DNA from: Candidatus Lustribacter sp.
Lineage (GTDB): Bacteria > Vulcanimicrobiota > Vulcanimicrobiia > Vulcanimicrobiales > Vulcanimicrobiaceae
Reading direction: 5' to 3'
DNA length: 64,000 nucleotides
NCBI GenBank assembly: GCA_965277805.1
Contig: OZ255842.1
Location: 2,592,001 to 2,656,000 of the forward strand
The notes under the pieces: model-generated
Database searches by the model: none
What the model saw: the letters and a program-made list of their open reading frames with translations, nothing else
What the model was told of the DNA's origin: nothing
Program-made: the position numbers and the translations under genes
Shown here: positions 1 through 64,000 of the stretch, piece by piece
Numbering within the stretch: position 1 is the first letter of the stretch
Layout: the number at the start of each line of letters is the position of its first letter

Positions 1-943
1 CCTGGACGTCTTGCAGCGCCATGAAGTCGAACGGGTTTTTCGAGCCGTAGACCGGGCTGAAGCCCAGCGTCTTGAGCCGGCAATCGGCGATGTACTGCAG
101 GTAGTCTTTCATGTCGGCAACCGACAAGCCGGCAACGCCCTCGCTCAAGACGTCTTTCGCAAAGGCGAGTTCGCACTCGACAGCGTCGGCGAGCATTTGC
201 CGCACCGAGCCTTCGAGCGCGGGATCGAACAGTTCCGGGTGCTCGTAGCGGATCGTGTCGATCACGGTGAATGCGAAGTTCATGTGCATGCTCTCGTCGC
301 GGAACACCCAGTTGGTTCCCGCGGCGAGGCCGTTGAGCACGCCGCGCGAGCGTAGGAAATACACGTAGGCGAAGGCCGCGAAAAAGAACAGGCCTTCGAT
401 CGCCGCTGCAAACGTAATGAGGTTGAGCAGGAAGGCGCGGCGGCCGGCACTGGTCTCGATGCGCTCGAGCCCGTCGATCGAGCCGATCCATTTGAAGCAA
501 AACTCGGCCTTCGTCTTGATCGACGGGATGTTGTCGATCGCCGCGAACGCCAGCCTGCGTTCGCGGTCGTCGGGCACGTACGCATCGAGCAGCGTGAGGT
601 AGAATTGGATGTGCTGCGCTTCTTCGAAGAGCTGGCGCGAGAGATACATCCGCGCCTCGGGCGCGTTGATGTGCTTGTAGAGGTTGAGCACGAGGTTGTT
701 GGCTACGATCGTGTCGCCCGTCGCGAAGAACGCGACGAGGCGGCGGATCAGGTGCCGCTCGGCCGGGCTCAACCGCTCGCGCAGGTCGTGGAGATCGGTG
801 CTGAATTCGATCTCCTCGACGCTCCACGTATTCGCGATCGCATCCTTGTACATGTCGTAGAACTGGGGATAGCGCATCGGCCGGAGCGTGAGCTCGAAGC
901 CCGGATCGAGGATCGACGACGGCGCCGGCTCGCGTTCGATCAT
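1..943 (-). CDS. nrdB: Ribonucleotide reductase class Ia beta subunit (3' end runs off window)
   Basis: Missing from the ORF track; translated by hand from ATG 943 (ATGA overlap with nrdA stop): MIEREPAPSSILDPGFELTLRPMRYPQFYDMYKDAIANTWSVEE...FFATGD...EEAQHIQFY...IEG...RDESMH; diiron ligands and radical Tyr present. Confidence 0.95.
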   Translation of the reverse strand, partial: MIEREPAPSSILDPGFELTLRPMRYPQFYDMYKDAIANTWSVEEIEFSTDLHDLRERLSPAERHLIRRLVAFFATGDTIVANNLVLNLYKHINAPEARMYLSRQLFEEAQHIQFYLTLLDAYVPDDRERRLAFAAIDNIPSIKTKAEFCFKWIGSIDGLERIETSAGRRAFLLNLITFAAAIEGLFFFAAFAYVYFLRSRGVLNGLAAGTNWVFRDESMHMNFAFTVIDTIRYEHPELFDPALEGSVRQMLADAVECELAFAKDVLSEGVAGLSVADMKDYLQYIADCRLKTLGFSPVYGSKNPFDFMALQDVQ

Positions 944-3267
944 TGGCAGGCCTCGCAGCTTTCCGGATTTTCGAGCGAGCACGCGACGGCTTCCGCCGGG
1001 CGCAGCGTGGTCTTGGCGATGCGCGTCGCCGGGCGCGAACGCAGGTAGTACGTCGTCTTCAGGCCCTTCTTCCACGCATAGAGATACATGGATGAGAGCT
1101 TGCCGATGTTCGGGCTCTCGGCGAAGAGGTTGAGCGACTGGCTCTGATCGACGTAGGCGCCACGCGCGGCGGCGAGATCGATCAGTGCCTTCTGCGGCAG
1201 TTCCCACGTGGTGCGATAGCGCTCCCGCAGCGCCGCCGGAATCTCCTCGATGTCGGCGATCGAGCCCTCGGCGTGGGTGATGCGCTCGCGGATGTCTTCC
1301 GTCCAGAGACCGAGCTTCTTGAGATCGTTGACGAGGTAGGAGTTGATCTGCAAGAACTCGCCCGAGAGGGTCTCGCGCTTGAAGAGGTTGGAGATCTGCG
1401 GCTCGATGCACTCATAGCAGCCGCTGATCGAGGCGATCGTCGACGTCGGCGCAATTGCGATCAGGAGCGAATTGCGCAGGCCCTGGGCCTTGATGCGCGC
1501 GCGCAGCGACTCCCAACGCTCCGGGTCGGCCGGCGTTACGCCCCAAGCGTCGAACTGCAGCTCGCCGCGCGCGGCACGGCTCTCCGCGAAGGCCGGGTGC
1601 GGCCCCTGTTCCTCAGCGAGTTGGCAGCTCGTGAGCAGCGCGTGGAAGTAGATCTCTTCTTGAATGCGCGTCGAGACCTTCAGCGCTTCCTCGCTGTCAA
1701 AGGGCAGGCCGAGGACGAAAAAGACGTCTTGCAAGCCCATGATGCCGAGCGCCACCGGACGCCACTCGTTGTTCGAGGCTTCGGCCGATTCGATCGGATA
1801 GAACGTCTTGTCGATCACGGCGTTGAGCTGACGCACGGCGAGGCGCACGGTGTGCGCGAGCTTCGCGTAGTCGAAGCCGTTTTCGGTCACGTGCTGCTTG
1901 AGGTTGATCGAGCCGAGGTTGCACACGGCGGTGCGGCCCGCGCGCGTGACCTCGATGATTTCGGTGCACAGGTTCGAGAGATGAACGACGTTCTCGCCTT
2001 CGGCGGTCTGGTTGCTCTTGATGTTGGAGGCGTCTTTGAACGTCATCCAGCCCTGGCCGGTTTGCGCGAGCGTCCGCATCATCTTGCCGTAGATGTCGCG
2101 CGCCGGCACCTCGCGCACGGCGAGACCGGCGGCCTCCGCAGCGCAGTACGCCGAGGCGAACGCCTCACCAAACAGATCGGTGAACTGGGGCACGTCTTGC
2201 GGATCGAAAAGCGACCACGGCAGATCTTGCTCCACTCGCTGCATGAAGAGGTCGGGAATCCAGTTGGCAAGATTGATGTTGTGCGTGCGGCGGGCGTCGT
2301 CGCCCGTGTTGTCGCGCAGTTCGAGGAACTCTTCGATGTCGGCGTGCCACGGCTCGAGGTAGACGCACGCAGCGCCTTTGCGCTTGCCGCCTTGGTTCAC
2401 GGCCGCCACCGACGCATCGAGCGTCTTGAGGAACGGCACGATGCCCATCGACTTTCCGTTCGTCCCGCGGATCAGCGAGCCGCGGCTGCGCACGCGCGTG
2501 TAGCCCACGCCGATGCCGCCCGAGAACTTCGAAAGCAGCGCGATGTCGCGGTAGCCGTCGTAGATCGCTTCGAGATCGTCTTTGGGTGAATCGAGCAGAA
2601 AGCACGATGAGAGCTGCGGGTGCGCTGTGCCCGAATTGAACAGCGTGGGCGAGCTCGGCATGTAGTCGAGCGAGGAGAACAGCTCGTAGAACGCGATCGC
2701 TTCTTGCGCCGACGCCGCGACGCCGCAGGCAACGCGCAGGAAGAACTGCTGCGGCGTCTCGATCACCGTGCGCTTCTTCGGATCGCGCAGCAGATAGCGG
2801 TCGTAGAGCGTGCGCAGGCCGAAGTATTCGAAGAGGACGCTGCGCGAATCGTCGATCGCGTCGTTGAGCTTGCGGCTGTTCGCCATGACGAAGCCGGCGA
2901 GATCTTCGGCAATCAGGCCCACGCGGTAGCCCGCGGCCACGGATTGCGAAAACGAATGGATCTCTTGACCGCCGACTTCTTTATCGATGTAGGTCGAGAG
3001 CAGGCGCGCGGCAAGCTGCGAGTAGGCCGGCTCCTCTGTGGTCAGCATGGCCGCGGTCTGGATAGAGAGCTGGTCGAGCTCTTGCGTCGTGGCGCCGTTA
3101 TACAGACCGCTGATGGTCTTGGTCGCGACGCGCAGTGGGTCGACGCCCGCGAGACCTTCACAGCAGCGCGAGACGGCGCGGACGATCTTGTTGACGTCAG
3201 CGGGCTCGAGTGAGCCGTTGCGCTTACGGACCTGCATCGCACCGGCGACCGAAGTTGAGATTTCCAT
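940..3267 (-). CDS. nrdA: Ribonucleotide reductase class Ia alpha subunit with N-terminal ATP cone
   Basis: VRKRNG ATP cone, SSPTLFNSG, LSSCF, SNLCTEI, APTSTIAS, LKTTYYLRS, C-terminal CEACQ. Confidence 0.97.
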   Translation of the reverse strand: MEISTSVAGAMQVRKRNGSLEPADVNKIVRAVSRCCEGLAGVDPLRVATKTISGLYNGATTQELDQLSIQTAAMLTTEEPAYSQLAARLLSTYIDKEVGGQEIHSFSQSVAAGYRVGLIAEDLAGFVMANSRKLNDAIDDSRSVLFEYFGLRTLYDRYLLRDPKKRTVIETPQQFFLRVACGVAASAQEAIAFYELFSSLDYMPSSPTLFNSGTAHPQLSSCFLLDSPKDDLEAIYDGYRDIALLSKFSGGIGVGYTRVRSRGSLIRGTNGKSMGIVPFLKTLDASVAAVNQGGKRKGAACVYLEPWHADIEEFLELRDNTGDDARRTHNINLANWIPDLFMQRVEQDLPWSLFDPQDVPQFTDLFGEAFASAYCAAEAAGLAVREVPARDIYGKMMRTLAQTGQGWMTFKDASNIKSNQTAEGENVVHLSNLCTEIIEVTRAGRTAVCNLGSINLKQHVTENGFDYAKLAHTVRLAVRQLNAVIDKTFYPIESAEASNNEWRPVALGIMGLQDVFFVLGLPFDSEEALKVSTRIQEEIYFHALLTSCQLAEEQGPHPAFAESRAARGELQFDAWGVTPADPERWESLRARIKAQGLRNSLLIAIAPTSTIASISGCYECIEPQISNLFKRETLSGEFLQINSYLVNDLKKLGLWTEDIRERITHAEGSIADIEEIPAALRERYRTTWELPQKALIDLAAARGAYVDQSQSLNLFAESPNIGKLSSMYLYAWKKGLKTTYYLRSRPATRIAKTTLRPAEAVACSLENPESCEACQ

Positions 3268-3382
3268 GCCGTTCCCCTCGAGAAGTGAACGCTCGGGGAG
3301 AAGCTGCTGCCGCCGCCGGGGGATCGGCCGATCCCGGTGCGCTCAAACAACGTTCGCTTTCTCCGAGCGAAGTGTCCATCTC

Positions 3383-3547
3383 GTTGGGCAGGTCTTCGGA
3401 CTCGAGGGCCCAGCTTGCGCTGCCTACTTGCCACCCTTCCCAGCCGCGAGGCCAGTGGTCTGTGGCGTTCGTTCCCTCTTACCGCTGCGGGACAGTCCCG
3501 GATTTGCACCGGGTTCCCTTTTGAGACGCCTGCGCGTCACCCACCGA
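3383..3547 (-). ncRNA. Cobalamin (B12) riboswitch in the nrdAB leader
   Basis: Minus strand reads AAGGGAACCCGGTGCAAATCCGGGACTGTCCCGCAGCGGT...CCACTG...GGGAAG...GAGTCCGAAGACCTGCC, the conserved B12-element/B12-box motifs; ends approximate. Confidence 0.93.
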
Positions 3548-3550
3548 GAA

Positions 3551-3566
3551 GCACTATATATAGTGC
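3551..3566. promoter_or_regulatory. NrdR box 1
   Basis: Perfect 16-bp palindrome GCACTATATATAGTGC fitting acaCwAtATaTwGtgt, upstream of nrdA. Confidence 0.88.
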
Positions 3567-3582
3567 TGGGAGGCCTATACGG

Positions 3583-3598
3583 CGACTAGATGTTGTGG
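3583..3598. promoter_or_regulatory. NrdR box 2
   Basis: CGACTAGATGTTGTGG, degenerate match starting 32 bp after box 1, the usual tandem arrangement. Confidence 0.75.
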
Positions 3599-3613
3599 TC
3601 CTTGGTGCCCATG

Positions 3614-5038
3614 TCAGGGTGACACAAACAAGTCGACGTACTCGTTGACGGGGGTGACCTCGAGCACGCTCCGGTCGAGGCTGGCCTTGAGGATCCGCTC
3701 TGATTGCTCGGCTGCGAACCGGCGGCCGAGGTTCGTGACGAACTTTTTCTCGAGCAGCGGGATGCCCTCAGCGCGGCGGCGCTTATGGCCGAGCGGGTAC
3801 TCGACGACGGCCTCGGGCAGCTTCGTGCCGTCCGTGAATTCCACGGTGATGCCGTTGGCGATCGAACGCTTCTCCGGATCGTGGTAGTCCCGCGTGAACG
3901 CCGGGTCTTCGATGCAGATCATTTTGGCGCGGAGCGCATCGATGCGCGGATCACCCGCGCGCGCGTCTTCGTAATCTTCCGCCGTAAGCTGGCCGAAGAG
4001 CAGCGGGACGGCGACCATGTACTGGATGCAGTGGTCGCGGTCGGCCGGGTTGTTGAGCGGGCCGCTCTTGTCGATGATGCGGATCGCCGCCTCATGCGTG
4101 CGAATCGTGATCTTCGCGATGTCTGCGATGCGATGCTCGACCTGCGGGTGCAAGGCCATCGCGGCCTCGACCGCCGTCTGCGCGTGAAATTCCGCCGGAA
4201 ACGCGACCTTGAAGAGCACGTTTTCCATTACGTAGGACCCGTACGGGCGCTGGAACGTAAACGGCTTGCCGCGGAACGAGACGTCATAGAAGCCCCACGT
4301 CTTGGCCGTGAGCACCGACGGATAGCCCATTTCGCCGGTCTTTGCCATCAGCGCGAGACGCACGGCGCGGCTGGTCGCATCGCCGGCGGCCCAGCTCTTG
4401 CGCGAGCCGGTGTTCGGGGCGTGGCGGTACGTCCGCAGGCTCTGGCCGTCGACCCACGCGAGCGAGAGCGCGTTGAGCAGTTGATCGCGCGTGAGGCCGA
4501 GCATGCGCGAGACGACCGCCGTCGAGGCGACCTTCACCAGCACAACGTGATCGAGCCCGACCGCGTTGAACGAATTCTCGAGCGCGATGCAGCCTTGAAT
4601 CTCGTGCGCTTTGATCATTGCTTCGAGTACCGCGCGCATCGTCAACGGTTTACCGCCGCCGGCAATGGCCGTACGCGAGAGCCAATCGGCGGTCGCGAGA
4701 ATGCCGCCGAGATTGTCGGAGGGATGGCCCCACTCCGCCGCGAGCCACGTATCGTTGAAGTCGAGCCAGCGAATCATCGCGCCGATGTTGAACGCTGCTT
4801 GAACCGGGTCGAGTTGATACGACGTCCCCGGCACCTTCGCGCCGTTGGGAACGACCGTTCCCGCGACGATCGGGCCGAGCAGCTTCGTGCAGGCCGGGTA
4901 CTCGAGCGCTTCGAGGCCGCACCCGAGCGTGTCGATCAGGCAGTTGCGCGCCGTCTCGAACGCGAGCTCGCTCGTTACTTCGTAGTTAAGGACGTAGTCG
5001 GCGATGTCGAGCAGAACCTGATCGAACGGTTGCGCCAC
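3614..5038 (-). CDS. prpD: 2-methylcitrate dehydratase
   Basis: [51 protein letters not shown] start at 5038 overlaps prpC stop. Confidence 0.96.
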
Positions 5039-6186
5039 TATTTGCGGCTCGCGATCGGGACGTAGGCAAGATCGTCGGGGCCGATGTAGTTGGCGCCCGG
5101 ACGGACGATCGTCCCCTGCGAGCGCTGTTCGATGATGTGCGCCGCCCAGCCGCAGGTCCGCGCGATCACGAACAGCGGGGTGAACATCTCGGTCGGGACG
5201 TCCATGAGGCTGTAGCTCACGGCCGAGAACCAGTCGAGGTTGGGAAACATTTTCTTGGCATCCCACATGACCGACTCGATGCGTTCCGCTACCGAATAGA
5301 GCGTCATCGTATCGCGGGCCTGGGCGAGTTCGCGTGCAACGCCTTTGATGATCACGTTGCGCGGATCCACACTCGTGTACACCGGATGGCCGAAGCCGAT
5401 GATCACCTCTTTGTTCTCGACGCGCTTGCGGATGTCGGCCTCCGCCGCATCGGGGTCGTCGTAGCGGCTCTGCACGATGAACGCGGCTTCGTTGGCACCG
5501 CCGTGCTTGGGGCCTTTCAGCGCGCCGATCGCACCGCCGATTGCCGAGTAGATGTCGGACCCGGTGCTCGCGATGACGCGTGACGTGAAGGTTGACGCGT
5601 TGAACTCATGCTCGGCGTAGAGCACGAGCGAGATGTGCATGTCGCGCGCCCACTCTTTGGACGGCGCCTTCCCGTGCAGCAAGTGCAGAAAATGTTCGCC
5701 GATCGAGTCGTCGTCGGTCTCGACCTCGATCCGCCGCCCCGACCGTGCGAAGTGATACCAGTACAACAGCATCGACCCGAACGACGCCAGCAGCCGGTCG
5801 GCGCAATCCCGCGCGCCGACGTCGTTATGATCGAGCGGCTCCGGCAGCGCGGTCGAGAGCGCCGCGACGCCCGCGTGCAAAACGTCCATCGGGTGCGCCG
5901 CGGCCGGGATCTGTTCGAGCACGTTGCGCACGACGAGCGGCAGGCCGCGCAGCGATTTCAACTTCGACTTATAGTTAGCAAGCTCGGCGCGCGTCGGCAG
6001 TTTCCCGTACAGCACGAGGTAGGCGACCTCTTCGAACTCGGCGTGGGCCGCCAAGTCGCGCACGTCGTAGCCGCGGTAGCGCAGATCGTCGCCGTGTCCG
6101 ACGGTGCTGATTGCGGTGTTCCCGGCAATGACGCCGGAGAGCGCGACCGAGCGCTTCGTTTTGGGGGTATTGGTGGTGGTGGTCAT
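5038..6186 (-). CDS. prpC: 2-methylcitrate synthase
   Basis: [45 protein letters not shown] 6186. Confidence 0.96.
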
Positions 6187-7067
6187 CAGCTCTTGTCCTC
6201 TTTGAACAACTCGTCGAGCTTCTGCTCGTAAGCGTAGTAGTCGAGAAATTCGTACATGTCGTTGCGCGTCTGCATGAACGGGATCGCCTCGCGCTGGGTT
6301 CCGGTGCTGCGGATCGTCTCGTAGACGTTCAGCGCCGCCAAGTTCATCGCGCGATACGCGGAACAGCAGTATAAGACGATGTCGACGTCCGCGCTCGCGA
6401 GCTCGTCCTTGGTGAAGATCGGCGTTACGCCGAACTCGGTGATGTTCGCGAGGATGGGAACGCCGACGGCAGCTTTGAAGCGGCGATACGAGTCGAGATC
6501 GGCGACCGCTTCGGCGAAGATCATATCCGCGCCGGCGGCCACGTAGGCGCGCGCGCGCGCGATGCCCGCCTCGAGGCCTTCGGAGGCGACGGCATCGGTA
6601 CGCGCCATGATAACGAACTGATCGTCGGTCCGCGCGTCGACCGCCGCAACGATGCGATCGCACATCTCATCGCTCGAGACGATTTCCTTGCCCGGACGAT
6701 GACCGCAGCGTTTCTCCGAAACCTGGTCCTCGAGATGGATGCCGGCCGCGCCGGCCTTGATCATCGAGCGCACGGTTCGCGCGATGTTGAATGCACCACC
6801 CCAGCCGGTGTCGGCGTCCACGAGCAACGGCAGCTCGGTGATGTCGGTAATGCGCCGGACGTCGGTGAGCACGTCGTCGAGCGTGCTGATGCCGAGGTCG
6901 GGCAAGCCCAGCGAATTCACCGCGACGCCGCCGCCGGATAAGTACAGCGCGCGAAAGCCGGTCCGCTCGGCCATCCGCGCGGCGAAGGCGTTGATCGCGC
7001 CGACGACTTGCAGCGGCTTCTCTGCGGCGACGGCGGCGCGAAAGCGCCCGCCCGCGGAGAGGCTCAT
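6186..7067 (-). CDS. prpB: 2-methylisocitrate lyase
   Basis: [31 protein letters not shown] 7067 (ATGA overlap). Confidence 0.96.
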
Positions 7068-7432
7068 ACGCGCGGTGCCGGCCGGCCGTCGTGATCGACG
7101 ACCACCATGACGAAGCGCGACACGCTGCACAGGCGCCGCTCGCCGGTGAGGAGGTTCTCGGAAAACAATTCGGTCTCCACGGTCAACGAGCTCGTGCCGC
7201 GATCCACGACGCGCGCGAGCACCTCGGCCAAGTCGCCTTGCCGGATCGGCTCGTGAAAGCTTGTGCGATCGAGCGATGCCATCACGACGTGTTTGCGTGC
7301 GTCGCGCGACGCCGCAATGAAGGCGGCCGTGCCCATGAGTTTGAGCGCTTCCCCGCCGAACAGCGTCCCGTAGTGGTTCGTTTGGTTCGGAAATACCATC
7401 TCCGACACAACCGTGACATCTTCACCGGCCAT
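7064..7432 (-). CDS. Acyl-CoA thioesterase (hotdog, YciA-like)
   Basis: [21 protein letters not shown] motif; first gene of the prp operon. Confidence 0.88.
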
Positions 7433-7485
7433 CCGGCGGTCTTCGGACTTGGGGGTGGGCAGTCCCGGATACGGGGTGCGCCGCC

Positions 7486-7872
7486 ATGCCGGCCGAAGCA
7501 GCTGGTGTGCTCCGCATCGCCCTAGCCGCCGGCTTCTGCATCGACTTCTTCGTCGGCCTCTTATGCGTCTTCGCTCAGCCGCTGCTGCAGCCGTTGCTGG
7601 ACATCCCGGTGAAGGACCCCGCCGTCACCACCATCGCGGGCGGCGAATTGCTGGTCGCCGCCGGCATCTACGCGTTCGTGTTTCGCGATCCGCAACGCTG
7701 GCGGCCGCTGCTCTGGCTCTGCGCGCTGGATCAGGCATTCGGCGTCCTGCTGCCGGCGATCGAAATCGCGCGCGGTCACGCACCGGCAACGCTAAAAACG
7801 CTTGGGCCGATGCCGCTGCAGTTGCTCCTGATGGTGATCTATATTGTAAGCGCAAGACGCGTGGCGCGATGA
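7486..7872 (+). CDS. Hypothetical membrane protein
   Basis: About four hydrophobic segments; ATGA-coupled to mce. Confidence 0.7.
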   Translation: MPAEAAGVLRIALAAGFCIDFFVGLLCVFAQPLLQPLLDIPVKDPAVTTIAGGELLVAAGIYAFVFRDPQRWRPLLWLCALDQAFGVLLPAIEIARGHAPATLKTLGPMPLQLLLMVIYIVSARRVAR

Positions 7873-8279
7873 TCGACGCGCCGATCGATCACGTCGGGAT
7901 CGTCGTCGGCGACCTCGACGAAGCGGTTGCGTTGTATACGCAGACGCTCGGGTTTACCGAAACGCATCGCGAGATCATTGCGGATCAGGGCATCGAACTG
8001 ATCGGGCTGCGCGCGGGCGATGCGACGATCGAGCTGTTGCGCCCCCTCGATGAGAACTCGCCGATCGCGAAATTCCGCGGCACTGCTGCGACGAAGCTCC
8101 ATCATATGGCGTATCGAGTCACCGACATCGCGGTCGAGCTTGCGCGGCTCAAAGCGCAAGGTGTGCGGCTAATCGACGAGCGGCCGCGGCTTGGCGCTAA
8201 CGGCAACACTATCGCGTTTTTGCACCCGAGCTCGACCGGCGGCGTGTTGATCGAACTCTGCGAACACCGTGGGGACTAG
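7869..8279 (+). CDS. mce: Methylmalonyl-CoA epimerase (VOC family)
   Basis: IDHVGIVV, IELLRPLDENSPIAKF, LHHMAYRV, FLHPSSTGGVLIEL. Confidence 0.9.
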   Translation: MIDAPIDHVGIVVGDLDEAVALYTQTLGFTETHREIIADQGIELIGLRAGDATIELLRPLDENSPIAKFRGTAATKLHHMAYRVTDIAVELARLKAQGVRLIDERPRLGANGNTIAFLHPSSTGGVLIELCEHRGD

Positions 8280-9805
8280 TGGGGGGCGAGGCGGATGTTG
8301 AGTTCGGTTTCGAAGGTGCGGTCCCAGGGGAGCGTGATCGTTAGGCCCATGTCTTGGTAGAGCGGGTAAATCGACGCTAGCAGTTTGAGGGCTTGCGGCC
8401 AGAGAGCGGCGCGGTTTTGCGAGGCGGCGTAACTGGCGGCATCGGGCAAGAGGTAGGTGTGGTCGTCGATGCCGCGCTTGCTCAGATCGCCGTTCACCGC
8501 GCCGCGCACGAAGTCGTGGAACGCGTAGTCGTCGGCGTAACGATCGAGCATGAATTGCGCGTGCGCGACCGCATCGTAGCTTTGCGTTACCTGCCCGGCG
8601 AGCGTTGCAATCGCCACCGGTACCGCGGTGCCGATCGTGTTGGCGGTCGTGTTCCACGAGGCGAAGGCATCGATCTTGCCGGCGATGCCACGCGCGATCA
8701 TCGCTTCCACCAGCGCGCGCTGTTCGTCCATGTTGTCGGCGTCGAGAAAGGTCAGGTCGGCGACCGCCGGCCGCGGCGTCTTCGCGCCGTCAACCGTTTC
8801 GGCCGCAATCGCATCGACGAACGTGCTCTCATCGACATCACTCGTGCCGGGAACGCGGACAAAGAGATCGATGTCCGCGTTCGCATCGCCGCCGGGAACG
8901 CGCGTGCCGCCGCAGGCGCGGATGATGTCGCCGATCGTCGTGTCGATCGGCGCGAATTCGAGCGGGTCTTGCACGCTGCCGCCGTCGGCGCGCGAATAGC
9001 GCACGCGAATGTGCGGCGAGAGATGCGCGGCGCGCGCGATCTCGGCACCGGTGAGGATCATGCCCAGCTCATCCGCGCCCGGTTCGATCGACGCGCGATC
9101 GCGAGGCAGCCAGCGTTGCGCGAACGATCGCAGCGCGGCGAGATCGCGCAAGTGCAGCCCCACCGGGCCGGCGTCGTCTTGACCGATGACGATGCGGTCG
9201 AACGATCCTTCGGCCGTGAGCTGCAGCGCGAACAGGTCGACGTCGCGATCGCGCGCGCGCGTCGCTAAATACGCCGGCAGATCGCCGCCCAGCTGACCGG
9301 CAAGTTTTGCGGCCAAGGCCTTCTGCTCCGCGGTCTGCGGCGGATCGGGCAAGTTGGCGTACTGCGTGAGCCAATCGACCGGCGGACCGGCGGCGAAGAA
9401 CTGCGCGGCGCCGCCGATCGCGGGCACACCGGTCGGCGCGAGCCGCATCACCGTGCCGAAGAGCGCAAACCGCGCCTCCGGCCGCTGCGCGCGAAACGCG
9501 GCGAGGTCGCGCAAGCGCGTCTGCGCGACGTACGCCGGCGTTCCCGGCGCGCGCGAAGCCACGAGCCCGCCGAAGTCGAGCATGTCGGTGGAGAGGATGA
9601 ACGCCGACGCGTCGCGCGGCGCTTCATCGCGCAGCCAGCGCGCCAGCGCCTGCGGATCGCCCGGGGTAAGGTAGTTGCCGAGCAGCGGCCGCGGCGGCGT
9701 TGCGACCCGCACGCCGGCGATCGCACCGAGCATCTTCGGGAGCTGCAGCGTCACGGGGCGATCGTCCAGCGGAACCAGGACGAACGTCGCCGCAAGCGCC
9801 AGCAG
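8276..9805 (-). CDS. DUF4127 family protein (start uncertain: CTG 9805 or GTG 9754)
   Basis: FVLVPLDDRP N-terminal motif, STDMLDFGGLVASR, GQDDA, PGADE, ASWNTTANTIG, LPWDRTFE. Confidence 0.75.
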   Translation of the reverse strand: MLALAATFVLVPLDDRPVTLQLPKMLGAIAGVRVATPPRPLLGNYLTPGDPQALARWLRDEAPRDASAFILSTDMLDFGGLVASRAPGTPAYVAQTRLRDLAAFRAQRPEARFALFGTVMRLAPTGVPAIGGAAQFFAAGPPVDWLTQYANLPDPPQTAEQKALAAKLAGQLGGDLPAYLATRARDRDVDLFALQLTAEGSFDRIVIGQDDAGPVGLHLRDLAALRSFAQRWLPRDRASIEPGADELGMILTGAEIARAAHLSPHIRVRYSRADGGSVQDPLEFAPIDTTIGDIIRACGGTRVPGGDANADIDLFVRVPGTSDVDESTFVDAIAAETVDGAKTPRPAVADLTFLDADNMDEQRALVEAMIARGIAGKIDAFASWNTTANTIGTAVPVAIATLAGQVTQSYDAVAHAQFMLDRYADDYAFHDFVRGAVNGDLSKRGIDDHTYLLPDAASYAASQNRAALWPQALKLLASIYPLYQDMGLTITLPWDRTFETELNIRLAPH

Positions 9806-9806
9806 G

Positions 9807-10199
9807 CTAACTACGGAAACCGTAGAGTCCGTGTCCGTTCGGATCGGCGACGAAGATCTTATAGGCCTTCTTCACGCCGAGCGACTGCGTGTAGAAAACG
9901 TGCACCGGCGTGTCGGGCTGCAGGTGCGTCGTCTGCACGCTCTTGCCGTCGCGGAGATTCGTGTAGCGCGGAAGGTAGAGAAACGACTGATCGGAAGCGT
10001 TGCCGTCGATGCAGTGCACCCGCATGTTCAAGTCCGAGACGTGGCGCACGTAGCCGTGGCACTCCTTGAACTTCCCACCGGGCGGCAGCGTGCCGTTGTC
10101 GTCAGGCGGCGGCGTCTGTGCCAGCGCCGGTGCGGCGACTAATGTCGCGAGCGCCGCTGCGGCAAGCAACCGGCGAAGCAGCGCGAAGAGGGACGTCAT
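9807..10199 (-). CDS. Secreted hypothetical protein (small beta-barrel/OB-like)
   Basis: Signal peptide MTSLFALLRRLLAAAALATLVAAPALA followed by beta-rich domain. Confidence 0.7.
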   Translation of the reverse strand: MTSLFALLRRLLAAAALATLVAAPALAQTPPPDDNGTLPPGGKFKECHGYVRHVSDLNMRVHCIDGNASDQSFLYLPRYTNLRDGKSVQTTHLQPDTPVHVFYTQSLGVKKAYKIFVADPNGHGLYGFRS

Positions 10200-10211
10200 G
10201 GTGATCCTTTC

Positions 10212-10631
10212 ATGATCGAGTGCCGCACGATGGCGAGCGCCGAACGCTACGATGCGTTTGCGTTGATGGAGCGTTTCCGCACCGATACGGCGGCGCTCGG
10301 CGAAGCGCTTTCGCTCTTCATCGACCGCCCCGATTTCGGATTTGTTTGGCTGGCCTACCTCGACGATCATGCTGCGGCGTGCGCTTCGGCCTCGCTCGGC
10401 ATCGATACGGAGACCGGCGGTCTGCTCGCGACGGTACGCGATCTCTTCGTACTGCCGGACCAGCGCCGGCACGGCATCGGCTCGGCGCTGCTGATCACCC
10501 TGCAAGGCCGGCTCAAGGCGCTCGACGTGACCCGCATCGAGGCCGTGTGCGGCGCCGATCCCTCGCTGCTCGGTTTCTTCGAAGCGCGCGGGTACCGGCT
10601 CAACAGCGCGTCGTTCACGATTCGTCCATGA
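10212..10631 (+). CDS. GNAT family N-acetyltransferase
   Basis: DLFVLPDQRRHGIGSALL acetyl-CoA motif A, FFEARGY. Confidence 0.85.
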   Translation: MIECRTMASAERYDAFALMERFRTDTAALGEALSLFIDRPDFGFVWLAYLDDHAAACASASLGIDTETGGLLATVRDLFVLPDQRRHGIGSALLITLQGRLKALDVTRIEAVCGADPSLLGFFEARGYRLNSASFTIRP

Positions 10632-11499
10632 GCTGGGCGAGGCGCCCGCCCGCTTCGTCGAGCAATCGTTCGGCCGTCTCCCGGCCGACGTTACGGCGCG
10701 CCATGACAACGGCCGTCTTCACGTGCCCGCCGGACGCATCGAGCAGCGACGCCGCATCGACGTTACCGGCTAGGTCCGTCACCAAGCGCAACGCGCGCGC
10801 GCGCAGCTTGGCGTTCGAGGCAACGACGTCGACCATGCGGTTGCGGTAGGTTTTTCCGAGCGCGATCATCGCGGCCGTGGAGATCGTGTTGAGCACGATC
10901 TTCTGCGCCGTTCCGGCGCGCATGCGCGTGGAACCGGCGATCGGTTCGGCCGCCGTTACGGCTTCGATCGCGAGATCCGCTTCGCGCGCCAGCGGCGTAT
11001 CGCTCGCGTTGACGAGCGCGATCGTCAGCGCGCCGTTGGCCCGCGCCGCAACCAGCGCACCGCGCACGAACGCAGCCGAACCGCTCGCCGACAACCCGAT
11101 CACGACGTCGTGGGGTCCGGCATCCGCAACCATCGCCGCACCAGCACCGATGTCGTCTTCGGCCCCTTCGATCGAACGCCGCAGTGCGCCGTCACCGCCG
11201 GCGATCCGGCCCTCGTAGCGGTCGGGCGGAAAACCGAACGTCGGCCGCAGTTCGGAGCAATCGAGGACGGCCAGCCGTCCGCTCGTGCCCGCGCCGAGTA
11301 CGATCACCCGGCCGCCCGCGCGCAGCGCTGCGGCGACGGCGTCGGCGGCTTGCGCGATCGCATCCGCCGCGGCCAGCGCCGCGTCGACCGCACCGTGTTG
11401 CGATTCGATCAACAGCCGAACGCGCGCGGCGGTGTCGACGCGATCGATGTCGACCGTGTTTCCGTCGACGCCCTCGGTCGACGGGAGCCGCTCGGTCAT
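10615..11499 (-). CDS. murQ: N-acetylmuramic acid 6-phosphate etherase
   Basis: GAGTSGRLAVLDCSELRPTFG, EGAED, GSTRMRAGTAQKIVLN, NAKLRARA. Confidence 0.93.
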   Translation of the reverse strand: MTERLPSTEGVDGNTVDIDRVDTAARVRLLIESQHGAVDAALAAADAIAQAADAVAAALRAGGRVIVLGAGTSGRLAVLDCSELRPTFGFPPDRYEGRIAGGDGALRRSIEGAEDDIGAGAAMVADAGPHDVVIGLSASGSAAFVRGALVAARANGALTIALVNASDTPLAREADLAIEAVTAAEPIAGSTRMRAGTAQKIVLNTISTAAMIALGKTYRNRMVDVVASNAKLRARALRLVTDLAGNVDAASLLDASGGHVKTAVVMARRNVGRETAERLLDEAGGRLAQLMDES

Positions 11500-12410
11500 T
11501 GCGCCGCGAGCAGCTCGGCGAGGCGCAGCGCGCCGATCGCCGCCCCGTCGCCGCCGCGCAAAATCGACGCGCCGGGCAGTTCGTTGATGATGCGCAGCTC
11601 GAGCAAGTACGAGAGCAAGCTGTTCTCGCCGAACAAACCGCCGGCGAGCGCCACCGACGGCGACGCTTCCTTCAGGTCGCTTGCGCGCGCAACATCGCGA
11701 ATCAGATCGCCGAGATCCGACGCCGTCGTCTGCACCAGTTTCGTCGCCACGCGATTGCCCTTACCCGCAAACGCGATGATGGCCGGCGCGAGCGCGGCGA
11801 TCGTGGCAGGCACGAGCGGAGCATCGTAGAGCGCGCGCAAGTACGCATCGCGATCCGGCGCATCGAGCGCGCGCGCGACCAGATCGGTCGTTTCGTCGGC
11901 CTTCGCGCGCCCGTCGAGCACGCGCCCGTACAACTTCACCGCCGCCATGCCGAGCGCGAAGGCCGACCCTTCGTCGCCGGCGAGATAGCCGAGCCCGCCG
12001 ACGCGCACCCGGCGCTCGCCGTTCTCCGCGTAGGCGATCGAACCGGTGCCCGCGATCAAGACGATCCCGGGGCCTTCGGGAATCGCTGCACGCAGCGCGA
12101 TCGCCGCGTCGTCTCCCGCCGACACACGGCAATCGGAAAAGGCGCTGCCGATCAGTTCTTCCAGCGCGCCGGCCACGGATGCCCGGCCTGCGCCGGCGGC
12201 GCCGATGACGATGGCGGCCGGTTTGCGGTGGTCGAGCGCCTTGCGCACCACCTGAACGATCGCATCGGCCGCGTCGTCGACCCCGAGCGTCGTGGCGTTG
12301 GCGCCCGGACCCTCAGCCGAACCGGCCGGCGTGCCGTTTTCCGACACGGCGGCCCGGGTCGTCGTTCCACCGGCGTCGACGCCGACCGCGATCAAATCAC
12401 TCATCTTCAC
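11496..12410 (-). CDS. BadF/BadG/BcrA/BcrD-family N-acetylglucosamine/N-acetylmuramate kinase
   Basis: GVDAGGTTT, IAGTGS, GGLGYLAGDEGSA. Confidence 0.88.
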   Translation of the reverse strand: MKMSDLIAVGVDAGGTTTRAAVSENGTPAGSAEGPGANATTLGVDDAADAIVQVVRKALDHRKPAAIVIGAAGAGRASVAGALEELIGSAFSDCRVSAGDDAAIALRAAIPEGPGIVLIAGTGSIAYAENGERRVRVGGLGYLAGDEGSAFALGMAAVKLYGRVLDGRAKADETTDLVARALDAPDRDAYLRALYDAPLVPATIAALAPAIIAFAGKGNRVATKLVQTTASDLGDLIRDVARASDLKEASPSVALAGGLFGENSLLSYLLELRIINELPGASILRGGDGAAIGALRLAELLAAQ

Positions 12411-13554
12411 TCATCGTGGGCTTCTTCCGCACGGACCCTCGCGATCAATGCTGCGAGCCCCGCCGGCGCGATCGACCCCAGCACCCGCGGTCCCCGCGCG
12501 CCGGTGACGTGCGGCAATCCCGCCGCCCGTTCGCGCAGCGTCTCGTACCCGAGCAGCGCGAACGCGATCGCTTCCTTGGCGTCGGGATCGATGCCGTGGG
12601 CGGCCGATGACTCCACCGCGCCGGGCAGCGCCGCCCGCAAGCCGTCGAGGATCGCGCCGTTGTGCACGCCGCCGCCGCTGACGATCGTGCGCGCCGTCGC
12701 GGGCGCAACGCCCGCCATCGCCGCAGCGACGGTACGGATCGTCAACTCCGTCAGCGTGCGCACGGCATCGGCGAGTGACAGCGCATCGAGCGCCGCGCGA
12801 TGGCGGGCGACGAACGGCGCACCGAACTGCTCGCGGCCGGTCGACTTCGGCGGCCGGCGCGCGAAGTACGGATCGGCCAGCATCAGCGCGAGCAACGCTT
12901 CGTCGGCCGTGCCGGCGCGCGCCAACGTTCCGTCACGATCGAAGCGCGCCGCGCCGTCCGTGCGCAGCTCGACGTAGGTGTCGGCCGGCAAGTTTGCCGG
13001 ACCGCAGTCGAATGCGAGCACGTCGCCGGGCGCGGCGCCGGGGCGCAGCACGGTGAGGTTCGCAATGCCGCCGAGGTTCAGCGCGACGCGCGCTTCGCGT
13101 GCGTGCGCGAGCAACAGCGCATCGACGTAGGGCACGAGCGGCGCACCGGTCCCGCCGGCCGCTGTATCGGCGCTGCGAAAGTCGGCGATCACGGTTTTCC
13201 CGGTCGCCTCGCGAATGCGGAACGGATCGCCGATTTGCAGCGTATGGTGCGCGTCGCCGTCGTGCGCGAGCGTCAGCCCGTGCGACGCGACGAAGTCCAC
13301 GTCCTGAGCGCCGGCGGCGAGTGCGGCAACTCCGAATGCCTCGCCGACCTCGTCATGGAGTGCCGAAAACGCGAGCGCCGGCAGCGCCGCCGGCGGATAG
13401 GCGGCGAGATTCGCCCGCGCAACGCGGCCTCGAACGGGACCGTCGTGAACGCGAGCGTTTCCACCGCATAGCCGTGCGCGCGCGGATGGATCGCCACGCG
13501 CACGGCGTCGATTCCGTCGAGCGAGGTTCCGCACATCAAACCGATCGCGATCAC
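12407..13554 (-). pseudogene. anmK: Anhydro-N-acetylmuramic acid kinase, frameshifted near 13407 (true pseudogene or sequencing error)
   Basis: N-terminus VIAIGLMCGTSLDGID lies in one frame; the rest (ASHGLT, TLQIGD, DFRSADTAAGGTGAPLVP, PKSTGRE, KEAIAFA) lies in another; 1148 bp, one short of in-frame. Confidence 0.85.
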
Positions 13555-14537
13555 GGCGCGAACTCCGCCACGGCGGCATCGCACAGCGCGGCGCGGACGT
13601 CGCGCAGATCGTGGCGCCCGAAGTGCACGGCGTTGGTCAAGATGACGACGTTGAGATCGCGTTGCGGATCGGCCCAGATGCACGTTCCGGTGAAGCCCGT
13701 ATGGCCGAACGTCTCCATCGACATGCGCGCGCCGCACGAGTTCTCGTCGCTCGTCTTCAGCGCCCAGCCCAATCCGCGCCGCAGCACCGCATCCGGCGCC
13801 GCTTCGGTCGTCGCCTCGAGCGCGAGCGCCGCCGGCAACGGCGACGGACGGCCGAAACGGGGCGCGAGATACCACTCTCCCAGCCGCGCCACGTCGAGCG
13901 CGTGTGCGAACAGGCCGGCATGACCGGCAACGCCGCCCGCCAGCGCCGCCTTCTCATCGTGCACGCGGCCCTGGACGAGGCCGCGCCACGCATCGCGTTC
14001 GGTCGCCGGCACGTCCTCGCGGCGCGCGTTCCGCGCAAACGTCACGCGCTCGCTGCCGAGCGCGCGCAACTCGCCTTCGATCAGCGGCTCGAGTGCGGTG
14101 GACGTGCGCGCGGCCAGCGCCGCGCCCAGCGCGAGAAAACCCAAGTCGCTGTACACGACGCGTTCGCCCGGCGCGGCAACGAGTGGTTCACGCAGCGCGA
14201 ACGTTTCGATGTGCTCGTCCAAGAGCGTGCGGTAGTCGGCCCCGCTGCGAAAACCGCCGGTGTGGGCGAGGATCATGCGCAGCGTGCTCGCACCCACCAG
14301 CGGCTCGTCGAGAGTGAGGACGCCGCGCGCAACGAGCGCCAGCGCGACCGTGGCGACGAACACCTTCGTGATCGACGCGATATCGAAACGCGTATCGACA
14401 TACGCGCTGCCGCCGCCGTCGTCGCGCAACGTTCCGACGGCCCGTTCGTACACGGCGCGCCCGCCGCGTTCGATCCGTACGACGGCCGCACTGTAGCGCG
14501 TGCCGACATGCGCCGCCAGCAGAGCGTCGACGATCAG
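13551..14537 (-). CDS. Serine hydrolase, beta-lactamase class C/AmiE-like (start uncertain: CTG 14537 or ATG 14594)
   Basis: FDIASITK (SxxK), YSDLGF, GVAGHAGLF, FGHTGFTGT. Confidence 0.87.
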   Translation of the reverse strand: MIVDALLAAHVGTRYSAAVVRIERGGRAVYERAVGTLRDDGGGSAYVDTRFDIASITKVFVATVALALVARGVLTLDEPLVGASTLRMILAHTGGFRSGADYRTLLDEHIETFALREPLVAAPGERVVYSDLGFLALGAALAARTSTALEPLIEGELRALGSERVTFARNARREDVPATERDAWRGLVQGRVHDEKAALAGGVAGHAGLFAHALDVARLGEWYLAPRFGRPSPLPAALALEATTEAAPDAVLRRGLGWALKTSDENSCGARMSMETFGHTGFTGTCIWADPQRDLNVVILTNAVHFGRHDLRDVRAALCDAAVAEFAP

Positions 14538-16051
14538 ATCGTCACCGGCAGGCGGCCCAACGCGTTCGCCCGTCCCGAGAGCACGTCGGCGCATCCCGCA
14601 AACGCCACCGCATCGTCGCCGTAGATGCACGCGACCGTGCGCGCGGCCGGCCAGAGCTGCGCGTCGTAGGGTTCGGCGCACGACACGATCGCCGCATCCG
14701 GGATCACGCCGAGGATCCGTTCGACGGCGCGCGTCTGCAGCGGGTGCAGGTGCGCGCGCCGCGTGGTGATGACGAAGTTGCGATCGCCGAGCGACGGCAG
14801 GTAGCCGAGCAGCAAGTCCACATCGTCGTCATCCGGATCGAGCGCGACGCGCATGACCTCGCTCTTCCAGCGCCGCGCGCGCAGCGCCGTGCTGAGCGAG
14901 GGCCGTTCGATGCGCACTCCGCCGGCGCCGTCGAACGTCTCGCCCTCGAACGAAATCACGGTCACCGCGCGTTCGTCGCGCAAACGCAAATCGCCGCGCA
15001 GCACCGTCACCGCGCGCTGCGCAGCGGTCAGCGGCAGATCGGGGCCGAATTCGCCGCCGTACGGCCGCGGCGTTGCATACCGTTCGCGCAACGCCCGCAC
15101 GCGATCCGCCGCCTCGCGCAACCGCTCGAGCGAGAGCGTTCCCGCCTTCACGGCCGCGACGATCGCATCCGCCGCTTCGTTCGCCAGCGCGAGCGAATGA
15201 CTCACCAGCAGCAGATCGGCGCCGGCCACCAGCGCCGCGACGGCCGCGGCGACCGTACCCGGTGCGCGCGCGATCGCGTCCATCTGCAGACAATCGGTGC
15301 ACGCCACGCCCTCGAAGCCGAGTTCGTCGCGCAACAGCCCGGTGAGGATGCGCGGCGACAGCGACGCCGGCAGTAACGGGTCGAGCGCGTCGACGACGAC
15401 GTGCGCTGCCATCACGATCTCCGCGGCCCCGCCCGAGATGCACGCCGCGAACGGCTGCAGATCGCGCGCGCGCAACGTCGCCTCGTCGAGTTCGACGTGC
15501 GGCAGTGCGAGGTGCGAGTCGACGGTGGTCGAGCCGTGGCCCGGAAAATGTTTGAGCGCCGCCGCGACGCCGCCCGTCTCGAGCCCGCGCGCGAACGCGC
15601 CCGCGAAACGCCCGACCATCAGCGGATCGCTGCCGTAGGCGCGCGTACCGATCACGGTATTGGCCGGCTCGACCGCGCAGTCCGCAACCGGCGCGAAATC
15701 GACGCTGATCCCAAGCCGCGCGAGATCGCGCCCGAGCAACATGCCCAGCCGTTCGCAGGCCGCGACATCGCCCGCCGCGCCGACCGCCATCGCTGCCGGC
15801 AACTGCGCGACAGCATCGCCGATGCGCGCGACCCGGCCGCCTTCTTGATCGACCGCGATCAACGGCGGCAGCGGCGTCAGCGCGCGCAACTCCGCGACGA
15901 GCGCGCGCAGCGCGTCGGCCGGACCGGTATTCCGCCCAAATAAGATCACGGCGCCCGGCGCGAACGCGCGCAGCTCGGCGAGCGGCGCGTCTTCGACGCG
16001 ATTGCCGTCGAAGCCGACGGCGATGACGCTCCGGGCGAGGTCGAGCGTCAG
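14534..16051 (-). CDS. nagZ: GH3 beta-N-acetylhexosaminidase (start uncertain: CTG 16051)
   Basis: AVDQEGGRVAR, KHFPGHGSTTVDSH, TDCLQM; C-terminal GH3 accessory domain. Confidence 0.92.
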   Translation of the reverse strand: MTLDLARSVIAVGFDGNRVEDAPLAELRAFAPGAVILFGRNTGPADALRALVAELRALTPLPPLIAVDQEGGRVARIGDAVAQLPAAMAVGAAGDVAACERLGMLLGRDLARLGISVDFAPVADCAVEPANTVIGTRAYGSDPLMVGRFAGAFARGLETGGVAAALKHFPGHGSTTVDSHLALPHVELDEATLRARDLQPFAACISGGAAEIVMAAHVVVDALDPLLPASLSPRILTGLLRDELGFEGVACTDCLQMDAIARAPGTVAAAVAALVAGADLLLVSHSLALANEAADAIVAAVKAGTLSLERLREAADRVRALRERYATPRPYGGEFGPDLPLTAAQRAVTVLRGDLRLRDERAVTVISFEGETFDGAGGVRIERPSLSTALRARRWKSEVMRVALDPDDDDVDLLLGYLPSLGDRNFVITTRRAHLHPLQTRAVERILGVIPDAAIVSCAEPYDAQLWPAARTVACIYGDDAVAFAGCADVLSGRANALGRLPVTI

Positions 16052-16383
16052 CGCATCCTGATGATCTGCGCGACGTAGCTCCCGCCCGCAATGCTGCACA
16101 GGATCTGCACGCGCTGACCGGGCTTGAGATCGGTGAACGCATGGTAGCCCGCGTCTTTGCCTTGAATGCTGGTCGACGGCATCACGCTCACGACGATGTG
16201 GCCGCGGCCCTGCGCGTCGACGCCGAGCATGCTCCGCTGATAATCGATCGTGGTCACGCGCCCGTTGATCGTGCCGCCGTTGTGCACTTGATCGGTACCG
16301 CCGGCCGGCGCCGCCGTGGGATCGGCCAGCGCCGTGAGCGGAAGCATGACGAGTCCCAGCGCGAGTATGAATCGTCGAAGCAT
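16048..16383 (-). CDS. Secreted hypothetical protein (DUF5666-like OB fold)
   Basis: Signal MLRRFILALGLVMLPLTALA; GRVTTID...DLKPGQRVQI pattern. Confidence 0.7.
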   Translation of the reverse strand: MLRRFILALGLVMLPLTALADPTAAPAGGTDQVHNGGTINGRVTTIDYQRSMLGVDAQGRGHIVVSVMPSTSIQGKDAGYHAFTDLKPGQRVQILCSIAGGSYVAQIIRMR

Positions 16384-16409
16384 CACACCGTATAGAACGC
16401 AGGTACCCT

Positions 16410-16637
16410 TCAAGCCGTTTCCACCGCCGCGAGATAGGCCGCCCGCGCCTCGGGATCGCCGTTGCGGGCGGCGGTCAGAAGTCCCCGCAGCCGCAGCACG
16501 CCCTCGTCGTCGACCGCCTCGCCGATCAGGGCCAAGCGCAAAGCGATCAGCGCCTCGTCCGCCACCCGCGGACCGAGCAGCTCGAGGGCGCGGTAAAACG
16601 CCTGGGCGCGGGGCGCCGGTTGCCGGTCGGCCAGCAC
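16410..16637 (-). CDS. Hypothetical protein (frame stays open upstream to about 16709)
   Basis: Helical small ORF co-oriented with neighbours and filling the gap. Confidence 0.5.
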   Translation of the reverse strand: MLADRQPAPRAQAFYRALELLGPRVADEALIALRLALIGEAVDDEGVLRLRGLLTAARNGDPEARAAYLAAVETA

Positions 16638-16704
16638 CGCCGCAACGGCCTGGTCTTTCGAAGGCCGGCCGTCGAGCAGATACCCGTCAATGGGGTGAAG
16701 GGCC

Positions 16705-16971
16705 TTAATCGAGGTCCGCTTCGAGGGCTTCGGCCGTACGCTGCATGACGCGCGCGAGCAAGGCGATTGCGCCGGCGCGATTCGTGTTCAGCAGCATGTA
16801 CTGCATCCGATCGTTGGGATGCAGAACGACGAAAATACCTTTGCTCCCCGTCGTGATCGACTTCAAGATTCGATCGACGAAGGCGCGGTCTTCAGCATCA
16901 AGCTGGACCGTCGCCTCTTCTTCGGCGAGCATATCCTTGAGAAAGGTATCGAGATTGCTGGGGACTTCCAT
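16705..16971 (-). CDS. Hypothetical protein
   Basis: 88-aa ORF with protein-like composition, GAGGG upstream. Confidence 0.65.
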   Translation of the reverse strand: MEVPSNLDTFLKDMLAEEEATVQLDAEDRAFVDRILKSITTGSKGIFVVLHPNDRMQYMLLNTNRAGAIALLARVMQRTAEALEADLD

Positions 16972-17124
16972 GTGCGAAATGCAACCCTCACAAAGGGACG
17001 TACTGAGAATATCATCGGCGTGTCGAGTCCGGCACTTAAGCCCGGCTCATAGGGCGCTCGCTTGCTACAATTTCGGGCCGATTGCGCACGGGACCCGGCC
17101 CGCCGCGACGGGTAAAAGACGGCT

Positions 17125-17688
17125 ATGAAGCGCGCTCTTCTCCCCCTCGTAGCTGCCGTGGCTCTCGCGGGAGCCGGCTGCAGCAGCTCGACCCAGAACG
17201 CCCCCGGCCCTTCGGTGACACAGGTCGAGGGGATCGCCAACGACGCCTTGCTCGCGACCGAGGTCAAGGCCAAGCTGATCACGGTCGATGTCAATTCCAC
17301 GGCCTCGCTAGGCGTCCACGTCTCGGGCGGTGTCGCGACCCTCACCGGGGCGGTTCGAACGCCCGCAGCGCGGGCCAAGACCGTAGCTGCCGCGCGTTCG
17401 GTCAAGGGCATCACCGAGGTGGTCGATCAGCTGCGGGTCGATCCCAACGTGCCCGACGTCGGGCAACGGCTGGGCGAGGCCGGTCAGCAGCTGAGCGACG
17501 CCGCGTTGGCCGGGCGGATCGCCGGGGCGATCTTCACCCAGACCGGCAAGGGCGTCAAGGTCGACGTCCACGACGGCGCCGTGACCCTGCGCGGCAACAT
17601 CGTCGATCCGAAGGTGCGCACGGCAGCGGTGGACACCGCTCGCAATACGAGCGGTGTCCGTTCCGTGACCGACGACATGGGCACCTAA
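17125..17688 (+). CDS. Dual BON-domain lipoprotein (OsmY-like)
   Basis: Lipobox LAGAGC; two BON repeats (DALLATEVKAKL...GVATLTGAV; DAALAGRI...GAVTLRG). Confidence 0.9.
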   Translation: MKRALLPLVAAVALAGAGCSSSTQNAPGPSVTQVEGIANDALLATEVKAKLITVDVNSTASLGVHVSGGVATLTGAVRTPAARAKTVAAARSVKGITEVVDQLRVDPNVPDVGQRLGEAGQQLSDAALAGRIAGAIFTQTGKGVKVDVHDGAVTLRGNIVDPKVRTAAVDTARNTSGVRSVTDDMGT

Positions 17689-17695
17689 TGCCGGG

Positions 17696-18909
<1,214 letters not shown>

Positions 18910-18913
<4 letters not shown>

Positions 18914-19641
18914 GATATTGTCATCCCGAGCTTGTCGAGGGAAAGCGGCGTCGCGGGCGCGGCCGTATCCGAGAGGATGTGGCCGTCGCGGAACGTGACG
19001 GTACGTTTGGCGAAGGCGGCGACGTCCGGCTCGTGCGTGACGAGCATGATCGTGATGCCGCGTTCGTCGTTGAGTTTGCGGAAGAGCTGCATGATGTCGT
19101 TGGTCGAGCGCACGTCGAGCGCACCCGTCGGCTCATCCGCGAGAATGAGCTTCGGGCTGTTCACGAGCGAGCGCGCGATCGCGACACGCTGCTGCTGTCC
19201 GCCGGAAAGTTGGTTGGGATGATGCTGCGCGTATTTAAGCAGACCGACTTCATCGAGCGCGGAGAGCGCCGCAGCGCGGCGTTCTTTCTCGCCGATGCCC
19301 GCGTAGAGCATCGGCAGTTCGACGTTTTCGACCGCGCTCGTCCGCGGCAGCAAGTTGTAGGCTTGGAAGACGAAGCCCATCTCGCGGCTGCGGATATCGG
19401 CGAGGCTGTCTTCCGGCAGTTCGGTTACATCATGCCCGTTGAAGGCATAGTAGCCCGAGGTCGGCCGGTCGAGAAATCCGACGATGTGCATGAAGGTCGA
19501 CTTGCCCGAACCCGACGGTCCCATGACGGCGACGAACTCCCCGGGATCGATCGTGAGATCGACCCCGGCCAGCGCGATCACCGGCTCTTCGAGGAGCGGG
19601 TAGACGCGGCGCAAGTTGCGGACTTCGACAACGCTGTCCAT
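18910..19641 (-). CDS. MacB/LolD-like ABC ATP-binding protein
   Basis: GPSGSGKST, LSGGQQQRVAIAR, ILADEPTGALD. Confidence 0.95.
18920..18942 (+). repeat. REP-like motif GTCATCCCGAGCTTGTCGAGGGA inside the 3' end of the ABC ATPase
   Basis: Shares GTCATCCCGAGC and GTCGAGGGA with the intergenic element at 60108. Confidence 0.65.
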
Positions 19642-21353
19642 TAGTGGATCCCCCGCATCGCGCCGCCACCGCCGCCGGAACCGCCGGCAAGCGGATTGGC
19701 TGCAGCTTGGGTGCGCGGTGCGCGAGCCGGCGCGGTCGCGCCGCCGCCGGTGACCACTTGGTCACCAGCGGCGAGCGTCGCGTCGCCTGCGGGAGCGACC
19801 GCGGCTTGCGTGCCCGAGACCAGCGTGATGCTGACGGGGACACGAACCAGTTTGCCGTCGCGCTGGACGAACACGTGGCCTTGCGAACCCGCGACGATCG
19901 CGGTGGACGCGGAGCCCGTGGTGTTGCCCCACGGCGCGGCATTGGCCGGTGCAGCGCTGCCCGCTTTGGCCGCGGGACGCGTGCCCGTTGCTCCGGCAGC
20001 GCGTTTGTGCGTGCCGTTGAACGAGGGCTGGAACGAGAGCGCACTGAGCGGCACCACGAGCGCGTTGGACGCTTTCTGGACGTCGATCGTCGCGTTGGCG
20101 GTCATGCCGGGAAGCAGCGCTTGATCGTTGTTGTCGACGAGCACGACGGTGGTGTAGGTAACGACGTTCGAGGTGATGACCGGGTTCTTGCGCACTTGCG
20201 AGACCACGCCGTGGAACGTGCGGTTCGGGAACGCGAGCACCGTGAAGTCCACGTTCTCACCGTTTTTCACCGAACCGATGTCCGGTTCACCGACGGCGAG
20301 ATCGACTTCCATCTTGCTCAGATCTTGCGCGATCGCGAAGAGCGTCGGCGTTTGGAGGCTTGCGGCAACCGTCGTACCGACCGACACGTCACGCGCGATC
20401 ACGGTGCCGTCGACGGGCGACTTGATCACGCTGTTGGCGAGATTCGTCTCCGCCGTTTGCACGTTGGCTTCTTGAATGCCGATGGCCGCGCTGCTGGCTT
20501 GCGCCGTATCCGCACTGCCGGCTGCGGCAACGTGCGCCGCTGCGATCGCATCGGTTTGCGACGTCGTTTGAGCGATGCTCGCCTGCGCTTGAGCCGAACT
20601 CGCCGCGGCTTGGCTGCGCGCTTGCTGCGCGGCCGTTTGGGCGGCTTGAACGGCGCTCTGCGCCGCGACCAGGTTGGACTTGTCGTTGTCGACCGTGGCT
20701 TGCGCGACGTAGCCTTGCGCGAGCAAGCCGTTGTCGCGGGTCACGGTCAACTGCGCGACTTGCAGCGCGCTCTGCGCTTTGGTCACGCCGGAATCGGCAC
20801 TCGCGATCGCTTGCTGGCTCGAGAGCGCCGTGGCTTGCGCGGCCTTCGCGGTGGCGGCCGCAACTTGCGCCGCGGCGTTTGCGCTATCGATGCCGATGTT
20901 CGCGCCGGTCGCGCTGTTTTGCGCGGCGGCGGCTTGGGCTTCGGATTGCGCGAGTTGGGCCTTAGCGGAATTGAGCTGTGCCTGTAGCGCGGTCGGATCG
21001 AGACGCGCCAAGACTTGGCCCTTTTTTACTTTAGAGTTGTAGTCGACGTCGACTTCGCTCACGGTACCTGAAACTTGCGTACCGACGTTGATCGTGTTTT
21101 GCGGGTTCACGGTACCCGTTGCCGAGACAGTCTGCACGAGATCCTGTTGGGCGACGGGGGTCGTGACGTACGCAACCGAGCCCGAAGTACGGGCCCGGAA
21201 CACGAGCACGCCGGTGACGACGAGGGCGACGACGAGCACAACCGCGGCGATCGCTCGCCACGGCCGCTTCGACCAGCGCTTGGGGTCCAGAAGAATGGTC
21301 TCAACGCGGCTGCTGGTTTGCCCGTTGGATGATGGACGGTCGAGGATTTTCAT
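19641..21353 (-). CDS. MacA-like periplasmic adaptor (membrane fusion protein)
   Basis: VGTQVSGTV, long Ala/Gln coiled coil, IKSPVDGTVI, LLPGMTANA. Confidence 0.92.
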   Translation of the reverse strand: MKILDRPSSNGQTSSRVETILLDPKRWSKRPWRAIAAVVLVVALVVTGVLVFRARTSGSVAYVTTPVAQQDLVQTVSATGTVNPQNTINVGTQVSGTVSEVDVDYNSKVKKGQVLARLDPTALQAQLNSAKAQLAQSEAQAAAAQNSATGANIGIDSANAAAQVAAATAKAAQATALSSQQAIASADSGVTKAQSALQVAQLTVTRDNGLLAQGYVAQATVDNDKSNLVAAQSAVQAAQTAAQQARSQAAASSAQAQASIAQTTSQTDAIAAAHVAAAGSADTAQASSAAIGIQEANVQTAETNLANSVIKSPVDGTVIARDVSVGTTVAASLQTPTLFAIAQDLSKMEVDLAVGEPDIGSVKNGENVDFTVLAFPNRTFHGVVSQVRKNPVITSNVVTYTTVVLVDNNDQALLPGMTANATIDVQKASNALVVPLSALSFQPSFNGTHKRAAGATGTRPAAKAGSAAPANAAPWGNTTGSASTAIVAGSQGHVFVQRDGKLVRVPVSITLVSGTQAAVAPAGDATLAAGDQVVTGGGATAPARAPRTQAAANPLAGGSGGGGGAMRGIH

Positions 21354-21455
21354 GATGGGTTGCCCGCAGAAAGTATTCTGAAGGGTCAACGCCCGCACGC
21401 TCGCCTACGTGCTTAAGCCAGGATGAGGGTCTACCGTCAAGACCCTGGCAATTCG

Positions 21456-21489
21456 GTAAGGCCCGCCGTTACAAACGGCGGGCGCTTAC
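21456..21489 (-). terminator. GC-rich hairpin downstream of the RND gene (no clear U-tract)
   Basis: GTAAG-GCCCGCCGTT-ACA-AACGGCGGGC-G-CTTAC. Confidence 0.45.
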
Positions 21490-21493
21490 TTGC

Positions 21494-24400
21494 CTACGCG
21501 TGCGCCGGCTGGCTGGCGCCGGGCCGGCCGTGGCCGTTGGTTCCGGCATGACCGTTGCTGCCGCCCGTACCGGCCGGATCGTGAGCGTCGTCGGCGGCGT
21601 GGAATTTCTCCGGCGCCAGCAAGACGTACATCACCGGGACCAGGACCAGTGTCAGGATAAGCGAGCTCGTGATGCCGCCGATGACGACGATGCCCAGCGG
21701 CGCGCGGCTCTGCGAGCCCGGTTCGAGCGCGAGAGCGAGCGGTATGTTGCCCGCAATGACCGAGATGCTGGTCATGATGATCGGCCGGAAGCGCGTGAAC
21801 GCGCTGCCGCAGATGGCGGCGACTTTATTCTCACCGCGTTCGCGCAGCGTGTTCGCGTAATCGACCAAGAGAATGCCGTTCTTGGTCACGATACCGACCA
21901 GCAAGATCGTGCCGATCAGCGAGTACAGGTTCAGGGTCGAGTGGGTCATCCAGAGCGCCCCGAGCGCACCGACGGCTGCCACCGGTACCGAGAACATGAT
22001 GATGAACGGCGAGCGGTAGCTATTGTAGAGCGCGACCATCAGCAAGAAGACCAGCATGATCGAGAGCACGAGGCTCGTGCCCAAGCCGACGAGCGTCTGC
22101 GCCATGAAGTCTTGCTGACCGAGCGGCCGGGGACGCACAACGATGTTCTTCGGCAGCGGCGGATTCATCGCACGAACGCGGTTGAGGAACTCGTTCTGCA
22201 CGTTCGAGAGCGATGCGTCCGAGGTGATGTTCGCGCTGAGATGGATGACCGTGTTGCGGTCGGTACGGGTGATCAGCGGTGAGACCGGATCCGACTGGAA
22301 GTGCGAGAAGTCGCTGAGCCGTACGAGTTGCCCCGTTGCCGATCGAACCGGCACGTTCCCGAGCTCGGCCAAATTCGTCTTGAGCTGGTTCGGATAGATG
22401 ACCTGAACTTGTTCGAGGCCATCGGGCGTTTCGAACTGCGTTGCCACGGCGCCGCCGAAGGCCGCACGGGCGGCGGTGGCCGCCGTGCCGATGCTCACGT
22501 TGAGCGCCTGCGCTTTGGCGCGATCGAAAATCACGTCCATTTGCGGTTCGAGCGCTTGCGAGGAACTGATCACGTTGCGCGCGCCGGGCGTGGCTTCGAG
22601 AATCTTTTGGATCTTGATGGCCGCGTCGGTCGGATCGCCGCCGGCGACGTCGGTGACGAGTTCGTCGAGCGGTTGCGTGTTACCGCCGGCCACGCCGGTC
22701 GACGGTACGACGATCGGGTCGATGTTCGGAACGACTTCCTTTGCCTCGCGCCTGAATTCGGCGACCCAATAGTCGGTCGACTTCACGCGGTCGGGTTTGA
22801 GCCAGATGTGGATCTGGCCGGAGTTCCCCTGAATGACGACGCCGCCGAACGGCGCCGCGTAAGCGCCCGCAACGGCCGTATCGTCATCGATGTCCGGGCT
22901 GGAGCGAACGCGCCGCTCGACCGCCAACACCGATTGCCGGGTGTACGCGATCGGGGTTCCGACCGGGAAGTTCAACTGAATGAAGAGCTCGCCGCGATCG
23001 ACCGGCGGGATGAATTCCTCACCGACGATGCCCAGCGGCACGAGCGCCAGTGCGCCGACGAACGACACGACGCAAACGCCGATGACGAGAACTTTGTGCC
23101 GTAAGCCCCACGGCAGAACGCGGTTCGCGTACCAATCGCGGACGTTGTCGAAGCCGACGCTAAACTTCTTGATGATCCACCAGGGTTTCCAGGTGGAGCG
23201 CAGCGCCCAGTTGCCGGCCAGCGACGGCGTGATCGTGAAGCACACGAACAGCGACGTGAGCGTCGCGATGACGACGACGATCGCGAACTCCGCGAGTTGA
23301 TGACCGATCTGGCTCTGGATGAACGAGATCGGCAAGAAGACGACGACGTCCACGAGCGTGATGACGATGGCTGCGACGCCGATTTCCGTACGGCCGGTGA
23401 TGGCGGCCTTCATGGGCGGTTCGCCCATCTCGTTATGCCGCCCGATATTCTCCAAAACGACGGTCGAGTCGTCGACGAGAATGCCGACGACGATCGTCAT
23501 GCCGAGCAGCGAGATCGTATCGAGCGTCAGGCCCAGCATCTTCATGACGAAGAGCGCCACACCGAGCGAGGCCGGGATCGCGATCAGCACGACGATGGCG
23601 TTGCGCCACGAGTGCAGGAAGAACAGCATCACGATGCCGGTAAGCACGACGCCTTCGAGCAGCGTGCGCATCACGCTGTCGAGTTGCTGTTCGGTGTACT
23701 TCGACTGGACGTTGATGACGTTGAAATTGATGTCGGGGAACTGCGTACGCACGCGCGGCAAGGCAGCCAGCACGTTGTCCGATGCATCGACTTCCGAAGC
23801 GTCGGAGGTCTTCTGAATCTGGAGGAACATACCGTTGATGCCGTTGACCGAACCATACTGGCGGCGCGGCTCGTAGCTCGCCGACACCGTTGCGACATCG
23901 GAGAGGCGCAGCACGGCACTGGCCGACGTCCAAGGATTGGGAGCGCCGACGGTGCCGTTGATCGGGCCGACGATGCCGGTGGTGGTCGGGGTGCCGCTCG
24001 ACGGGACCGAAATCGGCAAGCCGAGGATCGACGAGGGATCCATGATGTCGCCGCGGATGTCGACGTTCGTCTCGCGGTCTTCGGCTGAGACGATGCCACC
24101 CGGCGCGCGCACGTTGCTGGCGCTGACCGTGTTGACGACGTCGGTCAGCGTGAGGTGGTAGGCCTCGAGCCGGCGCGGATCGACGGTGACTTCATAGGCG
24201 GCCGTGACGCTGCCGTTCGGGGTGACGAACGAAACGCCCGGAATTTGCTGGAAGAACGGTTCGACGCGGCCGACTGCTTTGAGGCCGAGTTCGCTCGCCG
24301 TCAGCGACGACGACGTGAGCGAGAGCGTGACGACGATCGACTCACTGGGGTCGCGCACGTTGATCGACGGCGCCGTGAGATCGCTCGGTAGCGCTTTGCT

Positions 24401-24745
24401 GGCCTGCTGAATCGCCTTCTGGATGTTGACCAGGTCGGTGTTGACGTTCGAATTGATCGTGAAGATCGATGAGACCGTGGCCTGGCCGCCCTGAATCGTC
24501 GAGTTGAGCGTCTGCAGGTTGGGCGCACCGGCGATTTGATCTTCGATCGGCCGCACGATCGAGTCGCGCATGACCGTCGGGGATGCGCCGTTATAGTTGA
24601 CGGTGACGGTGACGGTGGGCTGCGAGACGTTCGGCGAGTACTGGCGGACGAGCGTTGACCACGCGATCGAGCCCGCCACCGCGATGAGTGCCAGCAGCAC
24701 GAAGACCAGCGTCGGACGCCGGACGAAGAGGCCCGTCAACCACAT
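21494..24745 (-). CDS. RND efflux permease (AcrB/AcrD/AcrF family)
   Basis: 1083 aa; GILVDDSTVVLENI, GIVTKNGILLVDYA, RFRPIIMTS. Confidence 0.95.
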   Translation of the reverse strand: MWLTGLFVRRPTLVFVLLALIAVAGSIAWSTLVRQYSPNVSQPTVTVTVNYNGASPTVMRDSIVRPIEDQIAGAPNLQTLNSTIQGGQATVSSIFTINSNVNTDLVNIQKAIQQASKALPSDLTAPSINVRDPSESIVVTLSLTSSSLTASELGLKAVGRVEPFFQQIPGVSFVTPNGSVTAAYEVTVDPRRLEAYHLTLTDVVNTVSASNVRAPGGIVSAEDRETNVDIRGDIMDPSSILGLPISVPSSGTPTTTGIVGPINGTVGAPNPWTSASAVLRLSDVATVSASYEPRRQYGSVNGINGMFLQIQKTSDASEVDASDNVLAALPRVRTQFPDINFNVINVQSKYTEQQLDSVMRTLLEGVVLTGIVMLFFLHSWRNAIVVLIAIPASLGVALFVMKMLGLTLDTISLLGMTIVVGILVDDSTVVLENIGRHNEMGEPPMKAAITGRTEIGVAAIVITLVDVVVFLPISFIQSQIGHQLAEFAIVVVIATLTSLFVCFTITPSLAGNWALRSTWKPWWIIKKFSVGFDNVRDWYANRVLPWGLRHKVLVIGVCVVSFVGALALVPLGIVGEEFIPPVDRGELFIQLNFPVGTPIAYTRQSVLAVERRVRSSPDIDDDTAVAGAYAAPFGGVVIQGNSGQIHIWLKPDRVKSTDYWVAEFRREAKEVVPNIDPIVVPSTGVAGGNTQPLDELVTDVAGGDPTDAAIKIQKILEATPGARNVISSSQALEPQMDVIFDRAKAQALNVSIGTAATAARAAFGGAVATQFETPDGLEQVQVIYPNQLKTNLAELGNVPVRSATGQLVRLSDFSHFQSDPVSPLITRTDRNTVIHLSANITSDASLSNVQNEFLNRVRAMNPPLPKNIVVRPRPLGQQDFMAQTLVGLGTSLVLSIMLVFLLMVALYNSYRSPFIIMFSVPVAAVGALGALWMTHSTLNLYSLIGTILLVGIVTKNGILLVDYANTLRERGENKVAAICGSAFTRFRPIIMTSISVIAGNIPLALALEPGSQSRAPLGIVVIGGITSSLILTLVLVPVMYVLLAPEKFHAADDAHDPAGTGGSNGHAGTNGHGRPGASQPAHA

Positions 24746-24748
24746 ATG

Positions 24749-26089
24749 TTAGCGCTCCGCTACGGTGCGGCGCCTGCGTCCGCCGCCGGGAGTGGCCGGC
24801 TCGGCAGGCTGACCATCACTCAGCCCGAGTTGGCCGTTGATCACGATTTGTTCGCCAGGATGCACACCCTGGACGATCGCATTCTTGTTGTCTTCCGCGA
24901 CCATCGTGACGGGGATCGTCTTGATCACGCCGAGCGGCGGGCCGCCCTGCGGGTCGGGCCGCTTCACGATCGTCTGCACGGTCGTCTGCGTGTCGTCGGT
25001 AAAAGACGTGCGCGGAATGCTGATGCCGCTCGTCATCGGCTGCTGAACTTGTCCGGTGACGACCATGCCGGAGTGAAACTGATTGCCGGGATTCGGCAGC
25101 ACGGCCTTGATGACGAAATTGGTCGAGCCCGGCGTGAGCTGATCGAGCACGGCGGAAACGCGGGCCGTGCCGTGCAGCGTCGCGTGATCGCTCGAGACCA
25201 CCTTGACCGGCGAACCGGTTTGCACGCCGACGATCTGACCGCCGGAACCGTTGAGCACCGCGTACACCTTGTCGGTTTCTTGCAGCGTGAAGATCTGGCG
25301 CGTGCCGGGATACTCGCCCGGGTTGATGTTGCGGTTCACGACCACGCCGTCGATCGGCGAAACGATTGCGGCTTTCGCAATCTGCACGCGCAACTGGTTG
25401 GCGGCGCCCATCGCGGTCTGTTCGGCCGCCCGCACGGATTCGATCGTCTCACCTTGTAACCCGGACGACGTCGTGCCGTTGGCCTGAACTTGCTGGATCG
25501 TGTTCTGCAGGTTGACCTGGGCCGAACGCACGGCTTGCGTGTCGTTCATGACCACCGTGTTCTGCTGATCGTAGGTCGACTGCGCGACGTAGCCGGACTT
25601 TAGCAATTGCGCGTCGCGGCTCAACGTAATCTTGTCGTTGGTCAGCGTCTGCTGCGCCTGACGGACGGTAGCTTGCGCCGAATTGATCGAGTTGTTGTTT
25701 TGTACGATCGTGAGACCCGACTGCATGTACGTCTGCTTCGTCTTAGCCTGATCGCTCTGCACGGTACCGAGCGCCGACTGCAATTGGGCGGCGAGATCCT
25801 GGGTGTCGAGTTGTGCGAGCAACTGACCCTTGGAGACGTGCTGCCCCTCTTGGACCAGCACGGTGTCGGCCGGTTCAACGAGGGTCGAGGTGATTTGTAC
25901 GTTTTGGAACGGCACGATCAGACCGCCGAGTGTGCTCTTCGGGACCACCGATCCGGGGACCGCAGCCACAACCGGGATCTGCGCCGTCGCGACTCTCCGG
26001 GGCTGCTGCGCATGACTGCACCCTGCGAAAAACAGGGCGGCGGCCAGCGCTACAACGACCGTCCTTAAAGGGCGGCTATTATCGCACAT
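24749..26089 (-). CDS. RND periplasmic adaptor subunit (lipoprotein)
   Basis: Lipobox FAGC; VLVQEGQHVSKGQLLAQLD, IVSPIDGVV; start may be 26098. Confidence 0.9.
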   Translation of the reverse strand: MCDNSRPLRTVVVALAAALFFAGCSHAQQPRRVATAQIPVVAAVPGSVVPKSTLGGLIVPFQNVQITSTLVEPADTVLVQEGQHVSKGQLLAQLDTQDLAAQLQSALGTVQSDQAKTKQTYMQSGLTIVQNNNSINSAQATVRQAQQTLTNDKITLSRDAQLLKSGYVAQSTYDQQNTVVMNDTQAVRSAQVNLQNTIQQVQANGTTSSGLQGETIESVRAAEQTAMGAANQLRVQIAKAAIVSPIDGVVVNRNINPGEYPGTRQIFTLQETDKVYAVLNGSGGQIVGVQTGSPVKVVSSDHATLHGTARVSAVLDQLTPGSTNFVIKAVLPNPGNQFHSGMVVTGQVQQPMTSGISIPRTSFTDDTQTTVQTIVKRPDPQGGPPLGVIKTIPVTMVAEDNKNAIVQGVHPGEQIVINGQLGLSDGQPAEPATPGGGRRRRTVAER

Positions 26090-26337
26090 ATCCAGCATTG
26101 TACGCGTATTCCTATCGAGCGCTATCGCCAATTTCCCAGGAAAGTTCCCGCGGCGTCCCGCCCCCACTACGCCCTCCTGTTAAAATGTCCCGTTCAGTGG
26201 GATCGGCCTTGCAAAAAACTTACAGGCGGAGCCGGCATCGCCTAGGCCCCGCTTGCTATCCTTAATAGAAGCCGAATACGACCCGAGCAACAGGGGCAGG
26301 ACGGTCTCGCGGGTCGTTGAACCGATGCGGGTCGTGG

Positions 26338-26413
26338 TCCCGAATAGCTCAGTTGGTAGAGCAGCTGACTGTTAATCAGCGGGTCGTTGGTTCGAGTCCA
26401 ACTTCGGGAGCCA
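26338..26413 (+). tRNA. tRNA-Asn (GTT)
   Basis: TCCCGAATAGCTCAGTTGGTAGAGCAGCTGACTGTTAATCAGCGGGTCGTTGGTTCGAGTCCAACTTCGGGAGCCA; cloverleaf, encoded CCA. Confidence 0.97.
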
Positions 26414-26420
26414 GTTCGAC

Positions 26421-26458
26421 GAGGGGGTCCGGCAAAAGCTGGGTCCCCTCTCTCTTTT
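26421..26458 (+). terminator. Probable intrinsic terminator after tRNA-Asn
   Basis: GAGGGGGTCCGGC-AAAA-GCTGGGTCCCCTC stem (with G-U pairs) followed by TCTCTTTT. Confidence 0.6.
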
Positions 26459-26537
26459 CCGGCATCCGAACGCTCGCAGCAAGGGCGCTCGGGTTTATGC
26501 TGTGGGAGTTAGCGAATCGTTTGGGGGAGCTGCTGCA

Positions 26538-26729
26538 ATGTTAAAGGCCGGCGATCATGTCTATATTGACGGGACCCGCGAAGAGGGCACGGTCAAAGAA
26601 GTTCATCCGCACGAGGTCGTCGTGCGCGTCAAGGCCGACGGCGGCGGGCACCAAGACAAGAAGTTTGCGCACGAAGATCTTCGCCTCGACCCGACGATGA
26701 ACGAGGCGAGCAAGTTCGTCGACCACTAG
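26538..26729 (+). CDS. Small hypothetical protein (SH3/KOW-like)
   Basis: MLKAGDHVYIDGTREEGTVKEV, GGGGAG RBS, coding-like codon use. Confidence 0.65.
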   Translation: MLKAGDHVYIDGTREEGTVKEVHPHEVVVRVKADGGGHQDKKFAHEDLRLDPTMNEASKFVDH

Positions 26730-28125
26730 TCAGAGCGACATGATCACGGATTTTACTTCCGTGTAGAGATCGAGCACTTCTTTGCCCTTTTCGCGGCCCC
26801 AGCCGGACTGCTTGAACCCGCCGAACGGCAGTGCCGGATCGACGCCGCCGTGCGTATTTACGCCGACCGTCCCCGAGCGAATGCGCCGCACCATCTTGTG
26901 TGCGGTGCTCAGGTCGCGCGTCCACACGCTGCCGGAGAGACCGTAGATCGTGTCGTTGGCTTCATCGGCGATGCGATCGAGATCGTCGTCGTTGAAGCTC
27001 ATCGCGCACAACACCGGCCCGAAGATCTCTTCACGAAACACCGACATATCGGTCTTGACGCCGGTGAGCACCGTCGGCGCAACGAAGTAGCCCTCATCGC
27101 CGACGCGTCGGCCGCCGGTGACGACCGTGACGCCGTCGGCGCGGCCTTGGTCGAGATAGCCCGTCACGCGATCGAACTGGTCTTGCGAAACGAGCGGGCC
27201 CATCTGCGAGCCTTCGGTCAGCCCGTGACCGACTTGAATCTTGCCGGCTTCGGCTGCGATGCCCTCGACGATGCGATCGAAGATTTTCTCGTGCGCGAAC
27301 AAGCGCGAACCCGCGGCGCATACTTGACCCGCGTTGTTGAAGATCGCGCGGGCCGCACCCGGGACGGCGACCGAGAGATCGGCATCGGGGAACACGATCA
27401 CGGGCGACTTGCCGCCGAGTTCGAGCGAGACTTTCTTGAAGTTGCCCGCGGCGGCTTGGATGATCAGCCGGCCGGTTTCGCCCGATCCGGTGAACGCGAC
27501 CTTATCGACGCCGCGATGCGCTGCGAGCGCGGCGCCGGCCGTTTCACCGAACCCGGGAACGATGTTGACGACGCCGTCGGGGATGCCGGCTTCGGCGAGT
27601 AACTCACCGAGCCGCAACGCGGTCAACGGCGTTTGCTCCGCCGGTTTCAAGACGACCGTGCAACCGGTGGCGAGCGCAGGCGCGAGTTTCCAAGCGCACA
27701 TCATGAGCGGCGCGTTCCACGGGATGATCTGTCCGACGACGCCGATCGGTTCGCGCACGGTGAACGCGTGAAACGTGCCCGGCGACGAGAGCGTGATCGT
27801 CTCGCCAGTGATTTTCGTCGCCCAGCCCGCGGTGTAGCGCAGGACGTCGGCGCTCGACTTTACCTCGAGCCGCGCCGAGGCAACGGGTTTCCCGTTGTTG
27901 AGCGATTCGAGTTGCGCGAGTTCTTCGGAGTGCTGCTCCAAGAGATCGGCGAGCTTCCAAATCATCTTGGTGCGATCGGCGGGCGTGACGCGGCTGATCG
28001 TATGTCTGAAACGTCTTACCGGACTGCGCGTCGACCCATTTGCCGTCGATGAGCAGCTGGTGCTTGCGCTGCAGAAAAGCCGTTGCGGCCGCGCCTACGC
28101 GCGGATCCAAGGTAATCGTCGTCAT
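26730..28125 (-). pseudogene. Aromatic/phenylacetaldehyde-type aldehyde dehydrogenase with N-terminal internal deletion and frameshift at about 27996
   Basis: LLIDGKWVDAQSGKTFQTYD in one frame joins directly to SRVTPADRTKMIWKLAD in another; downstream IIPWNAP, FTGS, LELGGKSP, GQVCAAGSR, EEIFGPV intact. Confidence 0.85.
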
Positions 28126-28298
28126 GCGCGTTTTTTTCCTCAGGCTCTTATCAAATGAGTACGGTGGGGCTCTTCCGAAAGCATGTACTCAGCCTCCTCC
28201 AGCGACGAAGCGAAACGTCCGCTCGCTTTTCTCCGCGCTCAGACCCCACTTAGCTTCGCGGATTACGGTGTATCTAGTTTGCCCGGCTTTTACGGAGC

Positions 28299-29381
28299 GT
28301 GGTCATTTTGCGTTCGTCTTTTCCCAGCCCATCACCGCAGCTGCTGGCGCTGACAACCGCGCTTCCCAGTAACGTTATCGAGCAGAGCAAAGCGGCTGAG
28401 ATGGCGCGCGCATTCTTCGGCGATCGCATGCCCCGCTACGACGCGCTCTCGCGGGTGTTCGCATCGACCGGCATCGAGCGCCGGTACTCCGTCATGCCGC
28501 TGGCTTGGTTCGGCCAGAGTCACGATTGGCCGGACCGCACCGCCTGCTACATCGACGGCGCGAGCCGGCTCTTCGAAGACGTCGTTCGCAAGGCGCTCGA
28601 TGCCGCGCAGCTCGATGCAAGCGAAATCGATGCGGTACTGACGGTCTCATCGACCGGCGTCGCAACACCGAGCCTCGAGGCGCGCGTACTGCCGGGCCTC
28701 GGCTTCCGGTCCGACGTTCGCCGGATTCCCATCTTCGGTTTGGGCTGCGCCGGCGGCGTGGCGGGGTTTGCCAATGCATCGCGCATTGCGGCGAGCGAAC
28801 CCGGCACCACCGTGTTGCTCGTGACGATCGAACTCTGCACGCTGGCGTTTCGCCTCGACCGGGCGGAAAAGGCGGATATCGTTTCCGCAGCTCTGTTCGG
28901 CGATGGCGCGGCCGCAGCAATCTTTCGCAGCGGCGACGGCCCGGCCATCGGACGCGTCGGCGGCGCGACCGAGCATCTGTGGGAAAATACGCTCGACATC
29001 ATGGGCTGGTCCACCGACCCGGCCGGGCTCGGCGTGATTCTCTCGCGCTCGTTGCCCGATTTCGTCGCGCAGAACTATCGGCTCGAGTACGATCGCGGCA
29101 TGCACCGCCTCGACCTCGCGCCGGCCGATATCGCGCGCGTCGTTTGTCACCCCGGCGGAACGAAGGTGCTCGAAGCGATCGAATCCTCGCTCGATCTCCC
29201 GGCGGGAACGTTCGATCTCGAGCGCTCCGTGATGCGGGACTTCGGCAACATGTCGTCACCGACCGTGCTCTTCGTGCTCGAACGCCTGCTGACGGAGGGA
29301 TTCGAAGGAACGGCCGTGCTGGCGGCCCTCGGCCCCGGTTTCACTGCATCGTTCGCGACACTGAACGTCGGCGATGTCTAA
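28299..29381 (+). CDS. Type III polyketide synthase (SrsA/BcsA-like alkylresorcinol/alkylpyrone synthase)
   Basis: Catalytic triad in GLGCAGG, CHPGG, GNMSS; ALFGDGAAA; ALGPGF. Confidence 0.93.
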   Translation: MVILRSSFPSPSPQLLALTTALPSNVIEQSKAAEMARAFFGDRMPRYDALSRVFASTGIERRYSVMPLAWFGQSHDWPDRTACYIDGASRLFEDVVRKALDAAQLDASEIDAVLTVSSTGVATPSLEARVLPGLGFRSDVRRIPIFGLGCAGGVAGFANASRIAASEPGTTVLLVTIELCTLAFRLDRAEKADIVSAALFGDGAAAAIFRSGDGPAIGRVGGATEHLWENTLDIMGWSTDPAGLGVILSRSLPDFVAQNYRLEYDRGMHRLDLAPADIARVVCHPGGTKVLEAIESSLDLPAGTFDLERSVMRDFGNMSSPTVLFVLERLLTEGFEGTAVLAALGPGFTASFATLNVGDV

Positions 29382-29895
29382 CGGCCTGCTGCTTCTCGTT
29401 TACGTAACGCTCCAGCGCCTCGTCGAACTCGTGATAGCGCAGCGCAACACGCGCAGACTGCTCGCGAGCGGCGCCTACGAAGCCGGCGCCGGACACTACC
29501 CCATCATGATCGCGCTCCACGCGACGTGGCTGCTGACCCTGTGGATCTTCGGCTGGAACCGGACGCTGGTGCCGGTATTCGTCGCGTTCTTCATCGTCTT
29601 GCAATTCGGCCGATATTGGGTGCTGCGAACGCTCGGCGCGCGCTGGACGACGCGCATCATCATCACGCCCTGGGCCGCACCCGTGACGTCAGGCCCGTTT
29701 CGCTTCGTGCGGCACCCGAATTATCTCGTCGTCGCGTTCGAGCTGCCGTGCGTCTCGCTGGCGCTCGGTCTCGTTTGGCACGCGCTGGTTTTCGGCGTGC
29801 TCAACCTCATGATGATCGCATGGCGCATCCGGTCCGAGAACGCTGCGTTCGACGTGCTCGGGACAAAAGCCGACGCCGAACACGCGCGCCAGTAG
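29374..29895 (+). CDS. Isoprenylcysteine carboxyl methyltransferase family protein (SrsB-like)
   Basis: QRLVELVIAQRN, LGARWTTRI, GPFRFVRHPNY, RIRSEN. Confidence 0.9.
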   Translation: MSNGLLLLVYVTLQRLVELVIAQRNTRRLLASGAYEAGAGHYPIMIALHATWLLTLWIFGWNRTLVPVFVAFFIVLQFGRYWVLRTLGARWTTRIIITPWAAPVTSGPFRFVRHPNYLVVAFELPCVSLALGLVWHALVFGVLNLMMIAWRIRSENAAFDVLGTKADAEHARQ

Positions 29896-31056
29896 CAACG
29901 GAAAGACCGGGATCGCGGCCAGCACGCGAACGAGCCAGTGCGCGTCGGAGAACGTTCCCTCAGCCGCCAGGACGCGATCGAAGATCAACCGCTGCAGCAT
30001 CGCCTGCATGCCTTGCGTCAAGCGCGCCGGACGCTCGCGCCGGGCTTGCACGCCCGCGAGATCCCGCTCCGAAACAACGCCACGACGTAGCGGCTTCGCT
30101 AGACGGTTGGCGGTGGCAACCGCATCCTGAATCGCAAGATTGACACCGACCCCGCCGACCGGCGAGGTCGCATGCGCCGCATCCCCGATGCACAGCAATC
30201 CGGGACGGTGCCACCGGCGCAGACGGTCGACCTTGACCGCAAGCACTTTGATGTCGTCCCAGCTCTGCAGTTCGCCGGCCCGGTCCGCGAACACCGGCAT
30301 CAATGCCGACACCCGTTCGCGCAGCAGCGCGAGGCCGGCCGCGCGAACCGCATCGTAGGTTCCTTTCCGGATGATGTAGCCGCACTGGTAGTACGTGCCG
30401 CAGTTGATCGCGACGAGGATGCGCCCGGCGTCAACGTAGCCGAGCAGAACCGCCGGATCGGCCGGATTGCGCGAGATGCGAAACCACAGGACATCGAGCG
30501 GCGCGCCCAATTCGACCGGCTGCAATTCCGAACGGCTGCGCATCGCCGAATGGCGCCCGTCGGCCGCAACGACCAGATCGGCGCCGATCGTCAGCGAGCC
30601 GTGCGGCGTCTGCGCACGAACTCCGGTCACGCGCGTTCCCGTCTCGACCAGGTCCGTCGCTTCGGCATTCATCTCGAGCCGAAACGCCGGCAGCGCGCGA
30701 GCGCGCTCCGCGAGAAAATTTAGGAAGTCCCATTGCGGCATGATGGCGATGAACTTGCACCGGCCCGGCACGTTGCGGAAATCGGCCGCGCGCATGAGCC
30801 GCGGTCCGACCATGCCGTGAAACGCGCGCAACTCCGCGTGCGGAAGCTGTAAGAAGTCGTCGAGGAGGCCGAGTTCGTCAAGCACCTGTAACGTCGACGG
30901 GTGCACCGTGTCGCCGCGAAAGTCGCGATGGAAATCCGCGTGCTTCTCGAGCACGACGACGTCAACGCCGGCACGGGCCAGCAGATAACCGAGCATGAGC
31001 CCGGCGGGGCCGCCGCCGACGATGCAACAGTCCGTCTCTCTACGCGCAGAACTCAT
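29689..31056 (-). CDS. FAD-dependent oxidoreductase/monooxygenase (UbiH-like)
   Basis: GGGPAG, DFRGDTVHPST, AADGRHS, IGDAAHATSPVGGVGVNLAIQDA. Confidence 0.9.
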   Translation of the reverse strand: MSSARRETDCCIVGGGPAGLMLGYLLARAGVDVVVLEKHADFHRDFRGDTVHPSTLQVLDELGLLDDFLQLPHAELRAFHGMVGPRLMRAADFRNVPGRCKFIAIMPQWDFLNFLAERARALPAFRLEMNAEATDLVETGTRVTGVRAQTPHGSLTIGADLVVAADGRHSAMRSRSELQPVELGAPLDVLWFRISRNPADPAVLLGYVDAGRILVAINCGTYYQCGYIIRKGTYDAVRAAGLALLRERVSALMPVFADRAGELQSWDDIKVLAVKVDRLRRWHRPGLLCIGDAAHATSPVGGVGVNLAIQDAVATANRLAKPLRRGVVSERDLAGVQARRERPARLTQGMQAMLQRLIFDRVLAAEGTFSDAHWLVRVLAAIPVFPLLLARVFGVGFCPEHVERSVLGPDAPCDHHEVEHAENQRVPNETERQRDARQLERDDEIIRVPHEAKRA

Positions 31057-31094
31057 GACGCAGCGGCCGGTCTCCTCGCGCTAGTATCGCTGGC

Positions 31095-31313
31095 TTACTG
31101 CATCGGCGGAATATCGGGCGTCGCTTGCGGCGTGCACTGGGGATGACCGCACTCGCACGCAACGTGCCGGTCTAGGCGAGCCAACTCCTCGCACCGCTTG
31201 CTGCAATATTCGGCGTTGGGATCGATCGGGCGCGTGCCCGCAGCAAGAACCTTTGAAGAGTATGGTCGTGTACAGAGACACGCGAGATATCCGCACGGTG
31301 CCGAATCACTCAT
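31095..31313 (-). CDS. Prokaryotic metallothionein-like protein
   Basis: 72 aa, 8 Cys and 2 His: CxxxxCxC...YCSxxC...CxCGHxxC. Confidence 0.75.
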   Translation of the reverse strand: MSDSAPCGYLACLCTRPYSSKVLAAGTRPIDPNAEYCSKRCEELARLDRHVACECGHPQCTPQATPDIPPMQ

Positions 31314-31386
31314 TATAGCGTGTTTCTTGCCCACATTTGGAGCCAGGCAATACTTGGCTCGCTAGCGTACACGAAGTCGCCGGCGC

Positions 31387-32499
31387 CTAGGTGACGATCG
31401 TCCGGCCCGCAATCGCACCCGCCGGACCGTCCCTAAGTACGATGTGGAGCGCGAGAGCGGTTCCGGCGTGCAGTACGTCGTCGCTATCGAGGGCGATCGA
31501 CGGTGCATCTTCGACGTCCATGCCGATGCCGTGCCCGAGTCCGTAACCGCTCGCAAAGGCCAGCAAGGCGTCGTCGTTTAGCGCTGTTTGCGCCGCGGCG
31601 GCGATCGTGCTGCCGCGCGCGCCGGCGATGGCCGCAGCTTCCATCGCATCGACCGCCGCGCGGGCGCGCGACGCAAGGTGCTCGGCCCGGGCGTTCGGCG
31701 TGCCGATTGCGAACGTTTGCGCGGCTTCGCTCCAATAGCGCTGAATTTCGACGCCCAAAAACAACATAACCGTGTCGCCGTCTTCAAGCCGGCGCTCGAG
31801 CGGCGGCGCGAGCTCGTTGTGGCCGGGGCCGCCCGAAGTGAGCATCCGCACGTCTTCCGCGCCGGCCAGCCGGATCGCGCGCTCGATCTGCGCAAAGGCT
31901 TCGCTCGTTGACGCGCCGGGGCGCAACAGCGTCGCGGCCAGGGCAAACGCGGCGTCGAGAACGCGCGAGGCCTTATGCGCGACGGAGAAGTCAGCCGCGT
32001 CTTTGTTGCGGCGCAAAAGCGCGAACTCCGCATCGCGCGGCACGAACGTCACGCCGGGGACGGCGCTGCGGAGAGCATCCCACTCGCGAGCCGGAAACGT
32101 TTCTACCACCCCGATCGTTCCGATACGAGCCTTTGCAAGACCCTGCTCTTTCAGCGTTTCGGCGAGCTTCTTCGCCAGGTTCGCAAACATGCGGACGTCG
32201 GCAATCCAGGTCACCGGACGGATCGAGGGCAACGTCCGCGCGCCGCCGTTGACGAACACGACCGGCGGCGCATCGAGCGTCACCAGCACGGCGGCATCGC
32301 GGATGCGTGGAAAATAGTGCGCGACGTACGCGAGCGCTCCGCAACGCTGCGCATCCCCGTAGAAAAGCCAAGCGGAATCGCCGGCGGCTCGGATGGCCGC
32401 CTGCACGTTCTCGAGCCGTGATTGCAGCAACGCCGCCGGCACGAGGTCGGCATCCCAAAAGACCGCGCCATGCTTGATGACCGTGTGAACGGTTTGCAT
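31387..32499 (-). CDS. M24 (creatinase/aminopeptidase P fold) protein, degenerate metal site
   Basis: Creatinase-N-like region, GHGIGMDVED; TGATG-coupled to the upstream paralog. Confidence 0.8.
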   Translation of the reverse strand: MQTVHTVIKHGAVFWDADLVPAALLQSRLENVQAAIRAAGDSAWLFYGDAQRCGALAYVAHYFPRIRDAAVLVTLDAPPVVFVNGGARTLPSIRPVTWIADVRMFANLAKKLAETLKEQGLAKARIGTIGVVETFPAREWDALRSAVPGVTFVPRDAEFALLRRNKDAADFSVAHKASRVLDAAFALAATLLRPGASTSEAFAQIERAIRLAGAEDVRMLTSGGPGHNELAPPLERRLEDGDTVMLFLGVEIQRYWSEAAQTFAIGTPNARAEHLASRARAAVDAMEAAAIAGARGSTIAAAAQTALNDDALLAFASGYGLGHGIGMDVEDAPSIALDSDDVLHAGTALALHIVLRDGPAGAIAGRTIVT

Positions 32500-33641
32500 C
32501 AGACCGTGCGCCAGAAAAGCTTCGCCGGCGTCTTCGTCAGCACCCGCGGCCGCGCGTTTTCGATAACTACCGTATCGCCGAGCATTAGGTAGCCGGTGTC
32601 GGGAAAATACTGATTGGGATGGATGACGAACGTCATGCCCTCTTCGAGCGTCGGACCGCCTTCCGGGTCGAGATCGCCCGGCAGCACCGACCCTCGTCCG
32701 AGACCGTGACCGCGCGTGCGCATGTACGGCGGCCGGCAAAACTCACCGTAGCCGCAGTCCGCGATCACTTGGTTGGCGGCCTCAGCGATCGCGGAGCTGC
32801 TCTGCCCCGGTAATGCCGCCGCGAAGGCCCGGCGCTCTGCTTCGACGAGGATGTTGAAATTTTCCACGGTTTTCGGCGTCGGCTCGCCGAGGACGAACGT
32901 CCGGCATAATTGGGCGTGATAGCCGTGAAATGCGGGAGTGATTTCGCCGACGATAACGTCTCCCGCTTCGAAGCGCCGCTCGGTGGCGCTGCGCACGGCG
33001 GTGTTATGGCTTCCGCCGGCGATCAAGCCGAAATTATCGGCCGCCCCGAGCGACTTCATCGTGGCTTCCACTTCGGCCGACAACTCGTACTCCCGCATGC
33101 CCACGCGGGCAACCTCGCAGATCCTTGCAAAGCCGGCGTCGGCAATTTCCGCGGCGCGTGCAATGCGCGCGATCTCCGCCGGCGATTTCGTCGCAGCCAG
33201 GCGCGGGATAATTTCCTTTTCGTCCGTCAGCGACGCGAGCGCGGGAAACGAATCCACCGCGCGTACCGGGAGCGCATCGCCGCCGATCAGCGAGACCGGC
33301 CGCGGGGCTTGCGCGATCGATGCGGCCGCCGCATGCATCAACCCGTTTGCATTGGCCGCAACGACGTCCGCATAGGGAACGCGACGTTGGGCGCGTGGCG
33401 CATCCCATGCGGGCGTCACAAACAGCGTCGGGCGGCCGTCAAGCGGCAGCAGCAGCCAGCACGGACCGACGGCATAGAAGTCGGTGAGATAGAACAGCTC
33501 GCCCATGCGCGTCATGTCGTGCTGCGCGCTATCGTAGACGGCCAGCGTCGCGATCTTCTTCTTCGCCATCTCCGCGCGCACGCGGTCCAGCCGGCCGCGA
33601 AGTTCGGTTTCGGAAACGTGAAGCGAATCGTCGAGCAGCAT
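32499..33641 (-). CDS. M24 (creatinase/aminopeptidase P fold) protein, non-canonical ligands
   Basis: KSPAEIARI, GEITPAFHGYHAQLCRTF, RGHGLG, FVIHPNQY, LGDTVVI. Confidence 0.85.
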   Translation of the reverse strand: MLLDDSLHVSETELRGRLDRVRAEMAKKKIATLAVYDSAQHDMTRMGELFYLTDFYAVGPCWLLLPLDGRPTLFVTPAWDAPRAQRRVPYADVVAANANGLMHAAAASIAQAPRPVSLIGGDALPVRAVDSFPALASLTDEKEIIPRLAATKSPAEIARIARAAEIADAGFARICEVARVGMREYELSAEVEATMKSLGAADNFGLIAGGSHNTAVRSATERRFEAGDVIVGEITPAFHGYHAQLCRTFVLGEPTPKTVENFNILVEAERRAFAAALPGQSSSAIAEAANQVIADCGYGEFCRPPYMRTRGHGLGRGSVLPGDLDPEGGPTLEEGMTFVIHPNQYFPDTGYLMLGDTVVIENARPRVLTKTPAKLFWRTV

Positions 33642-33697
33642 AGGGCGCCGTATTCGGCACGTCCACGAGGTTTCGCCCCTGCCGCCGCTGCACTCAA

Positions 33698-34642
33698 ATG
33701 ACGATGAAGCGTTCGCAATGGTTGGCATCAAGCGCGGCGTCGGGGATCTTCGCGGGTGCGGGGCTTTCGCGAGCGGTCGCGCAGGATGCGCCCGCGCTCA
33801 GAATCGGCCTGCCCTACGCGGAGCCGAGCGGACCGGCCTACTATGCTCAGGAGCTGGGGCTCTATAAGAAGGCCGGGCTCAACGTCGAGCTCGTGCAATT
33901 GCAAAACGGAGCAGCCATCGCGGCCGCCGTGATCGGGGGCACCGTCGACATCGGCGCCTCCCAAATTCTCTCGCTAGCGGTCGCACGCTTGCGCGGCGTA
34001 CCGTTCATGATGATCGCAGCGGGCGGCTTGTGGGATGCCGCGCGCCCCAACGCGGGGTTGATCGTCGCGCCCAACTCGCAGCTCACGCGCGGGCGCGACC
34101 TCGTCGGCCGCACGGTCGGAACGACCGTGCTCGGTGGAACCGATCAGTTGGGCGTATTCGCGTACGTCGACCGCGACGGCGCGGATCACAAAGGCGTGAA
34201 GTTCGTTGAAATGCCGGCCAGCGTCATGGTCGACGCCGTCCTGCAGGGCCGCGTCGACACGGCGCACGTAACCGACCCGGCGTTCTCGGATGCGATCGCT
34301 TCCAAGCGCATCCGCATTCTGACGAATCCCTTGAGCAGCATCGCGCGGCGGTTTATCCTAACCGCCTACTTCACGAATAGCAGTTGGCTCGCTGCGAACA
34401 AACGCGCCGCGCAAGCATTTGCCGGCGTGATCAACGACGCCGGCGTGTGGGCGATGAACAATCGCGAAGCGGCGGCGCAGATGCTCGCGAAGTACATCCC
34501 GATGGCGGAGCCGCGCGTTACGTCCACATTCGGTGACAGGCTCGACCCGGCGCTCGTTCAGCCGATGTACGATCTGGGCGCCAAGTACGGTTTTCTTTCG
34601 AGCCCGGTCGACAGCAAGACGATGCTCTGGAACGGCAAGTAA
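33698..34642 (+). CDS. SsuA/THI5-like ABC substrate-binding protein
   Basis: Tat-like signal, ELGLYKKAGLNVEL, DLVGRTVG, GRVDTA. Confidence 0.85.
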   Translation: MTMKRSQWLASSAASGIFAGAGLSRAVAQDAPALRIGLPYAEPSGPAYYAQELGLYKKAGLNVELVQLQNGAAIAAAVIGGTVDIGASQILSLAVARLRGVPFMMIAAGGLWDAARPNAGLIVAPNSQLTRGRDLVGRTVGTTVLGGTDQLGVFAYVDRDGADHKGVKFVEMPASVMVDAVLQGRVDTAHVTDPAFSDAIASKRIRILTNPLSSIARRFILTAYFTNSSWLAANKRAAQAFAGVINDAGVWAMNNREAAAQMLAKYIPMAEPRVTSTFGDRLDPALVQPMYDLGAKYGFLSSPVDSKTMLWNGK

Positions 34643-34741
34643 GGACGCCTTAAGACGTTCGAAATCTGCCCTTAATTTAAGCTTTACCGCAGACTTTTAA
34701 CGTACGGCTAAGTCGGGCCTCGGCTCGAGACTTTTTGTTTT

Positions 34742-37669
34742 TTGGAGGGTTCGTTGCGCATCCGTACCTTGAGCGCGGCTTTTTTTGTCATGTGCGCGAT
34801 CGCACTGCCGCACGTCGCGATCGACGCGCAGACCAGCAAGACGATCGCAGCCGCACCCGGCGATAGCCGTCCACCGTCGCTCGGCATAAGCATCGTGATC
34901 AACCCGGGCGCCGGTGTCGGCACCTTAACGAGAGGACAGGTCGCCGGCGTCTTCAACGGCACCGTGACCAATTGGAGCCAGGTCGGCGGCGCAAACGTTC
35001 CGATCGCGGTCGTCACCCGCGGAACGGATTCGCTCGCGCAAGCGGCCTTCGATAAGGTATACCTCGGCGGTGCGAATCCGACTGCAGGCCAGGCGCAGCC
35101 AGGTACGGCTGCCGCGATCGACGCCGTGAGCGTCAACCCGGGCGGCGTAACCTTTGCGTTCGACAACGAACTCACGGGTGCCGGCGGTGTCGCCTTCGTG
35201 AGCGTGAGCGACGTACGGCAGACCGACGTGACCGGCCTCATCAACCTCGGCACGGTGGGTCAAACGACGGAAGCGGGTGCCTTCCAGATCATTGGCGGCG
35301 CAACGTCGAGCGGGCCGGCAATCGGAACAATAGCACCCACCCAGGCTGACGTTCATTCGATGGAAGCGCATTCGTTGATCACGCGGGACTTCATCGAAGA
35401 AAACGCGTCGCCGATCGCGGAATTTACGCGCATCGCGACGATCGCTCCGAGCGTCACCAACACGGGTGCGGTCAACGGACCGGGGCTCTCCGAGCAAACG
35501 CTGATCATTCGCGGCATGGCAAAAGACTTCACCAACCTCACGTTCGACGGTATCCCCGTCAGCGACACCAATGATCCGTCCTACCATTCCACCTCGTTCT
35601 TCCCGGAACTGATCGTCGGCGGCGTCGACGTCGTTCGCGGCCCCGGCTATGCGAGCAACATGGGCTATGCCACGTTCGGCGGTTCTGAAAACGTGTACAC
35701 CCTCGCGCCGTCGGAAACGAAGTCGCTTGATGCCGCCTTTTCCTACGGTTCGTGGAACACGTACATCGGCAGCCTGAGCTATCAAAGCGGCCGCCAGAAA
35801 TGGCTCGGCAACGGAACGCTGATCGCCACCTACCAGGACCTCGGCTCGCAAGGGTATCTCACCGGCAACGCGATTTGGAGCCGCAACTACTCGTTCAAGT
35901 ACGAAGTGCCGCTCGGCAGCAAGACGCTCTTGGACGCGTTCGCGACTTGGAACGATCAAGCGTTTAATGCTGCCGACGCCGGCCCCGGCGCCACGGCCTA
36001 CGAGATTCAAACCTTCGGCGCGGACTACAGCCTGAACAACAACCCGGCCAGCGGTGAATATACCGGCTATAACTTTCAAATCAAAACCACCGACCTCGGT
36101 TATTTACGCCTGCGCACCGATCTCGGCGGCGGTGCCTATCTAGACAACAAGCTCTACACCTACCGTTACGACAACGAGACGACGGCGGCCGATACGGTCG
36201 GTCTGACCTCGACAATGGCGGCAGCCGGACAGTATCCCTCGCAAGGCACGATCACGTGCATCGCGAGCCCCGCCGCATGTACGGCTCCGCTCACGCCTGG
36301 ATCGCTCGCCTCAAACGGCCTAAAGTATAACCCGACCGATATCGGCGGCTATCTCAAGCGCAACAAATACATCGCCTTCGGTGACATTCTCCAGGGCACG
36401 AAAACGTTCGGCGACAGCTTCCTGCGCGCCGGCATCTGGCTCGAACACTCCGACACGGATCGCCACCAGTACTCGGTCGATCTTACGGACGGCGCCTACA
36501 ACTACGTCAATGGTTCGAACTGCCTCTTCGGCACGGCCCTCGGCGCCGGACAGATCTCCGGTGCAGCGGCCCCGACGGTCATTGCCCCGAACTGCGCTGC
36601 GTCGGCCGCCGGTCTTCCGGCCGGTTTGAAACAATTGCCCGGTCCGAGCGCCGGCGCGCTGCTCAACGGCGTGCCCATCGGAGCCGTCAAGTTCGACCAG
36701 CAGTCGCAGATCCTCAACGCCCAACCGTTCGTCGAATTTCAGTGGGTGCTGCCCAGCGGCACCACGATCTACCCCGGCTTCAAGTGGCTGAACATCCAAC
36801 GCTACGATGACGCGGCGATTCAGAATACGTCGCGCACGCCCAACTCCACCAACAAGATCCTCTACCAAGCGGGCCTGCCGTTTCTCTCGATCAATCAGCC
36901 GATCACGAAAAATCCCGGCGCGAACACGAACAGTGCGTTCTTCTTCCAGTATGGTCGCGGCTACGAGATTCCCGATCTCGCGACATTTTACGTGGCCAAT
37001 CCCCTGCAGAACTCGCCGACACCGAACTCGACCTCAACCTATCAGGCCGGGTTCGTCGGCACGTCAAACGAATTTCTCTGGGACGTCGACTACTACACGA
37101 TCAACTTCTCCGATCTGCAGAGCGCGCTCAGTGTCGACGCAGCCGGCAATCTCTGTGCGGCGGCAGCGGCGGGTTGCAACTACACCGCGTACTTCGATGT
37201 CGGCGGCGCGAAATATCAAGGCTTCGAATTTGAAGGCACGCTGAATCTCGGCGGCGGCGCGGCGCTCTACGCAAACTTTTCGACCGACGAAGCCAAAGAG
37301 CTGACGTACAACACTCAAGTCAAGGGCGTACCCGAGATGACGGCCGCGCTGGGCCTTCTCTATAAATCGAAACATCTCGACTCGTCGCTGATCTACAAAC
37401 AGATCGGTTTCCAATACCTCAACGCGTACACGGGCCCAGCGTCCGCGGCGAACTACAATGATCCGGCCCAGCAAGTCCAGCCCTACGGTCTGCTCGATTT
37501 CGATCTGACCTGGCGGGTGGGCCGCGGAATATTCCAGTTCAACGCTTACAATGTCGGCAACTCGCAACCGTACTTGTCGGCCGTCACGACGACGCTAACG
37601 TCCGGCAGCCTGATGAACCACATTGCGCCGACGAGCATGCTGCTGAGTTACAAGCAAAAACTCTTCTAG
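34742..37669 (+). CDS. TonB-dependent receptor with N-terminal PstS-like periplasmic-binding domain
   Basis: Signal peptide; PBP-like IVINP...LTRGQVAGVFNGTVTNWSQVGG; plug (IIRG, FDGIPVSD, VDVVRGPG, FGGS); beta-barrel with YNVGN and terminal Phe. Confidence 0.85.
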   Translation: MEGSLRIRTLSAAFFVMCAIALPHVAIDAQTSKTIAAAPGDSRPPSLGISIVINPGAGVGTLTRGQVAGVFNGTVTNWSQVGGANVPIAVVTRGTDSLAQAAFDKVYLGGANPTAGQAQPGTAAAIDAVSVNPGGVTFAFDNELTGAGGVAFVSVSDVRQTDVTGLINLGTVGQTTEAGAFQIIGGATSSGPAIGTIAPTQADVHSMEAHSLITRDFIEENASPIAEFTRIATIAPSVTNTGAVNGPGLSEQTLIIRGMAKDFTNLTFDGIPVSDTNDPSYHSTSFFPELIVGGVDVVRGPGYASNMGYATFGGSENVYTLAPSETKSLDAAFSYGSWNTYIGSLSYQSGRQKWLGNGTLIATYQDLGSQGYLTGNAIWSRNYSFKYEVPLGSKTLLDAFATWNDQAFNAADAGPGATAYEIQTFGADYSLNNNPASGEYTGYNFQIKTTDLGYLRLRTDLGGGAYLDNKLYTYRYDNETTAADTVGLTSTMAAAGQYPSQGTITCIASPAACTAPLTPGSLASNGLKYNPTDIGGYLKRNKYIAFGDILQGTKTFGDSFLRAGIWLEHSDTDRHQYSVDLTDGAYNYVNGSNCLFGTALGAGQISGAAAPTVIAPNCAASAAGLPAGLKQLPGPSAGALLNGVPIGAVKFDQQSQILNAQPFVEFQWVLPSGTTIYPGFKWLNIQRYDDAAIQNTSRTPNSTNKILYQAGLPFLSINQPITKNPGANTNSAFFFQYGRGYEIPDLATFYVANPLQNSPTPNSTSTYQAGFVGTSNEFLWDVDYYTINFSDLQSALSVDAAGNLCAAAAAGCNYTAYFDVGGAKYQGFEFEGTLNLGGGAALYANFSTDEAKELTYNTQVKGVPEMTAALGLLYKSKHLDSSLIYKQIGFQYLNAYTGPASAANYNDPAQQVQPYGLLDFDLTWRVGRGIFQFNAYNVGNSQPYLSAVTTTLTSGSLMNHIAPTSMLLSYKQKLF

Positions 37670-37692
37670 CGTTTTACCGGCGCAACACCACG

Positions 37693-37731
37693 CGAGCCCG
37701 CCAGGGCTGTACCCGGCGGGCTCGTCTTTTT
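37693..37731 (+). terminator. Intrinsic terminator after the TonB-dependent receptor
   Basis: CGAGCCCGCC...GGCGGGCTCG stem followed by TCTTTTT. Confidence 0.85.
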
Positions 37732-37771
37732 GCCAAAGGATTCGCGCCCACGGGCGTCTGAGCACGGAGGC

Positions 37772-38947
37772 ATGATCAAACGTTTTCCGGCTCTGCTCGT
37801 CCTCGGGGCGCTGCTTCTCTCGCTGCGGCCGCCGGCCGAGGCCCAACCCGCTCCGCTCGAGATCAACATCATGCTCTCGATGACCGGACCCGCCGCGTTT
37901 CTCGGCAACGCCGAGTTCGCTGCCTTTCAGGCCGCGGAGAAAACCGTCAACGCGCACGGCGGCGTCAAGGGCCGGCCGATCAAGATCGTGATTTCGGACG
38001 ACGCATCGAGCCCGCAAGTGGCGCTGCAGCTCGCCAACTCGTTCATCGCCAAAGGCGTGCCGGTCTTCCTCGGATCCCCGTTCGCATCGGCCTGCGGCTC
38101 GTTTCTTGCGATCGTCGCGAAAAATGGTCCGGTGAATTTCTGTCTGTCGCCACCGGTCAGCGCGCCGCCCGGAAGCTACGTCTTCACGGCCGGCGCCAGC
38201 GCCGCCGATCTCACCGTGGCGCTGATCCGGTACTTCCGCGAGAAGGGCATGACGCGCTTCGCGATCATCTCGACCACCGACGCCACCGGTCACGCGTTTG
38301 AGGCCGGTTATCTGACCATCCTCGGGCGGCCGGAAAACAAGAAGCTTCAAATCGTCGCAAACGAGCACTACAACCCGACCGACCTCAGCACGTCGGCGCA
38401 GATCGCGCACATCAAGGCGGCCGATCCGCAAGTGCTGCTGACCGGCACGGTCGGCACGCCGATGGGCACGATCTTGCGCGGCGTGCAAGACGTCGGCCTC
38501 GATATCCCGATCGTCGCCGTCAACGGCAACATGCTCTATCAGGAGATGGATCAGTTCGCCGCGATCATTCCGAAGGAACTGGATTTCCCGTCGTACCGCG
38601 CCATGATCGAAGGCGACGTGCGGCCCGGCCCGATCCGCGACGCGCAAAAAGTCTTCTTCAGCGCGCTCAAGGGCGCAAACTTGAAACCCGACGCCGCATC
38701 GGTGACGGGTTGGGATCCGCTGATGATCGTGTTGAGCGCCTACGCGCATCTCGGTATGAACCCGACGGCGGCGCAAATCCACGATTACATCGAGAACCTG
38801 CACGGGTTTGCCGGCGTGAACGGTCTGTATGATTTCCGCGACGGCGGTCAGCGCGGGATCGGCGCGCAAGTCATCGTCGTCGATCGCTGGGATCCCAAGG
38901 CCAAGACGTTCATCGTCTTGAGTAAGCCGGGCGGCTCGCCAAAGTAA
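37772..38947 (+). CDS. LivJ-like (branched-chain amino acid/aromatic acid) ABC substrate-binding protein
   Basis: GGAGG RBS; SMTGPAAFLG, NAHGGVKGRPIKIVISDDASSP. Confidence 0.88.
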   Translation: MIKRFPALLVLGALLLSLRPPAEAQPAPLEINIMLSMTGPAAFLGNAEFAAFQAAEKTVNAHGGVKGRPIKIVISDDASSPQVALQLANSFIAKGVPVFLGSPFASACGSFLAIVAKNGPVNFCLSPPVSAPPGSYVFTAGASAADLTVALIRYFREKGMTRFAIISTTDATGHAFEAGYLTILGRPENKKLQIVANEHYNPTDLSTSAQIAHIKAADPQVLLTGTVGTPMGTILRGVQDVGLDIPIVAVNGNMLYQEMDQFAAIIPKELDFPSYRAMIEGDVRPGPIRDAQKVFFSALKGANLKPDAASVTGWDPLMIVLSAYAHLGMNPTAAQIHDYIENLHGFAGVNGLYDFRDGGQRGIGAQVIVVDRWDPKAKTFIVLSKPGGSPK

Positions 38948-38972
38948 AGCTTTAGCGTTGCACGCCAGCAAG

Positions 38973-39791
38973 ATGCGCCGATTTATGCCGCTTCCGGTTT
39001 TTCTATTTGCCGCCGCAATCGGCGCCGCACCCGTAAGCGCGGACACACCGGACTTCGCGCCGGCAAGTCCGCCGAGCGCGTGCTCGACGCAAAATCCGGC
39101 ATTCACCACCGACGATCTCAGCGGCGTCGCCTCGCCGTGCGTCGTGACGCCGGGATCGCTGCTGATCGAAACGCTCTATTACCAAAACGCATCGCGCATC
39201 GGCGGCACGGCGCTAGCCGCATATCCGCTCTTCCGTCTGCGCAGCGGCATCGTGCGCCGCGTCGAGCTGGTCGTCGATCTGCCCTCGCAAATCGCCGAGT
39301 CGGGCCTCAACGGTGCAGGTCTCTATCCGCGCACGCAGATGGGTTACGGGTTGAATTACACGGCCATTGCTAACGCGCGCTTGGCGGCAGCGTTCGGGGC
39401 CGAAGTCATGCCGCCGAGCTCGCGCTTTACCGTCAACGAAGCGCAGCCTCGGTACGTGATCGATTTCACGGTGGGCTACCATCTGCTGCCCCACGCAACG
39501 CTCTCGGCGATTGCCAGCGGCTCGTCCTCACGTCAAGTCGGCTTCAACCAAGTCTTCCCGGCAGCAGCCGTACGCATGGCCTACGATTCGAGCGTCGCGA
39601 CGCAGTTCTCGACCGATGTCGGGGCGCGCGTCGTTACACGACATTCCGTCGCGCAAGCGTACGGCGACATCGCGGTCAGCGAACGGCTGCGCAAGAACTG
39701 CACCTTCGCCGTCGGCCTCGGCACGACGTTCAACCCGGTGTCGAACGCCAAGGCGCACTATCTCGCGAGCGGCTTAAACTTCCACCTTTAA
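38973..39791 (+). CDS. Putative outer-membrane beta-barrel (COG4313/MetA-pathway transporter-like)
   Basis: Signal peptide, SPCVVTPGSLLIET, amphipathic strands, ends GLNFHL. Confidence 0.55.
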   Translation: MRRFMPLPVFLFAAAIGAAPVSADTPDFAPASPPSACSTQNPAFTTDDLSGVASPCVVTPGSLLIETLYYQNASRIGGTALAAYPLFRLRSGIVRRVELVVDLPSQIAESGLNGAGLYPRTQMGYGLNYTAIANARLAAAFGAEVMPPSSRFTVNEAQPRYVIDFTVGYHLLPHATLSAIASGSSSRQVGFNQVFPAAAVRMAYDSSVATQFSTDVGARVVTRHSVAQAYGDIAVSERLRKNCTFAVGLGTTFNPVSNAKAHYLASGLNFHL

Positions 39792-41039
39792 CTGTTCGTC
39801 GTAGGCGGCGGGCATTGCGACTTGGCGTGAGAGCAGAATCTCGCGGCGCTCGCGCGCAGACTCGATCAGCGCCACCACAACTTCGAGCGTCGCGCGGCCC
39901 CACACGCCGTCGTGGAAGAGCGGCCGGCCGTTGACGACGCTGTCGTAGAGTTCGCCGAGGATCGAGAGCGTCAGGCCGCCGGAGGGATCGGCTTCGGGGC
40001 GCTGCAGGTCGCGTAGATCGAGTTCTTCGCGGCCGCGATCGCTATAAACGATGATCCCGTTCTCCGCGCTGCGCATCATGCCGCGCTCGCAGCTCACCTC
40101 GACCGGTCCGAGGTCGAACGGCTTCCATCCCTGACGGCCGGCGTGTTTCTTTTTCGTCGGATCGCGGCGCCCGCCGATACGCCAGTCGGCTTTCTCGCCG
40201 TCTTCGTCGCGCGTGCCGGAGAGCAAGTCGCGGCGCATGCGCGCGCGATCGGCATCGCTGAATCGCTCGTCCGCCGCGACCCACGGATACAATTCGGACA
40301 TCACGAAGTAGCCGTAGCCGTTGTGCATGATCGTGGCCGGCGTGCCGTCCTCGAACTCGAGAAACGCGGTGTAGTATCCCGGCACGGGCCGCGCTTCGAG
40401 CCAGCGCCCGGTTTGCGCGCGCACGCTGCGCACCAGACCGCCGCCGAGCAACCGGATCGTATCGATTTGATGCGGACCCTGACGGAACACGATGCCGCCG
40501 CCTTGTTCGGGATCGAGTTCGTCGGCCGTGCGCGGCCGGATGAGCCAATCGGTATACGCCCAGATATGGATCGCGGTCACCGCGCCGAGCGCGCCGCCGA
40601 GCGCGATCCGCCGCATCGCGCGATTCCAGATCGAGAGGCTGCGCGTGTGGCCGCAGGCAAGGCGCACGCCGTATTTCTCTGCGGTCTCGACCATGCGGTC
40701 CGCCTCGGCCAAATCGACCGCCATCGGCTTCTCGACGACGACGTGCTTGCCGTGGCGCATGGCCTCGATCGCGTGCTCGCAATGAAAGCGATTCGGCGTC
40801 GCGACCCACACCGCATCGACGTCATCGGCGGCGCACATCTCCGCTACCGTCGCGTACGTCTTCGTGCCGGGATAGGCGGCCTCGAAGCCGGCCCGCATCG
40901 CCGGGTTCATGTCGGCCCCGGCCACGAGCGCGTACTCCGGCATCACGTCGATGGCGGGCATCGTGCTCGCCGCTCCTTGACCCAGGCCTGCCATCCCCAT
41001 TCGCAACTGTCGCACGCGGCAATCTCCTTCGCCGGGCAC
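39774..41039 (-). CDS. Gfo/Idh/MocA oxidoreductase, phthalate cis-dihydrodiol dehydrogenase-like
   Basis: GMAGLG, VATPNRFH, VEKPMA, YTDWLIRPRTADELDPEQGGGIVFRQGPHQID. Confidence 0.85.
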   Translation of the reverse strand: MPGEGDCRVRQLRMGMAGLGQGAASTMPAIDVMPEYALVAGADMNPAMRAGFEAAYPGTKTYATVAEMCAADDVDAVWVATPNRFHCEHAIEAMRHGKHVVVEKPMAVDLAEADRMVETAEKYGVRLACGHTRSLSIWNRAMRRIALGGALGAVTAIHIWAYTDWLIRPRTADELDPEQGGGIVFRQGPHQIDTIRLLGGGLVRSVRAQTGRWLEARPVPGYYTAFLEFEDGTPATIMHNGYGYFVMSELYPWVAADERFSDADRARMRRDLLSGTRDEDGEKADWRIGGRRDPTKKKHAGRQGWKPFDLGPVEVSCERGMMRSAENGIIVYSDRGREELDLRDLQRPEADPSGGLTLSILGELYDSVVNGRPLFHDGVWGRATLEVVVALIESARERREILLSRQVAMPAAYDEQLKVEV

Positions 41040-41083
41040 CGTAAACCTTGGACAAACGCACCCGGCCGCGCTAGACTCGAATC

Positions 41084-42391
41084 ATGCTGACACTCGAAGA
41101 GAACGAACGGCTGACCCGCGTCGGCCCCGGAACCCCGATGGGCGCGCTGATGCGCCGCTATTGGCAACCGATCGCCGCGGCCTCGGAAATGAAGGACCGC
41201 TGGACCAAATCCGTGCGCCTGCTCGGCGAATCGCTCGTCCTCTTCAAAGACCGCAGCGGCCGCTTCGGGTTGATTGAAGAATCATGTCCGCACCGGCGCG
41301 CGTCGTTCCTCTACGGCATCCCGCAAGCGGACGGCATTCGCTGCCCCTATCACGGTTGGAAATTCGACGGCACCGGCAAATGCTTGGAACAGCCGAACGA
41401 GCCCGCCGACAGCACGTTCAAAGACCGCGTGAAGATCGCCGGCTATCCGGTTGAAGAGCGCGGCGGCTTGCTCTGGGCCTACATGGGCCCATTGCCCGCG
41501 CCGAACGTTCCGCCGCTTGCCGGCATCGATTCGCCGCATGCGATCCGGCTGCTCGGCAGCGCCGTGATCCCGTGCAACTGGCTGCAGATCATGGAGAACT
41601 CGGTCGACGCGGTGCACACCGAGTGGCTGCACGGGCATCTGTTCGAGTTCGTGCTCGAGCACAAGAACTTCAAGACCAAGTTCACGCGCAAGCATCTCAA
41701 AACGGCGTTCGATGAATTCCCCTACGGCATCATCAAGCGCCGCGTGATCGAAGGGCACACCGAAGACGGCGACGACTGGAAGATCGGTCACCCGGTCGTC
41801 TTCCCGTCCACGCTGCTCGTCGGCAATGCCGGCGACGAAGCCTGCCACATGCGTTATCAGTTCCGCGTGCCGATGGACGACACGCACACGCTTCACCTGT
41901 GGTATCACGTGATCGCGCCGCCGCCCGATCTGGAAATCCCCGCCGATCTCGCCGACACCGTGCACACCTACGACGTGCCCTATACCGACGAGCGCGGGCA
42001 GTATCTGCTCGACTCGATTCACGCGCAAGACATCATGGCGTGGATCACGCAAGGGCCGATCGCCGATCGCTCGCTCGAAGCGCTCGGCACGACCGACCGC
42101 GGGATCACCACGTACCGCAACATGCTGCGCCGCGAACTCAAGCGCGTCGAAAACGGCGAAGATCCGATGAACGTCTTCCGCGGCGCGGAGCCCGAAACGA
42201 TGGATCTGCCGCTCGAACTCGAGCGCACGCAAGGCGATCTCAGCCCCGAGGGTGCGCGCGGCGAAGGCTTCGCGATCACCAACCTGCGGGCGATGTTCAG
42301 CCGGCACGAGGGGCGCTTCTGCCCGCGCGGCCCCGAAATCGTCGACATGTTCGTGCAGCACCGGGAGCGCCAGCCGGCCGGCGTGGTCTAG
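41084..42391 (+). CDS. Rieske non-heme iron oxygenase alpha subunit (phthalate 4,5-dioxygenase/LigX family)
   Basis: LTRVGPGTPMGALMRRYWQP, CPHRR...CPYHGW, ENSVDAVHTEWLH, QDIMAW. Confidence 0.92.
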   Translation: MLTLEENERLTRVGPGTPMGALMRRYWQPIAAASEMKDRWTKSVRLLGESLVLFKDRSGRFGLIEESCPHRRASFLYGIPQADGIRCPYHGWKFDGTGKCLEQPNEPADSTFKDRVKIAGYPVEERGGLLWAYMGPLPAPNVPPLAGIDSPHAIRLLGSAVIPCNWLQIMENSVDAVHTEWLHGHLFEFVLEHKNFKTKFTRKHLKTAFDEFPYGIIKRRVIEGHTEDGDDWKIGHPVVFPSTLLVGNAGDEACHMRYQFRVPMDDTHTLHLWYHVIAPPPDLEIPADLADTVHTYDVPYTDERGQYLLDSIHAQDIMAWITQGPIADRSLEALGTTDRGITTYRNMLRRELKRVENGEDPMNVFRGAEPETMDLPLELERTQGDLSPEGARGEGFAITNLRAMFSRHEGRFCPRGPEIVDMFVQHRERQPAGVV

Positions 42392-43342
42392 GTGCGGTCG
42401 ATCGATCGCCGGGCAGCGCTCGGTGGGCTCGCCGCGTTCGCGAGTGCGGCCGCACTCGGCGCATCGGCGCGTGCGGAGGGAGCGCCCGTGCGCATCGGCG
42501 TCGGCAATGCCGACACGTTCGCCGAGGGCTACTACGCGACCGACCTAGGCTTCTTCGCCAAGGCCGGTCTCAACATCGATCAGCAGGTCTTCAATTCCGG
42601 CGGTGCGATTCTCGTTGCGGCCGGCGGCAACGCGCTCGACATCGGTCTCTCCAACACCGGCAATCTGGCGACCGCGATCGCGCACGGCGCGCCGTTCACG
42701 CTGATCGCCGGCGCCGGCATGTACACGGCGAGCAATCCCACCACGGTGCTGATGGTGGCGTTGAATTCACCGCTGCAGAAACCGGCCGATCTCGCCGGCA
42801 AGACGATCGCCGTTACGGCGCTCAAAGATCTCACCGAAGTCGGCACGCGCGCGTGGCTCGCGCGCAGCGGCGTCGAGCCGAACAGCGTCAAGTTCGTCGA
42901 GCTGTCGATGAACCAGATGGCCGCGGGTCTCGACCGCGGCACGTTCGATGCCGCGATCATCGGCGAACCGTTCCTCTCCGCCGTGCGCGGCAAGACGCTG
43001 CGCGTCTTCGCCAACGCCTACGACGCGCTCGGCCCGCAGTTCCTAATCGCGAACTGGTTTTCGACCACCGACTACGTGAAGAAAAACCCCGACGTCATCC
43101 GCCGCTTCGTCGCGTCGGTGTACGATACGGCGCGCTGGGCGAACGCCAACCACCCCGCATCGGGCAAGATCCTCGCCAAGTGGACGCAGATGGATCCGGT
43201 CGCCGTCAGCGCGATGGGCCGCTGCCAGTACGCCACCTCGCTCGATGCGAAGCTGCTCGATCCGGTGCTCGCCGCGATGTACAAGTACAACGCGATCGAT
43301 AAGAAACTGAGCGCCGCCGACCTCGTTACAACGCTCGGCTGA
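42392..43342 (+). CDS. SsuA/THI5-like ABC substrate-binding protein
   Basis: Tat signal DRRAALGG, DLGFFAKAGLNI, DLAGKTIAV. Confidence 0.87.
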   Translation: MRSIDRRAALGGLAAFASAAALGASARAEGAPVRIGVGNADTFAEGYYATDLGFFAKAGLNIDQQVFNSGGAILVAAGGNALDIGLSNTGNLATAIAHGAPFTLIAGAGMYTASNPTTVLMVALNSPLQKPADLAGKTIAVTALKDLTEVGTRAWLARSGVEPNSVKFVELSMNQMAAGLDRGTFDAAIIGEPFLSAVRGKTLRVFANAYDALGPQFLIANWFSTTDYVKKNPDVIRRFVASVYDTARWANANHPASGKILAKWTQMDPVAVSAMGRCQYATSLDAKLLDPVLAAMYKYNAIDKKLSAADLVTTLG

Positions 43343-44552
43343 CCAGCGCTCCCAGGCGCGCGACGCCTTCGGCGATCACGTCTTCCGGTGCGAGCGAGTA
43401 GTTCAGCCGGATCGTGTTGCGCACGGCACCGTTGGGTGAGAACGCGCCGCCGGGCACGAACCCGATGCGCTCTTCGAGTAGCGAGCGCTCGAGCAATTCC
43501 GCACCGTCGATGCCCTCGGGCAACGTCACCCAGACGAACATTCCGCCTTCGGGCTTGCTCCACGTCACGCCGGGCGGCATGCTTGCGGCCAGCGCGTTCA
43601 GCATCGCGTCCCGCCGGCGCCGGTAAGGCGGTACGAGCGTGCGCACGTGCTCGTCGAACATCGTGCTCGCGATGCGGTGCACCACCATCTGATTGATCGT
43701 TGCCGAGTGCAGATCGCCGCCTTGCTTCGCCAGCACGATCTTGCCCACGAACTCGCGCGCGGCGCAAATCCAGCCGACGCGCAAACCCGGGCACACGGTT
43801 TTCGAAAACGTCCCGCAGTAGATCACGGGGCTGCGCTCGATGCTGCCGCTGCGTTCGATCGCGAGCGCCGCAATCGCCGGCACCGGCTCGCCGTCGAAGC
43901 GAATCGCTTCATACGCGGCATCTTCCAGCACCGGCACGTTCAACTCGGCGGCGAGATCGAGCAGCGCACGCCGGTTCGCCAGGCTCAGCGTTTCACCCGA
44001 TGGGTTGGCAAAGTCCGACACGACGTAGCCGAACGCGACGCGTCCGCCGTTCTCCGCGGCCTTGCGCCGGTACTCGGCGGCCGTGTTGCTAAACAGCACG
44101 TCGTAGTGCGGTTCGTATGCGTTGAAGGCTTGCAGCGCGCCGAGATACGTCGGTTCTTGCACCAGTACCGTATCGTGCGGGTGGATGAACAATTTCGCGA
44201 TGAAGTCGAGGCCCTGTTGCGAGCCCGACGTAATGACGATGTTGTCGAGCTCGCACGGAACGCCGCGGCGGCCCATGTAATCGACGATCCAGCGGCGCAG
44301 CGGCCCGTAGCCCTCGCTGACGGAATACTGCAGCGACGACGTGCCCAGCACCGGATCGGCGAGAATCTCGCTGTACGCGCGCCGGATCGCGTCCATCGGG
44401 AAGAGCGCCGGATCGGGGATGCCGCCGGCAAACGACACCACGTCGGGGCGTTCGAGCAGCTTGAGCAGCTCGCGAATTTCGGAGGCGTGCATGCGCGACA
44501 CGCGGCCGGCAAACCAGTCGCTCCAGTCGACGGCCGCTTCGGGTGCTAACAT
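43326..44552 (-). CDS. PLP-dependent aminotransferase class I/II (LysN/Aro8-like)
   Basis: SFAGGIPDP, EPTYLGA, EDAAY, GTFSKTVCPGLRVGW. Confidence 0.92.
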   Translation of the reverse strand: MLAPEAAVDWSDWFAGRVSRMHASEIRELLKLLERPDVVSFAGGIPDPALFPMDAIRRAYSEILADPVLGTSSLQYSVSEGYGPLRRWIVDYMGRRGVPCELDNIVITSGSQQGLDFIAKLFIHPHDTVLVQEPTYLGALQAFNAYEPHYDVLFSNTAAEYRRKAAENGGRVAFGYVVSDFANPSGETLSLANRRALLDLAAELNVPVLEDAAYEAIRFDGEPVPAIAALAIERSGSIERSPVIYCGTFSKTVCPGLRVGWICAAREFVGKIVLAKQGGDLHSATINQMVVHRIASTMFDEHVRTLVPPYRRRRDAMLNALAASMPPGVTWSKPEGGMFVWVTLPEGIDGAELLERSLLEERIGFVPGGAFSPNGAVRNTIRLNYSLAPEDVIAEGVARLGALVSRAL

Positions 44553-44564
44553 CGGCGACCCGGC

Positions 44565-45446
44565 CTAAAGGCTAACGAGCGGATCGGGTGCGCGGAACTC
44601 GACGATATCGGGCTTGGAACCCCACGCGCAGAACGCCTCGGCCGTGAACGGCAATTGACGCGGAATGAAGCTCGACTCGTCTTCGATGATCCGCACGCCG
44701 CACGAGTACTCATAGACCATCTTGTCGAGGCCTTCGAAGTACAAGAACACCGCACCCGACGAGACGTGACGGCCCGGACCGAACACGATCCGGATGCCGC
44801 GCTGTTCGCGCAGCAGATACCACGAGCGCATCACGTCGTCGATCGATTCGACCTGATGGTTGATGTGCTGCACGCCCACGTGCGAACTCGGAAAGAGCGC
44901 GATCGTGTGGTGGACTTCGTTGATGCGCAAGAGCGGCGCGTCGCCGATCCAGTCGCTGGGGCGCGCGTTGAACACGCGCGTCCAGAACTTCTCGTCGCGC
45001 GGAGCGTCGTTCGTATGCAAGCCGATATGGCTGAAGCCCGTGATCCCGGCATCGCGCGACGGAAAATAGCGTCGCGTCGCGGCTTGGGCGCGCCACACGA
45101 TCTCGATCTGGTTTCCCGTCGGATCCTTGAACGCGATGAAATCGAGGACGCGCCGCGCTTCACGTTCGGACGCCGTGCCGGCATGCACGGGATAGCCGGC
45201 GCGTTCGATCTCCGCGGCCATCGCTTGCAAGTCGGCGCTCTCCGAGACTTCAAAGGCGATCGCATGCTGCGCCGGGTCGCCTTCGACGTAGCAGATCGTG
45301 TGGTCGCGATCGTCGCTGCGGAAGTACGCCATGCCGCGCTCGCGGCCGGCCGCCTCGAGACCTAGCACCTTCGTTGCAAAGTTGGCGGCTTCGCCCAGAT
45401 CGGGCGTGCCGATGCGCACGTAGCGAATGCGCCGCAGATCGATCAT
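44565..45446 (-). CDS. VOC-family extradiol dioxygenase (CmtC/2,3-dihydroxybenzoate 3,4-dioxygenase-like)
   Basis: IRYVRIGT, FSHIGL, HHTIALFP, QHINHQV, FGPGRH, FLYF...VYEYS. Confidence 0.87.
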   Translation of the reverse strand: MIDLRRIRYVRIGTPDLGEAANFATKVLGLEAAGRERGMAYFRSDDRDHTICYVEGDPAQHAIAFEVSESADLQAMAAEIERAGYPVHAGTASEREARRVLDFIAFKDPTGNQIEIVWRAQAATRRYFPSRDAGITGFSHIGLHTNDAPRDEKFWTRVFNARPSDWIGDAPLLRINEVHHTIALFPSSHVGVQHINHQVESIDDVMRSWYLLREQRGIRIVFGPGRHVSSGAVFLYFEGLDKMVYEYSCGVRIIEDESSFIPRQLPFTAEAFCAWGSKPDIVEFRAPDPLVSL

Positions 45447-46498
45447 GCCGCGTGACCGGTGTCGGCGTACTCTTTCTGAATGTCCAGAAATTGATTCCAA
45501 CTGGCATTGAGTGCGTCGACGACCATCGGGTCGAAGTGTGAACCGGACGATTTCTGAATCACGCGCAGCGCTTCGTCGGTCGTCCACGCGCGCTTGTACG
45601 GACGCTTCGAGATCAGCGCATCAAACACGTCGCCGACGGCGGCGATGCGCGCGGCCAACGGAATCTGCGTGCCGCGCAGATGATCGGGATAACCCGTGCC
45701 GTCCCAGCGTTCGTGATGGCGCAACGCGATCTGCGAGGCCAGCTGCAGTACCTTCGACGAGCTGCCGACGAGGATGTCGTACCCGGCGCGCGCGTGGCGC
45801 TTCATGATTTCCCACTCATCGGGATTGAGCGGGCCTTCTTTGAGCAAGATGCCGTCGGGCGTCGCGACCTTGCCGATGTCGTGCATCGGCGTGGCCAAGC
45901 GCAGCAGACGCTGGTCTTCGGAGTCGAGTTCGAGCGTTCGGCCCAGCACCTCGGCGTATTTCCCCATGCGCACGATGTGCAAACCGGTTTCGCTGTCGCG
46001 GAATTCCGCCGCGCGCGTGAGCCGGTTGATCGTCTCTTCTTCGCGGTCGGCGATCTCTTGCGTTGCCCGAGCAACGTCGGCTGCCAACGACGCCGCATAG
46101 CTCTCGAGCTTCTTGCGGCTCTCGCGCAACGCGAGCAAGTTTTTTACGCGCGAGAGAAACTCGACCGGATCGGCCGGTTTGTTCAGAAAATCGCTGGCGC
46201 CGAATTCGAGCGCGCGATGGCGGATCTCGCGATCTTTTTCGCCGGTGATCATCACGAGCGGCGTTTGCGAATCGCCGTGCGCCTTGTTGTAGGCCTTGAC
46301 GAAGTCGAGCCCATCCATGCCTTCGACTTGCCCCATGCGGTAGTCGAGGATGACGAGATCGTGTTCTTGTTTACCGCACCAAACCAGCGCCGCATCCGGA
46401 GACGTGAACGGCTTCACCTTCACGTCTGCAATGCGTGAAAGAATGTGAGCGTAGGCTTTCTGGTTGGTTTCGCTGGTGTCGATGATCGCGACTACCAT
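45443..46498 (-). CDS. Response regulator with HD-GYP c-di-GMP phosphodiesterase domain (RpfG-like)
   Basis: REC (VILDY, LNKP) plus MHDIGK, HHERWDGTGYP. Confidence 0.93.
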   Translation of the reverse strand: MVVAIIDTSETNQKAYAHILSRIADVKVKPFTSPDAALVWCGKQEHDLVILDYRMGQVEGMDGLDFVKAYNKAHGDSQTPLVMITGEKDREIRHRALEFGASDFLNKPADPVEFLSRVKNLLALRESRKKLESYAASLAADVARATQEIADREEETINRLTRAAEFRDSETGLHIVRMGKYAEVLGRTLELDSEDQRLLRLATPMHDIGKVATPDGILLKEGPLNPDEWEIMKRHARAGYDILVGSSSKVLQLASQIALRHHERWDGTGYPDHLRGTQIPLAARIAAVGDVFDALISKRPYKRAWTTDEALRVIQKSSGSHFDPMVVDALNASWNQFLDIQKEYADTGHAA

Positions 46499-46747
46499 CT
46501 CGACTCCGATGCGAATCCGTGGGCGATATACGTAATTGTCCGACGCGACTCTCTGAGCGATGAGTGTTCTACCGGGGGAACAGTATTCCGCAATGGACAC
46601 GCCGACTCTTGGTAACTAGTTCCAAGAGGTGTTTCTGGGGTAAAACAGTACCTGAGCGAGACCATGTTTCATTAACGTCCCCCTGTTCTATTGACGGCCT
46701 GCGCCAACGCGCCTCTCCCCTCGCCGCATAACATTGGGAACGTTCAC

Positions 46748-47971
46748 ATGGTCCGATCCGCTCCACGTCCACAGAGCGTCTTTCGCTCGTCGGAATTCTG
46801 CCGCTACTATGCCGGCCAGGCACTCAGTTACCTGGGCGACGGGCTCCGCACGCTCGTCATCCCACTGCTGGTTTTTCACCTAACCGGGTCGGCGGTCTCG
46901 CTCGGGCTCACCTTCGCCTTCGAGCTGCTCCCGTTTGCGGTGTTCAGCCTGCTCGGCGGCTCCCTCGCCGACCGCCTCGACCGCCGGAAGCTCATGCTCG
47001 GCGCCGACGCGGTGCGCTTCCTGATCATGACCGGCTTCACGCTGGCCCTGTGGCGCGGCGTCCTGAGCCTGCCCCTGCTTTACACGGGCGTGGTACTGCT
47101 CTCGGTCTGCGCGGCCATCTTCCTCGGCTCGCAGGCCTCGAGCATCCCGTTTCTGCTCGGGAAGGACCGGGCCAAGGCCGCCGTCGCTACCCTGGTGGCA
47201 ACCGAACAGGGCGTGAACCTGATCGCGCCGCCGCTCGGGGGCGCGATCTTCGGCCTCGTGGGCGCCGTGCCGGCCCTGGCGCTCAATGCCGTCACCTACC
47301 TGACCTCGCAGCTCTCGATCGCCTCGGTGGCCTCGTTCGGGCCCGAACGCCCGGGCGGTTTCCCGCCGGTATCGGTGATCGTGCGCGACGTCCAGGCCGG
47401 CTTCCGGTTCGTCATGGGCGACCGGACGATGCGTACGCTGACGTACTCCTCGACGTGCATGAATGCCGTCGCGATCTTTGGCTTCGTCGCCATGATCCCG
47501 TTCCTCAAGCACGAGTTCGGGGCCGGCGATCAGACGGTGGGCATCGCCTTCGGCTGTTTCTCGCTGGGCTCCGTGGCCGGGTCGATGATTTCCGGCCGCA
47601 CGCACTGGCCCTTCGGCCGCGCCCTGGTCATCGTCTACATCATCGACGCGGTGTGCTGGCTCCCGATCGCGTGGACGCATTCGCTGCCGCTGGCCGTCGG
47701 CGCGGTGACGCTGTGCGCGGGGTGCGGCGCCTACGAGATGACCGCGATCGTCGGCTGGCGCATGCGCGTCATCCCCGAGGACATGATCGGGCGCGTGTTC
47801 GGTGTGATCCGCCTGCTGGTGCTGCTGGGCATGGTCCCCGGCTCGATCCTGGGCGGCATCGCCGCCGACCATTTGGGGACGCGCGCGGTCATGGCCATTT
47901 CGGGCTTTGCGTTTCTGCTGCTGGCGCTCAATTTGCTCGGTTCGCGCGCGGTACTATCGGAGCGGCGCTAA
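46748..47971 (+). CDS. MFS transporter
   Basis: GSLADRLDRRKLM motif A, about 12 hydrophobic segments. Confidence 0.9.
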   Translation: MVRSAPRPQSVFRSSEFCRYYAGQALSYLGDGLRTLVIPLLVFHLTGSAVSLGLTFAFELLPFAVFSLLGGSLADRLDRRKLMLGADAVRFLIMTGFTLALWRGVLSLPLLYTGVVLLSVCAAIFLGSQASSIPFLLGKDRAKAAVATLVATEQGVNLIAPPLGGAIFGLVGAVPALALNAVTYLTSQLSIASVASFGPERPGGFPPVSVIVRDVQAGFRFVMGDRTMRTLTYSSTCMNAVAIFGFVAMIPFLKHEFGAGDQTVGIAFGCFSLGSVAGSMISGRTHWPFGRALVIVYIIDAVCWLPIAWTHSLPLAVGAVTLCAGCGAYEMTAIVGWRMRVIPEDMIGRVFGVIRLLVLLGMVPGSILGGIAADHLGTRAVMAISGFAFLLLALNLLGSRAVLSERR

Positions 47972-47991
47972 ACGGGGTATTCTGATGACGC

Positions 47992-48660
47992 ATGATCGTC
48001 TCGATCTCGCGTGAACTCGGTGCCGGCGGCGGAACGCTGGGGGAAGCCCTCTCCCAAGCGTTGAGTGCCGCGCTCCTCGATGAGCGCTGGTTCCTCGCGC
48101 AGTTGACCCAGCGCTATCAGTTCTCCAGCGACTATTTGGAGCGGCGCCTCGAGCAGCCGCCGAAATTCGGCGAGAGCCTCATCGCCACGCTGGCTCGCGC
48201 CACCGCGATGGTCCCCGGCGCCACCACCTTGCAGATGCCCGACGAACAGATCATCGACGCGGTTCGGGCGCTCGTACTCGAGTCGGCCCAAGCGGGGCAC
48301 GTCGTCGTGATCGGCCATGGCGGCGTCAGCATGCTGGGCTGGCGCCCGACGAACATCCCGGTGCTCTCGATTCTGCTGCAGGCCGGCAAGGACTGGCGCA
48401 TCGACCAGCTCGCGCGGCGTTACAACATCCACCGCGATGAGGCCGCGCGGCGCGTGAAGTCGACCGACGAAGCCCGCGCGCGCTATCAGCAGCACTACTT
48501 CAACGCGCATATCTACGATTGCGCGCTCTACGACCTCGTCATCAACACCGAGGTGCTGGGTCTGGAGAACGCGATCACGCTCGCGACGACAGCCGTACGC
48601 GCGCTGTTGCCGGATTACGCGGCGGTGACGTCCGCCGAAAGCGCGGCGAAATCGACGTAA
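47992..48660 (+). CDS. Cytidylate kinase-like family protein
   Basis: SISRELGAGG, VVVIGHGG, YDLVINT. Confidence 0.85.
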   Translation: MIVSISRELGAGGGTLGEALSQALSAALLDERWFLAQLTQRYQFSSDYLERRLEQPPKFGESLIATLARATAMVPGATTLQMPDEQIIDAVRALVLESAQAGHVVVIGHGGVSMLGWRPTNIPVLSILLQAGKDWRIDQLARRYNIHRDEAARRVKSTDEARARYQQHYFNAHIYDCALYDLVINTEVLGLENAITLATTAVRALLPDYAAVTSAESAAKST

Positions 48661-49319
48661 GACGGATGCGTCGTCGTCGCTCCCGGCGGCGTGTCAGCGG
48701 GCCGCAGCAAACGCGCGGTTTGTAAGCCCGCCGCGCGCGCCGCATCGAGTTCTTCCTCGGTGTCGGAGAGAAACAGCATCTCGCCCGGATGGAAACCCGT
48801 GTCGGCGAGAATTTCTTCGTAGGATGCGGCTTCGCGCTTGGGGCCCGTCGTCGTATCGAAGTGATCGGTGAAGAGCGGCGTAAGGTCGCCGGCAAATGTG
48901 TGCGCGAAGAGCACCTTCTGCGCGACGATCGAACCCGAGGAATACACGTAGAGTTCGATGCCCGCTTCGTTCCAGGCGCGCAGCACCGGTGGAACGTCGG
49001 GATAGACGTGACCGAGTAAATCGCCGTTCTCATACCCCACGTGCCAGATGAGACCTTGCAGCGTTTTGAGCGGCGTCGACTTGCGGTCTTCGCGAAGCCA
49101 GGCGTGCAGGTGCGCGAGGATCGCGGCATCATCGATGTTGCCTTCGCCGATCTCGACCGTCGCTTCGCTCAGCGCTTCGACGACGACCGGATCGTCGCGA
49201 TGCGCGGCAACGTATGCATCGAGCCGTTCGTCGGCGTACGGGAAGAGCACGTCTTTGACGAAGCTGATCGCCGAGGTCGTGCCCTCGATGTCGGTGAGGA
49301 TGGCGCTGGTGACGATCAC
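48615..49319 (-). CDS. mtnC: Enolase-phosphatase E1 (acireductone synthase)
   Basis: LTDIEGTT, FVKDVLFPYA, LKTLQGLIW, YSSGS, FLSD. Confidence 0.95.
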   Translation of the reverse strand: MIVTSAILTDIEGTTSAISFVKDVLFPYADERLDAYVAAHRDDPVVVEALSEATVEIGEGNIDDAAILAHLHAWLREDRKSTPLKTLQGLIWHVGYENGDLLGHVYPDVPPVLRAWNEAGIELYVYSSGSIVAQKVLFAHTFAGDLTPLFTDHFDTTTGPKREAASYEEILADTGFHPGEMLFLSDTEEELDAARAAGLQTARLLRPADTPPGATTTHPSYVDFAALSADVTAA

Positions 49320-49879
49320 TCGTACTTGGGAAATTGCGCGGCGATCGCGGTGCCGCTATATTGCGGCACCCAGCCCTCTTGATTGTTGAACCAGCGAACC
49401 GCGGTGAACTCGGGATCGGGCCCCATGTCGAACCAGTGCGGCGTGCCGGCCGGCACGCTGATCAAGTCGCCGCGCACGCAGATCGCCTGATACACCTTGC
49501 CGCTCAGGTGCAGATAGAACGCGCCGGATCCCTCGACGAAGAACCGCACTTCGTCTTCAGTGTGAATGTGTTCTTCGAGAAACTTGGCGCGCATCGGTGC
49601 CGTGTTGGGAGTCCCTTTCGCGAGGCGAAGCACGTCGACGGTGCCGTAGCCGCCGTCGGATTGCACGCGCTTCACCGAGGTCGCGTAGGCGGCCAGCACG
49701 GCGGCGGAATCGGCGTCGGGCGCGAGTTCCGCTTCCGCGGTCCAGCGTTCGAAGCGAACGCCGACTTCGCCCAGCAGGCGCGCGATCTCCGCACCGTCGG
49801 TCGTCGCGACCAGCGGCGTCGCCGGCGCGTTATCATCGTACACGTTGAGTTTCGAGCGTAGCAGTGTGGCAGTCGTCAT
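49316..49879 (-). CDS. mtnD: Acireductone dioxygenase
   Basis: FLEEHIHTEDEVRFFVEGSG, PAGTPHWFDMG. Confidence 0.95.
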   Translation of the reverse strand: MTTATLLRSKLNVYDDNAPATPLVATTDGAEIARLLGEVGVRFERWTAEAELAPDADSAAVLAAYATSVKRVQSDGGYGTVDVLRLAKGTPNTAPMRAKFLEEHIHTEDEVRFFVEGSGAFYLHLSGKVYQAICVRGDLISVPAGTPHWFDMGPDPEFTAVRWFNNQEGWVPQYSGTAIAAQFPKYE

Positions 49880-50487
49880 CGTTGCAGTTTCCGTTCTTCT
49901 AGCGCGCACGTCAGCAAGAATTCCAAACATTCGAGATGCCGGCGCGCATCGCCCATCGTCGCGCCCCAGGCGTAGAGGCCGTGTCCGGCGAGCAAGTACC
50001 CCGGCACGGCGGCATTCCCGGCCAGGCGACTTTCGATGGTCGCCGCCAGCGCGTCCGTGTCCTGGGCGTTGGCGAACACCGGCACGTCGACGACGCTCTC
50101 GTGCGTCGTGATTCCGCTCAGCGCCTTCTGCATCTCATAGCCGCTCAAGCGCACGTAGCCGAGCGCCAGATCGGCGCGTGAAAGCACGGTCGCGGCGATC
50201 GTGTGCACGTGCACGATTGCGCCGACGTCAGCCGCGGCCCGGTAGCGCGCGAGGTGCAGCGGCGTCTCCGCCGACATGCCGGGCGGAATCGGGCCGGCGA
50301 GCGGCACCACCGCGACGTCGCCGGCACCGATGGCACCCTTGTCGATTCCCGAGCGCGTGAGCAGCGCGTGTCCGGCGTCGAGGCGGCACGAGAAGTTGCC
50401 CGAGGTCGCGGCGACCCAGCCGCGCGCGGATGCAAACCGGCCGATCGCGGCGATTGCTTCGACGGCGTGCGGATCGGCGGCCGGCAT
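49876..50487 (-). CDS. mtnB: Methylthioribulose-1-phosphate dehydratase
   Basis: ATSGNFS, SAETPLH, HVHT, GHGLYAWG. Confidence 0.93.
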   Translation of the reverse strand: MPAADPHAVEAIAAIGRFASARGWVAATSGNFSCRLDAGHALLTRSGIDKGAIGAGDVAVVPLAGPIPPGMSAETPLHLARYRAAADVGAIVHVHTIAATVLSRADLALGYVRLSGYEMQKALSGITTHESVVDVPVFANAQDTDALAATIESRLAGNAAVPGYLLAGHGLYAWGATMGDARRHLECLEFLLTCALEERKLQR

Positions 50488-50632
50488 GGCCAGCGTACCG
50501 GGTTGCGAGGTCACGTCGCTGGAACCCCCCGCAAGCGAGGCCGGTTGCGTCCCGCACTTTGTCCAACGTGCCCGGCCCACGGCGTCCGGTTTGGCAGACG
50601 AGCTTTGCGAGCCGATCCACAATGAACGAACC

Positions 50633-51481
50633 GTGGACACCGTTTCGGGAGCCGCCACGTCAATCAGCCCTTCGGTTACGACACCGAAGGCAGTAGTGTC
50701 GCGGTCGTTGCCGGGCTGGCTGTACGCGTTGCCGCTGCCCGTCATCCTGATCGCGGCGTGGCAGCTCTCCACCGGCGGAAAATCGTACTCGCTGATTCCG
50801 CCCCCGTCGACCGTCGTGCTGACGGCGTGGGACTACGCCTTCGGCGGCATTCGCAACGATCCGTACAGCGCCACCTTCGCGGCCAACGCGATCGCGAGCA
50901 TCATCCGCGTCTTCTCCGGCTTCTTCGTCGCGATGGCGGTCGCGCTTCCGCTGGGTCTGATTCTCGGCCGGAGCAAGCTCGCGCGCAACATCATCGATCC
51001 GACGCTGCAGTTCTTGCGCCCGATCCCGGTCACCGCATGGCTGCCGCTGACGATGATCCTCTTCGGTCTCGGGCCGCCGGCGACGATCGCGCTGATCGCG
51101 CTCGGCACGTTCTTTCCGATGCTCTTGAACACGGTCGACGGCGTGCGGCTGGTCGAGCCGCGCCTCATCGAAGCCGCCGAGATGCTCGGTACGCCGAAGA
51201 CCGCGATCTTCGCGCGCGTCATTCTGCCTGCGGCGTCGCCGTCGATCTTCACCGGCATCCGCATCGGCTTAGGGCTGGCGTGGGTGCTGCTGGTGGTCGG
51301 CGAGATGACGGGCGTGCCGACCGGACTCGGCGCGAACATCATGGATGCGCGTCAGTTGAGCCGCACCGATCTCGTGATCAGCGGGATGGTGTACATCGGC
51401 ATCCTCGGGTTTCTGAGCGACCGGGTCGTCATGCTGATCGGCCGGCGCGCGCTGTGGTGGAATCCCAGTGCTCGCACCTGA
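50633..51481 (+). CDS. NitT/TauT (SsuC-like) ABC permease
   Basis: LRPIPVTAWLPL, EAAEMLG, AWVLLVVGEM; start approximate. Confidence 0.9.
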   Translation: MDTVSGAATSISPSVTTPKAVVSRSLPGWLYALPLPVILIAAWQLSTGGKSYSLIPPPSTVVLTAWDYAFGGIRNDPYSATFAANAIASIIRVFSGFFVAMAVALPLGLILGRSKLARNIIDPTLQFLRPIPVTAWLPLTMILFGLGPPATIALIALGTFFPMLLNTVDGVRLVEPRLIEAAEMLGTPKTAIFARVILPAASPSIFTGIRIGLGLAWVLLVVGEMTGVPTGLGANIMDARQLSRTDLVISGMVYIGILGFLSDRVVMLIGRRALWWNPSART

Positions 51482-52277
51482 ACTCATCCCGGCGATCGAG
51501 ACGCGCGCGCTCGACAAAACCTACATCTCGCAGAGCCGCGACGGCTCGCTGAGCGAGACGCACGCGCTGAGCGACATCAACATCACCGTCGCGCAGGGCG
51601 AGTTCATCTGCATCATCGGCGCGAGCGGTTGCGGCAAGAGCACGCTGCTGCGCATTGTCGCGGGCTTCGAGACGCTCAGCACCGGGCAGATGCACGTCAT
51701 GGGCAAGACGATCGCCGGGCCCGGTCCCGATCGCGGCATGGTCTTTCAAGATTACGCGCTCTTCCCGTGGCTGAGCGTGGCCCAGAACATCGCCTACGGT
51801 CCGCGCCAAGCGGGCTTACCGAAAGCCGAGATCGCCGAACTGACGGAACGGTATCTCGACATGGTCGGGCTGCAGAAGTTCCGCAACCGCTACCCGCACG
51901 AACTCTCGGGCGGAATGAAGCAGCGCGTTGCGATCGCCCGCGTGCTGGCCAACGATCCCGCCGTGATCTTGATGGACGAACCCTTCGGCGCGCTCGACGC
52001 GATCACGCGCAACGGTTTGCAAGAGAGCTTGCTGCACATTTGGGAAAAGGCGCGCAAGACGATCCTCTTCATCACGCATAGCGTCGACGAAGCGGTCTAT
52101 CTTGCGGATCGGGTCATCGTGCTGAGCCCGCATCCGGGCCGCTTGAAAATGGAAATCCCGATCGACCTGCCGCGCCCGCGCGATATTGCTTCGGTCGACT
52201 TCAACCGCCTCAAACGCGAGATGCTCGACGCGATCGCCCCCGATATTGCGGTAGAAGCGGCCGCGGAGGCATCGTAG
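51468..52277 (+). CDS. NitT/TauT ABC ATP-binding protein
   Basis: GASGCGKST, LSGGMKQR, LMDEPFGALD. Confidence 0.94.
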   Translation: MLAPELIPAIETRALDKTYISQSRDGSLSETHALSDINITVAQGEFICIIGASGCGKSTLLRIVAGFETLSTGQMHVMGKTIAGPGPDRGMVFQDYALFPWLSVAQNIAYGPRQAGLPKAEIAELTERYLDMVGLQKFRNRYPHELSGGMKQRVAIARVLANDPAVILMDEPFGALDAITRNGLQESLLHIWEKARKTILFITHSVDEAVYLADRVIVLSPHPGRLKMEIPIDLPRPRDIASVDFNRLKREMLDAIAPDIAVEAAAEAS

Positions 52278-52285
52278 CCCGCTCG

Positions 52286-53878
52286 CTGGCGATCCGGCTA
52301 GCGATCTTCTTCCTCATCGCCCTGGCGGCGCCGCCGGCGGGTGCCAATCAGGCGCACGTGTTGCGCTACAACTACGATTCTGAAGACCTCGTCCAGCTCA
52401 ACCCGTTTCTGAACACGACCTCGCCCGTCAGCACGCTCTCGGAACTGACGGCGGCGGACCTCGTGCGCTTCGACGCGCACGGCAACGCGATTCCGGAGTT
52501 AGCCACGACGGTGCCGACGCCGGCCAACGGCGGGATCAGCCGCGACGGCCTCACGATCACCTGGCACCTGCGGCACGGTTTGCGCTGGAGCGACGGTGCG
52601 CCGTTGACGGCAGACGACGCCGTCTATACGTTTCGCGTCGCGACCGATCCGGCCAACAACCTTGCCACGCGCGCTCCGTGGGAGAAGCTCACGGCACTCA
52701 CGGCACCCGATCCGTACACGATCGTGTTCCACTTCAAAGCCGCGTATGCGCTGTTTTTGAGCGACTACTTCTCACCGCTCAGCAACTCGTGCATCTTGCC
52801 CCGGCATCTGCTCGGACCGGGCACGGCGATCAACGAGGCCGCCTACAACGCGCTGCCGGCCGGCGCCGGTCCGTTCCGCTATACCGCATTTCATCGCGGC
52901 AACGACGTCGAGCTCGAAGCAAATCCGTACTACTGGCGCGGCCATGCCAAGCTCCAGCGCATCGTCTACAAGATGATCACCGATGACAATACGCTCTACA
53001 CGCAACTGCAAACGGGCGAGATCGATCTCTGGCAGCTGATCAACGGCACCCTCGCGCAGCGCGTGCAAACGCTGCCGGGAAAGGCGATCGCCACGACCTA
53101 CGGCGGTGCGTTGAGCGGGATCTACTTCAACGTCACGCACCCGGTGGTCGCGGATCCGCGCGTGCGTGAGGCGCTGCGCTACGCGACCGATCAGCGCACG
53201 ATGGTCGACAAGGTCGCGCTTGGGAACGGCTCGCCGCAGCGGTCGCTCGTGAGTACCGTGAATCCCGATTACCTGCCGTTGCCGCTGCTGCCGTACGACC
53301 TTGCTCGCGCCGGCGCGCTGCTCGACGCCGCCGGCTGGCGTCCCGGCCCCGATGGAAAACGCTCGAAGAACGGAACGCCGCTCACCATCGATCTCGCCGT
53401 CCCCGCCGGCTATCCGCCGAGCGAAAGCGAAGCGGGTATCCTGAGCGCGGACTGGGGACGCATCGGCGTTCAAGTCGCGATCCATCCGTGGGCGATGTCA
53501 TCGTACTTCGCACCGGCCGAGGCCGGCGGTCCGCTGCGCGGCGGAAAGTTCGACGCCGCGCTGTTCTCACAGGCGAGCGGCGTGCTCTACGTCGGCGTTC
53601 GCAACAACTTGACGTGCGATTCGATTCCGCCGCACGGCTTCAACTTCACGCGCTACTGCAATCCCGCCCTGGACGCGCTGAACGCCCAATACGAAACGTC
53701 CTTCGACCCCGGCCGGCGGAAGGCGATCGCCGGCACGATGCAGCGCATGCTCGATCGCGACGTGCCGGGCATCGTGATCTATCAGCGGCGCTTCTTGTCG
53801 GCATTCGACGCACATCTCACCGGCTTTCATCCCAACCCGTTCAGCAGCTGGGGCGATCCGCTCGACCTCGATATCTAG
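52286..53878 (+). CDS. Family 5 (peptide/nickel) ABC substrate-binding protein; start uncertain
   Basis: LRHGLRWSDGAPLTADD, GAGPF, NPYYW, DPRVREAL; signal-like segment lies upstream of the first canonical start (52358). Confidence 0.87.
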   Translation: MAIRLAIFFLIALAAPPAGANQAHVLRYNYDSEDLVQLNPFLNTTSPVSTLSELTAADLVRFDAHGNAIPELATTVPTPANGGISRDGLTITWHLRHGLRWSDGAPLTADDAVYTFRVATDPANNLATRAPWEKLTALTAPDPYTIVFHFKAAYALFLSDYFSPLSNSCILPRHLLGPGTAINEAAYNALPAGAGPFRYTAFHRGNDVELEANPYYWRGHAKLQRIVYKMITDDNTLYTQLQTGEIDLWQLINGTLAQRVQTLPGKAIATTYGGALSGIYFNVTHPVVADPRVREALRYATDQRTMVDKVALGNGSPQRSLVSTVNPDYLPLPLLPYDLARAGALLDAAGWRPGPDGKRSKNGTPLTIDLAVPAGYPPSESEAGILSADWGRIGVQVAIHPWAMSSYFAPAEAGGPLRGGKFDAALFSQASGVLYVGVRNNLTCDSIPPHGFNFTRYCNPALDALNAQYETSFDPGRRKAIAGTMQRMLDRDVPGIVIYQRRFLSAFDAHLTGFHPNPFSSWGDPLDLDI

Positions 53879-55209
53879 TGCAGCGCCGGCTCGATTGCGC
53901 GGCGCGCGAACGCGGCGAGCGCGCCGTCGGCGAACGCTGGCGCGATCAGCGTGATGCCGATCGGCACGCCGCTCGCATAGCGGCCCGAGGGAATCGCGAT
54001 CGCGCACAGGTCGAAGAAGTTCACGAAGTTCGTGTACGTACCGAGCGTGGCGTTGAGCGCGAGCGGTTCGGCGGCGATTTGCTCGAGCGTGTAGATCGTC
54101 GGCGACGTCGGCACGACCAGCACCGGTGCCCGTTCGAAGATCGTCATCGCGGCGGCGCGCAGTTCGCGGATCCGGTAGCCGGCGCGAAACGCGTCGACCG
54201 CGCTGAAGCGCCGGCCGCCTTCGACGATCGTGCGCGTGACGTCGAGCAGTGCGTCCGGATGCGATGCCGCGAAGTCCCCGAACGCGGCCGTTCGCTCGGC
54301 CACGAACGCCCCGTTGTAAAGTAAGTCCGCCGCTTCATAACAGGCCGTCATGTCGACCGCGACCGGCGTTCCGCCGAACGCTTCGAGTCGCGCAACCGCC
54401 TGTTCGAAGCTGCGCTGCGCCTCGGCGTCACCGCAAAACTTCCGCTGCTCGACGGCAGGTACGGCGAAATCAAAGCGCTCCGGAATTTCCGGCATACCAT
54501 CGCCGCGCTGCCGCGAGAACGCATCGCGGGCATCCAATCCCGCGGCTACGTCGAGAACGGCTTCGGCATCGTCGACGCTGCGCGCGAAGATCGACACGCA
54601 GTCGAGCGAACGGCAAGCCGGCACGACGCCCGCCGCACTGATGATGCCGAACGTCGGTTTGAGACCGACGATGCCGTTGAAGCCCGCCGGCACGCGTCCC
54701 GAACCGGCGGTGTCGGTGCCGAGCGCAAACGTCACGAGCTCGCGCGCGACGGCGACGGCCGAACCCGAACTCGAACCGCCCGGGATGTAGCGCGCATCGT
54801 GCGGATTCTTCGGCACCCCGTAGGGCGAACGCGTACCGACGAGTCCGGTGGCGAACTGATCGAGATTGGTCTTGCCGACGAGAATCGCGCCCGCCGCCTC
54901 GAGCCGCGCCACGGCCGTCGCTGAAAATTCCGGCACGTATGCGAAATCGGGACACGCCGCCGTCGTCGGCATCCCGGCGACGTCGATGTTGTCTTTGACC
55001 GCAAACGGAACGCCGAACAGCGGCAGCGCGCTGCGTTCCGCTGCCGAGCATGCGTCGAGCGCCCGCGCCCGCGCCATGACGGCATCCGGGGGCACGCACG
55101 AGATCCACACCGGATCGTCCGCGTCGATCGCCCCGAGCGTTTTCGCCATGATCTCGCTCGGCGTCGTGCCGTCGGCATATGCGGCGGCGAGCGCGCGCAG
55201 GTCGTTCAA
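53875..55209 (-). CDS. atzF: Allophanate hydrolase (amidase domain only)
   Basis: FAVKDNIDV, GKTNLDQFATGLVGTRSPYG, GGSSSGS, GTDTAGSGRVPA, YTNFVN; TTG start in TTGA overlap. Confidence 0.88.
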   Translation of the reverse strand: MNDLRALAAAYADGTTPSEIMAKTLGAIDADDPVWISCVPPDAVMARARALDACSAAERSALPLFGVPFAVKDNIDVAGMPTTAACPDFAYVPEFSATAVARLEAAGAILVGKTNLDQFATGLVGTRSPYGVPKNPHDARYIPGGSSSGSAVAVARELVTFALGTDTAGSGRVPAGFNGIVGLKPTFGIISAAGVVPACRSLDCVSIFARSVDDAEAVLDVAAGLDARDAFSRQRGDGMPEIPERFDFAVPAVEQRKFCGDAEAQRSFEQAVARLEAFGGTPVAVDMTACYEAADLLYNGAFVAERTAAFGDFAASHPDALLDVTRTIVEGGRRFSAVDAFRAGYRIRELRAAAMTIFERAPVLVVPTSPTIYTLEQIAAEPLALNATLGTYTNFVNFFDLCAIAIPSGRYASGVPIGITLIAPAFADGALAAFARRAIEPALH

Positions 55210-56537
55210 GCGAACACCGGAACGGTGCCGGCGCCGGCGACGCCGCGGCGCTCGAGATCTTCCGCGACCGCGAGCAACATGCTCTCGCTGCCGGGACGGC
55301 CGATCAGTTGCACGCCGAGCGGCAACGCACCGTCCTCGACGATCGGCACCGTGACGACCGGCACGCCGGCGAGCGTGATCGGCTGCGTGAACACGCCGAC
55401 GTTGGGCCGGATCTCCGTTTCGACGCCGCCGATGACGATCGTGCGCTGCCCGATCGCGGTCGCCGGATACGGCGTCGCGGCCGCGACGAGAACGTCGCAG
55501 TCCGCGAACGCTGCGGCAATCTCGGCGCGGAAGAGCGAACGGAAGCGCTGCGCGCGCACGTACCAGCCGGCGGGCATCAGCGCCCCCGCGATCAGCCGGT
55601 CGCGCGTGGCGGGATCGTAATCGGCAGCGTGCCGGCGCAGGCGCGCCGCGTGCAGTTCGCCCGCCTCGGCCGCCGTGATCACGAACGCGGCTTCCCGTGC
55701 TTGGCGCGCGTGCGCGAGTTCGACGATCCGGTTCGCGCCGAGCGCGGCGCAAACAACGTCGACGGCTTGCCGCGCTTCCGGCACGAGCGCCTCATCGAAA
55801 TATCCGCCGAGCCGCGCGCTGCGTACCGCGCCGGCCGGTCCGGCATCATAGCCCGGCGCGAGCGCCGCAAATGCGGCGGTGAGATCGGTCGCCGTGCGCG
55901 CGAACGGCCCGATCGTATCGAGGCTGTTCACGAACGGATAGGCGCCGTGCGTCGAGAGCGTCCCGTACGTGGGCCGGATGCCGAAGATGCCGCAGAGCGC
56001 GGCGGGTACGCGGATCGAGCCGTTGGTGTCGGACGCAAGCGCGAGCGGCACGAGTTCGGCTGCGACCGCGGCGGCCGAACCGCCGGACGAACCGCCCGCG
56101 ATCCGCGTGCGATCGTGGGGATTGTGGGTTGGGCCGTCGTGCGCGTTTTCGGTCACGAAGCCGTAGGCGAACTCATCCATGTTCGTCGCGCCGACCAGGA
56201 TGGCACCGCACCGTTCCAGCGCCGCGACCGCCGCCGCGTCGGCGAGCGCCGGCGGATCACCGGCCGTGACCTTGGCTCCGGCGCGCGTCACGACGCCCGC
56301 AACGTCGAAGAGGTTCTTCGCGGCAAACGGGACGCCGGCGAGCGTGCCCGGATCGCGACCGGCGGCAATCGCAGCATCGATCGCCCGCGCACGGGCCAGT
56401 GCGCGTTCGGCGAAGACGGCCGTAAAGGCATTCAACTCAGGGTCGGCGGCGGTGATGCGGGCCAGCGTGCCCGCAACGACCGCGGCCGCAGTCACCGTCC
56501 CGCCGCGTACCACGCGCGCGATCTCGGCGGCGGTCAT
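55206..56537 (-). CDS. atzE: AtzE-family amidohydrolase (1-carboxybiuret hydrolase/HpxY-like)
   Basis: FAAKNLFDV, NMDEFAYGFVTENAHDG, GGSSGGS, SDTNGSIRVP, YVRAQRFR. Confidence 0.87.
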   Translation of the reverse strand: MTAAEIARVVRGGTVTAAAVVAGTLARITAADPELNAFTAVFAERALARARAIDAAIAAGRDPGTLAGVPFAAKNLFDVAGVVTRAGAKVTAGDPPALADAAAVAALERCGAILVGATNMDEFAYGFVTENAHDGPTHNPHDRTRIAGGSSGGSAAAVAAELVPLALASDTNGSIRVPAALCGIFGIRPTYGTLSTHGAYPFVNSLDTIGPFARTATDLTAAFAALAPGYDAGPAGAVRSARLGGYFDEALVPEARQAVDVVCAALGANRIVELAHARQAREAAFVITAAEAGELHAARLRRHAADYDPATRDRLIAGALMPAGWYVRAQRFRSLFRAEIAAAFADCDVLVAAATPYPATAIGQRTIVIGGVETEIRPNVGVFTQPITLAGVPVVTVPIVEDGALPLGVQLIGRPGSESMLLAVAEDLERRGVAGAGTVPVFA

Positions 56538-56722
56538 GGGACGAACACGCCCGCGACCTCGATATCCAGGCTCAGTTCCACCTCGGCGACGTCGGCAGCG
56601 AATGCGGCGAGCCGCGTCATCGCGGCGATGACGCCGGTGCGATGCTGCGCGTCGAGCGGCATGCCGAGTGCAGCCGCCGCTGCATCCACATATGCAGCTA
56701 TTGCCGGCGAATCATCTGCCAT
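56534..56722 (-). CDS. atzG: AtzG/HpxX-like small subunit (DUF4089)
   Basis: 62 aa, YVDAAAAALGMPL...EVAGVFVP, ATGA-coupled to atzE. Confidence 0.8.
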   Translation of the reverse strand: MADDSPAIAAYVDAAAAALGMPLDAQHRTGVIAAMTRLAAFAADVAEVELSLDIEVAGVFVP

Positions 56723-56837
56723 GTTCGAACCGTTCGCATGAAAACCGCGTGCCGTTCTGTCCAACCGGACAATCGAGGTGTCCCCTACCGCAGCAATCGG
56801 CGAACGGAGACGTGCAGGTTCGACAACATTACCGAAT

Positions 56838-57788
56838 ATGATTACGAATCGCCGCTCGTTCCTATCCGCAGCTGCAGCGGTTACCGCTGCGAGCGCCGTT
56901 CCGCCGATTGCGCGAGCCGCCGATGCGCGCACCGTCAAAGTCGGCATGCTGAAGACCGCCAACTCCGTCGTGGCGCAGTTCTATCAAAAATTTGCCGCGC
57001 CCGGTTATACCTATCAAGTCGTCGTCTTCGATACGCCGCCCGACGGGAAGGACGCAGTCGTCAGCGGCAGCGTCGACTTCGGCATCTTCGGTCTCGCCGC
57101 AGCCACGCTCGGCGCCGCGAGCGGCCAACCCGTCACCGTCGTCGCGGCGGCCGGGGGCAAGGCGATGGCGGTCGTCGTCGATGCCGCGAGCCCAGCTAAA
57201 ACGTTCGCCGACCTCAAGGGCAAGAAGATCGCCTACCAGCCCGGCTCGACGCAAGAAGTCGTCTTGCGCGAACTCATGAAGATGAACTCGATGTCGAACT
57301 CCGACGTGCAACTCGTCCGCTTGAGCTTCGGCGACATGGCGAACGCGCTCGCGCGCGGCGACGTCGACGCATATGTCGGCTCCGAACCCGGCCCCTCGAT
57401 CAACGTGCTCTCGGGCAAGGGCAAGATTCTGCTCTATCCCTACAACACGCCGGTCGGCCAGATCAACGTGACGTTCGCAACGCGTTCCGACCTCGTGGCG
57501 AAACAGCCCGACTACGTGCGCGCGGTCGTGAAGACGCATTGTCAGGCCATGGCCTGGGCCGGCAAACCCAGCAGCCTCGACGAATTCGAAGCCGAGACGA
57601 CGAAGCTGCTCGGCCCGGACAAGAAAACGCTCGACATGGCGATGAAGAACATCACCTTCGACTACATGATCGACGCCGACTATCTCGCGAAAGCGAAGTA
57701 CTACGGTCAGCAGATGATCGCGCTCAAGGAAATCACGCAGGTTCCCGATTACTCGACGTTCATCAATACGTCGTTTCTGCCAAAGTAA
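56838..57788 (+). CDS. NitT/TauT ABC substrate-binding protein (Tat-exported)
   Basis: NRRSFL signal, DLKGKKIA, GDVDAYVGSEP. Confidence 0.88.
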   Translation: MITNRRSFLSAAAAVTAASAVPPIARAADARTVKVGMLKTANSVVAQFYQKFAAPGYTYQVVVFDTPPDGKDAVVSGSVDFGIFGLAAATLGAASGQPVTVVAAAGGKAMAVVVDAASPAKTFADLKGKKIAYQPGSTQEVVLRELMKMNSMSNSDVQLVRLSFGDMANALARGDVDAYVGSEPGPSINVLSGKGKILLYPYNTPVGQINVTFATRSDLVAKQPDYVRAVVKTHCQAMAWAGKPSSLDEFEAETTKLLGPDKKTLDMAMKNITFDYMIDADYLAKAKYYGQQMIALKEITQVPDYSTFINTSFLPK

Positions 57789-57818
57789 ATCGGCGTCGGC
57801 GGCGGGAAGGATGCCCGC

Positions 57819-58484
57819 ATGAAACCCGTCGCCGTCGTCTTCGATCTGTTCGGTACGCTCTTGGATATCGCGTCGCTGCGCGATGCCGCGGCAACGGTCG
57901 CGAGCGATCCGGTCGCGTTCGTCGCAACGTGGCGTGAGAAGCAGATCGCCTACGCCTTTGCGAGCGCGATCATGGGCACGCATGAAGACTTCGATGCGAT
58001 GACCGGACACGGGCTGCGCTTTGCGGCGGCGAAGCACGGCGTCGCGCTCGATGCCGCCGCGCACGCGCGGCTGGTGGCGGCATGGGAGAACGTCAGCGCA
58101 TACCCCGACACGGTGCCGGTGCTGGAGGCGCTCCACAAAGCCGGCGTGCGCAACGCGGTGCTCACCAACGGCACGCCGGCAACGGCCGCGGCCGCGATCG
58201 CGAATGCCGGCATCGCGGACTTGCTGGATGTCACACTGAGCGTCGAATCGGCCGGCGTCTTCAAGCCCGACCGGCGCGTCTACGAACTCGTCACCACCCA
58301 CTACGGCGTGAGCCCCGGCGAACTGATCTTCGTGACGTCGAACGGCTGGGATGCAACGGGTGCGGCGGCCTTCGGCATGCGGGTTGCGTGGTGCAATCGC
58401 ATCGGCGCGCCGGCCGAAACGTTCGGGCCGCCGCCGGCGTGGACGATGCGGGGACTCGCGGAACTCGTCGCGATCGCGAGCTAG
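57819..58484 (+). CDS. Haloacid dehalogenase type II
   Basis: FDLFGTLLD, WREKQ, LTNG, FKPDRRVY, SNGWD. Confidence 0.9.
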   Translation: MKPVAVVFDLFGTLLDIASLRDAAATVASDPVAFVATWREKQIAYAFASAIMGTHEDFDAMTGHGLRFAAAKHGVALDAAAHARLVAAWENVSAYPDTVPVLEALHKAGVRNAVLTNGTPATAAAAIANAGIADLLDVTLSVESAGVFKPDRRVYELVTTHYGVSPGELIFVTSNGWDATGAAAFGMRVAWCNRIGAPAETFGPPPAWTMRGLAELVAIAS

Positions 58485-59248
58485 AAGAACGTCACCGAGG
58501 CGATTCCGAGGCCGGCGATGCGCGTTTCGACCGTATCGCCCGCGGCGACCGGAATCGCGTCGGTAATGGCACCGCTGAGAATCATGTCGCCGGCACCGGC
58601 GCGCAGACCGCGCGCCGCGAGGTGCACGGCCAGCGCCGCGAGCGCGTTGAGCGGATGATCGAGCACATCGGCGGTCGATCCGTGCTGCGCGATGCTGCCG
58701 TTATGGACGAGATCCGCCGGTAGCGCCTCGTACGGCGGCGCGTCACCCACCGCGATCCGCGGTCCGATAACGTAGCCTGCCGATGACGTGTTGTCGGCGA
58801 CGAGTTCGACCGCGGTGCGCGTGCCGGAGCGATAGCGGCTGTCGGTGATTTCGATGGCCGGCGCGATCCACGCGACCGCACGCGCGAGCGCGGCACGGTC
58901 CATCGAGGGATCGATCTCCGCCGCGAGGCCGATCGCGAGTTCGGGTTCGGTGCGTGGCGCGATGAAGCCGGCGAGGTCGACACGCGAACCGCTCGCCCGC
59001 TCGCCGTCGTCGAACATCCGGCCGAAGAGCGGATGCGCGATGCCCATGACGCGCTGCTTGACCGGGCTCGTAATGCCGAGTTTCCAGCCTGACCGCCGCG
59101 CGCCGGCCGCTTCGCGCGCCGCAACGAGCGCATCTTGCGCGGCGTACGCATCGGCGAGAGAGAGCGAGCGCAGGACGTCGGGCGGATCGATCCCGCGGCA
59201 ATCGCGTTGCGCCGCAACCAGACGCGCCGTCAGATCCCCCGAGGTCAT
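58481..59248 (-). CDS. 2-keto-4-pentenoate hydratase/4-oxalocrotonate decarboxylase family (FAH fold)
   Basis: GWKLGITS, PRTEPE, APAIEITDSR, VADN, ILSGA. Confidence 0.85.
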   Translation of the reverse strand: MTSGDLTARLVAAQRDCRGIDPPDVLRSLSLADAYAAQDALVAAREAAGARRSGWKLGITSPVKQRVMGIAHPLFGRMFDDGERASGSRVDLAGFIAPRTEPELAIGLAAEIDPSMDRAALARAVAWIAPAIEITDSRYRSGTRTAVELVADNTSSAGYVIGPRIAVGDAPPYEALPADLVHNGSIAQHGSTADVLDHPLNALAALAVHLAARGLRAGAGDMILSGAITDAIPVAAGDTVETRIAGLGIASVTFF

Positions 59249-59304
59249 GCGCTGAGTTTCGACGGTCCCAGGGAAACCCCGGCGGCGCCGTCGCACACCA
59301 TTTC

Positions 59305-59763
59305 ATGAAACATGTCGCCACAACGCTCGCGGCGGTGCTGCTCGCTTTCGGCGCGGGCTTCGGTGTCGCTCACCTGACCGCACCCGCGGCTGCTGCGCCG
59401 GTGCCGTTCACGGCGCAGGCCGTGGACGTCGGCGCGATCGGTTACGCCGATCTCCCCGCCGCAGCACCCAACAGCCCGCTGCACGTGAAGAACTTCGTGT
59501 CGGACGACGGCGCGACGGTCGACGTGCAGATGGGCCCGGCCGGCAAGCATCTCCATCAGAACGCCGACGAGATCCAGTACGTGGTCGAAGGCACCGGTAC
59601 GGAATGGCTCGGCGACAAACAAGTCGCGCTCAAACCGGGCGTGATGCTGCTGATTCCGCACAACACGCCGCACGGCGGAACGATCGAGACGAGCGGCCAC
59701 GTCAAGCTGGTCGCGATCCACACCCCACCCCTGCAAGCCGGCGAAACCAAACCGCTCCCCTAA
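59305..59763 (+). CDS. Secreted cupin-domain protein
   Basis: Signal peptide; HLHQNADEIQYVVEG and IPHNTPHG cupin motifs. Confidence 0.8.
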   Translation: MKHVATTLAAVLLAFGAGFGVAHLTAPAAAAPVPFTAQAVDVGAIGYADLPAAAPNSPLHVKNFVSDDGATVDVQMGPAGKHLHQNADEIQYVVEGTGTEWLGDKQVALKPGVMLLIPHNTPHGGTIETSGHVKLVAIHTPPLQAGETKPLP

Positions 59764-59764
59764 C

Positions 59765-60100
59765 GTGAAAGACGAACGCGTTCTCGTCTACTCTACCGAC
59801 GGCTCAATGCCGCTGCCGAAGGCGGGCGCGCGCAAACCCGCGCCCGCCGCGCAAAAGAACGCCGTCCCCGATGACGGCACGATCCGCGTCTTCCGCGAAA
59901 AACGCCGCGCCAGCCACGTCACAACGGTCCACGGCCTACTCGCACATGAGACCGACGCCATCGGCAAGGAACTACGCCGCCGCTGCGGCACCGGCGGCAC
60001 CACCAAAAACGGCATCGTCGAACTCCAAGGCGACCACCGCGACACAATCATCGCCTACTTCACCGAACGCAACCGCCGAGTAAAAAAAGCCGGCGGCTAA
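59765..60100 (+). CDS. yciH: SUI1/eIF1-family translation factor
   Basis: LVYSTD, LRRRCGTGGT, VELQGDHR, VKKAGG. Confidence 0.9.
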   Translation: MKDERVLVYSTDGSMPLPKAGARKPAPAAQKNAVPDDGTIRVFREKRRASHVTTVHGLLAHETDAIGKELRRRCGTGGTTKNGIVELQGDHRDTIIAYFTERNRRVKKAGG

Positions 60101-60107
60101 CCCTAAA

Positions 60108-60259
60108 GTCATCCCGAGCAAAGCGCGCCGTTAGGCGCGTCGTCGAGGGACCGCCACGATCCACGCTACCGAGTACGAAGGCACGAGCGCTCGCACTCTA
60201 GCGGCCACGCTTATCTCGCATTCCTCGTCGACGTGCCTTCGGCACTTGCTCGGAATGAC
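60108..60259. repeat. REP/MITE-like element with 14-bp imperfect terminal inverted repeats
   Basis: GTCATCCCGAGCAA ... TTGCTCGGAATGAC (13/14 match), internal hairpins, between convergent genes. Confidence 0.75.
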
Positions 60260-60278
60260 CGTAGACAGACACTCAGAC

Positions 60279-61559
60279 TTACGCGTACAAATCGCGTCGA
60301 GTCGGGGGTATCTTTGCGGGGCCGCCGTTTTCGGTTTTCGCCAATAGGGTTTGGATCAGGCCCATTTGGCCGCGCCAGAAGTTGCTTGCGCTGCCGGCCA
60401 TGTAGATCTTCCAGATGCGGTAGGTGCGCTCGTCGGTTGCGGCGATGATCTCGTCGCGGCGGTTCTCGAGGTTCGAGTACCAGGCGCGCAACGTGCGTGC
60501 GTAGTGTTCGCGCAGGTTCTCCACGTCGCGCACTTCGAAGCCGGCCGCCTCGGCGCCGCGCAGCGTCGTGTCGACGCTGACGAGATCGCCGTCGGGGAAG
60601 ACGTAGCGGTCCATGAAGCCGCTGACGCGATAGCCTTTACCGTCGCGCGATTGCTGCGTGATGCCGTGGTTGAGGAACAGTCCGCCGTCGCGCAGCGCAT
60701 CGTAAGCGGTGCGGAAGTACTGACCCAAGCGCTCGCGGCCGACGTGTTCCACCATGCCGACGCTGACGATCTTGTCGAAGGTTTCGCCGCGCAGGTCGCG
60801 ATAGTCGCGCAACTCGACGCGCACCTTATCGGCGACGCCGGCCTCCGCAATGCGGCGTTGGGCTTCTTCGTGCTGACGGCGGCTGAGCGTCACGCCGAGC
60901 GCCTGCGCGCCGAACTGCTGCGCGGCGCGAATGACCAGCGCACCCCAGCCGCAGCCGATGTCGAGCAGCCGTTCACCCGGGCGCAGGCGCACCTTGCGCA
61001 GAGTATGATCGATCTTCGCGACTTGGGCATCGTCGAGCGTCTGCACGCCGTCGTCCCAGTACCCGCACGAATACACCATGCGCGAATCCAGAAACGCGCG
61101 ATAGAACGCAATCGGCTGATCGTAATGAAAGCCGATCGCCGCCGCGTCGCGTTTCTTCGTATGGCGTTTTCCGCTGAGTTGCACGCCGTCGTCCGTGGCG
61201 GGCGGCGGCTTCGGCAGCTGCAACAGCTGCGCGATCATCTTCGGCAGCGCGAGCCGCCGGAACGCGCCGATCGCGCCCTCCATCGTCTGGATCGCAGCTT
61301 CGATGTCGCCCTCGATGTCGATCCACTTCTCGACGAACGCCCGGCCAGGGCTGAGATCGAGCGGCGGCGCGAACGCGGCGCGCAGCGCAAACGGTTCGTT
61401 GATCTTCAGGGTGAAGAGCGGCGCTTCGGCCGCGTCGATGCGCGTGCCGTCCCACAATTCGATCGCAAAATCACGGGCGAAACGCGGGCCGAACAACGTC
61501 CGCAGAATCGAAAGCGAACGGTCAGCTGAAATATCTTCCCGGCTAACAACGGCTGCCAT
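60279..61559 (-). CDS. cfa: Cyclopropane-fatty-acyl-phospholipid synthase family methyltransferase
   Basis: HYD, MVYSCGYW, LLDIGCGWG, SVGMVEHVG, YVFPDG, HYARTL. Confidence 0.92.
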   Translation of the reverse strand: MAAVVSREDISADRSLSILRTLFGPRFARDFAIELWDGTRIDAAEAPLFTLKINEPFALRAAFAPPLDLSPGRAFVEKWIDIEGDIEAAIQTMEGAIGAFRRLALPKMIAQLLQLPKPPPATDDGVQLSGKRHTKKRDAAAIGFHYDQPIAFYRAFLDSRMVYSCGYWDDGVQTLDDAQVAKIDHTLRKVRLRPGERLLDIGCGWGALVIRAAQQFGAQALGVTLSRRQHEEAQRRIAEAGVADKVRVELRDYRDLRGETFDKIVSVGMVEHVGRERLGQYFRTAYDALRDGGLFLNHGITQQSRDGKGYRVSGFMDRYVFPDGDLVSVDTTLRGAEAAGFEVRDVENLREHYARTLRAWYSNLENRRDEIIAATDERTYRIWKIYMAGSASNFWRGQMGLIQTLLAKTENGGPAKIPPTRRDLYA

Positions 61560-61604
61560 GTCAGGCAAAACCCCAGCAAAGGCCAGCCGGTTCCGTTGTC
61601 ACGC

Positions 61605-61636
61605 AAAGAAAAAGCCGCCTGTTTCCAGACGGCTTT
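61605..61636 (-). terminator. Intrinsic terminator after metK
   Basis: AAAGCCGTCTG-GAAA-CAGGCGGCTTT then TTCTTT on the minus strand. Confidence 0.8.
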
Positions 61637-61660
61637 CGCAAGGTGTTCCCTCCGTACGTT

Positions 61661-62884
61661 CTACGCGCGGACGAGTTCCTTTTCGACCCCGCCTTTGAGG
61701 CCGGCGGCCGCGCGCAGCGCTTCCGCTTTGTCCGTCTTCTCCCACGGCAGATCGAGGTCGGGCCGGCCGAAGTGGCCGTACGACGCGGTCTGTTTGTAGA
61801 TCGGGCGGCGCAGGTTGAGGTTGTGGATGATCGCTGCCGGACGCAAGTCGAAGTTCGCAGCGACGAGCTCGGCGATTTTCTCTTCGGGGATCACGCCGGT
61901 GCCGAACGTCTCGACCAGCACGCTGACCGGATGCGCGACGCCGATCGCGTATGCGACCTGCACTTCGCAGCGTTCCGCGAGCCCGGCCGCGACGACGTTC
62001 TTCGCGACGTAGCGCGCCGCGTACGCCGCCGAACGGTCGACCTTCGTGGGATCCTTGCCGGAGAAGGCGCCGCCGCCGTGGCGAGCCATCCCGCCGTACG
62101 TATCGGCGATGATCTTGCGGCCGGTCAGGCCGGCGTCACCGTGCGGACCGCCGATGACGAAGCGGCCGGTCGGGTTGACGAAGATGCGCAGGTCGTTGTC
62201 GCGGAGTTCCTTCGGGATGATCTTGTCGATGATCGCCTCGGTGACTTGCTTGCGGATATCTTCGAGCGAGATGTCGTCGTCGTGTTGGGTCGAGATGACG
62301 ACGGCGTCGACCCGCTTGGGCGTGTGGCCCTCGTACTCGACGGTGACTTGCGACTTGCCGTCGGGGCGCAGAAACTTCAGCGTACCGTCTTTGCGCGCTT
62401 TGGCGAGTTGACGCGTGAGATCGTGCGCGAGCACGATCGGCAGCGGCATCAACTGCGCCGTCTCGCGGCAGGCGAACCCGAACATCATGCCCTGGTCGCC
62501 GGCACCGGTCAGCTCGAACGGGTCTTTCTTTCCGCCCTGCTGCACTTCGAACGATTCGTCGACGCCCATCGCGATGTCGGCCGACTGTTCGTCGACCGAG
62601 ATCGAAACGCCGCACGTCGTGGCGTCGAAGCCGATGCCGGAGTGGTTGTAGCCGATGTCCGACACGGTCTGCCGGACAAGCTTCGGAATGTCGACGTACG
62701 TCTTGGTCGTGATCTCGCCCGCCACGTGCACTTGGCCCGTGATGACGAACGATTCGCACGCCACGCGCCCCATGGGATCCTCAGCGAGGATCGCATCGAG
62801 CACGGCGTCGGAGATTTGATCCGCAATCTTGTCGGGATGTCCCTCAGTTACGGATTCAGACGTAAAGAGACGGCGATACGCCAT
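61661..62884 (-). CDS. metK: S-adenosylmethionine synthetase
   Basis: [35 protein letters not shown]. Confidence 0.98.

Positions 62885-64000
<1,116 letters not shown>

Follow-up and report, generated by a model that had tools for sequence, protein, structure and literature searches.

Aromatic-acid, envelope and M24-fold genes packed into one block of an Eremiobacterota soil genome are probably a mosaic of independent units

The window, a stretch of 64,000 nucleotides from the genome of a Candidatus Lustribacter species, contains a compact gene block at positions 31387-46600 (Table 1). Its host is an Eremiobacterota soil bacterium in which genes whose products bind or oxygenate aromatic acids have undergone massive expansion. 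All genes of the block are ordinary members of known families, and every gene listed in an earlier sequence-only reading was recovered at its position by Pfam, solved-structure searches and fold prediction. The HD-GYP response regulator (RR) was missing from that list; it is the first gene of an RR-VOC-aminotransferase unit. Packing is tight throughout: convergent gene ends overlap, the divergent start codons of Gfo and Rieske are separated by 44 bp and those of M24A and SBP1 by 56 bp, and SBP3 begins directly after the Rieske stop. The VOC start overlaps the RR stop (ATGA), and the M24A stop overlaps the M24B start by one base (TGATG), so these last two genes are coupled, as had been read from the sequence. 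Given this compactness, the genes of the block may be locally co-regulated. A Pfam scan of the block agreed with the earlier observation that it encodes no alpha/beta-hydrolase or amidohydrolase domain.

Table 1. Genes of the block, with positions in the window and the evidence for each assignment.
Gene	Coordinates	Strand	Evidence
M24B, pita-bread-fold, probable partner subunit	31387-32499	-	PF00557, 2e-24 (Pfam)
M24A, pita-bread-fold subunit	32499-33641	-	PF00557, 5e-36, and Creatinase_N (Pfam)
SBP1, NMT1/SsuA-type periplasmic binding protein with signal peptide	33698-34642	+	Pfam NMT1, 1e-25
TonB-dependent receptor, 975 aa	34742-37669	+	Partial PBP_like_2, 4.5e-12, and Plug, 2e-7 (Pfam)
SBP2, LivJ-type periplasmic binding protein	37730-38947	+	Pfam Peripla_BP_6, 4e-41
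Small outer-membrane beta-barrel channel (predicted), 277 aa	38958-39791	+	Fold prediction and Foldseek
Gfo/Idh/MocA cis-dihydrodiol dehydrogenase (Gfo), phthalate type	39774-41039	-	Pfam GFO_IDH_MocA; PDB 7wzd
Alpha-only phthalate/LigXa-family Rieske oxygenase	41084-42391	+	Pfam Rieske, 3e-19, and LigXa_C, 2e-14
SBP3, NMT1/SsuA-type binding protein	42392-43342	+	Pfam NMT1, 3e-24
Class I aminotransferase, kynurenine/aromatic/2-aminoadipate group	43326-44552	-	Pfam; PDB 1x0m, 3aov, 2egy
Two-domain Fe(II) extradiol (VOC) dioxygenase	44565-45446	-	Pfam; catalytic residues
REC and HD-GYP response regulator (RR)	45443-46600	-	Pfam HD_5, 1e-37, and Response_reg, 1.5e-19

Pfam and solved relatives support the earlier placement of a phthalate-type Gfo gene divergent from a phthalate/LigXa-family Rieske gene. 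Gfo is closest among solved structures to 4,5-dihydroxyphthalate dehydrogenase (7wzd; 2.8e-78, residues 10-404), and both this full-length similarity and the pairing with a Rieske gene are as in phthalate-type cis-dihydrodiol dehydrogenases. For the Rieske protein, the best solved relatives are 7fhr (RO_CH34; 1.3e-60) and phthalate dioxygenase 7fjl (2e-56). Both parts of the Cys-X-His ... Cys-X-X-His motif are visible in the translation, and the iron ligands His, His and Asp, together with the bridging Asp, are conserved in the alignment to 7fhr and 7fjl. With the motif, the 2-His-1-carboxylate site and a LigXa-type C-terminal domain all present, the protein has the hallmarks of an alpha-only oxygenase of the phthalate family.

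The same pairing of an alpha-only LigXa-type Rieske protein with a Gfo/Idh/MocA enzyme is found in phthalate 4,5-dioxygenase PDO_KF1 (7FJL) and 4,5-dihydro-4,5-dihydroxyphthalate dehydrogenase (7WZD), but the block protein departs from PDO_KF1 at residues 179, 207 and 244. In the excerpted text of its description, Arg207 and Arg244 of PDO_KF1 bind the carboxylate (PMC8649396). The alignment places Thr at Arg207, in a stretch of low confidence, and Ala at Ser179 (residues as given in the same excerpt). An assignment as phthalate 4,5-dioxygenase proper was rejected on the replacement of Arg244 by Ile in an ungapped stretch (PMC8649396, excerpt). Since these residues are replaced and neither Pfam nor the gene neighbourhood revealed a reductase or decarboxylase gene near the Rieske gene, o-phthalate is probably not its substrate. 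According to the same excerpt, RO_CH34 (7FHR), a phthalate-family oxygenase, turns over neither phthalate nor isophthalate (PMC8649396), and the 7FHR match therefore names no substrate for the block protein.

Genome-wide, 11 of 13 Gfo paralogs have a Rieske paralog no more than 3 kb away; 2.0 +/- 1.3 would be expected, and none of 200 shuffles exceeded 6. Rieske-Gfo adjacency is thus above chance, and the phthalate-family Rieske with a phthalate-type Gfo is a recurrent module in this genome. Likewise, for 36 of 106 Rieske paralogs the nearest NMT1 gene is at most 200 bp away (11 +/- 3 expected). Gfo and the divergent Rieske-SBP3 pair make up a first proposed unit, and the genome carries 11 or more such Rieske/Gfo modules. 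In this unit, the NMT1-type periplasmic protein would capture an aromatic substrate that probably bears a carboxylate; the alpha-only Rieske oxygenase, served by a shared reductase whose gene lies elsewhere, would convert it to a cis-dihydrodiol; and Gfo would re-aromatise the cis-dihydrodiol to a catechol.

The VOC protein retains every catalytic residue of a type I two-domain extradiol dioxygenase, namely the iron ligands H140, H194 and E246 together with H179/H180 and Y236 (positions assigned by BphC numbering), and is therefore judged intact. Its relatives at 57-66% identity belong to classical meta-cleavage operons, where they adjoin a 2-hydroxymuconic-semialdehyde dehydrogenase gene. Neighbour clusters across 80 VOC loci comprised this dehydrogenase at 40 loci (the cluster representative scores 873 bits on TIGR03216, cut-off 693), hydratase/decarboxylase at 21, 4-hydroxy-2-oxovalerate aldolase at 12 and acetaldehyde dehydrogenase at 11. 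The resemblance to xyl/dmp-type catechol meta-cleavage operons lies in this complete set of type I residues and in the genes that adjoin the VOC relatives (XylG-type ALDH, hydratase/decarboxylase and DmpF/DmpG). Unlike in those operons, the VOC gene of this genus is detached from the lower pathway and sits between the HD-GYP RR and the aminotransferase, whose solved relatives are 1x0m and 3aov (1e-92) and LysN 2egy (9e-86). This genome has one lower meta operon only, ~545 kb away, with XylG-like ALDH, tautomerase, DmpF/G-like and Rieske genes, and none of its 21 ORFs scanned carries a VOC domain. Because the VOC relatives use the dehydrogenase branch, no hydrolase step would be missing; the ring-fission product would enter the distant dehydrogenase (4-oxalocrotonate) branch, and a hydrolase within the block would not be needed.

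Across eight genomes of the genus, several of which are incomplete (72-84%) or fragmented, RR-VOC alone is constant. RR and VOC are adjacent in all eight, and a full-length aminotransferase lies beside VOC in six, with a fragment in one more. A Rieske ortholog is adjacent in five, where the Rieske-SBP3 pair lies beside aminotransferase-VOC, and a Gfo ortholog in four (the G006 copy is elsewhere, beside other Rieske paralogs); the M24 pair is adjacent in three and the TonB receptor in two. RR also flanks VOC in 5/5 close metagenome loci. RR, VOC and aminotransferase form a second unit, a genus-conserved operon. In an alternative reading, this operon would act independently of Rieske and Gfo, either on a catechol derived from aromatic amino acids or with the aminotransferase serving methionine salvage. 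Consistent with such independence, RR-VOC (8/8) and the aminotransferase (6-7/8) persist with or without Rieske and Gfo, both of which are absent from the VOC locus in G002, G005 and G006; the aminotransferase is of the aromatic/kynurenine/2-aminoadipate group; and methionine-salvage genes (HAD, ARD and class II aldolase) adjoin the RR-VOC unit in every genus locus examined. We nevertheless consider an unrelated operon rather unlikely, as the VOC relatives reside in catechol meta-cleavage operons (with the aminotransferase in 0/75 loci) and the Rieske-SBP3 pair abuts the aminotransferase in 5/8 genus genomes, a placement that may reflect function and not shared descent alone. That VOC cleaves the catechol made by the first unit is a tentative proposal, with the chances slightly against it.

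M24A and M24B both carry the pita-bread catalytic domain of M24 metallopeptidases (PF00557) and are 23% identical to each other (hhalign probability 99.9); the N-terminus of M24B, from the ATG at 32499, is conserved among its relatives. Neither matched an NCBIfam model above cut-off. M24A lacks the dinuclear-metal ligands D/D/H/E/E and has E/Q/H/H/G at the positions aligned to prolidase 1pv9, for which we assumed the 1pv9 ligand numbering; these residues (E233, Q244, H312, H341 and G355) are invariant in the 14 sequences aligned. Lacking the peptidase metal ligands, M24A would not be a plain peptidase. M24B does not keep the canonical Asp ligands, having F and E in place of the two Asp residues, and its active-site His is not conserved (H, S, N or A across the family); it is probably a non-catalytic partner subunit. 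Gene order suggests that the two proteins form a heteromer. The pita-bread domain and Creatinase_N are common to the pair and to creatinase/prolidase, and creatinase, like M24A, does not retain the dinuclear metal ligands. The M24 pair differs from these enzymes in its two different tandem subunits, its invariant E/Q/H/H/G site and a second subunit without the conserved His.

Across 63 loci spread over several phyla, the two genes are immediate neighbours in 55, and HyuA or HyuB is nearby in 51 (50 of the 56 outside Eremiobacterota). None of those 56 loci contains Gfo, VOC, aminotransferase or TonB receptor genes, and one contains Rieske, a weak match of 26% identity. The HyuA/HyuB neighbours best match the caprolactamase CapA/CapB models, far below the cut-offs (522-567 and 238-256 bits; cut-off 1000). 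Genes of this kind, resembling those for CapA/CapB and other ATP-dependent HyuA/HyuB lactamases/carboxylases, are the pair's usual neighbours in other phyla, whereas the window holds none. Among the papers listed by literature searches, none connected M24 proteins with HyuA/HyuB or CapA/CapB lactamases. Genus genome G007 has its orthologous pair (63-66% identical) downstream of HyuA-HyuB, on a different contig, and the nearest ortholog of that HyuAB in the present genome is at 655999-659765, 2 Mb from the M24 pair. Thus HyuA/HyuB are the conserved partners of the M24 pair, which stands outside that context here, and with no Hyu genes in the window the HyuAB-M24 module, as defined in this analysis, is incomplete there. 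The pair had been proposed to hydrolyse the meta-cleavage product; that role finds no support in gene context, with VOC at 0/56 M24 loci outside Eremiobacterota and M24 genes at 0/80 VOC loci. We propose that this fourth unit is a C-N hydrolase built from two pita-bread-fold subunits, with its non-canonical site in the catalytic M24A and with M24B as partner. In most lineages the pair is part of a caprolactamase-like HyuA/HyuB module, whose substrate would be a lactam or N-heterocycle; in this genome it is stranded.

Between the M24 pair and Gfo, the SBP1-receptor-SBP2-channel genes would form a third, variable envelope unit with a putative role in uptake. The receptor combines a Plug domain with a PstS-like PBP_like_2 domain that is partial (profile 93-217 of 267) and is full length in the G177 receptor. 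No barrel Pfam model matched the window receptor itself; homologs at 29-75% identity carry it, the PBP_like_2 fusion occurs in 29 of 103 homologs, and unfused relatives (29-40% identity) carry PF00593. Among the genome's 18 Plug ORFs, this one alone has PBP_like_2, and TonB_C has 10 matches. Plug, a barrel through homologs and TonB_C in the genome together identify a TonB-dependent transporter. It shares with TonB receptors bearing N-terminal extensions a plug and barrel homologous to those of proteobacterial receptors, but its extension is a PstS-like binding-protein domain.

The 277-aa protein has no Pfam match even at E 10, and its Eremiobacterota-rich family of 139 homologs shows no Pfam domain among the 120 matches listed. 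AF2, from a 36-sequence alignment, predicts an all-beta barrel (pLDDT 81.3, pTM 0.76), and the top Foldseek PDB matches are the outer-membrane channels OmpG, KdgM, NanC, FapF and FadL, which upholds the earlier suggestion of a putative outer-membrane barrel. An Atlas feature search linked it to PF13557 clusters (score 0.98), a lead only. The predicted fold resembles those of small outer-membrane channels (FadL/TodX, KdgM/OmpG), although no Pfam model recognises the protein.

The M24 pair and the divergent envelope genes could instead work as a single unit that takes up and hydrolyses a nitrogen-containing compound, apart from the aromatic genes and controlled from their shared 56-bp region. 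In favour of such a unit, NMT1-type binding-protein genes occur in 33/63 M24-pair loci, and the genome also has a paralogous pair within an IclR-M24A'-M24B'-NMT1-ABC operon. However, SBP1 is not of the M24-associated type (at most 32% identity to binding proteins flanking M24 genes elsewhere, up to 40% to other paralogs in the genome); G003 keeps the M24 pair and SBP1 with a receptor reduced to a 68-residue remnant; and three separate contigs of G007 carry the pair, the receptor and SBP2, respectively, though for the receptor this may be a contig break, given the incomplete and fragmented genus genomes. We regard this combined unit as unlikely. The solved relatives of SBP2 are remote (1e-12).

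The sequence-only reading had interpreted the whole block as one dedicated, undescribed system, in which a scarce aromatic or N-heteroaromatic substrate enters through the receptor and the three binding proteins, its ring is opened by Rieske, Gfo and VOC, and M24 hydrolyses the product or removes an amine or amide. Contiguity, tight spacing, the absence of a hydrolase domain and an M24A that is no plain peptidase are in keeping with it, as is the fully syntenic block in G004, the closest relative (G003 is syntenic except for the receptor). Yet the block breaks up in G001, G002, G005, G006 and G007. The check which that reading had itself suggested, co-occurrence of the M24 pair, Rieske, Gfo and VOC in other genomes, showed them not to be clustered in other phyla, an outcome it had named as contradicting it. 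Beyond close kin, the other parts are at 0/56 M24 loci outside Eremiobacterota, and none of 75 metagenome loci whose VOC is 57-66% identical has Gfo, aminotransferase, M24, TonB receptor or RR. As the orthologs do not co-occur, the one-system reading fails its own check. HyuA/HyuB as the M24 pair's conserved partners, and the ALDH branch used by VOC relatives with its lower operon elsewhere in the genome, argue the same way. The receptor is a poor candidate for the system's scavenger, being present in 3/8 genus and 3/301 phylum genomes and having different neighbours elsewhere.

Genome content points in the same direction. The genome encodes ~106 Rieske, ~265 NMT1-type, ~86 LivJ-type and 13 Gfo genes. 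With ~351 NMT1- or LivJ-type binding-protein genes in 5.5 Mb, three in one block are unremarkable, and with Rieske or binding-protein genes at ~9% of the genome's labelled places, their occurrence in the block is expected. One dedicated system is highly improbable. What stands of the earlier interpretation is its family assignments, the theme of aromatic-acid uptake and oxidation, the recurrent Rieske/Gfo module and a VOC enzyme with its extradiol residues in place. We favour, as the probable explanation, a tightly packed mosaic in which four or more units have separate evolutionary histories, not one new pathway.

Of side interest in this block are the PBP-fused TonB receptor and the candidate heteromer of M24A and M24B.

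The block comprises five transcription units on alternating strands, within a host genome of 5.53 Mb assembled as one contig (see table). The sequence-only reading listed its genes correctly, with the response regulator as the sole omission, and joined them into a single undescribed system for aromatic uptake and catabolism. That proposal is not supported, because orthologs of the M24 pair and of the extradiol dioxygenase (VOC) occur elsewhere without the block's other parts. Each part of the block adds one more member to a family already known, and none of the 12 genes reaches the curated cut-off of any NCBIfam model. These findings overturn no known biochemistry; the residual interest lies in the M24 heteromer family, the fused receptor and a genus-wide expansion of gene families.

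Position, strand and content of the block, its flanks and two loci elsewhere (window coordinates unless a genome is named)
Feature	Position	Strand	Content
Aldehyde dehydrogenase, StyD/HpaE-like	26730-28130	-	
Polyketide synthase gene set	28299-31056		Type III polyketide synthase, ICMT-family methyltransferase, PRK06185-type FAD monooxygenase
Block	31387-46600	alternating	12 genes in five units
M24 unit		-	M24A-M24B
Envelope unit		+	SBP1 (NMT1-type), TonB receptor, SBP2 (LivJ-type), 277-aa protein
Dehydrogenase unit		-	Gfo/Idh/MocA dehydrogenase (Gfo)
Oxygenase unit		+	Rieske/LigXa_C oxygenase, SBP3 (NMT1-type)
Regulator unit		-	REC-HD-GYP response regulator, two-domain VOC, class I aminotransferase
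Extradiol dioxygenase (VOC)	44565-45446	-	
HD-GYP regulator	45443-46600	-	
Methionine-salvage-type genes	48615-50772	-	HAD hydrolase, acireductone dioxygenase ARD, class II aldolase
NitT/TauT-like ABC genes	50276-52277	+	Permease, ATPase
Host lower meta operon (locus L194, 3177078-3185043)	G000 3178357-3183777		LigXa-type Rieske, ALDH, tautomerase, DmpG-like, DmpF-like, two cupins
Receptor remnant in a same-genus genome	G003:C12 (L032) 2259-2462		68 residues

The two genes of the M24 pair overlap by one base. Across phyla the pair is associated with ATP-dependent lactamase-like genes, which makes it a clear lead to a two-subunit enzyme that is still uncharacterised. At the five positions that hold the metal ligands of prolidases, M24A has Glu, Gln, His, His and Gly, a set that is invariant among 14 family members; M24B is a paralog of M24A (23% identity) in which the active-site His is not conserved. 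Scanning a genome collection with an M24A alignment recovered 63 loci from Eremiobacterota, Chloroflexota, Binatia, Alphaproteobacteria, Gemmatimonas, 'delta proteobacteria' and Udaeobacter, and the family numbers at least 1298 proteins at E ≤1e-20 (8000 candidates scored). Both genes are present in 57 of the 63 loci and adjacent in 55, and four of the six single-subunit loci stop at a contig edge. It is this gene order that points to a heteromer. Hydantoinase_A (HyuA) lies nearby in 44 loci and Hydantoinase_B (HyuB) in 43, with one or the other in 51/63 overall and 50/56 outside the Eremiobacterota; caprolactamase CapA/CapB are the best-scoring models for these neighbors, yet the scores fall below the cut-offs. 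Genes for NMT1-type binding proteins (33 loci), nitroreductase-family proteins (25) and MmgE/PrpD proteins (17) are also frequent. Relatives of Gfo, VOC, the aminotransferase and the receptor were found in none of the 56 non-Eremiobacterota loci, and a Rieske relative in just one, at 26% identity. In the same-genus genome G007, HyuA-HyuB precede the orthologous M24 pair (63-66% identity) on a contig of its own; in the host, 2 Mb separate the block from the ortholog of that HyuAB pair, and the second host M24 pair sits within an IclR-M24A'-M24B'-NMT1-ABC operon. SBP1 was compared as a possible M24-linked type of binding protein and rejected. In a narrow open-access literature search, no paper linking M24 proteins to genes of the hydantoinase or caprolactamase type turned up. 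We tentatively propose, while considering it on balance doubtful, that M24A/M24B is a widespread heteromer with one catalytic subunit, in which an invariant Glu/Gln/His/His set replaces the dinuclear metal site, and a non-catalytic second subunit. Together with caprolactamase-like ATP-dependent HyuA/HyuB, and often nitroreductase-family and MmgE/PrpD proteins, it would form a new lactam/N-heterocycle catabolic route in soil Chloroflexota, Binatia, Alphaproteobacteria, Gemmatimonadota and Eremiobacterota, with the window copy as a relocated member. Apart from this proposal, we read the pair in the block as a putative C-N hydrolase that belongs by descent to a lactam or N-heterocycle module.

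An alternative role had been assigned to the M24 pair, that of hydrolyzing the ring-fission product, on the grounds that the block has no conventional hydrolase for this step. The neighborhoods of both the M24 and the VOC genes, together with the host lower meta operon, led us to reject it. Among 301 sampled phylum genomes, VOC orthologs occurred in the genus only (3 of 301, host included). A metagenome scan yielded 548 VOC relatives, and the best 80 loci were analyzed. Among these, the five close loci (76-87% identity) all have the regulator-VOC arrangement; the other 75, at 57-66%, contain no relatives of Gfo, M24, the receptor, the aminotransferase or the regulator, and Rieske matches (29-36% identity) appear in three. 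An aldehyde dehydrogenase cluster lies beside VOC in 40 of the best 80 loci, and its representative reaches 873 bits against the TIGR03216 model for 2-hydroxymuconic-semialdehyde dehydrogenase, above the cut-off of 693. Other neighbors in the same 80 include a hydratase/decarboxylase (21), 4-hydroxy-2-oxovalerate aldolase (12) and acetaldehyde dehydrogenase (11). The VOC clade thus uses the dehydrogenase branch. The host has a single lower meta operon, and the 21 ORFs scanned at that locus contain no VOC domain. With VOC kin beside dehydrogenase genes and this operon in the host, the "missing hydrolase" is not missing. In VOC itself, the residue set of type I extradiol dioxygenases is conserved: the three iron ligands, the catalytic His and the catalytic Tyr. 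In the VOC-family alignment (A4, P0354-P0382), many relatives at 33-43% identity lack every one of the three iron ligands while retaining the His-His pair, and may represent a non-catalytic branch of the family.

Conservation of the locus within the genus was compared across eight genomes, host included, four of which are only 72-84% complete. The regulator-VOC pair is adjacent in all eight. A full-length aminotransferase adjoins VOC in six (G007 keeps a 125-residue fragment and G005 has none), a Rieske ortholog adjoins in five, and Gfo adjoins the Rieske gene in four. The locus of G001 is contiguous and has no Gfo, and the Gfo ortholog of G006 (86% identity) lies on a different contig beside two other Rieske paralogs. 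The M24 pair is adjacent in three genomes and the receptor in two. The coupling of regulator and VOC is translational, with stop and start codons overlapping as ATGA, and a c-di-GMP phosphodiesterase-type (HD-GYP) regulator makes an odd partner for an extradiol dioxygenase. Wherever the MFS-regulator-VOC unit was inspected in the genus, the methionine-salvage-type genes occupy the same place next to it. At the G003 locus, the receptor persists only as a remnant (see table), M24A, the aminotransferase, the regulator and the MFS gene are among neighbors split into frames, a 47%-identical paralog replaces SBP3, and VOC is just 67% identical; either recombination or poor assembly could account for this state.

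Gfo, Rieske and a binding protein constitute a recurring module, of which the window holds one copy. In the host genome, a Rieske gene lies within 3 kb of 11 of 13 Gfo genes (expected, 2.0 ± 1.3) and an NMT1 gene within 200 bp of 36 of 106 Rieske genes (expected, 11 ± 3), and it is this excess over expectation that identifies the module. Rieske and Gfo identities show a weak correlation (Spearman 0.64, P = 0.045) across 10 paralogous pairs, which, as kin, are not independent; the correlation was given no weight. Counted as places found by tblastn, the host has about 106 Rieske genes (134 matches with the Rieske protein as query against the whole genome), about 265 NMT1-type and 86 LivJ-type binding proteins, 13 Gfo genes of the block's type, three such VOC genes, two M24 pairs and one such receptor. 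The NMT1 expansion is genus-wide, with 147-372 first-look candidates in 7/7 genus genomes versus 0-13 in 23 other relatives; genome sizes are 3.4-5.8 Mb in the genus and mostly 2.2-3.2 Mb in the other relatives. Lustribacter as a name was not found in a narrow open-access literature search. At least 11 recurrences of the module in one uncultured peat-soil lineage point to a lifestyle of scavenging many different aromatic acids. Where paralogs have multiplied to this extent, genes that look like a pathway can end up densely packed with no pathway behind them, and co-occurrence in genome scans needs testing past close kin.

In a search of solved structures, Gfo matched 4,5-dihydroxyphthalate dehydrogenase (7wzd, 2.8e-78), Rieske matched 7fhr (1.3e-60) and phthalate dioxygenase 7fjl (1.6e-56), and the aminotransferase fell in the kynurenine/aromatic/2-aminoadipate group (1e-92). 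According to the excerpted text of the source, 7FHR is RO_CH34, by which phthalate is not turned over, and in PDO_KF1 the phthalate carboxylates are held by Arg207 and Arg244 (PMC8649396). The block's Rieske protein conserves the iron ligands and bridging Asp and has Ile opposite Arg244; it is thus a phthalate-family oxygenase, probably with a substrate other than o-phthalate. Solved relatives of SBP3 and SBP2 were remote only (TauA, 1e-13; amino-acid binding proteins, 1e-12), so a ligand cannot be deduced from them. FNR-type NAD_binding_1 domains have only two matches in the host genome, none within the window, so reductases must be shared. Similarly, 37 NitT/TauT-type permease matches genome-wide against about 265 NMT1 proteins indicate that the binding proteins are mostly orphans. 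The NitT/TauT-like ABC genes within the window have no NMT1 binding-protein gene adjoining. From these families we infer a route in which a shared NitT/TauT-type ABC transporter would receive an aromatic acid from SBP3, Rieske with a shared reductase would form a cis-dihydrodiol, and Gfo would oxidize this to a catechol. Whether VOC cleaves that catechol is close to an even call, leaning slightly against; the ring-fission product would pass to the distant lower meta operon.

A ligand would be imported by the envelope unit, made up of SBP1, the receptor, SBP2 and a predicted channel. The 975-aa receptor has a partial N-terminal PBP_like_2 domain, and its C-terminal 589 residues have no Pfam match at E 10. 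A TonB-dependent receptor with a fused binding-protein domain is rare, and this architecture is carried by 29/103 homologs and 1/18 Plug ORFs of the host genome; a narrow open-access literature search found nothing on such receptors. The receptor is present anywhere in 3/8 genus genomes and 3/301 phylum genomes. In G007, its contig spans 7.2 kb and the gene after it encodes a different outer-membrane protein, and a homolog in G177 has full-length PBP_like_2 and unrelated neighbors. The 277-aa protein has no Pfam match even at E 10. Modeled with AF2 from a 36-homolog alignment, it is predicted to be a β-barrel (pLDDT 81.3) whose top Foldseek matches are outer-membrane channels; the model made without an alignment (pLDDT 33) was unusable.

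At lower coordinates than the block, the reading frame of the StyD/HpaE-like aldehyde dehydrogenase gene is missing the first 60-85 residues, and a typical N terminus is readable just upstream in a different frame. The gene is therefore broken by at least one frameshift near its 5' end, as either a pseudogene or an assembly error. Between it and the block lie together a DpgA-like type III polyketide synthase (2.5e-40), a methyltransferase and an FAD monooxygenase (592 bits; cut-off, 500), a set that we take to resemble the Srs/Ars phenolic-lipid genes.

Follow-up and report, generated by a model that had tools for sequence, protein, structure and literature searches.

Gene architecture of the transporter

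The window analysed here is a stretch of 64,000 nucleotides on contig OZ255842.1 of a Candidatus Lustribacter genome, and it contains an open reading frame, continuous across positions 34742-37669 of the forward strand, that encodes a TonB-dependent outer-membrane transporter of the working type preceded by a single lobe of a PstS-family binding protein. This confirms the original prediction, which placed a PstS-like segment and a plug and barrel in one reading frame; the frame also includes the peptide quoted in its support. The features of the gene and of its surroundings are as follows.

33698-34642, same strand as the transporter: gene for an NMT1/SsuA-like binding protein
34742-37669, forward strand: whole open reading frame of 975 amino acids and a stop codon, encoding a TonB-dependent transporter extended N-terminally by a PstS lobe
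34744-34748, forward strand: GGAGG, Shine-Dalgarno-like, read in the sequence, with the TTG at 34754 following after five bases
34754-34828, forward strand: signal peptide, residues 5-29, M-RIRTLSAAFFVMCAIALPHVAIDA, followed by Q30, assigned by eye
34829-34876, forward strand: short variable linker, residues 30-45, of low pLDDT and low identity
34877-35236, forward strand: single alpha/beta lobe corresponding to PstS-family domain II, residues 46-165 (Pfam, TIGR02136, AlphaFold2, Foldseek and VIA-align)
35237-35260, forward strand: candidate TonB box L-I-N-L-G-T-V-G, residues 166-173, placed by position
35261-35332, forward strand: linker from the candidate TonB box to the plug, residues 174-197 (alignments and model)
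35333-35731, forward strand: plug domain, residues 198-330 (PF07715)
35732-37669, forward strand: beta-barrel, residues 331-975, with the stop codon (AlphaFold2 model and Foldseek)
37730-38947, same strand as the transporter: gene for a LivJ-like binding protein
41084-42391: Rieske/LigXa_C gene

The TTG at 34754 is probably the true start of the gene, as this codon is favoured both by the GGAGG 5′ of it and by the peptide M-R-I-R-T-L-S-A-A, which matches the starts of homologues; in the alignment, homologue N-termini open with M-R-x-x at the point where this codon would begin the protein. The leader, as read by eye, has a basic n-region, a hydrophobic core and an A-x-A site, and residues 1-40 have pLDDT values below 50 in the full-length AlphaFold2 model. 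A hairpin at 34713-34728 was dropped as a candidate element, the promoter and terminator scans giving counts no higher than those of shuffled sequences (1 versus 1.2, and 7 versus 7.4).

Downstream of the lobe, residues 163-190 are disordered in the full-length model, and residues from about 166 to 182 align with the mature N-termini of unfused homologues (e.g., '..VDLGTIGA..' and '..TVVVSA..'). Within this segment LINLGTVG (166-173) aligns with the hydrophobic strand motif found there in the unfused proteins and is the candidate TonB box, judged against the TonB-box consensus. The lobe is joined to it through about five residues and lies directly upstream of the candidate box, a position that the original prediction did not mention. 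Beside the candidate box, R159, D162 and G165 are residues specific to the clade. The plug is matched by Pfam PF07715 over residues 211-314 (E 2.2e-7, 31.8 bits with the cut-off at 23.9), and A198, P199 and Q201 at its beginning are invariant across 29 fused sequences. The full-length model (pLDDT 84.5, pTM 0.82) contains a strand-rich barrel with pLDDT mostly above 85, and its Foldseek matches include PqqU (9c4o, E 1e-31), FecA (1kmp, target-normalised TM-score 0.80), FhuE and FpvA; assignment as a 22-stranded barrel comes from the fold match to PqqU and FecA. The Pfam barrel model PF00593 gives no match here at E <= 0.01, but 20 of 28 full-length fused homologues have it on record, and the transporter is 35-39% identical to unfused TonB-dependent receptors that carry it. 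A TonB system is present in the 5.53-Mb genome, with 18 Plug and 10 TonB_C (PF03544) matches above cut-off.

Fold and ligand-binding features of the N-terminal lobe

The periplasmic extension at the N-terminus corresponds to domain II, a single lobe, of PstS-family binding proteins. Pfam PBP_like_2 (PF12849) is matched at E 4.5e-12 and 46.7 bits (cut-off 27), residues 48-191 falling on profile positions 93-217 of 267 and hence on the middle part only, and the NCBIfam PstS-family model TIGR02136 is matched at E 2.6e-15, residues 48-138 falling on profile positions 121-216 of 295 with a score of 56.4 bits that lies far under the 206.6 bits set for full-length members and so does not pass the family threshold. 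The AlphaFold2 model of residues 40-200 has pLDDT above 90 over approximately residues 49-155. Compared with Streptococcus pneumoniae PstS1, the lobe is matched in sequence by phmmer (4exl, E 6e-14) and in structure by Foldseek (4exl, E 4e-10, rmsd 1.8 Å over 112 columns, target-normalised TM-score 0.40) and VIA-align (4lat, Z 17.9), and the VIA-align match to E. coli PstS (1pbp, Z 12.9) aligns residues 8-131 of the model with residues 77-233 of the chain. The partial profile cover, the restriction to residues 77-233 of 1pbp and the TM-score of 0.40 each show that the extension is not a two-lobed, hinged Venus flytrap, in keeping with the earlier estimate of about half a periplasmic binding protein, namely its second lobe. 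Both the profile matches of the N-terminal segment to binding-protein families and its confidently modelled fold, which superposes on one PstS lobe, agree with what had been predicted from the sequence, as does the distinction drawn from STN, AMIN and carboxypeptidase-regulatory-like extensions, none of which is matched anywhere in the protein by Pfam at E <= 0.01. A look-up of the lobe in the ESM Atlas returned short PBP_like_2 clusters only. Prediction of a homodimer from two copies of residues 44-165 gave two scores of 0.00, the mark being 0.42, which speaks neither for nor against dimerization.

The lobe retains the PstS core motif L-T-x-x-Q...F-x-G-x-x-T-N-W-x-x-V-G-G...R and lacks the R-x-x-G-S-G-S/T loop of lobe II, which we take to be the phosphate-binding loop, as in the E. 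coli PstS structures. In the alignment with 4exl, 'NRAAGSGSRATF' is paired with 'TRGTDSLAQAAF' of the transporter, and of the degraded phosphate loop the Arg alone is kept. This residue, Arg93, aligns with the conserved PstS Arg and is invariant in 29/29 fused sequences, and together with the fold, which is that of the phosphate-binding lobe, and the purifying selection acting on the lobe (see below) it lends some appeal to the idea that the lobe is a low-affinity half-site for a ligand or anion that catches or senses imported substrate or phosphate in the periplasm. Such a role is nevertheless unlikely, as the G-S-G-S/T residues after the Arg are replaced and the loop differs between members of the fused clade, lobe I and with it half of the site is missing, and the whole-domain relative P0253, introduced below, has neither the GGGSGTG and R...GSG motifs nor even the Arg. 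Being single, the lobe would be unable to close on a ligand. Experience with isolated lobes points the same way: in the available text of the respective reports, the continuous lobe of the class II protein LAO shows no detectable binding and is barely stable in isolation (10.1101/2023.03.18.532921), and binding is lost in isolated halves of RBP (PMC10601554). The substrate capture or anion sensing proposed in the original prediction is therefore not borne out by the loop, lost except for its Arg and variable within the clade, or by the behavior of these isolated lobes; a residual part for Arg93 in weak anion binding is still conceivable.

Distribution, conservation and origin of the fusion

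The odd architecture is the sole ground for suspecting an assembly or gene-calling artefact, in which a PstS fragment would have been joined to a separate receptor gene, and this explanation can be set aside with near certainty. The reading frame is uninterrupted, and Logan contigs of two sequencing runs (X1 and X2) each cover positions 34600-37700, and so span the junction, with 0 differences and no joints, although they are not independent support because both runs derive from one sample that is possibly the source of the assembly. The combination of lobe, plug and barrel occurs with the identical junction in 28 full-length protein clusters at 47-75% identity and at no fewer than six further full-length loci from other assemblies. 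The half-lobe fusion is found at loci L014, L015, L022, L023, L025 and L026 and in genomes G361 and G363, and the concern that the gene might be an assembly chimera is answered by these separate occurrences. In 29/29 aligned fused sequences the signal peptide leads straight into the lobe, and no frameshifted or further-truncated form is seen among them. The distribution is narrow and patchy, as the transporter lineage is present in 4/348 genomes of the family, all 4 of them fused, with the half form in G000, G361 and G363 and the whole form in G162, and the half fusion occurs in 3/8 genomes of the genus. Judged from literature searches alone, no paper among those listed describes, by its title or abstract, a PstS or PBP_like_2 lobe on a TonB-dependent receptor, the one match that joins PBP_like_2 with TonB-dependent transport being on siderophore-binding proteins of Gram-positive bacteria, and searches on Eremiobacterota with TonB-dependent receptors gave nothing on such an architecture; in the available part of PMC10878165, 'fusion' refers to GFP fusions only. 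To this extent the novelty claimed for the architecture stands, and the half PstS lobe is a rare, conserved and previously undescribed add-on in a few uncultured bog bacteria.

The conservation of the lobe bears on whether it is simply an inert remnant of a decayed fusion, tolerated as a spacer without a function of its own. The loss of lobe I and of the binding loop, the narrow and patchy spread, and the faster change of the lobe (58-62% amino-acid identity versus 84-97% for the plug, with 97% plug identity to L015) would all fit such decay. Against it, three pairwise comparisons put dN/dS of the lobe at 0.12-0.29, and across the split between the two deep subclades identity amounts to 0.48 in the lobe and 0.49 in the barrel versus 0.21 in the free linker. 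The confidently predicted fold and the absence of broken or shortened forms from the 29 aligned sequences likewise argue against decay, making an inert spacer improbable. These sequence comparisons point to purifying selection on the lobe and to a level of conservation equal to that of the barrel.

In a related genome the fusion carries the whole domain, a form that the original prediction had not included. The 992-residue protein P0253, from G162 of the same bacterial family, combines a whole PBP_like_2 domain (profile positions 8-265 of 267) with Plug and barrel and is 42% identical to the transporter over a stretch that starts at the junction motif and takes in the barrel. Homology between the two proteins covers this motif, the candidate TonB-box region, the plug and the barrel, whereas P0253 has both lobes, different neighbour genes and the status of a singleton in the protein search. 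In a plug-plus-barrel tree of 102 sequences, built by quick search and rooted at its midpoint, the 29 half forms make up one clade (SH-aLRT 100) and P0253 is sister to it (SH-aLRT 100), both being nested among unfused receptors. As the whole-domain protein is sister to the half-form clade, the most likely origin of the half form is a fusion of the whole protein that later lost lobe I. A single clade of fused lobes is not rejected (p-AU 0.80). A second, independent fusion of the lobe is also conceivable, since the half lobe is matched better by free PstS-like proteins from the phylum than by lobe II of P0253 (E 1e-17 versus 3e-10) and the branching of the lobe-II tree is not settled. A search with residues 1-330 of P0253 found P0253 itself only, and a profile of 46 free PstS-like sequences gave 2 matches among longer proteins, neither of them a TonB receptor; both are weak evidence of rarity because in each merely about 8000 word-sharing candidates were scored.

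Gene order offers little to the suggestion that the lobe is a dock for the flanking binding proteins, to which substrate from the barrel would be handed on. Both binding-protein genes flank the transporter on its strand in the window and in its closest relative, L015/L022, and they accompany it in these alone. In contrast, no adjacent binding-protein gene is present and the flanks are unrelated at L023/L014, where the transporter is 72% identical, at L025 (49%) and at L016, which has the whole-domain form. With gene linkage limited in this way, the suggested docking of neighbouring binding proteins is not supported, and this reading is very unlikely. The Rieske/LigXa_C gene belongs to the aromatic-catabolism surroundings of the source genome, a context that is not kept among the fused homologues.

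Proposed role and relation to known extensions

The account favoured here, and with moderate confidence the correct one, is that lobe I was lost after fusion of a whole binding protein and that the retained lobe acts by protein contacts at the TonB box. There is good support for fusion of a whole PstS-like protein to the transporter lineage, a form still seen as P0253, followed by loss of lobe I, the remaining lobe keeping its fold and shedding the phosphate-holding loop. The lobe most likely acts by contacting other proteins at the TonB box, in the manner of the STN and SusC-type extensions. It may assist in, choose or gate the engagement of one among the cell's many TonB complexes, with a putative small organic substrate entering by way of the barrel; the surroundings in the source genome are those of aromatic catabolism. 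By analogy of position with these systems, we infer that the lobe is a lineage-restricted extension acting via TonB-box contacts and not a ligand clamp.

Extensions of TonB-dependent transporters can carry decisive functions: the STN domain decides signalling, and the SusC-type extension is essential. The STN transducers FecA and FpvA likewise place a globular periplasmic domain between signal peptide and TonB box, for which the transporter here has a candidate, and their structures match the barrel and plug fold predicted here. They differ in the domain itself, as a PstS lobe takes the place of STN and no sigma or anti-sigma families are found among 32 neighbouring ORFs scanned. The SusC-type transporter BT1763 of Bacteroides thetaiotaomicron is similar in having an extra periplasmic N-terminal domain adjoining the TonB box, although its extension is Ig-like and the present one is an alpha/beta PstS lobe without a CarboxypepD_reg match. 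According to the available text of the report on BT1763, deletion of the extension abolishes growth on levan, and a role in formation of the transporter-TonB complex is proposed (10.1101/2023.07.07.548152). The AMIN-domain transporters of cyanobacteria (CctA) also carry a lineage-restricted add-on between signal peptide and plug, recorded in the part of a preprint available for 395/251,691 transporter entries, all cyanobacterial (10.64898/2026.07.30.741596). That domain is peptidoglycan-binding and of another fold, unlike the derivative of a solute-binding protein seen in Vulcanimicrobiota.

Further comparisons concern the origin of the lobe and the possible substrate. The lobe shares domain II sequence and fold with the solved PstS proteins of S. 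pneumoniae (4exl/4lat) and E. coli (1pbp), at 28-32% identity and 1.6-2.5 Å rmsd, but lacks lobe I, the hinge return and an intact phosphate loop. Whereas PstS is the free partner of an ABC importer, the domain here is tethered to an outer-membrane protein. Like the engineered RBP halves and LAO domains, it is a single lobe as a folded unit; those are laboratory constructs in which binding is lost, and this is a natural lobe maintained by selection. In the available text of PMC6874591, DdvT of Sphingobium lignivorans SYK-6 mediates TonB-dependent uptake of a lignin-derived biphenyl, its gene lies beside aromatic-catabolism genes including a LigXa-type Rieske oxygenase, and the protein is described with signal peptide, TonB box, plug and barrel only (PMC6874591). 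The resemblance, drawn from description only, is thus in the aromatic-catabolism neighbours, the Rieske/LigXa_C gene being the counterpart in the window, and does not extend to the N-terminal lobe.

A bolder reading, which is rather doubtful, makes the lobe a new regulatory module that would use the exposed surface of its former cleft or hinge to engage the neighbouring TonB box, a TonB paralogue or, in trans, some partner lobe. If this were so, engagement might be ligand-dependent via Arg93, and the state of the periplasm would gate outer-membrane energy coupling. No earlier natural case would then be known of a class II binding-protein lobe that selection has kept alone, and the lobe would bear on the idea that binding proteins had single-lobe ancestors.

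To our knowledge, few kinds of N-terminal extension of TonB-dependent transporters are known, and the envelope biology of uncultured peat and bog Vulcanimicrobiota is almost unstudied. The narrow distribution of the fusion restricts its practical impact. The lobe adds to this repertoire a new kind of extension derived from a solute-binding protein, P0253 showing how it may have arisen, and it is a natural counterpart of the laboratory lobe-splitting experiments, since here a continuous lobe has long been kept in tethered form. Should the lobe have a TonB paralogue or the TonB box as its partner, it would give a handle on how cells with many TonB proteins pair these with their transporters.

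A single PstS-like lobe on a complete TonB-dependent transporter

The fused transporter is encoded by one open frame:

34742-37669, + strand: 975 codons, PstS-like lobe, plug and barrel

The peptide quoted in the original prediction lies in this frame after a signal-peptide-like start. GGAGG occurs at 34744-34748, ahead of a TTG at 34754; because translation from this TTG (M-R-I-R-T-L-S-A-A...) fits the N-termini of the homologues, which begin alike, 34754 is a likelier start codon than 34742. In Pfam, PBP_like_2 (PF12849) matches residues 48-191 over profile positions 93-217 only, of 267 (E 4.5e-12; 46.7 bits, cut-off 27), and Plug (PF07715) falls on residues 211-314. The NCBIfam PstS-family model TIGR02136 matches residues 48-138 over profile positions 121-216 of 295, its 56.4 bits falling far short of the 206.6 required of full-length members.

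An AlphaFold2 model of residues 40-200, made from 74 aligned sequences, has five strands and four helices with pLDDT above 90 over residues ~49-155, and low confidence throughout past residue ~160. Its top Foldseek matches are PstS proteins, including 4exl (E 4.3e-10, rmsd 1.8 A, 112 columns), with a query-normalised TM-score of 0.64 and a target-normalised one of 0.40; the match is therefore to one lobe. VIA-align pairs the model with 4lat (Z 17.9, 122 residues, rmsd 2.5 A) and with E. coli PstS (Z 12.9), in which chain residues 77-233, the range of domain II, cover model residues 8-131. At the sequence level the query aligns with 4exl over residues 80-172 (of 265) and with 4ecf over residues 75-190 (of 264). 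Since structure and sequence alignments cover one lobe, the continuous one, the earlier description of the domain as about half a PBP is exact.

The full-length model (102 aligned sequences; pLDDT 84.5, pTM 0.82) contains the lobe, a disordered segment at 163-190, the plug and the barrel; the PstS-like segment is in frame with plug and barrel, as had been proposed. It matches the solved TonB-dependent transporters PqqU (9c4o, E 1.1e-31) and FecA (1kmp, target-normalised TM 0.80), with FhuE, PiuA and Fiu as further structural matches. In the alignment, unfused homologues continue after the signal peptide with '..VDLGTIGASTAAGAFR..', '..TVVVSATNGSYR..' or '..ILVTATK..', and residues ~166-182 of the fused protein ('LINLGTVGQTTEAGAFQ') align with their mature N-termini. 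On the basis of this position and of the TonB-box consensus, a putative TonB box is placed at ~166-173, immediately past the lobe by about five residues. With its plug, its barrel fold and TonB_C proteins in the same genome, and with a putative TonB box, the protein fits a TonB-dependent transporter; it lacks what defines a functional PstS, namely two lobes, the binding loop and a score above the family cut-off.

Conservation and distribution of the fusion

The homologue search returned 103 proteins, 29 of which combine PF12849 with Plug (28 at full length, 945-987 aa and 47-75% identical, and one 715-aa piece), and a further 72 are receptors without the fusion (689-866 aa, 29-40% identity), several of them named from Duganella, Massilia, Roseateles and Sphingobium. 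The signal peptide leads straight into the lobe in 29/29 aligned fused sequences. Full-length fused copies lie on separate contigs at six loci (L014, L015, L022, L023, L025 and L026) and also in genomes G361 and G363. Logan contigs of sequencing runs X1 and X2, which are one sample and perhaps the source of the window's assembly, cover 34600-37700 with no difference and no joint, and pieces of a close relative occur in a second study (X5). That the junction is an assembly artefact is rejected on the 28 full-length fused homologues, the full-length copies on separate contigs and the joint-free Logan contigs.

In three pairwise comparisons with dS near saturation, dN/dS is 0.12, 0.28 and 0.29 for the lobe, 0.04-0.12 for the plug and 0.12-0.19 for the barrel. 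Mean identity between the two deep subclades is 0.48 in the lobe, 0.49 in the barrel, 0.74 in the plug and 0.21 in the free linker (31-45). Most conserved lobe positions belong to the PstS-family core (L62, Q66, F71, G73, N77, W78, G82, G83, R93, F103), and among the residues conserved specifically in this clade are R159, D162 and G165, where the lobe leads out to the TonB box. Synonymous divergence of the window from L015 (34742-35371 against L015:7224-...) is 1.4-2.7 across the signal peptide, lobe and linker against 0.5-0.6 in plug and barrel, and it is uniform at ~0.9-1.1 in the other two pairs; the unevenness could reflect a 5′ part swapped by recombination, or saturation noise.

Named records indicate Candidatus Lustribacter and 'Vulcanimicrobiota bacterium' in peat/bog samples. 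The window's genome (5.53 Mb, one contig) carries the lobe-bearing gene once, along with an ordinary PstS-like frame of 283 aa, and no plug+barrel paralogue was found in it at E <= 1e-10. Its 18 Plug and 10 TonB_C matches form a large TonB repertoire for a little-studied phylum; many of the Plug-domain frames are 930-1100 aa long, and some of the TonB_C matches come from long frames of 423-781 aa. The half form, with its single lobe, occurs in 3/8 genomes of the genus. Lobe matches at E <= 1e-5 are present in 36 of 201 sampled phylum genomes, in receptor-sized frames only in the window's genome and G162, which belongs to the same bacterial family. The lineage's plug and early barrel occur at E <= 1e-40 in 4/348 family genomes (these two, G361 and G363), a set that counts in nine genomes flagged unpublished, which bear on nothing but such denominators.

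Against 1.84 billion cluster representatives the lobe gives 1579 matches at E <= 0.001, and among the best 150 three are receptor-type with an N-terminal match (P0006, P0030 and the truncated P0031). A Pfam scan of 20 of these 150 found whole or tandem PBP_like_2, or fusions to Porin_5, SLH or TIR, in the long proteins, and the short ones resembled fragments. Unusual PBP_like_2 fusions in public data (among them P0112, P0155 and P0138) include two PstS-like domains with Porin_5 (991 aa), TIR with a PstS-like domain (719 aa) and SLH repeats with PstS-like domains (741 aa); SpoIIM is joined to a PstS-like domain in a 636-aa protein (L017:2730-4640, - strand) of G063, a genome from the same bacterial family.

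Origin of the half form and its phosphate loop

One protein carries a complete PstS-like domain on the same transporter lineage:

L016:1239-4217 (G162:C15), - strand: P0253, 992 aa, PBP_like_2 profile positions 8-265 of 267, Plug and barrel

A protein search with P0253 residues 1-330, scored over ~8000 word-sharing candidates, returned P0253 alone. Identity between P0253 and the window protein is 42% over the stretch that opens with '..V-S-D-V-R-Q-T-D-V-T-G-L..' / '..A-S-M-R-G-Q-D-T-G-L..' and takes in the barrel, and the start of P0253's lobe II is 33% identical to residues 47-104 of the window protein. Its segments without a counterpart there, ~70 N-terminal residues and ~50 residues before the junction, are those that would build lobe I. 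In a plug+barrel tree (102 rows, 699 columns, quick IQ-TREE search, LG+G4, SH-aLRT only, midpoint root), the 29 half forms group in a single clade (SH-aLRT 100) whose sister is P0253 (SH-aLRT 100), and together they are nested among unfused receptors. The simplest history suggested by these sequences would be one fusion of a whole PstS-like protein, with lobe I then lost before the half clade diversified. A second fusion, in which the half lobe was acquired separately from P0253's whole domain, is also possible, since in the 201 phylum genomes the lobe finds closer matches in free PstS-like proteins (E ~1e-17) than in P0253 (3e-10), which speaks against that history; the lobe tree (120 columns) gives no resolved branching, and half lobes and P0253 as one group are not rejected (p-AU 0.80). 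A single fusion followed by loss is the simpler reading.

In work on E. coli PstS, phosphate is held by the Arg/G-S-G-S/T, 'GGGSGTG' and 'GST' motifs. The 4exl segment 'P-I-S-V-I-N-R-A-A-G-S-G-S-R-A-T-F-D' aligns with 'P-I-A-V-V-T-R-G-T-D-S-L-A-Q-A-A-F-D' in the window protein, where the loop Arg is retained (29/29 fused sequences) and the G-S-G-S/T turn is replaced, this turn being variable across the fused clade; P0253 is without the loop Arg and both lobe I motifs. In two studies, RBP halves in isolation are folded and do not bind (PMC10601554), and the isolated LAO continuous domain is barely stable with no binding seen (10.1101/2023.03.18.532921); by analogy, these experiments point the same way, against anion binding by the lobe. 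The suggestion that the lobe captures substrate or senses an anion is not supported: the phosphate loop is degraded, lobe I is absent and isolated lobes of other binding proteins do not bind.

Gene neighbourhood and possible role of the lobe

The surroundings of the transporter comprise the following:

17696-26167, - strand: MacB-type ABC exporter (FtsX/MacB_PCD and ATPase) with HlyD-type adaptor, then AcrB-type RND pump with its own adaptor
28299-33731 and 39774-45587: apparent catabolic island around the transporter
33698-34642, same strand as transporter: NMT1/SsuA-like binding protein, upstream flank
37730-38947, same strand as transporter: LivJ-like binding protein, downstream flank
38958-39791, + strand: 277-aa secreted protein, next after the LivJ-like gene, syntenic in L015

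The island families are a GFO/MocA oxidoreductase, a Rieske/LigXa_C oxygenase, a second NMT1 protein, an aminotransferase, a glyoxalase/extradiol-dioxygenase-type protein, two M24/creatinase-like proteins, an FAD monooxygenase and a type III polyketide synthase, and from these families it looks like an island for catabolism of aromatic or nitrogenous compounds. The two M24/creatinase-like genes are adjacent and, because their listed ORFs overlap, one start is probably wrong. The 277-aa protein has no Pfam or NCBIfam match; as a lead only, its language-model features are akin (score 0.98) to those of Phenol_MetA_deg (PF13557) outer-membrane channels, and the protein may offer aromatics a second way through the outer membrane at the locus. 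A hairpin followed by a T-run lies at 34713-34728 (+) in the AT-rich 99-bp spacer that separates the transporter from the binding-protein gene before it; terminator-like sites in the scanned region are no more frequent than in shuffles.

DdvT is reported to adjoin ligXa in Sphingobium (PMC6874591), and the window transporter too stands in an aromatic-type setting with a Rieske/LigXa_C gene. The window's arrangement is common to L015/L022 only, whose transporter is 83% identical; L023/L014 (72%) and L025 (49%) have other neighbours, e.g., a UDG-like gene, an RND pump and a glycosyltransferase, and L016 has transglutaminase-like, cupin and short-chain dehydrogenase genes. In L025, too, an RND pump lies directly upstream of the fused transporter. 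As neighbours differ among homologues, no family-wide substrate is assigned, and docking of the flanking binding proteins, another proposed use of the lobe, is unlikely as the conserved function, the linkage being kept only in L015/L022.

We are highly confident in the descriptive core, a complete TonB-dependent transporter with a folded, constrained periplasmic N-terminal PstS domain II, no lobe I and a degraded phosphate loop. Tentatively, and by analogy with STN domains and SusC-type extensions, a globular domain so positioned might act on the coupling step, where it could pick or stabilise a TonB partner, plausible with 10 TonB_C proteins in the genome. In BT1763, deletion of the extension abolished growth and a part in assembly of the transporter-TonB complex was proposed (10.1101/2023.07.07.548152). 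The window protein lacks the defining features of both STN-type and SusC-type extensions, and the case most like it in kind is the AMIN extension of cyanobacterial transporters, which is lineage-restricted (10.64898/2026.07.30.741596). In the literature searched, no TonB-dependent transporter with a PstS-type extension was found described. The distribution of the fusion is narrow and the role of its lobe is a proposal; the fusion itself is real, conserved and evolutionarily neat.
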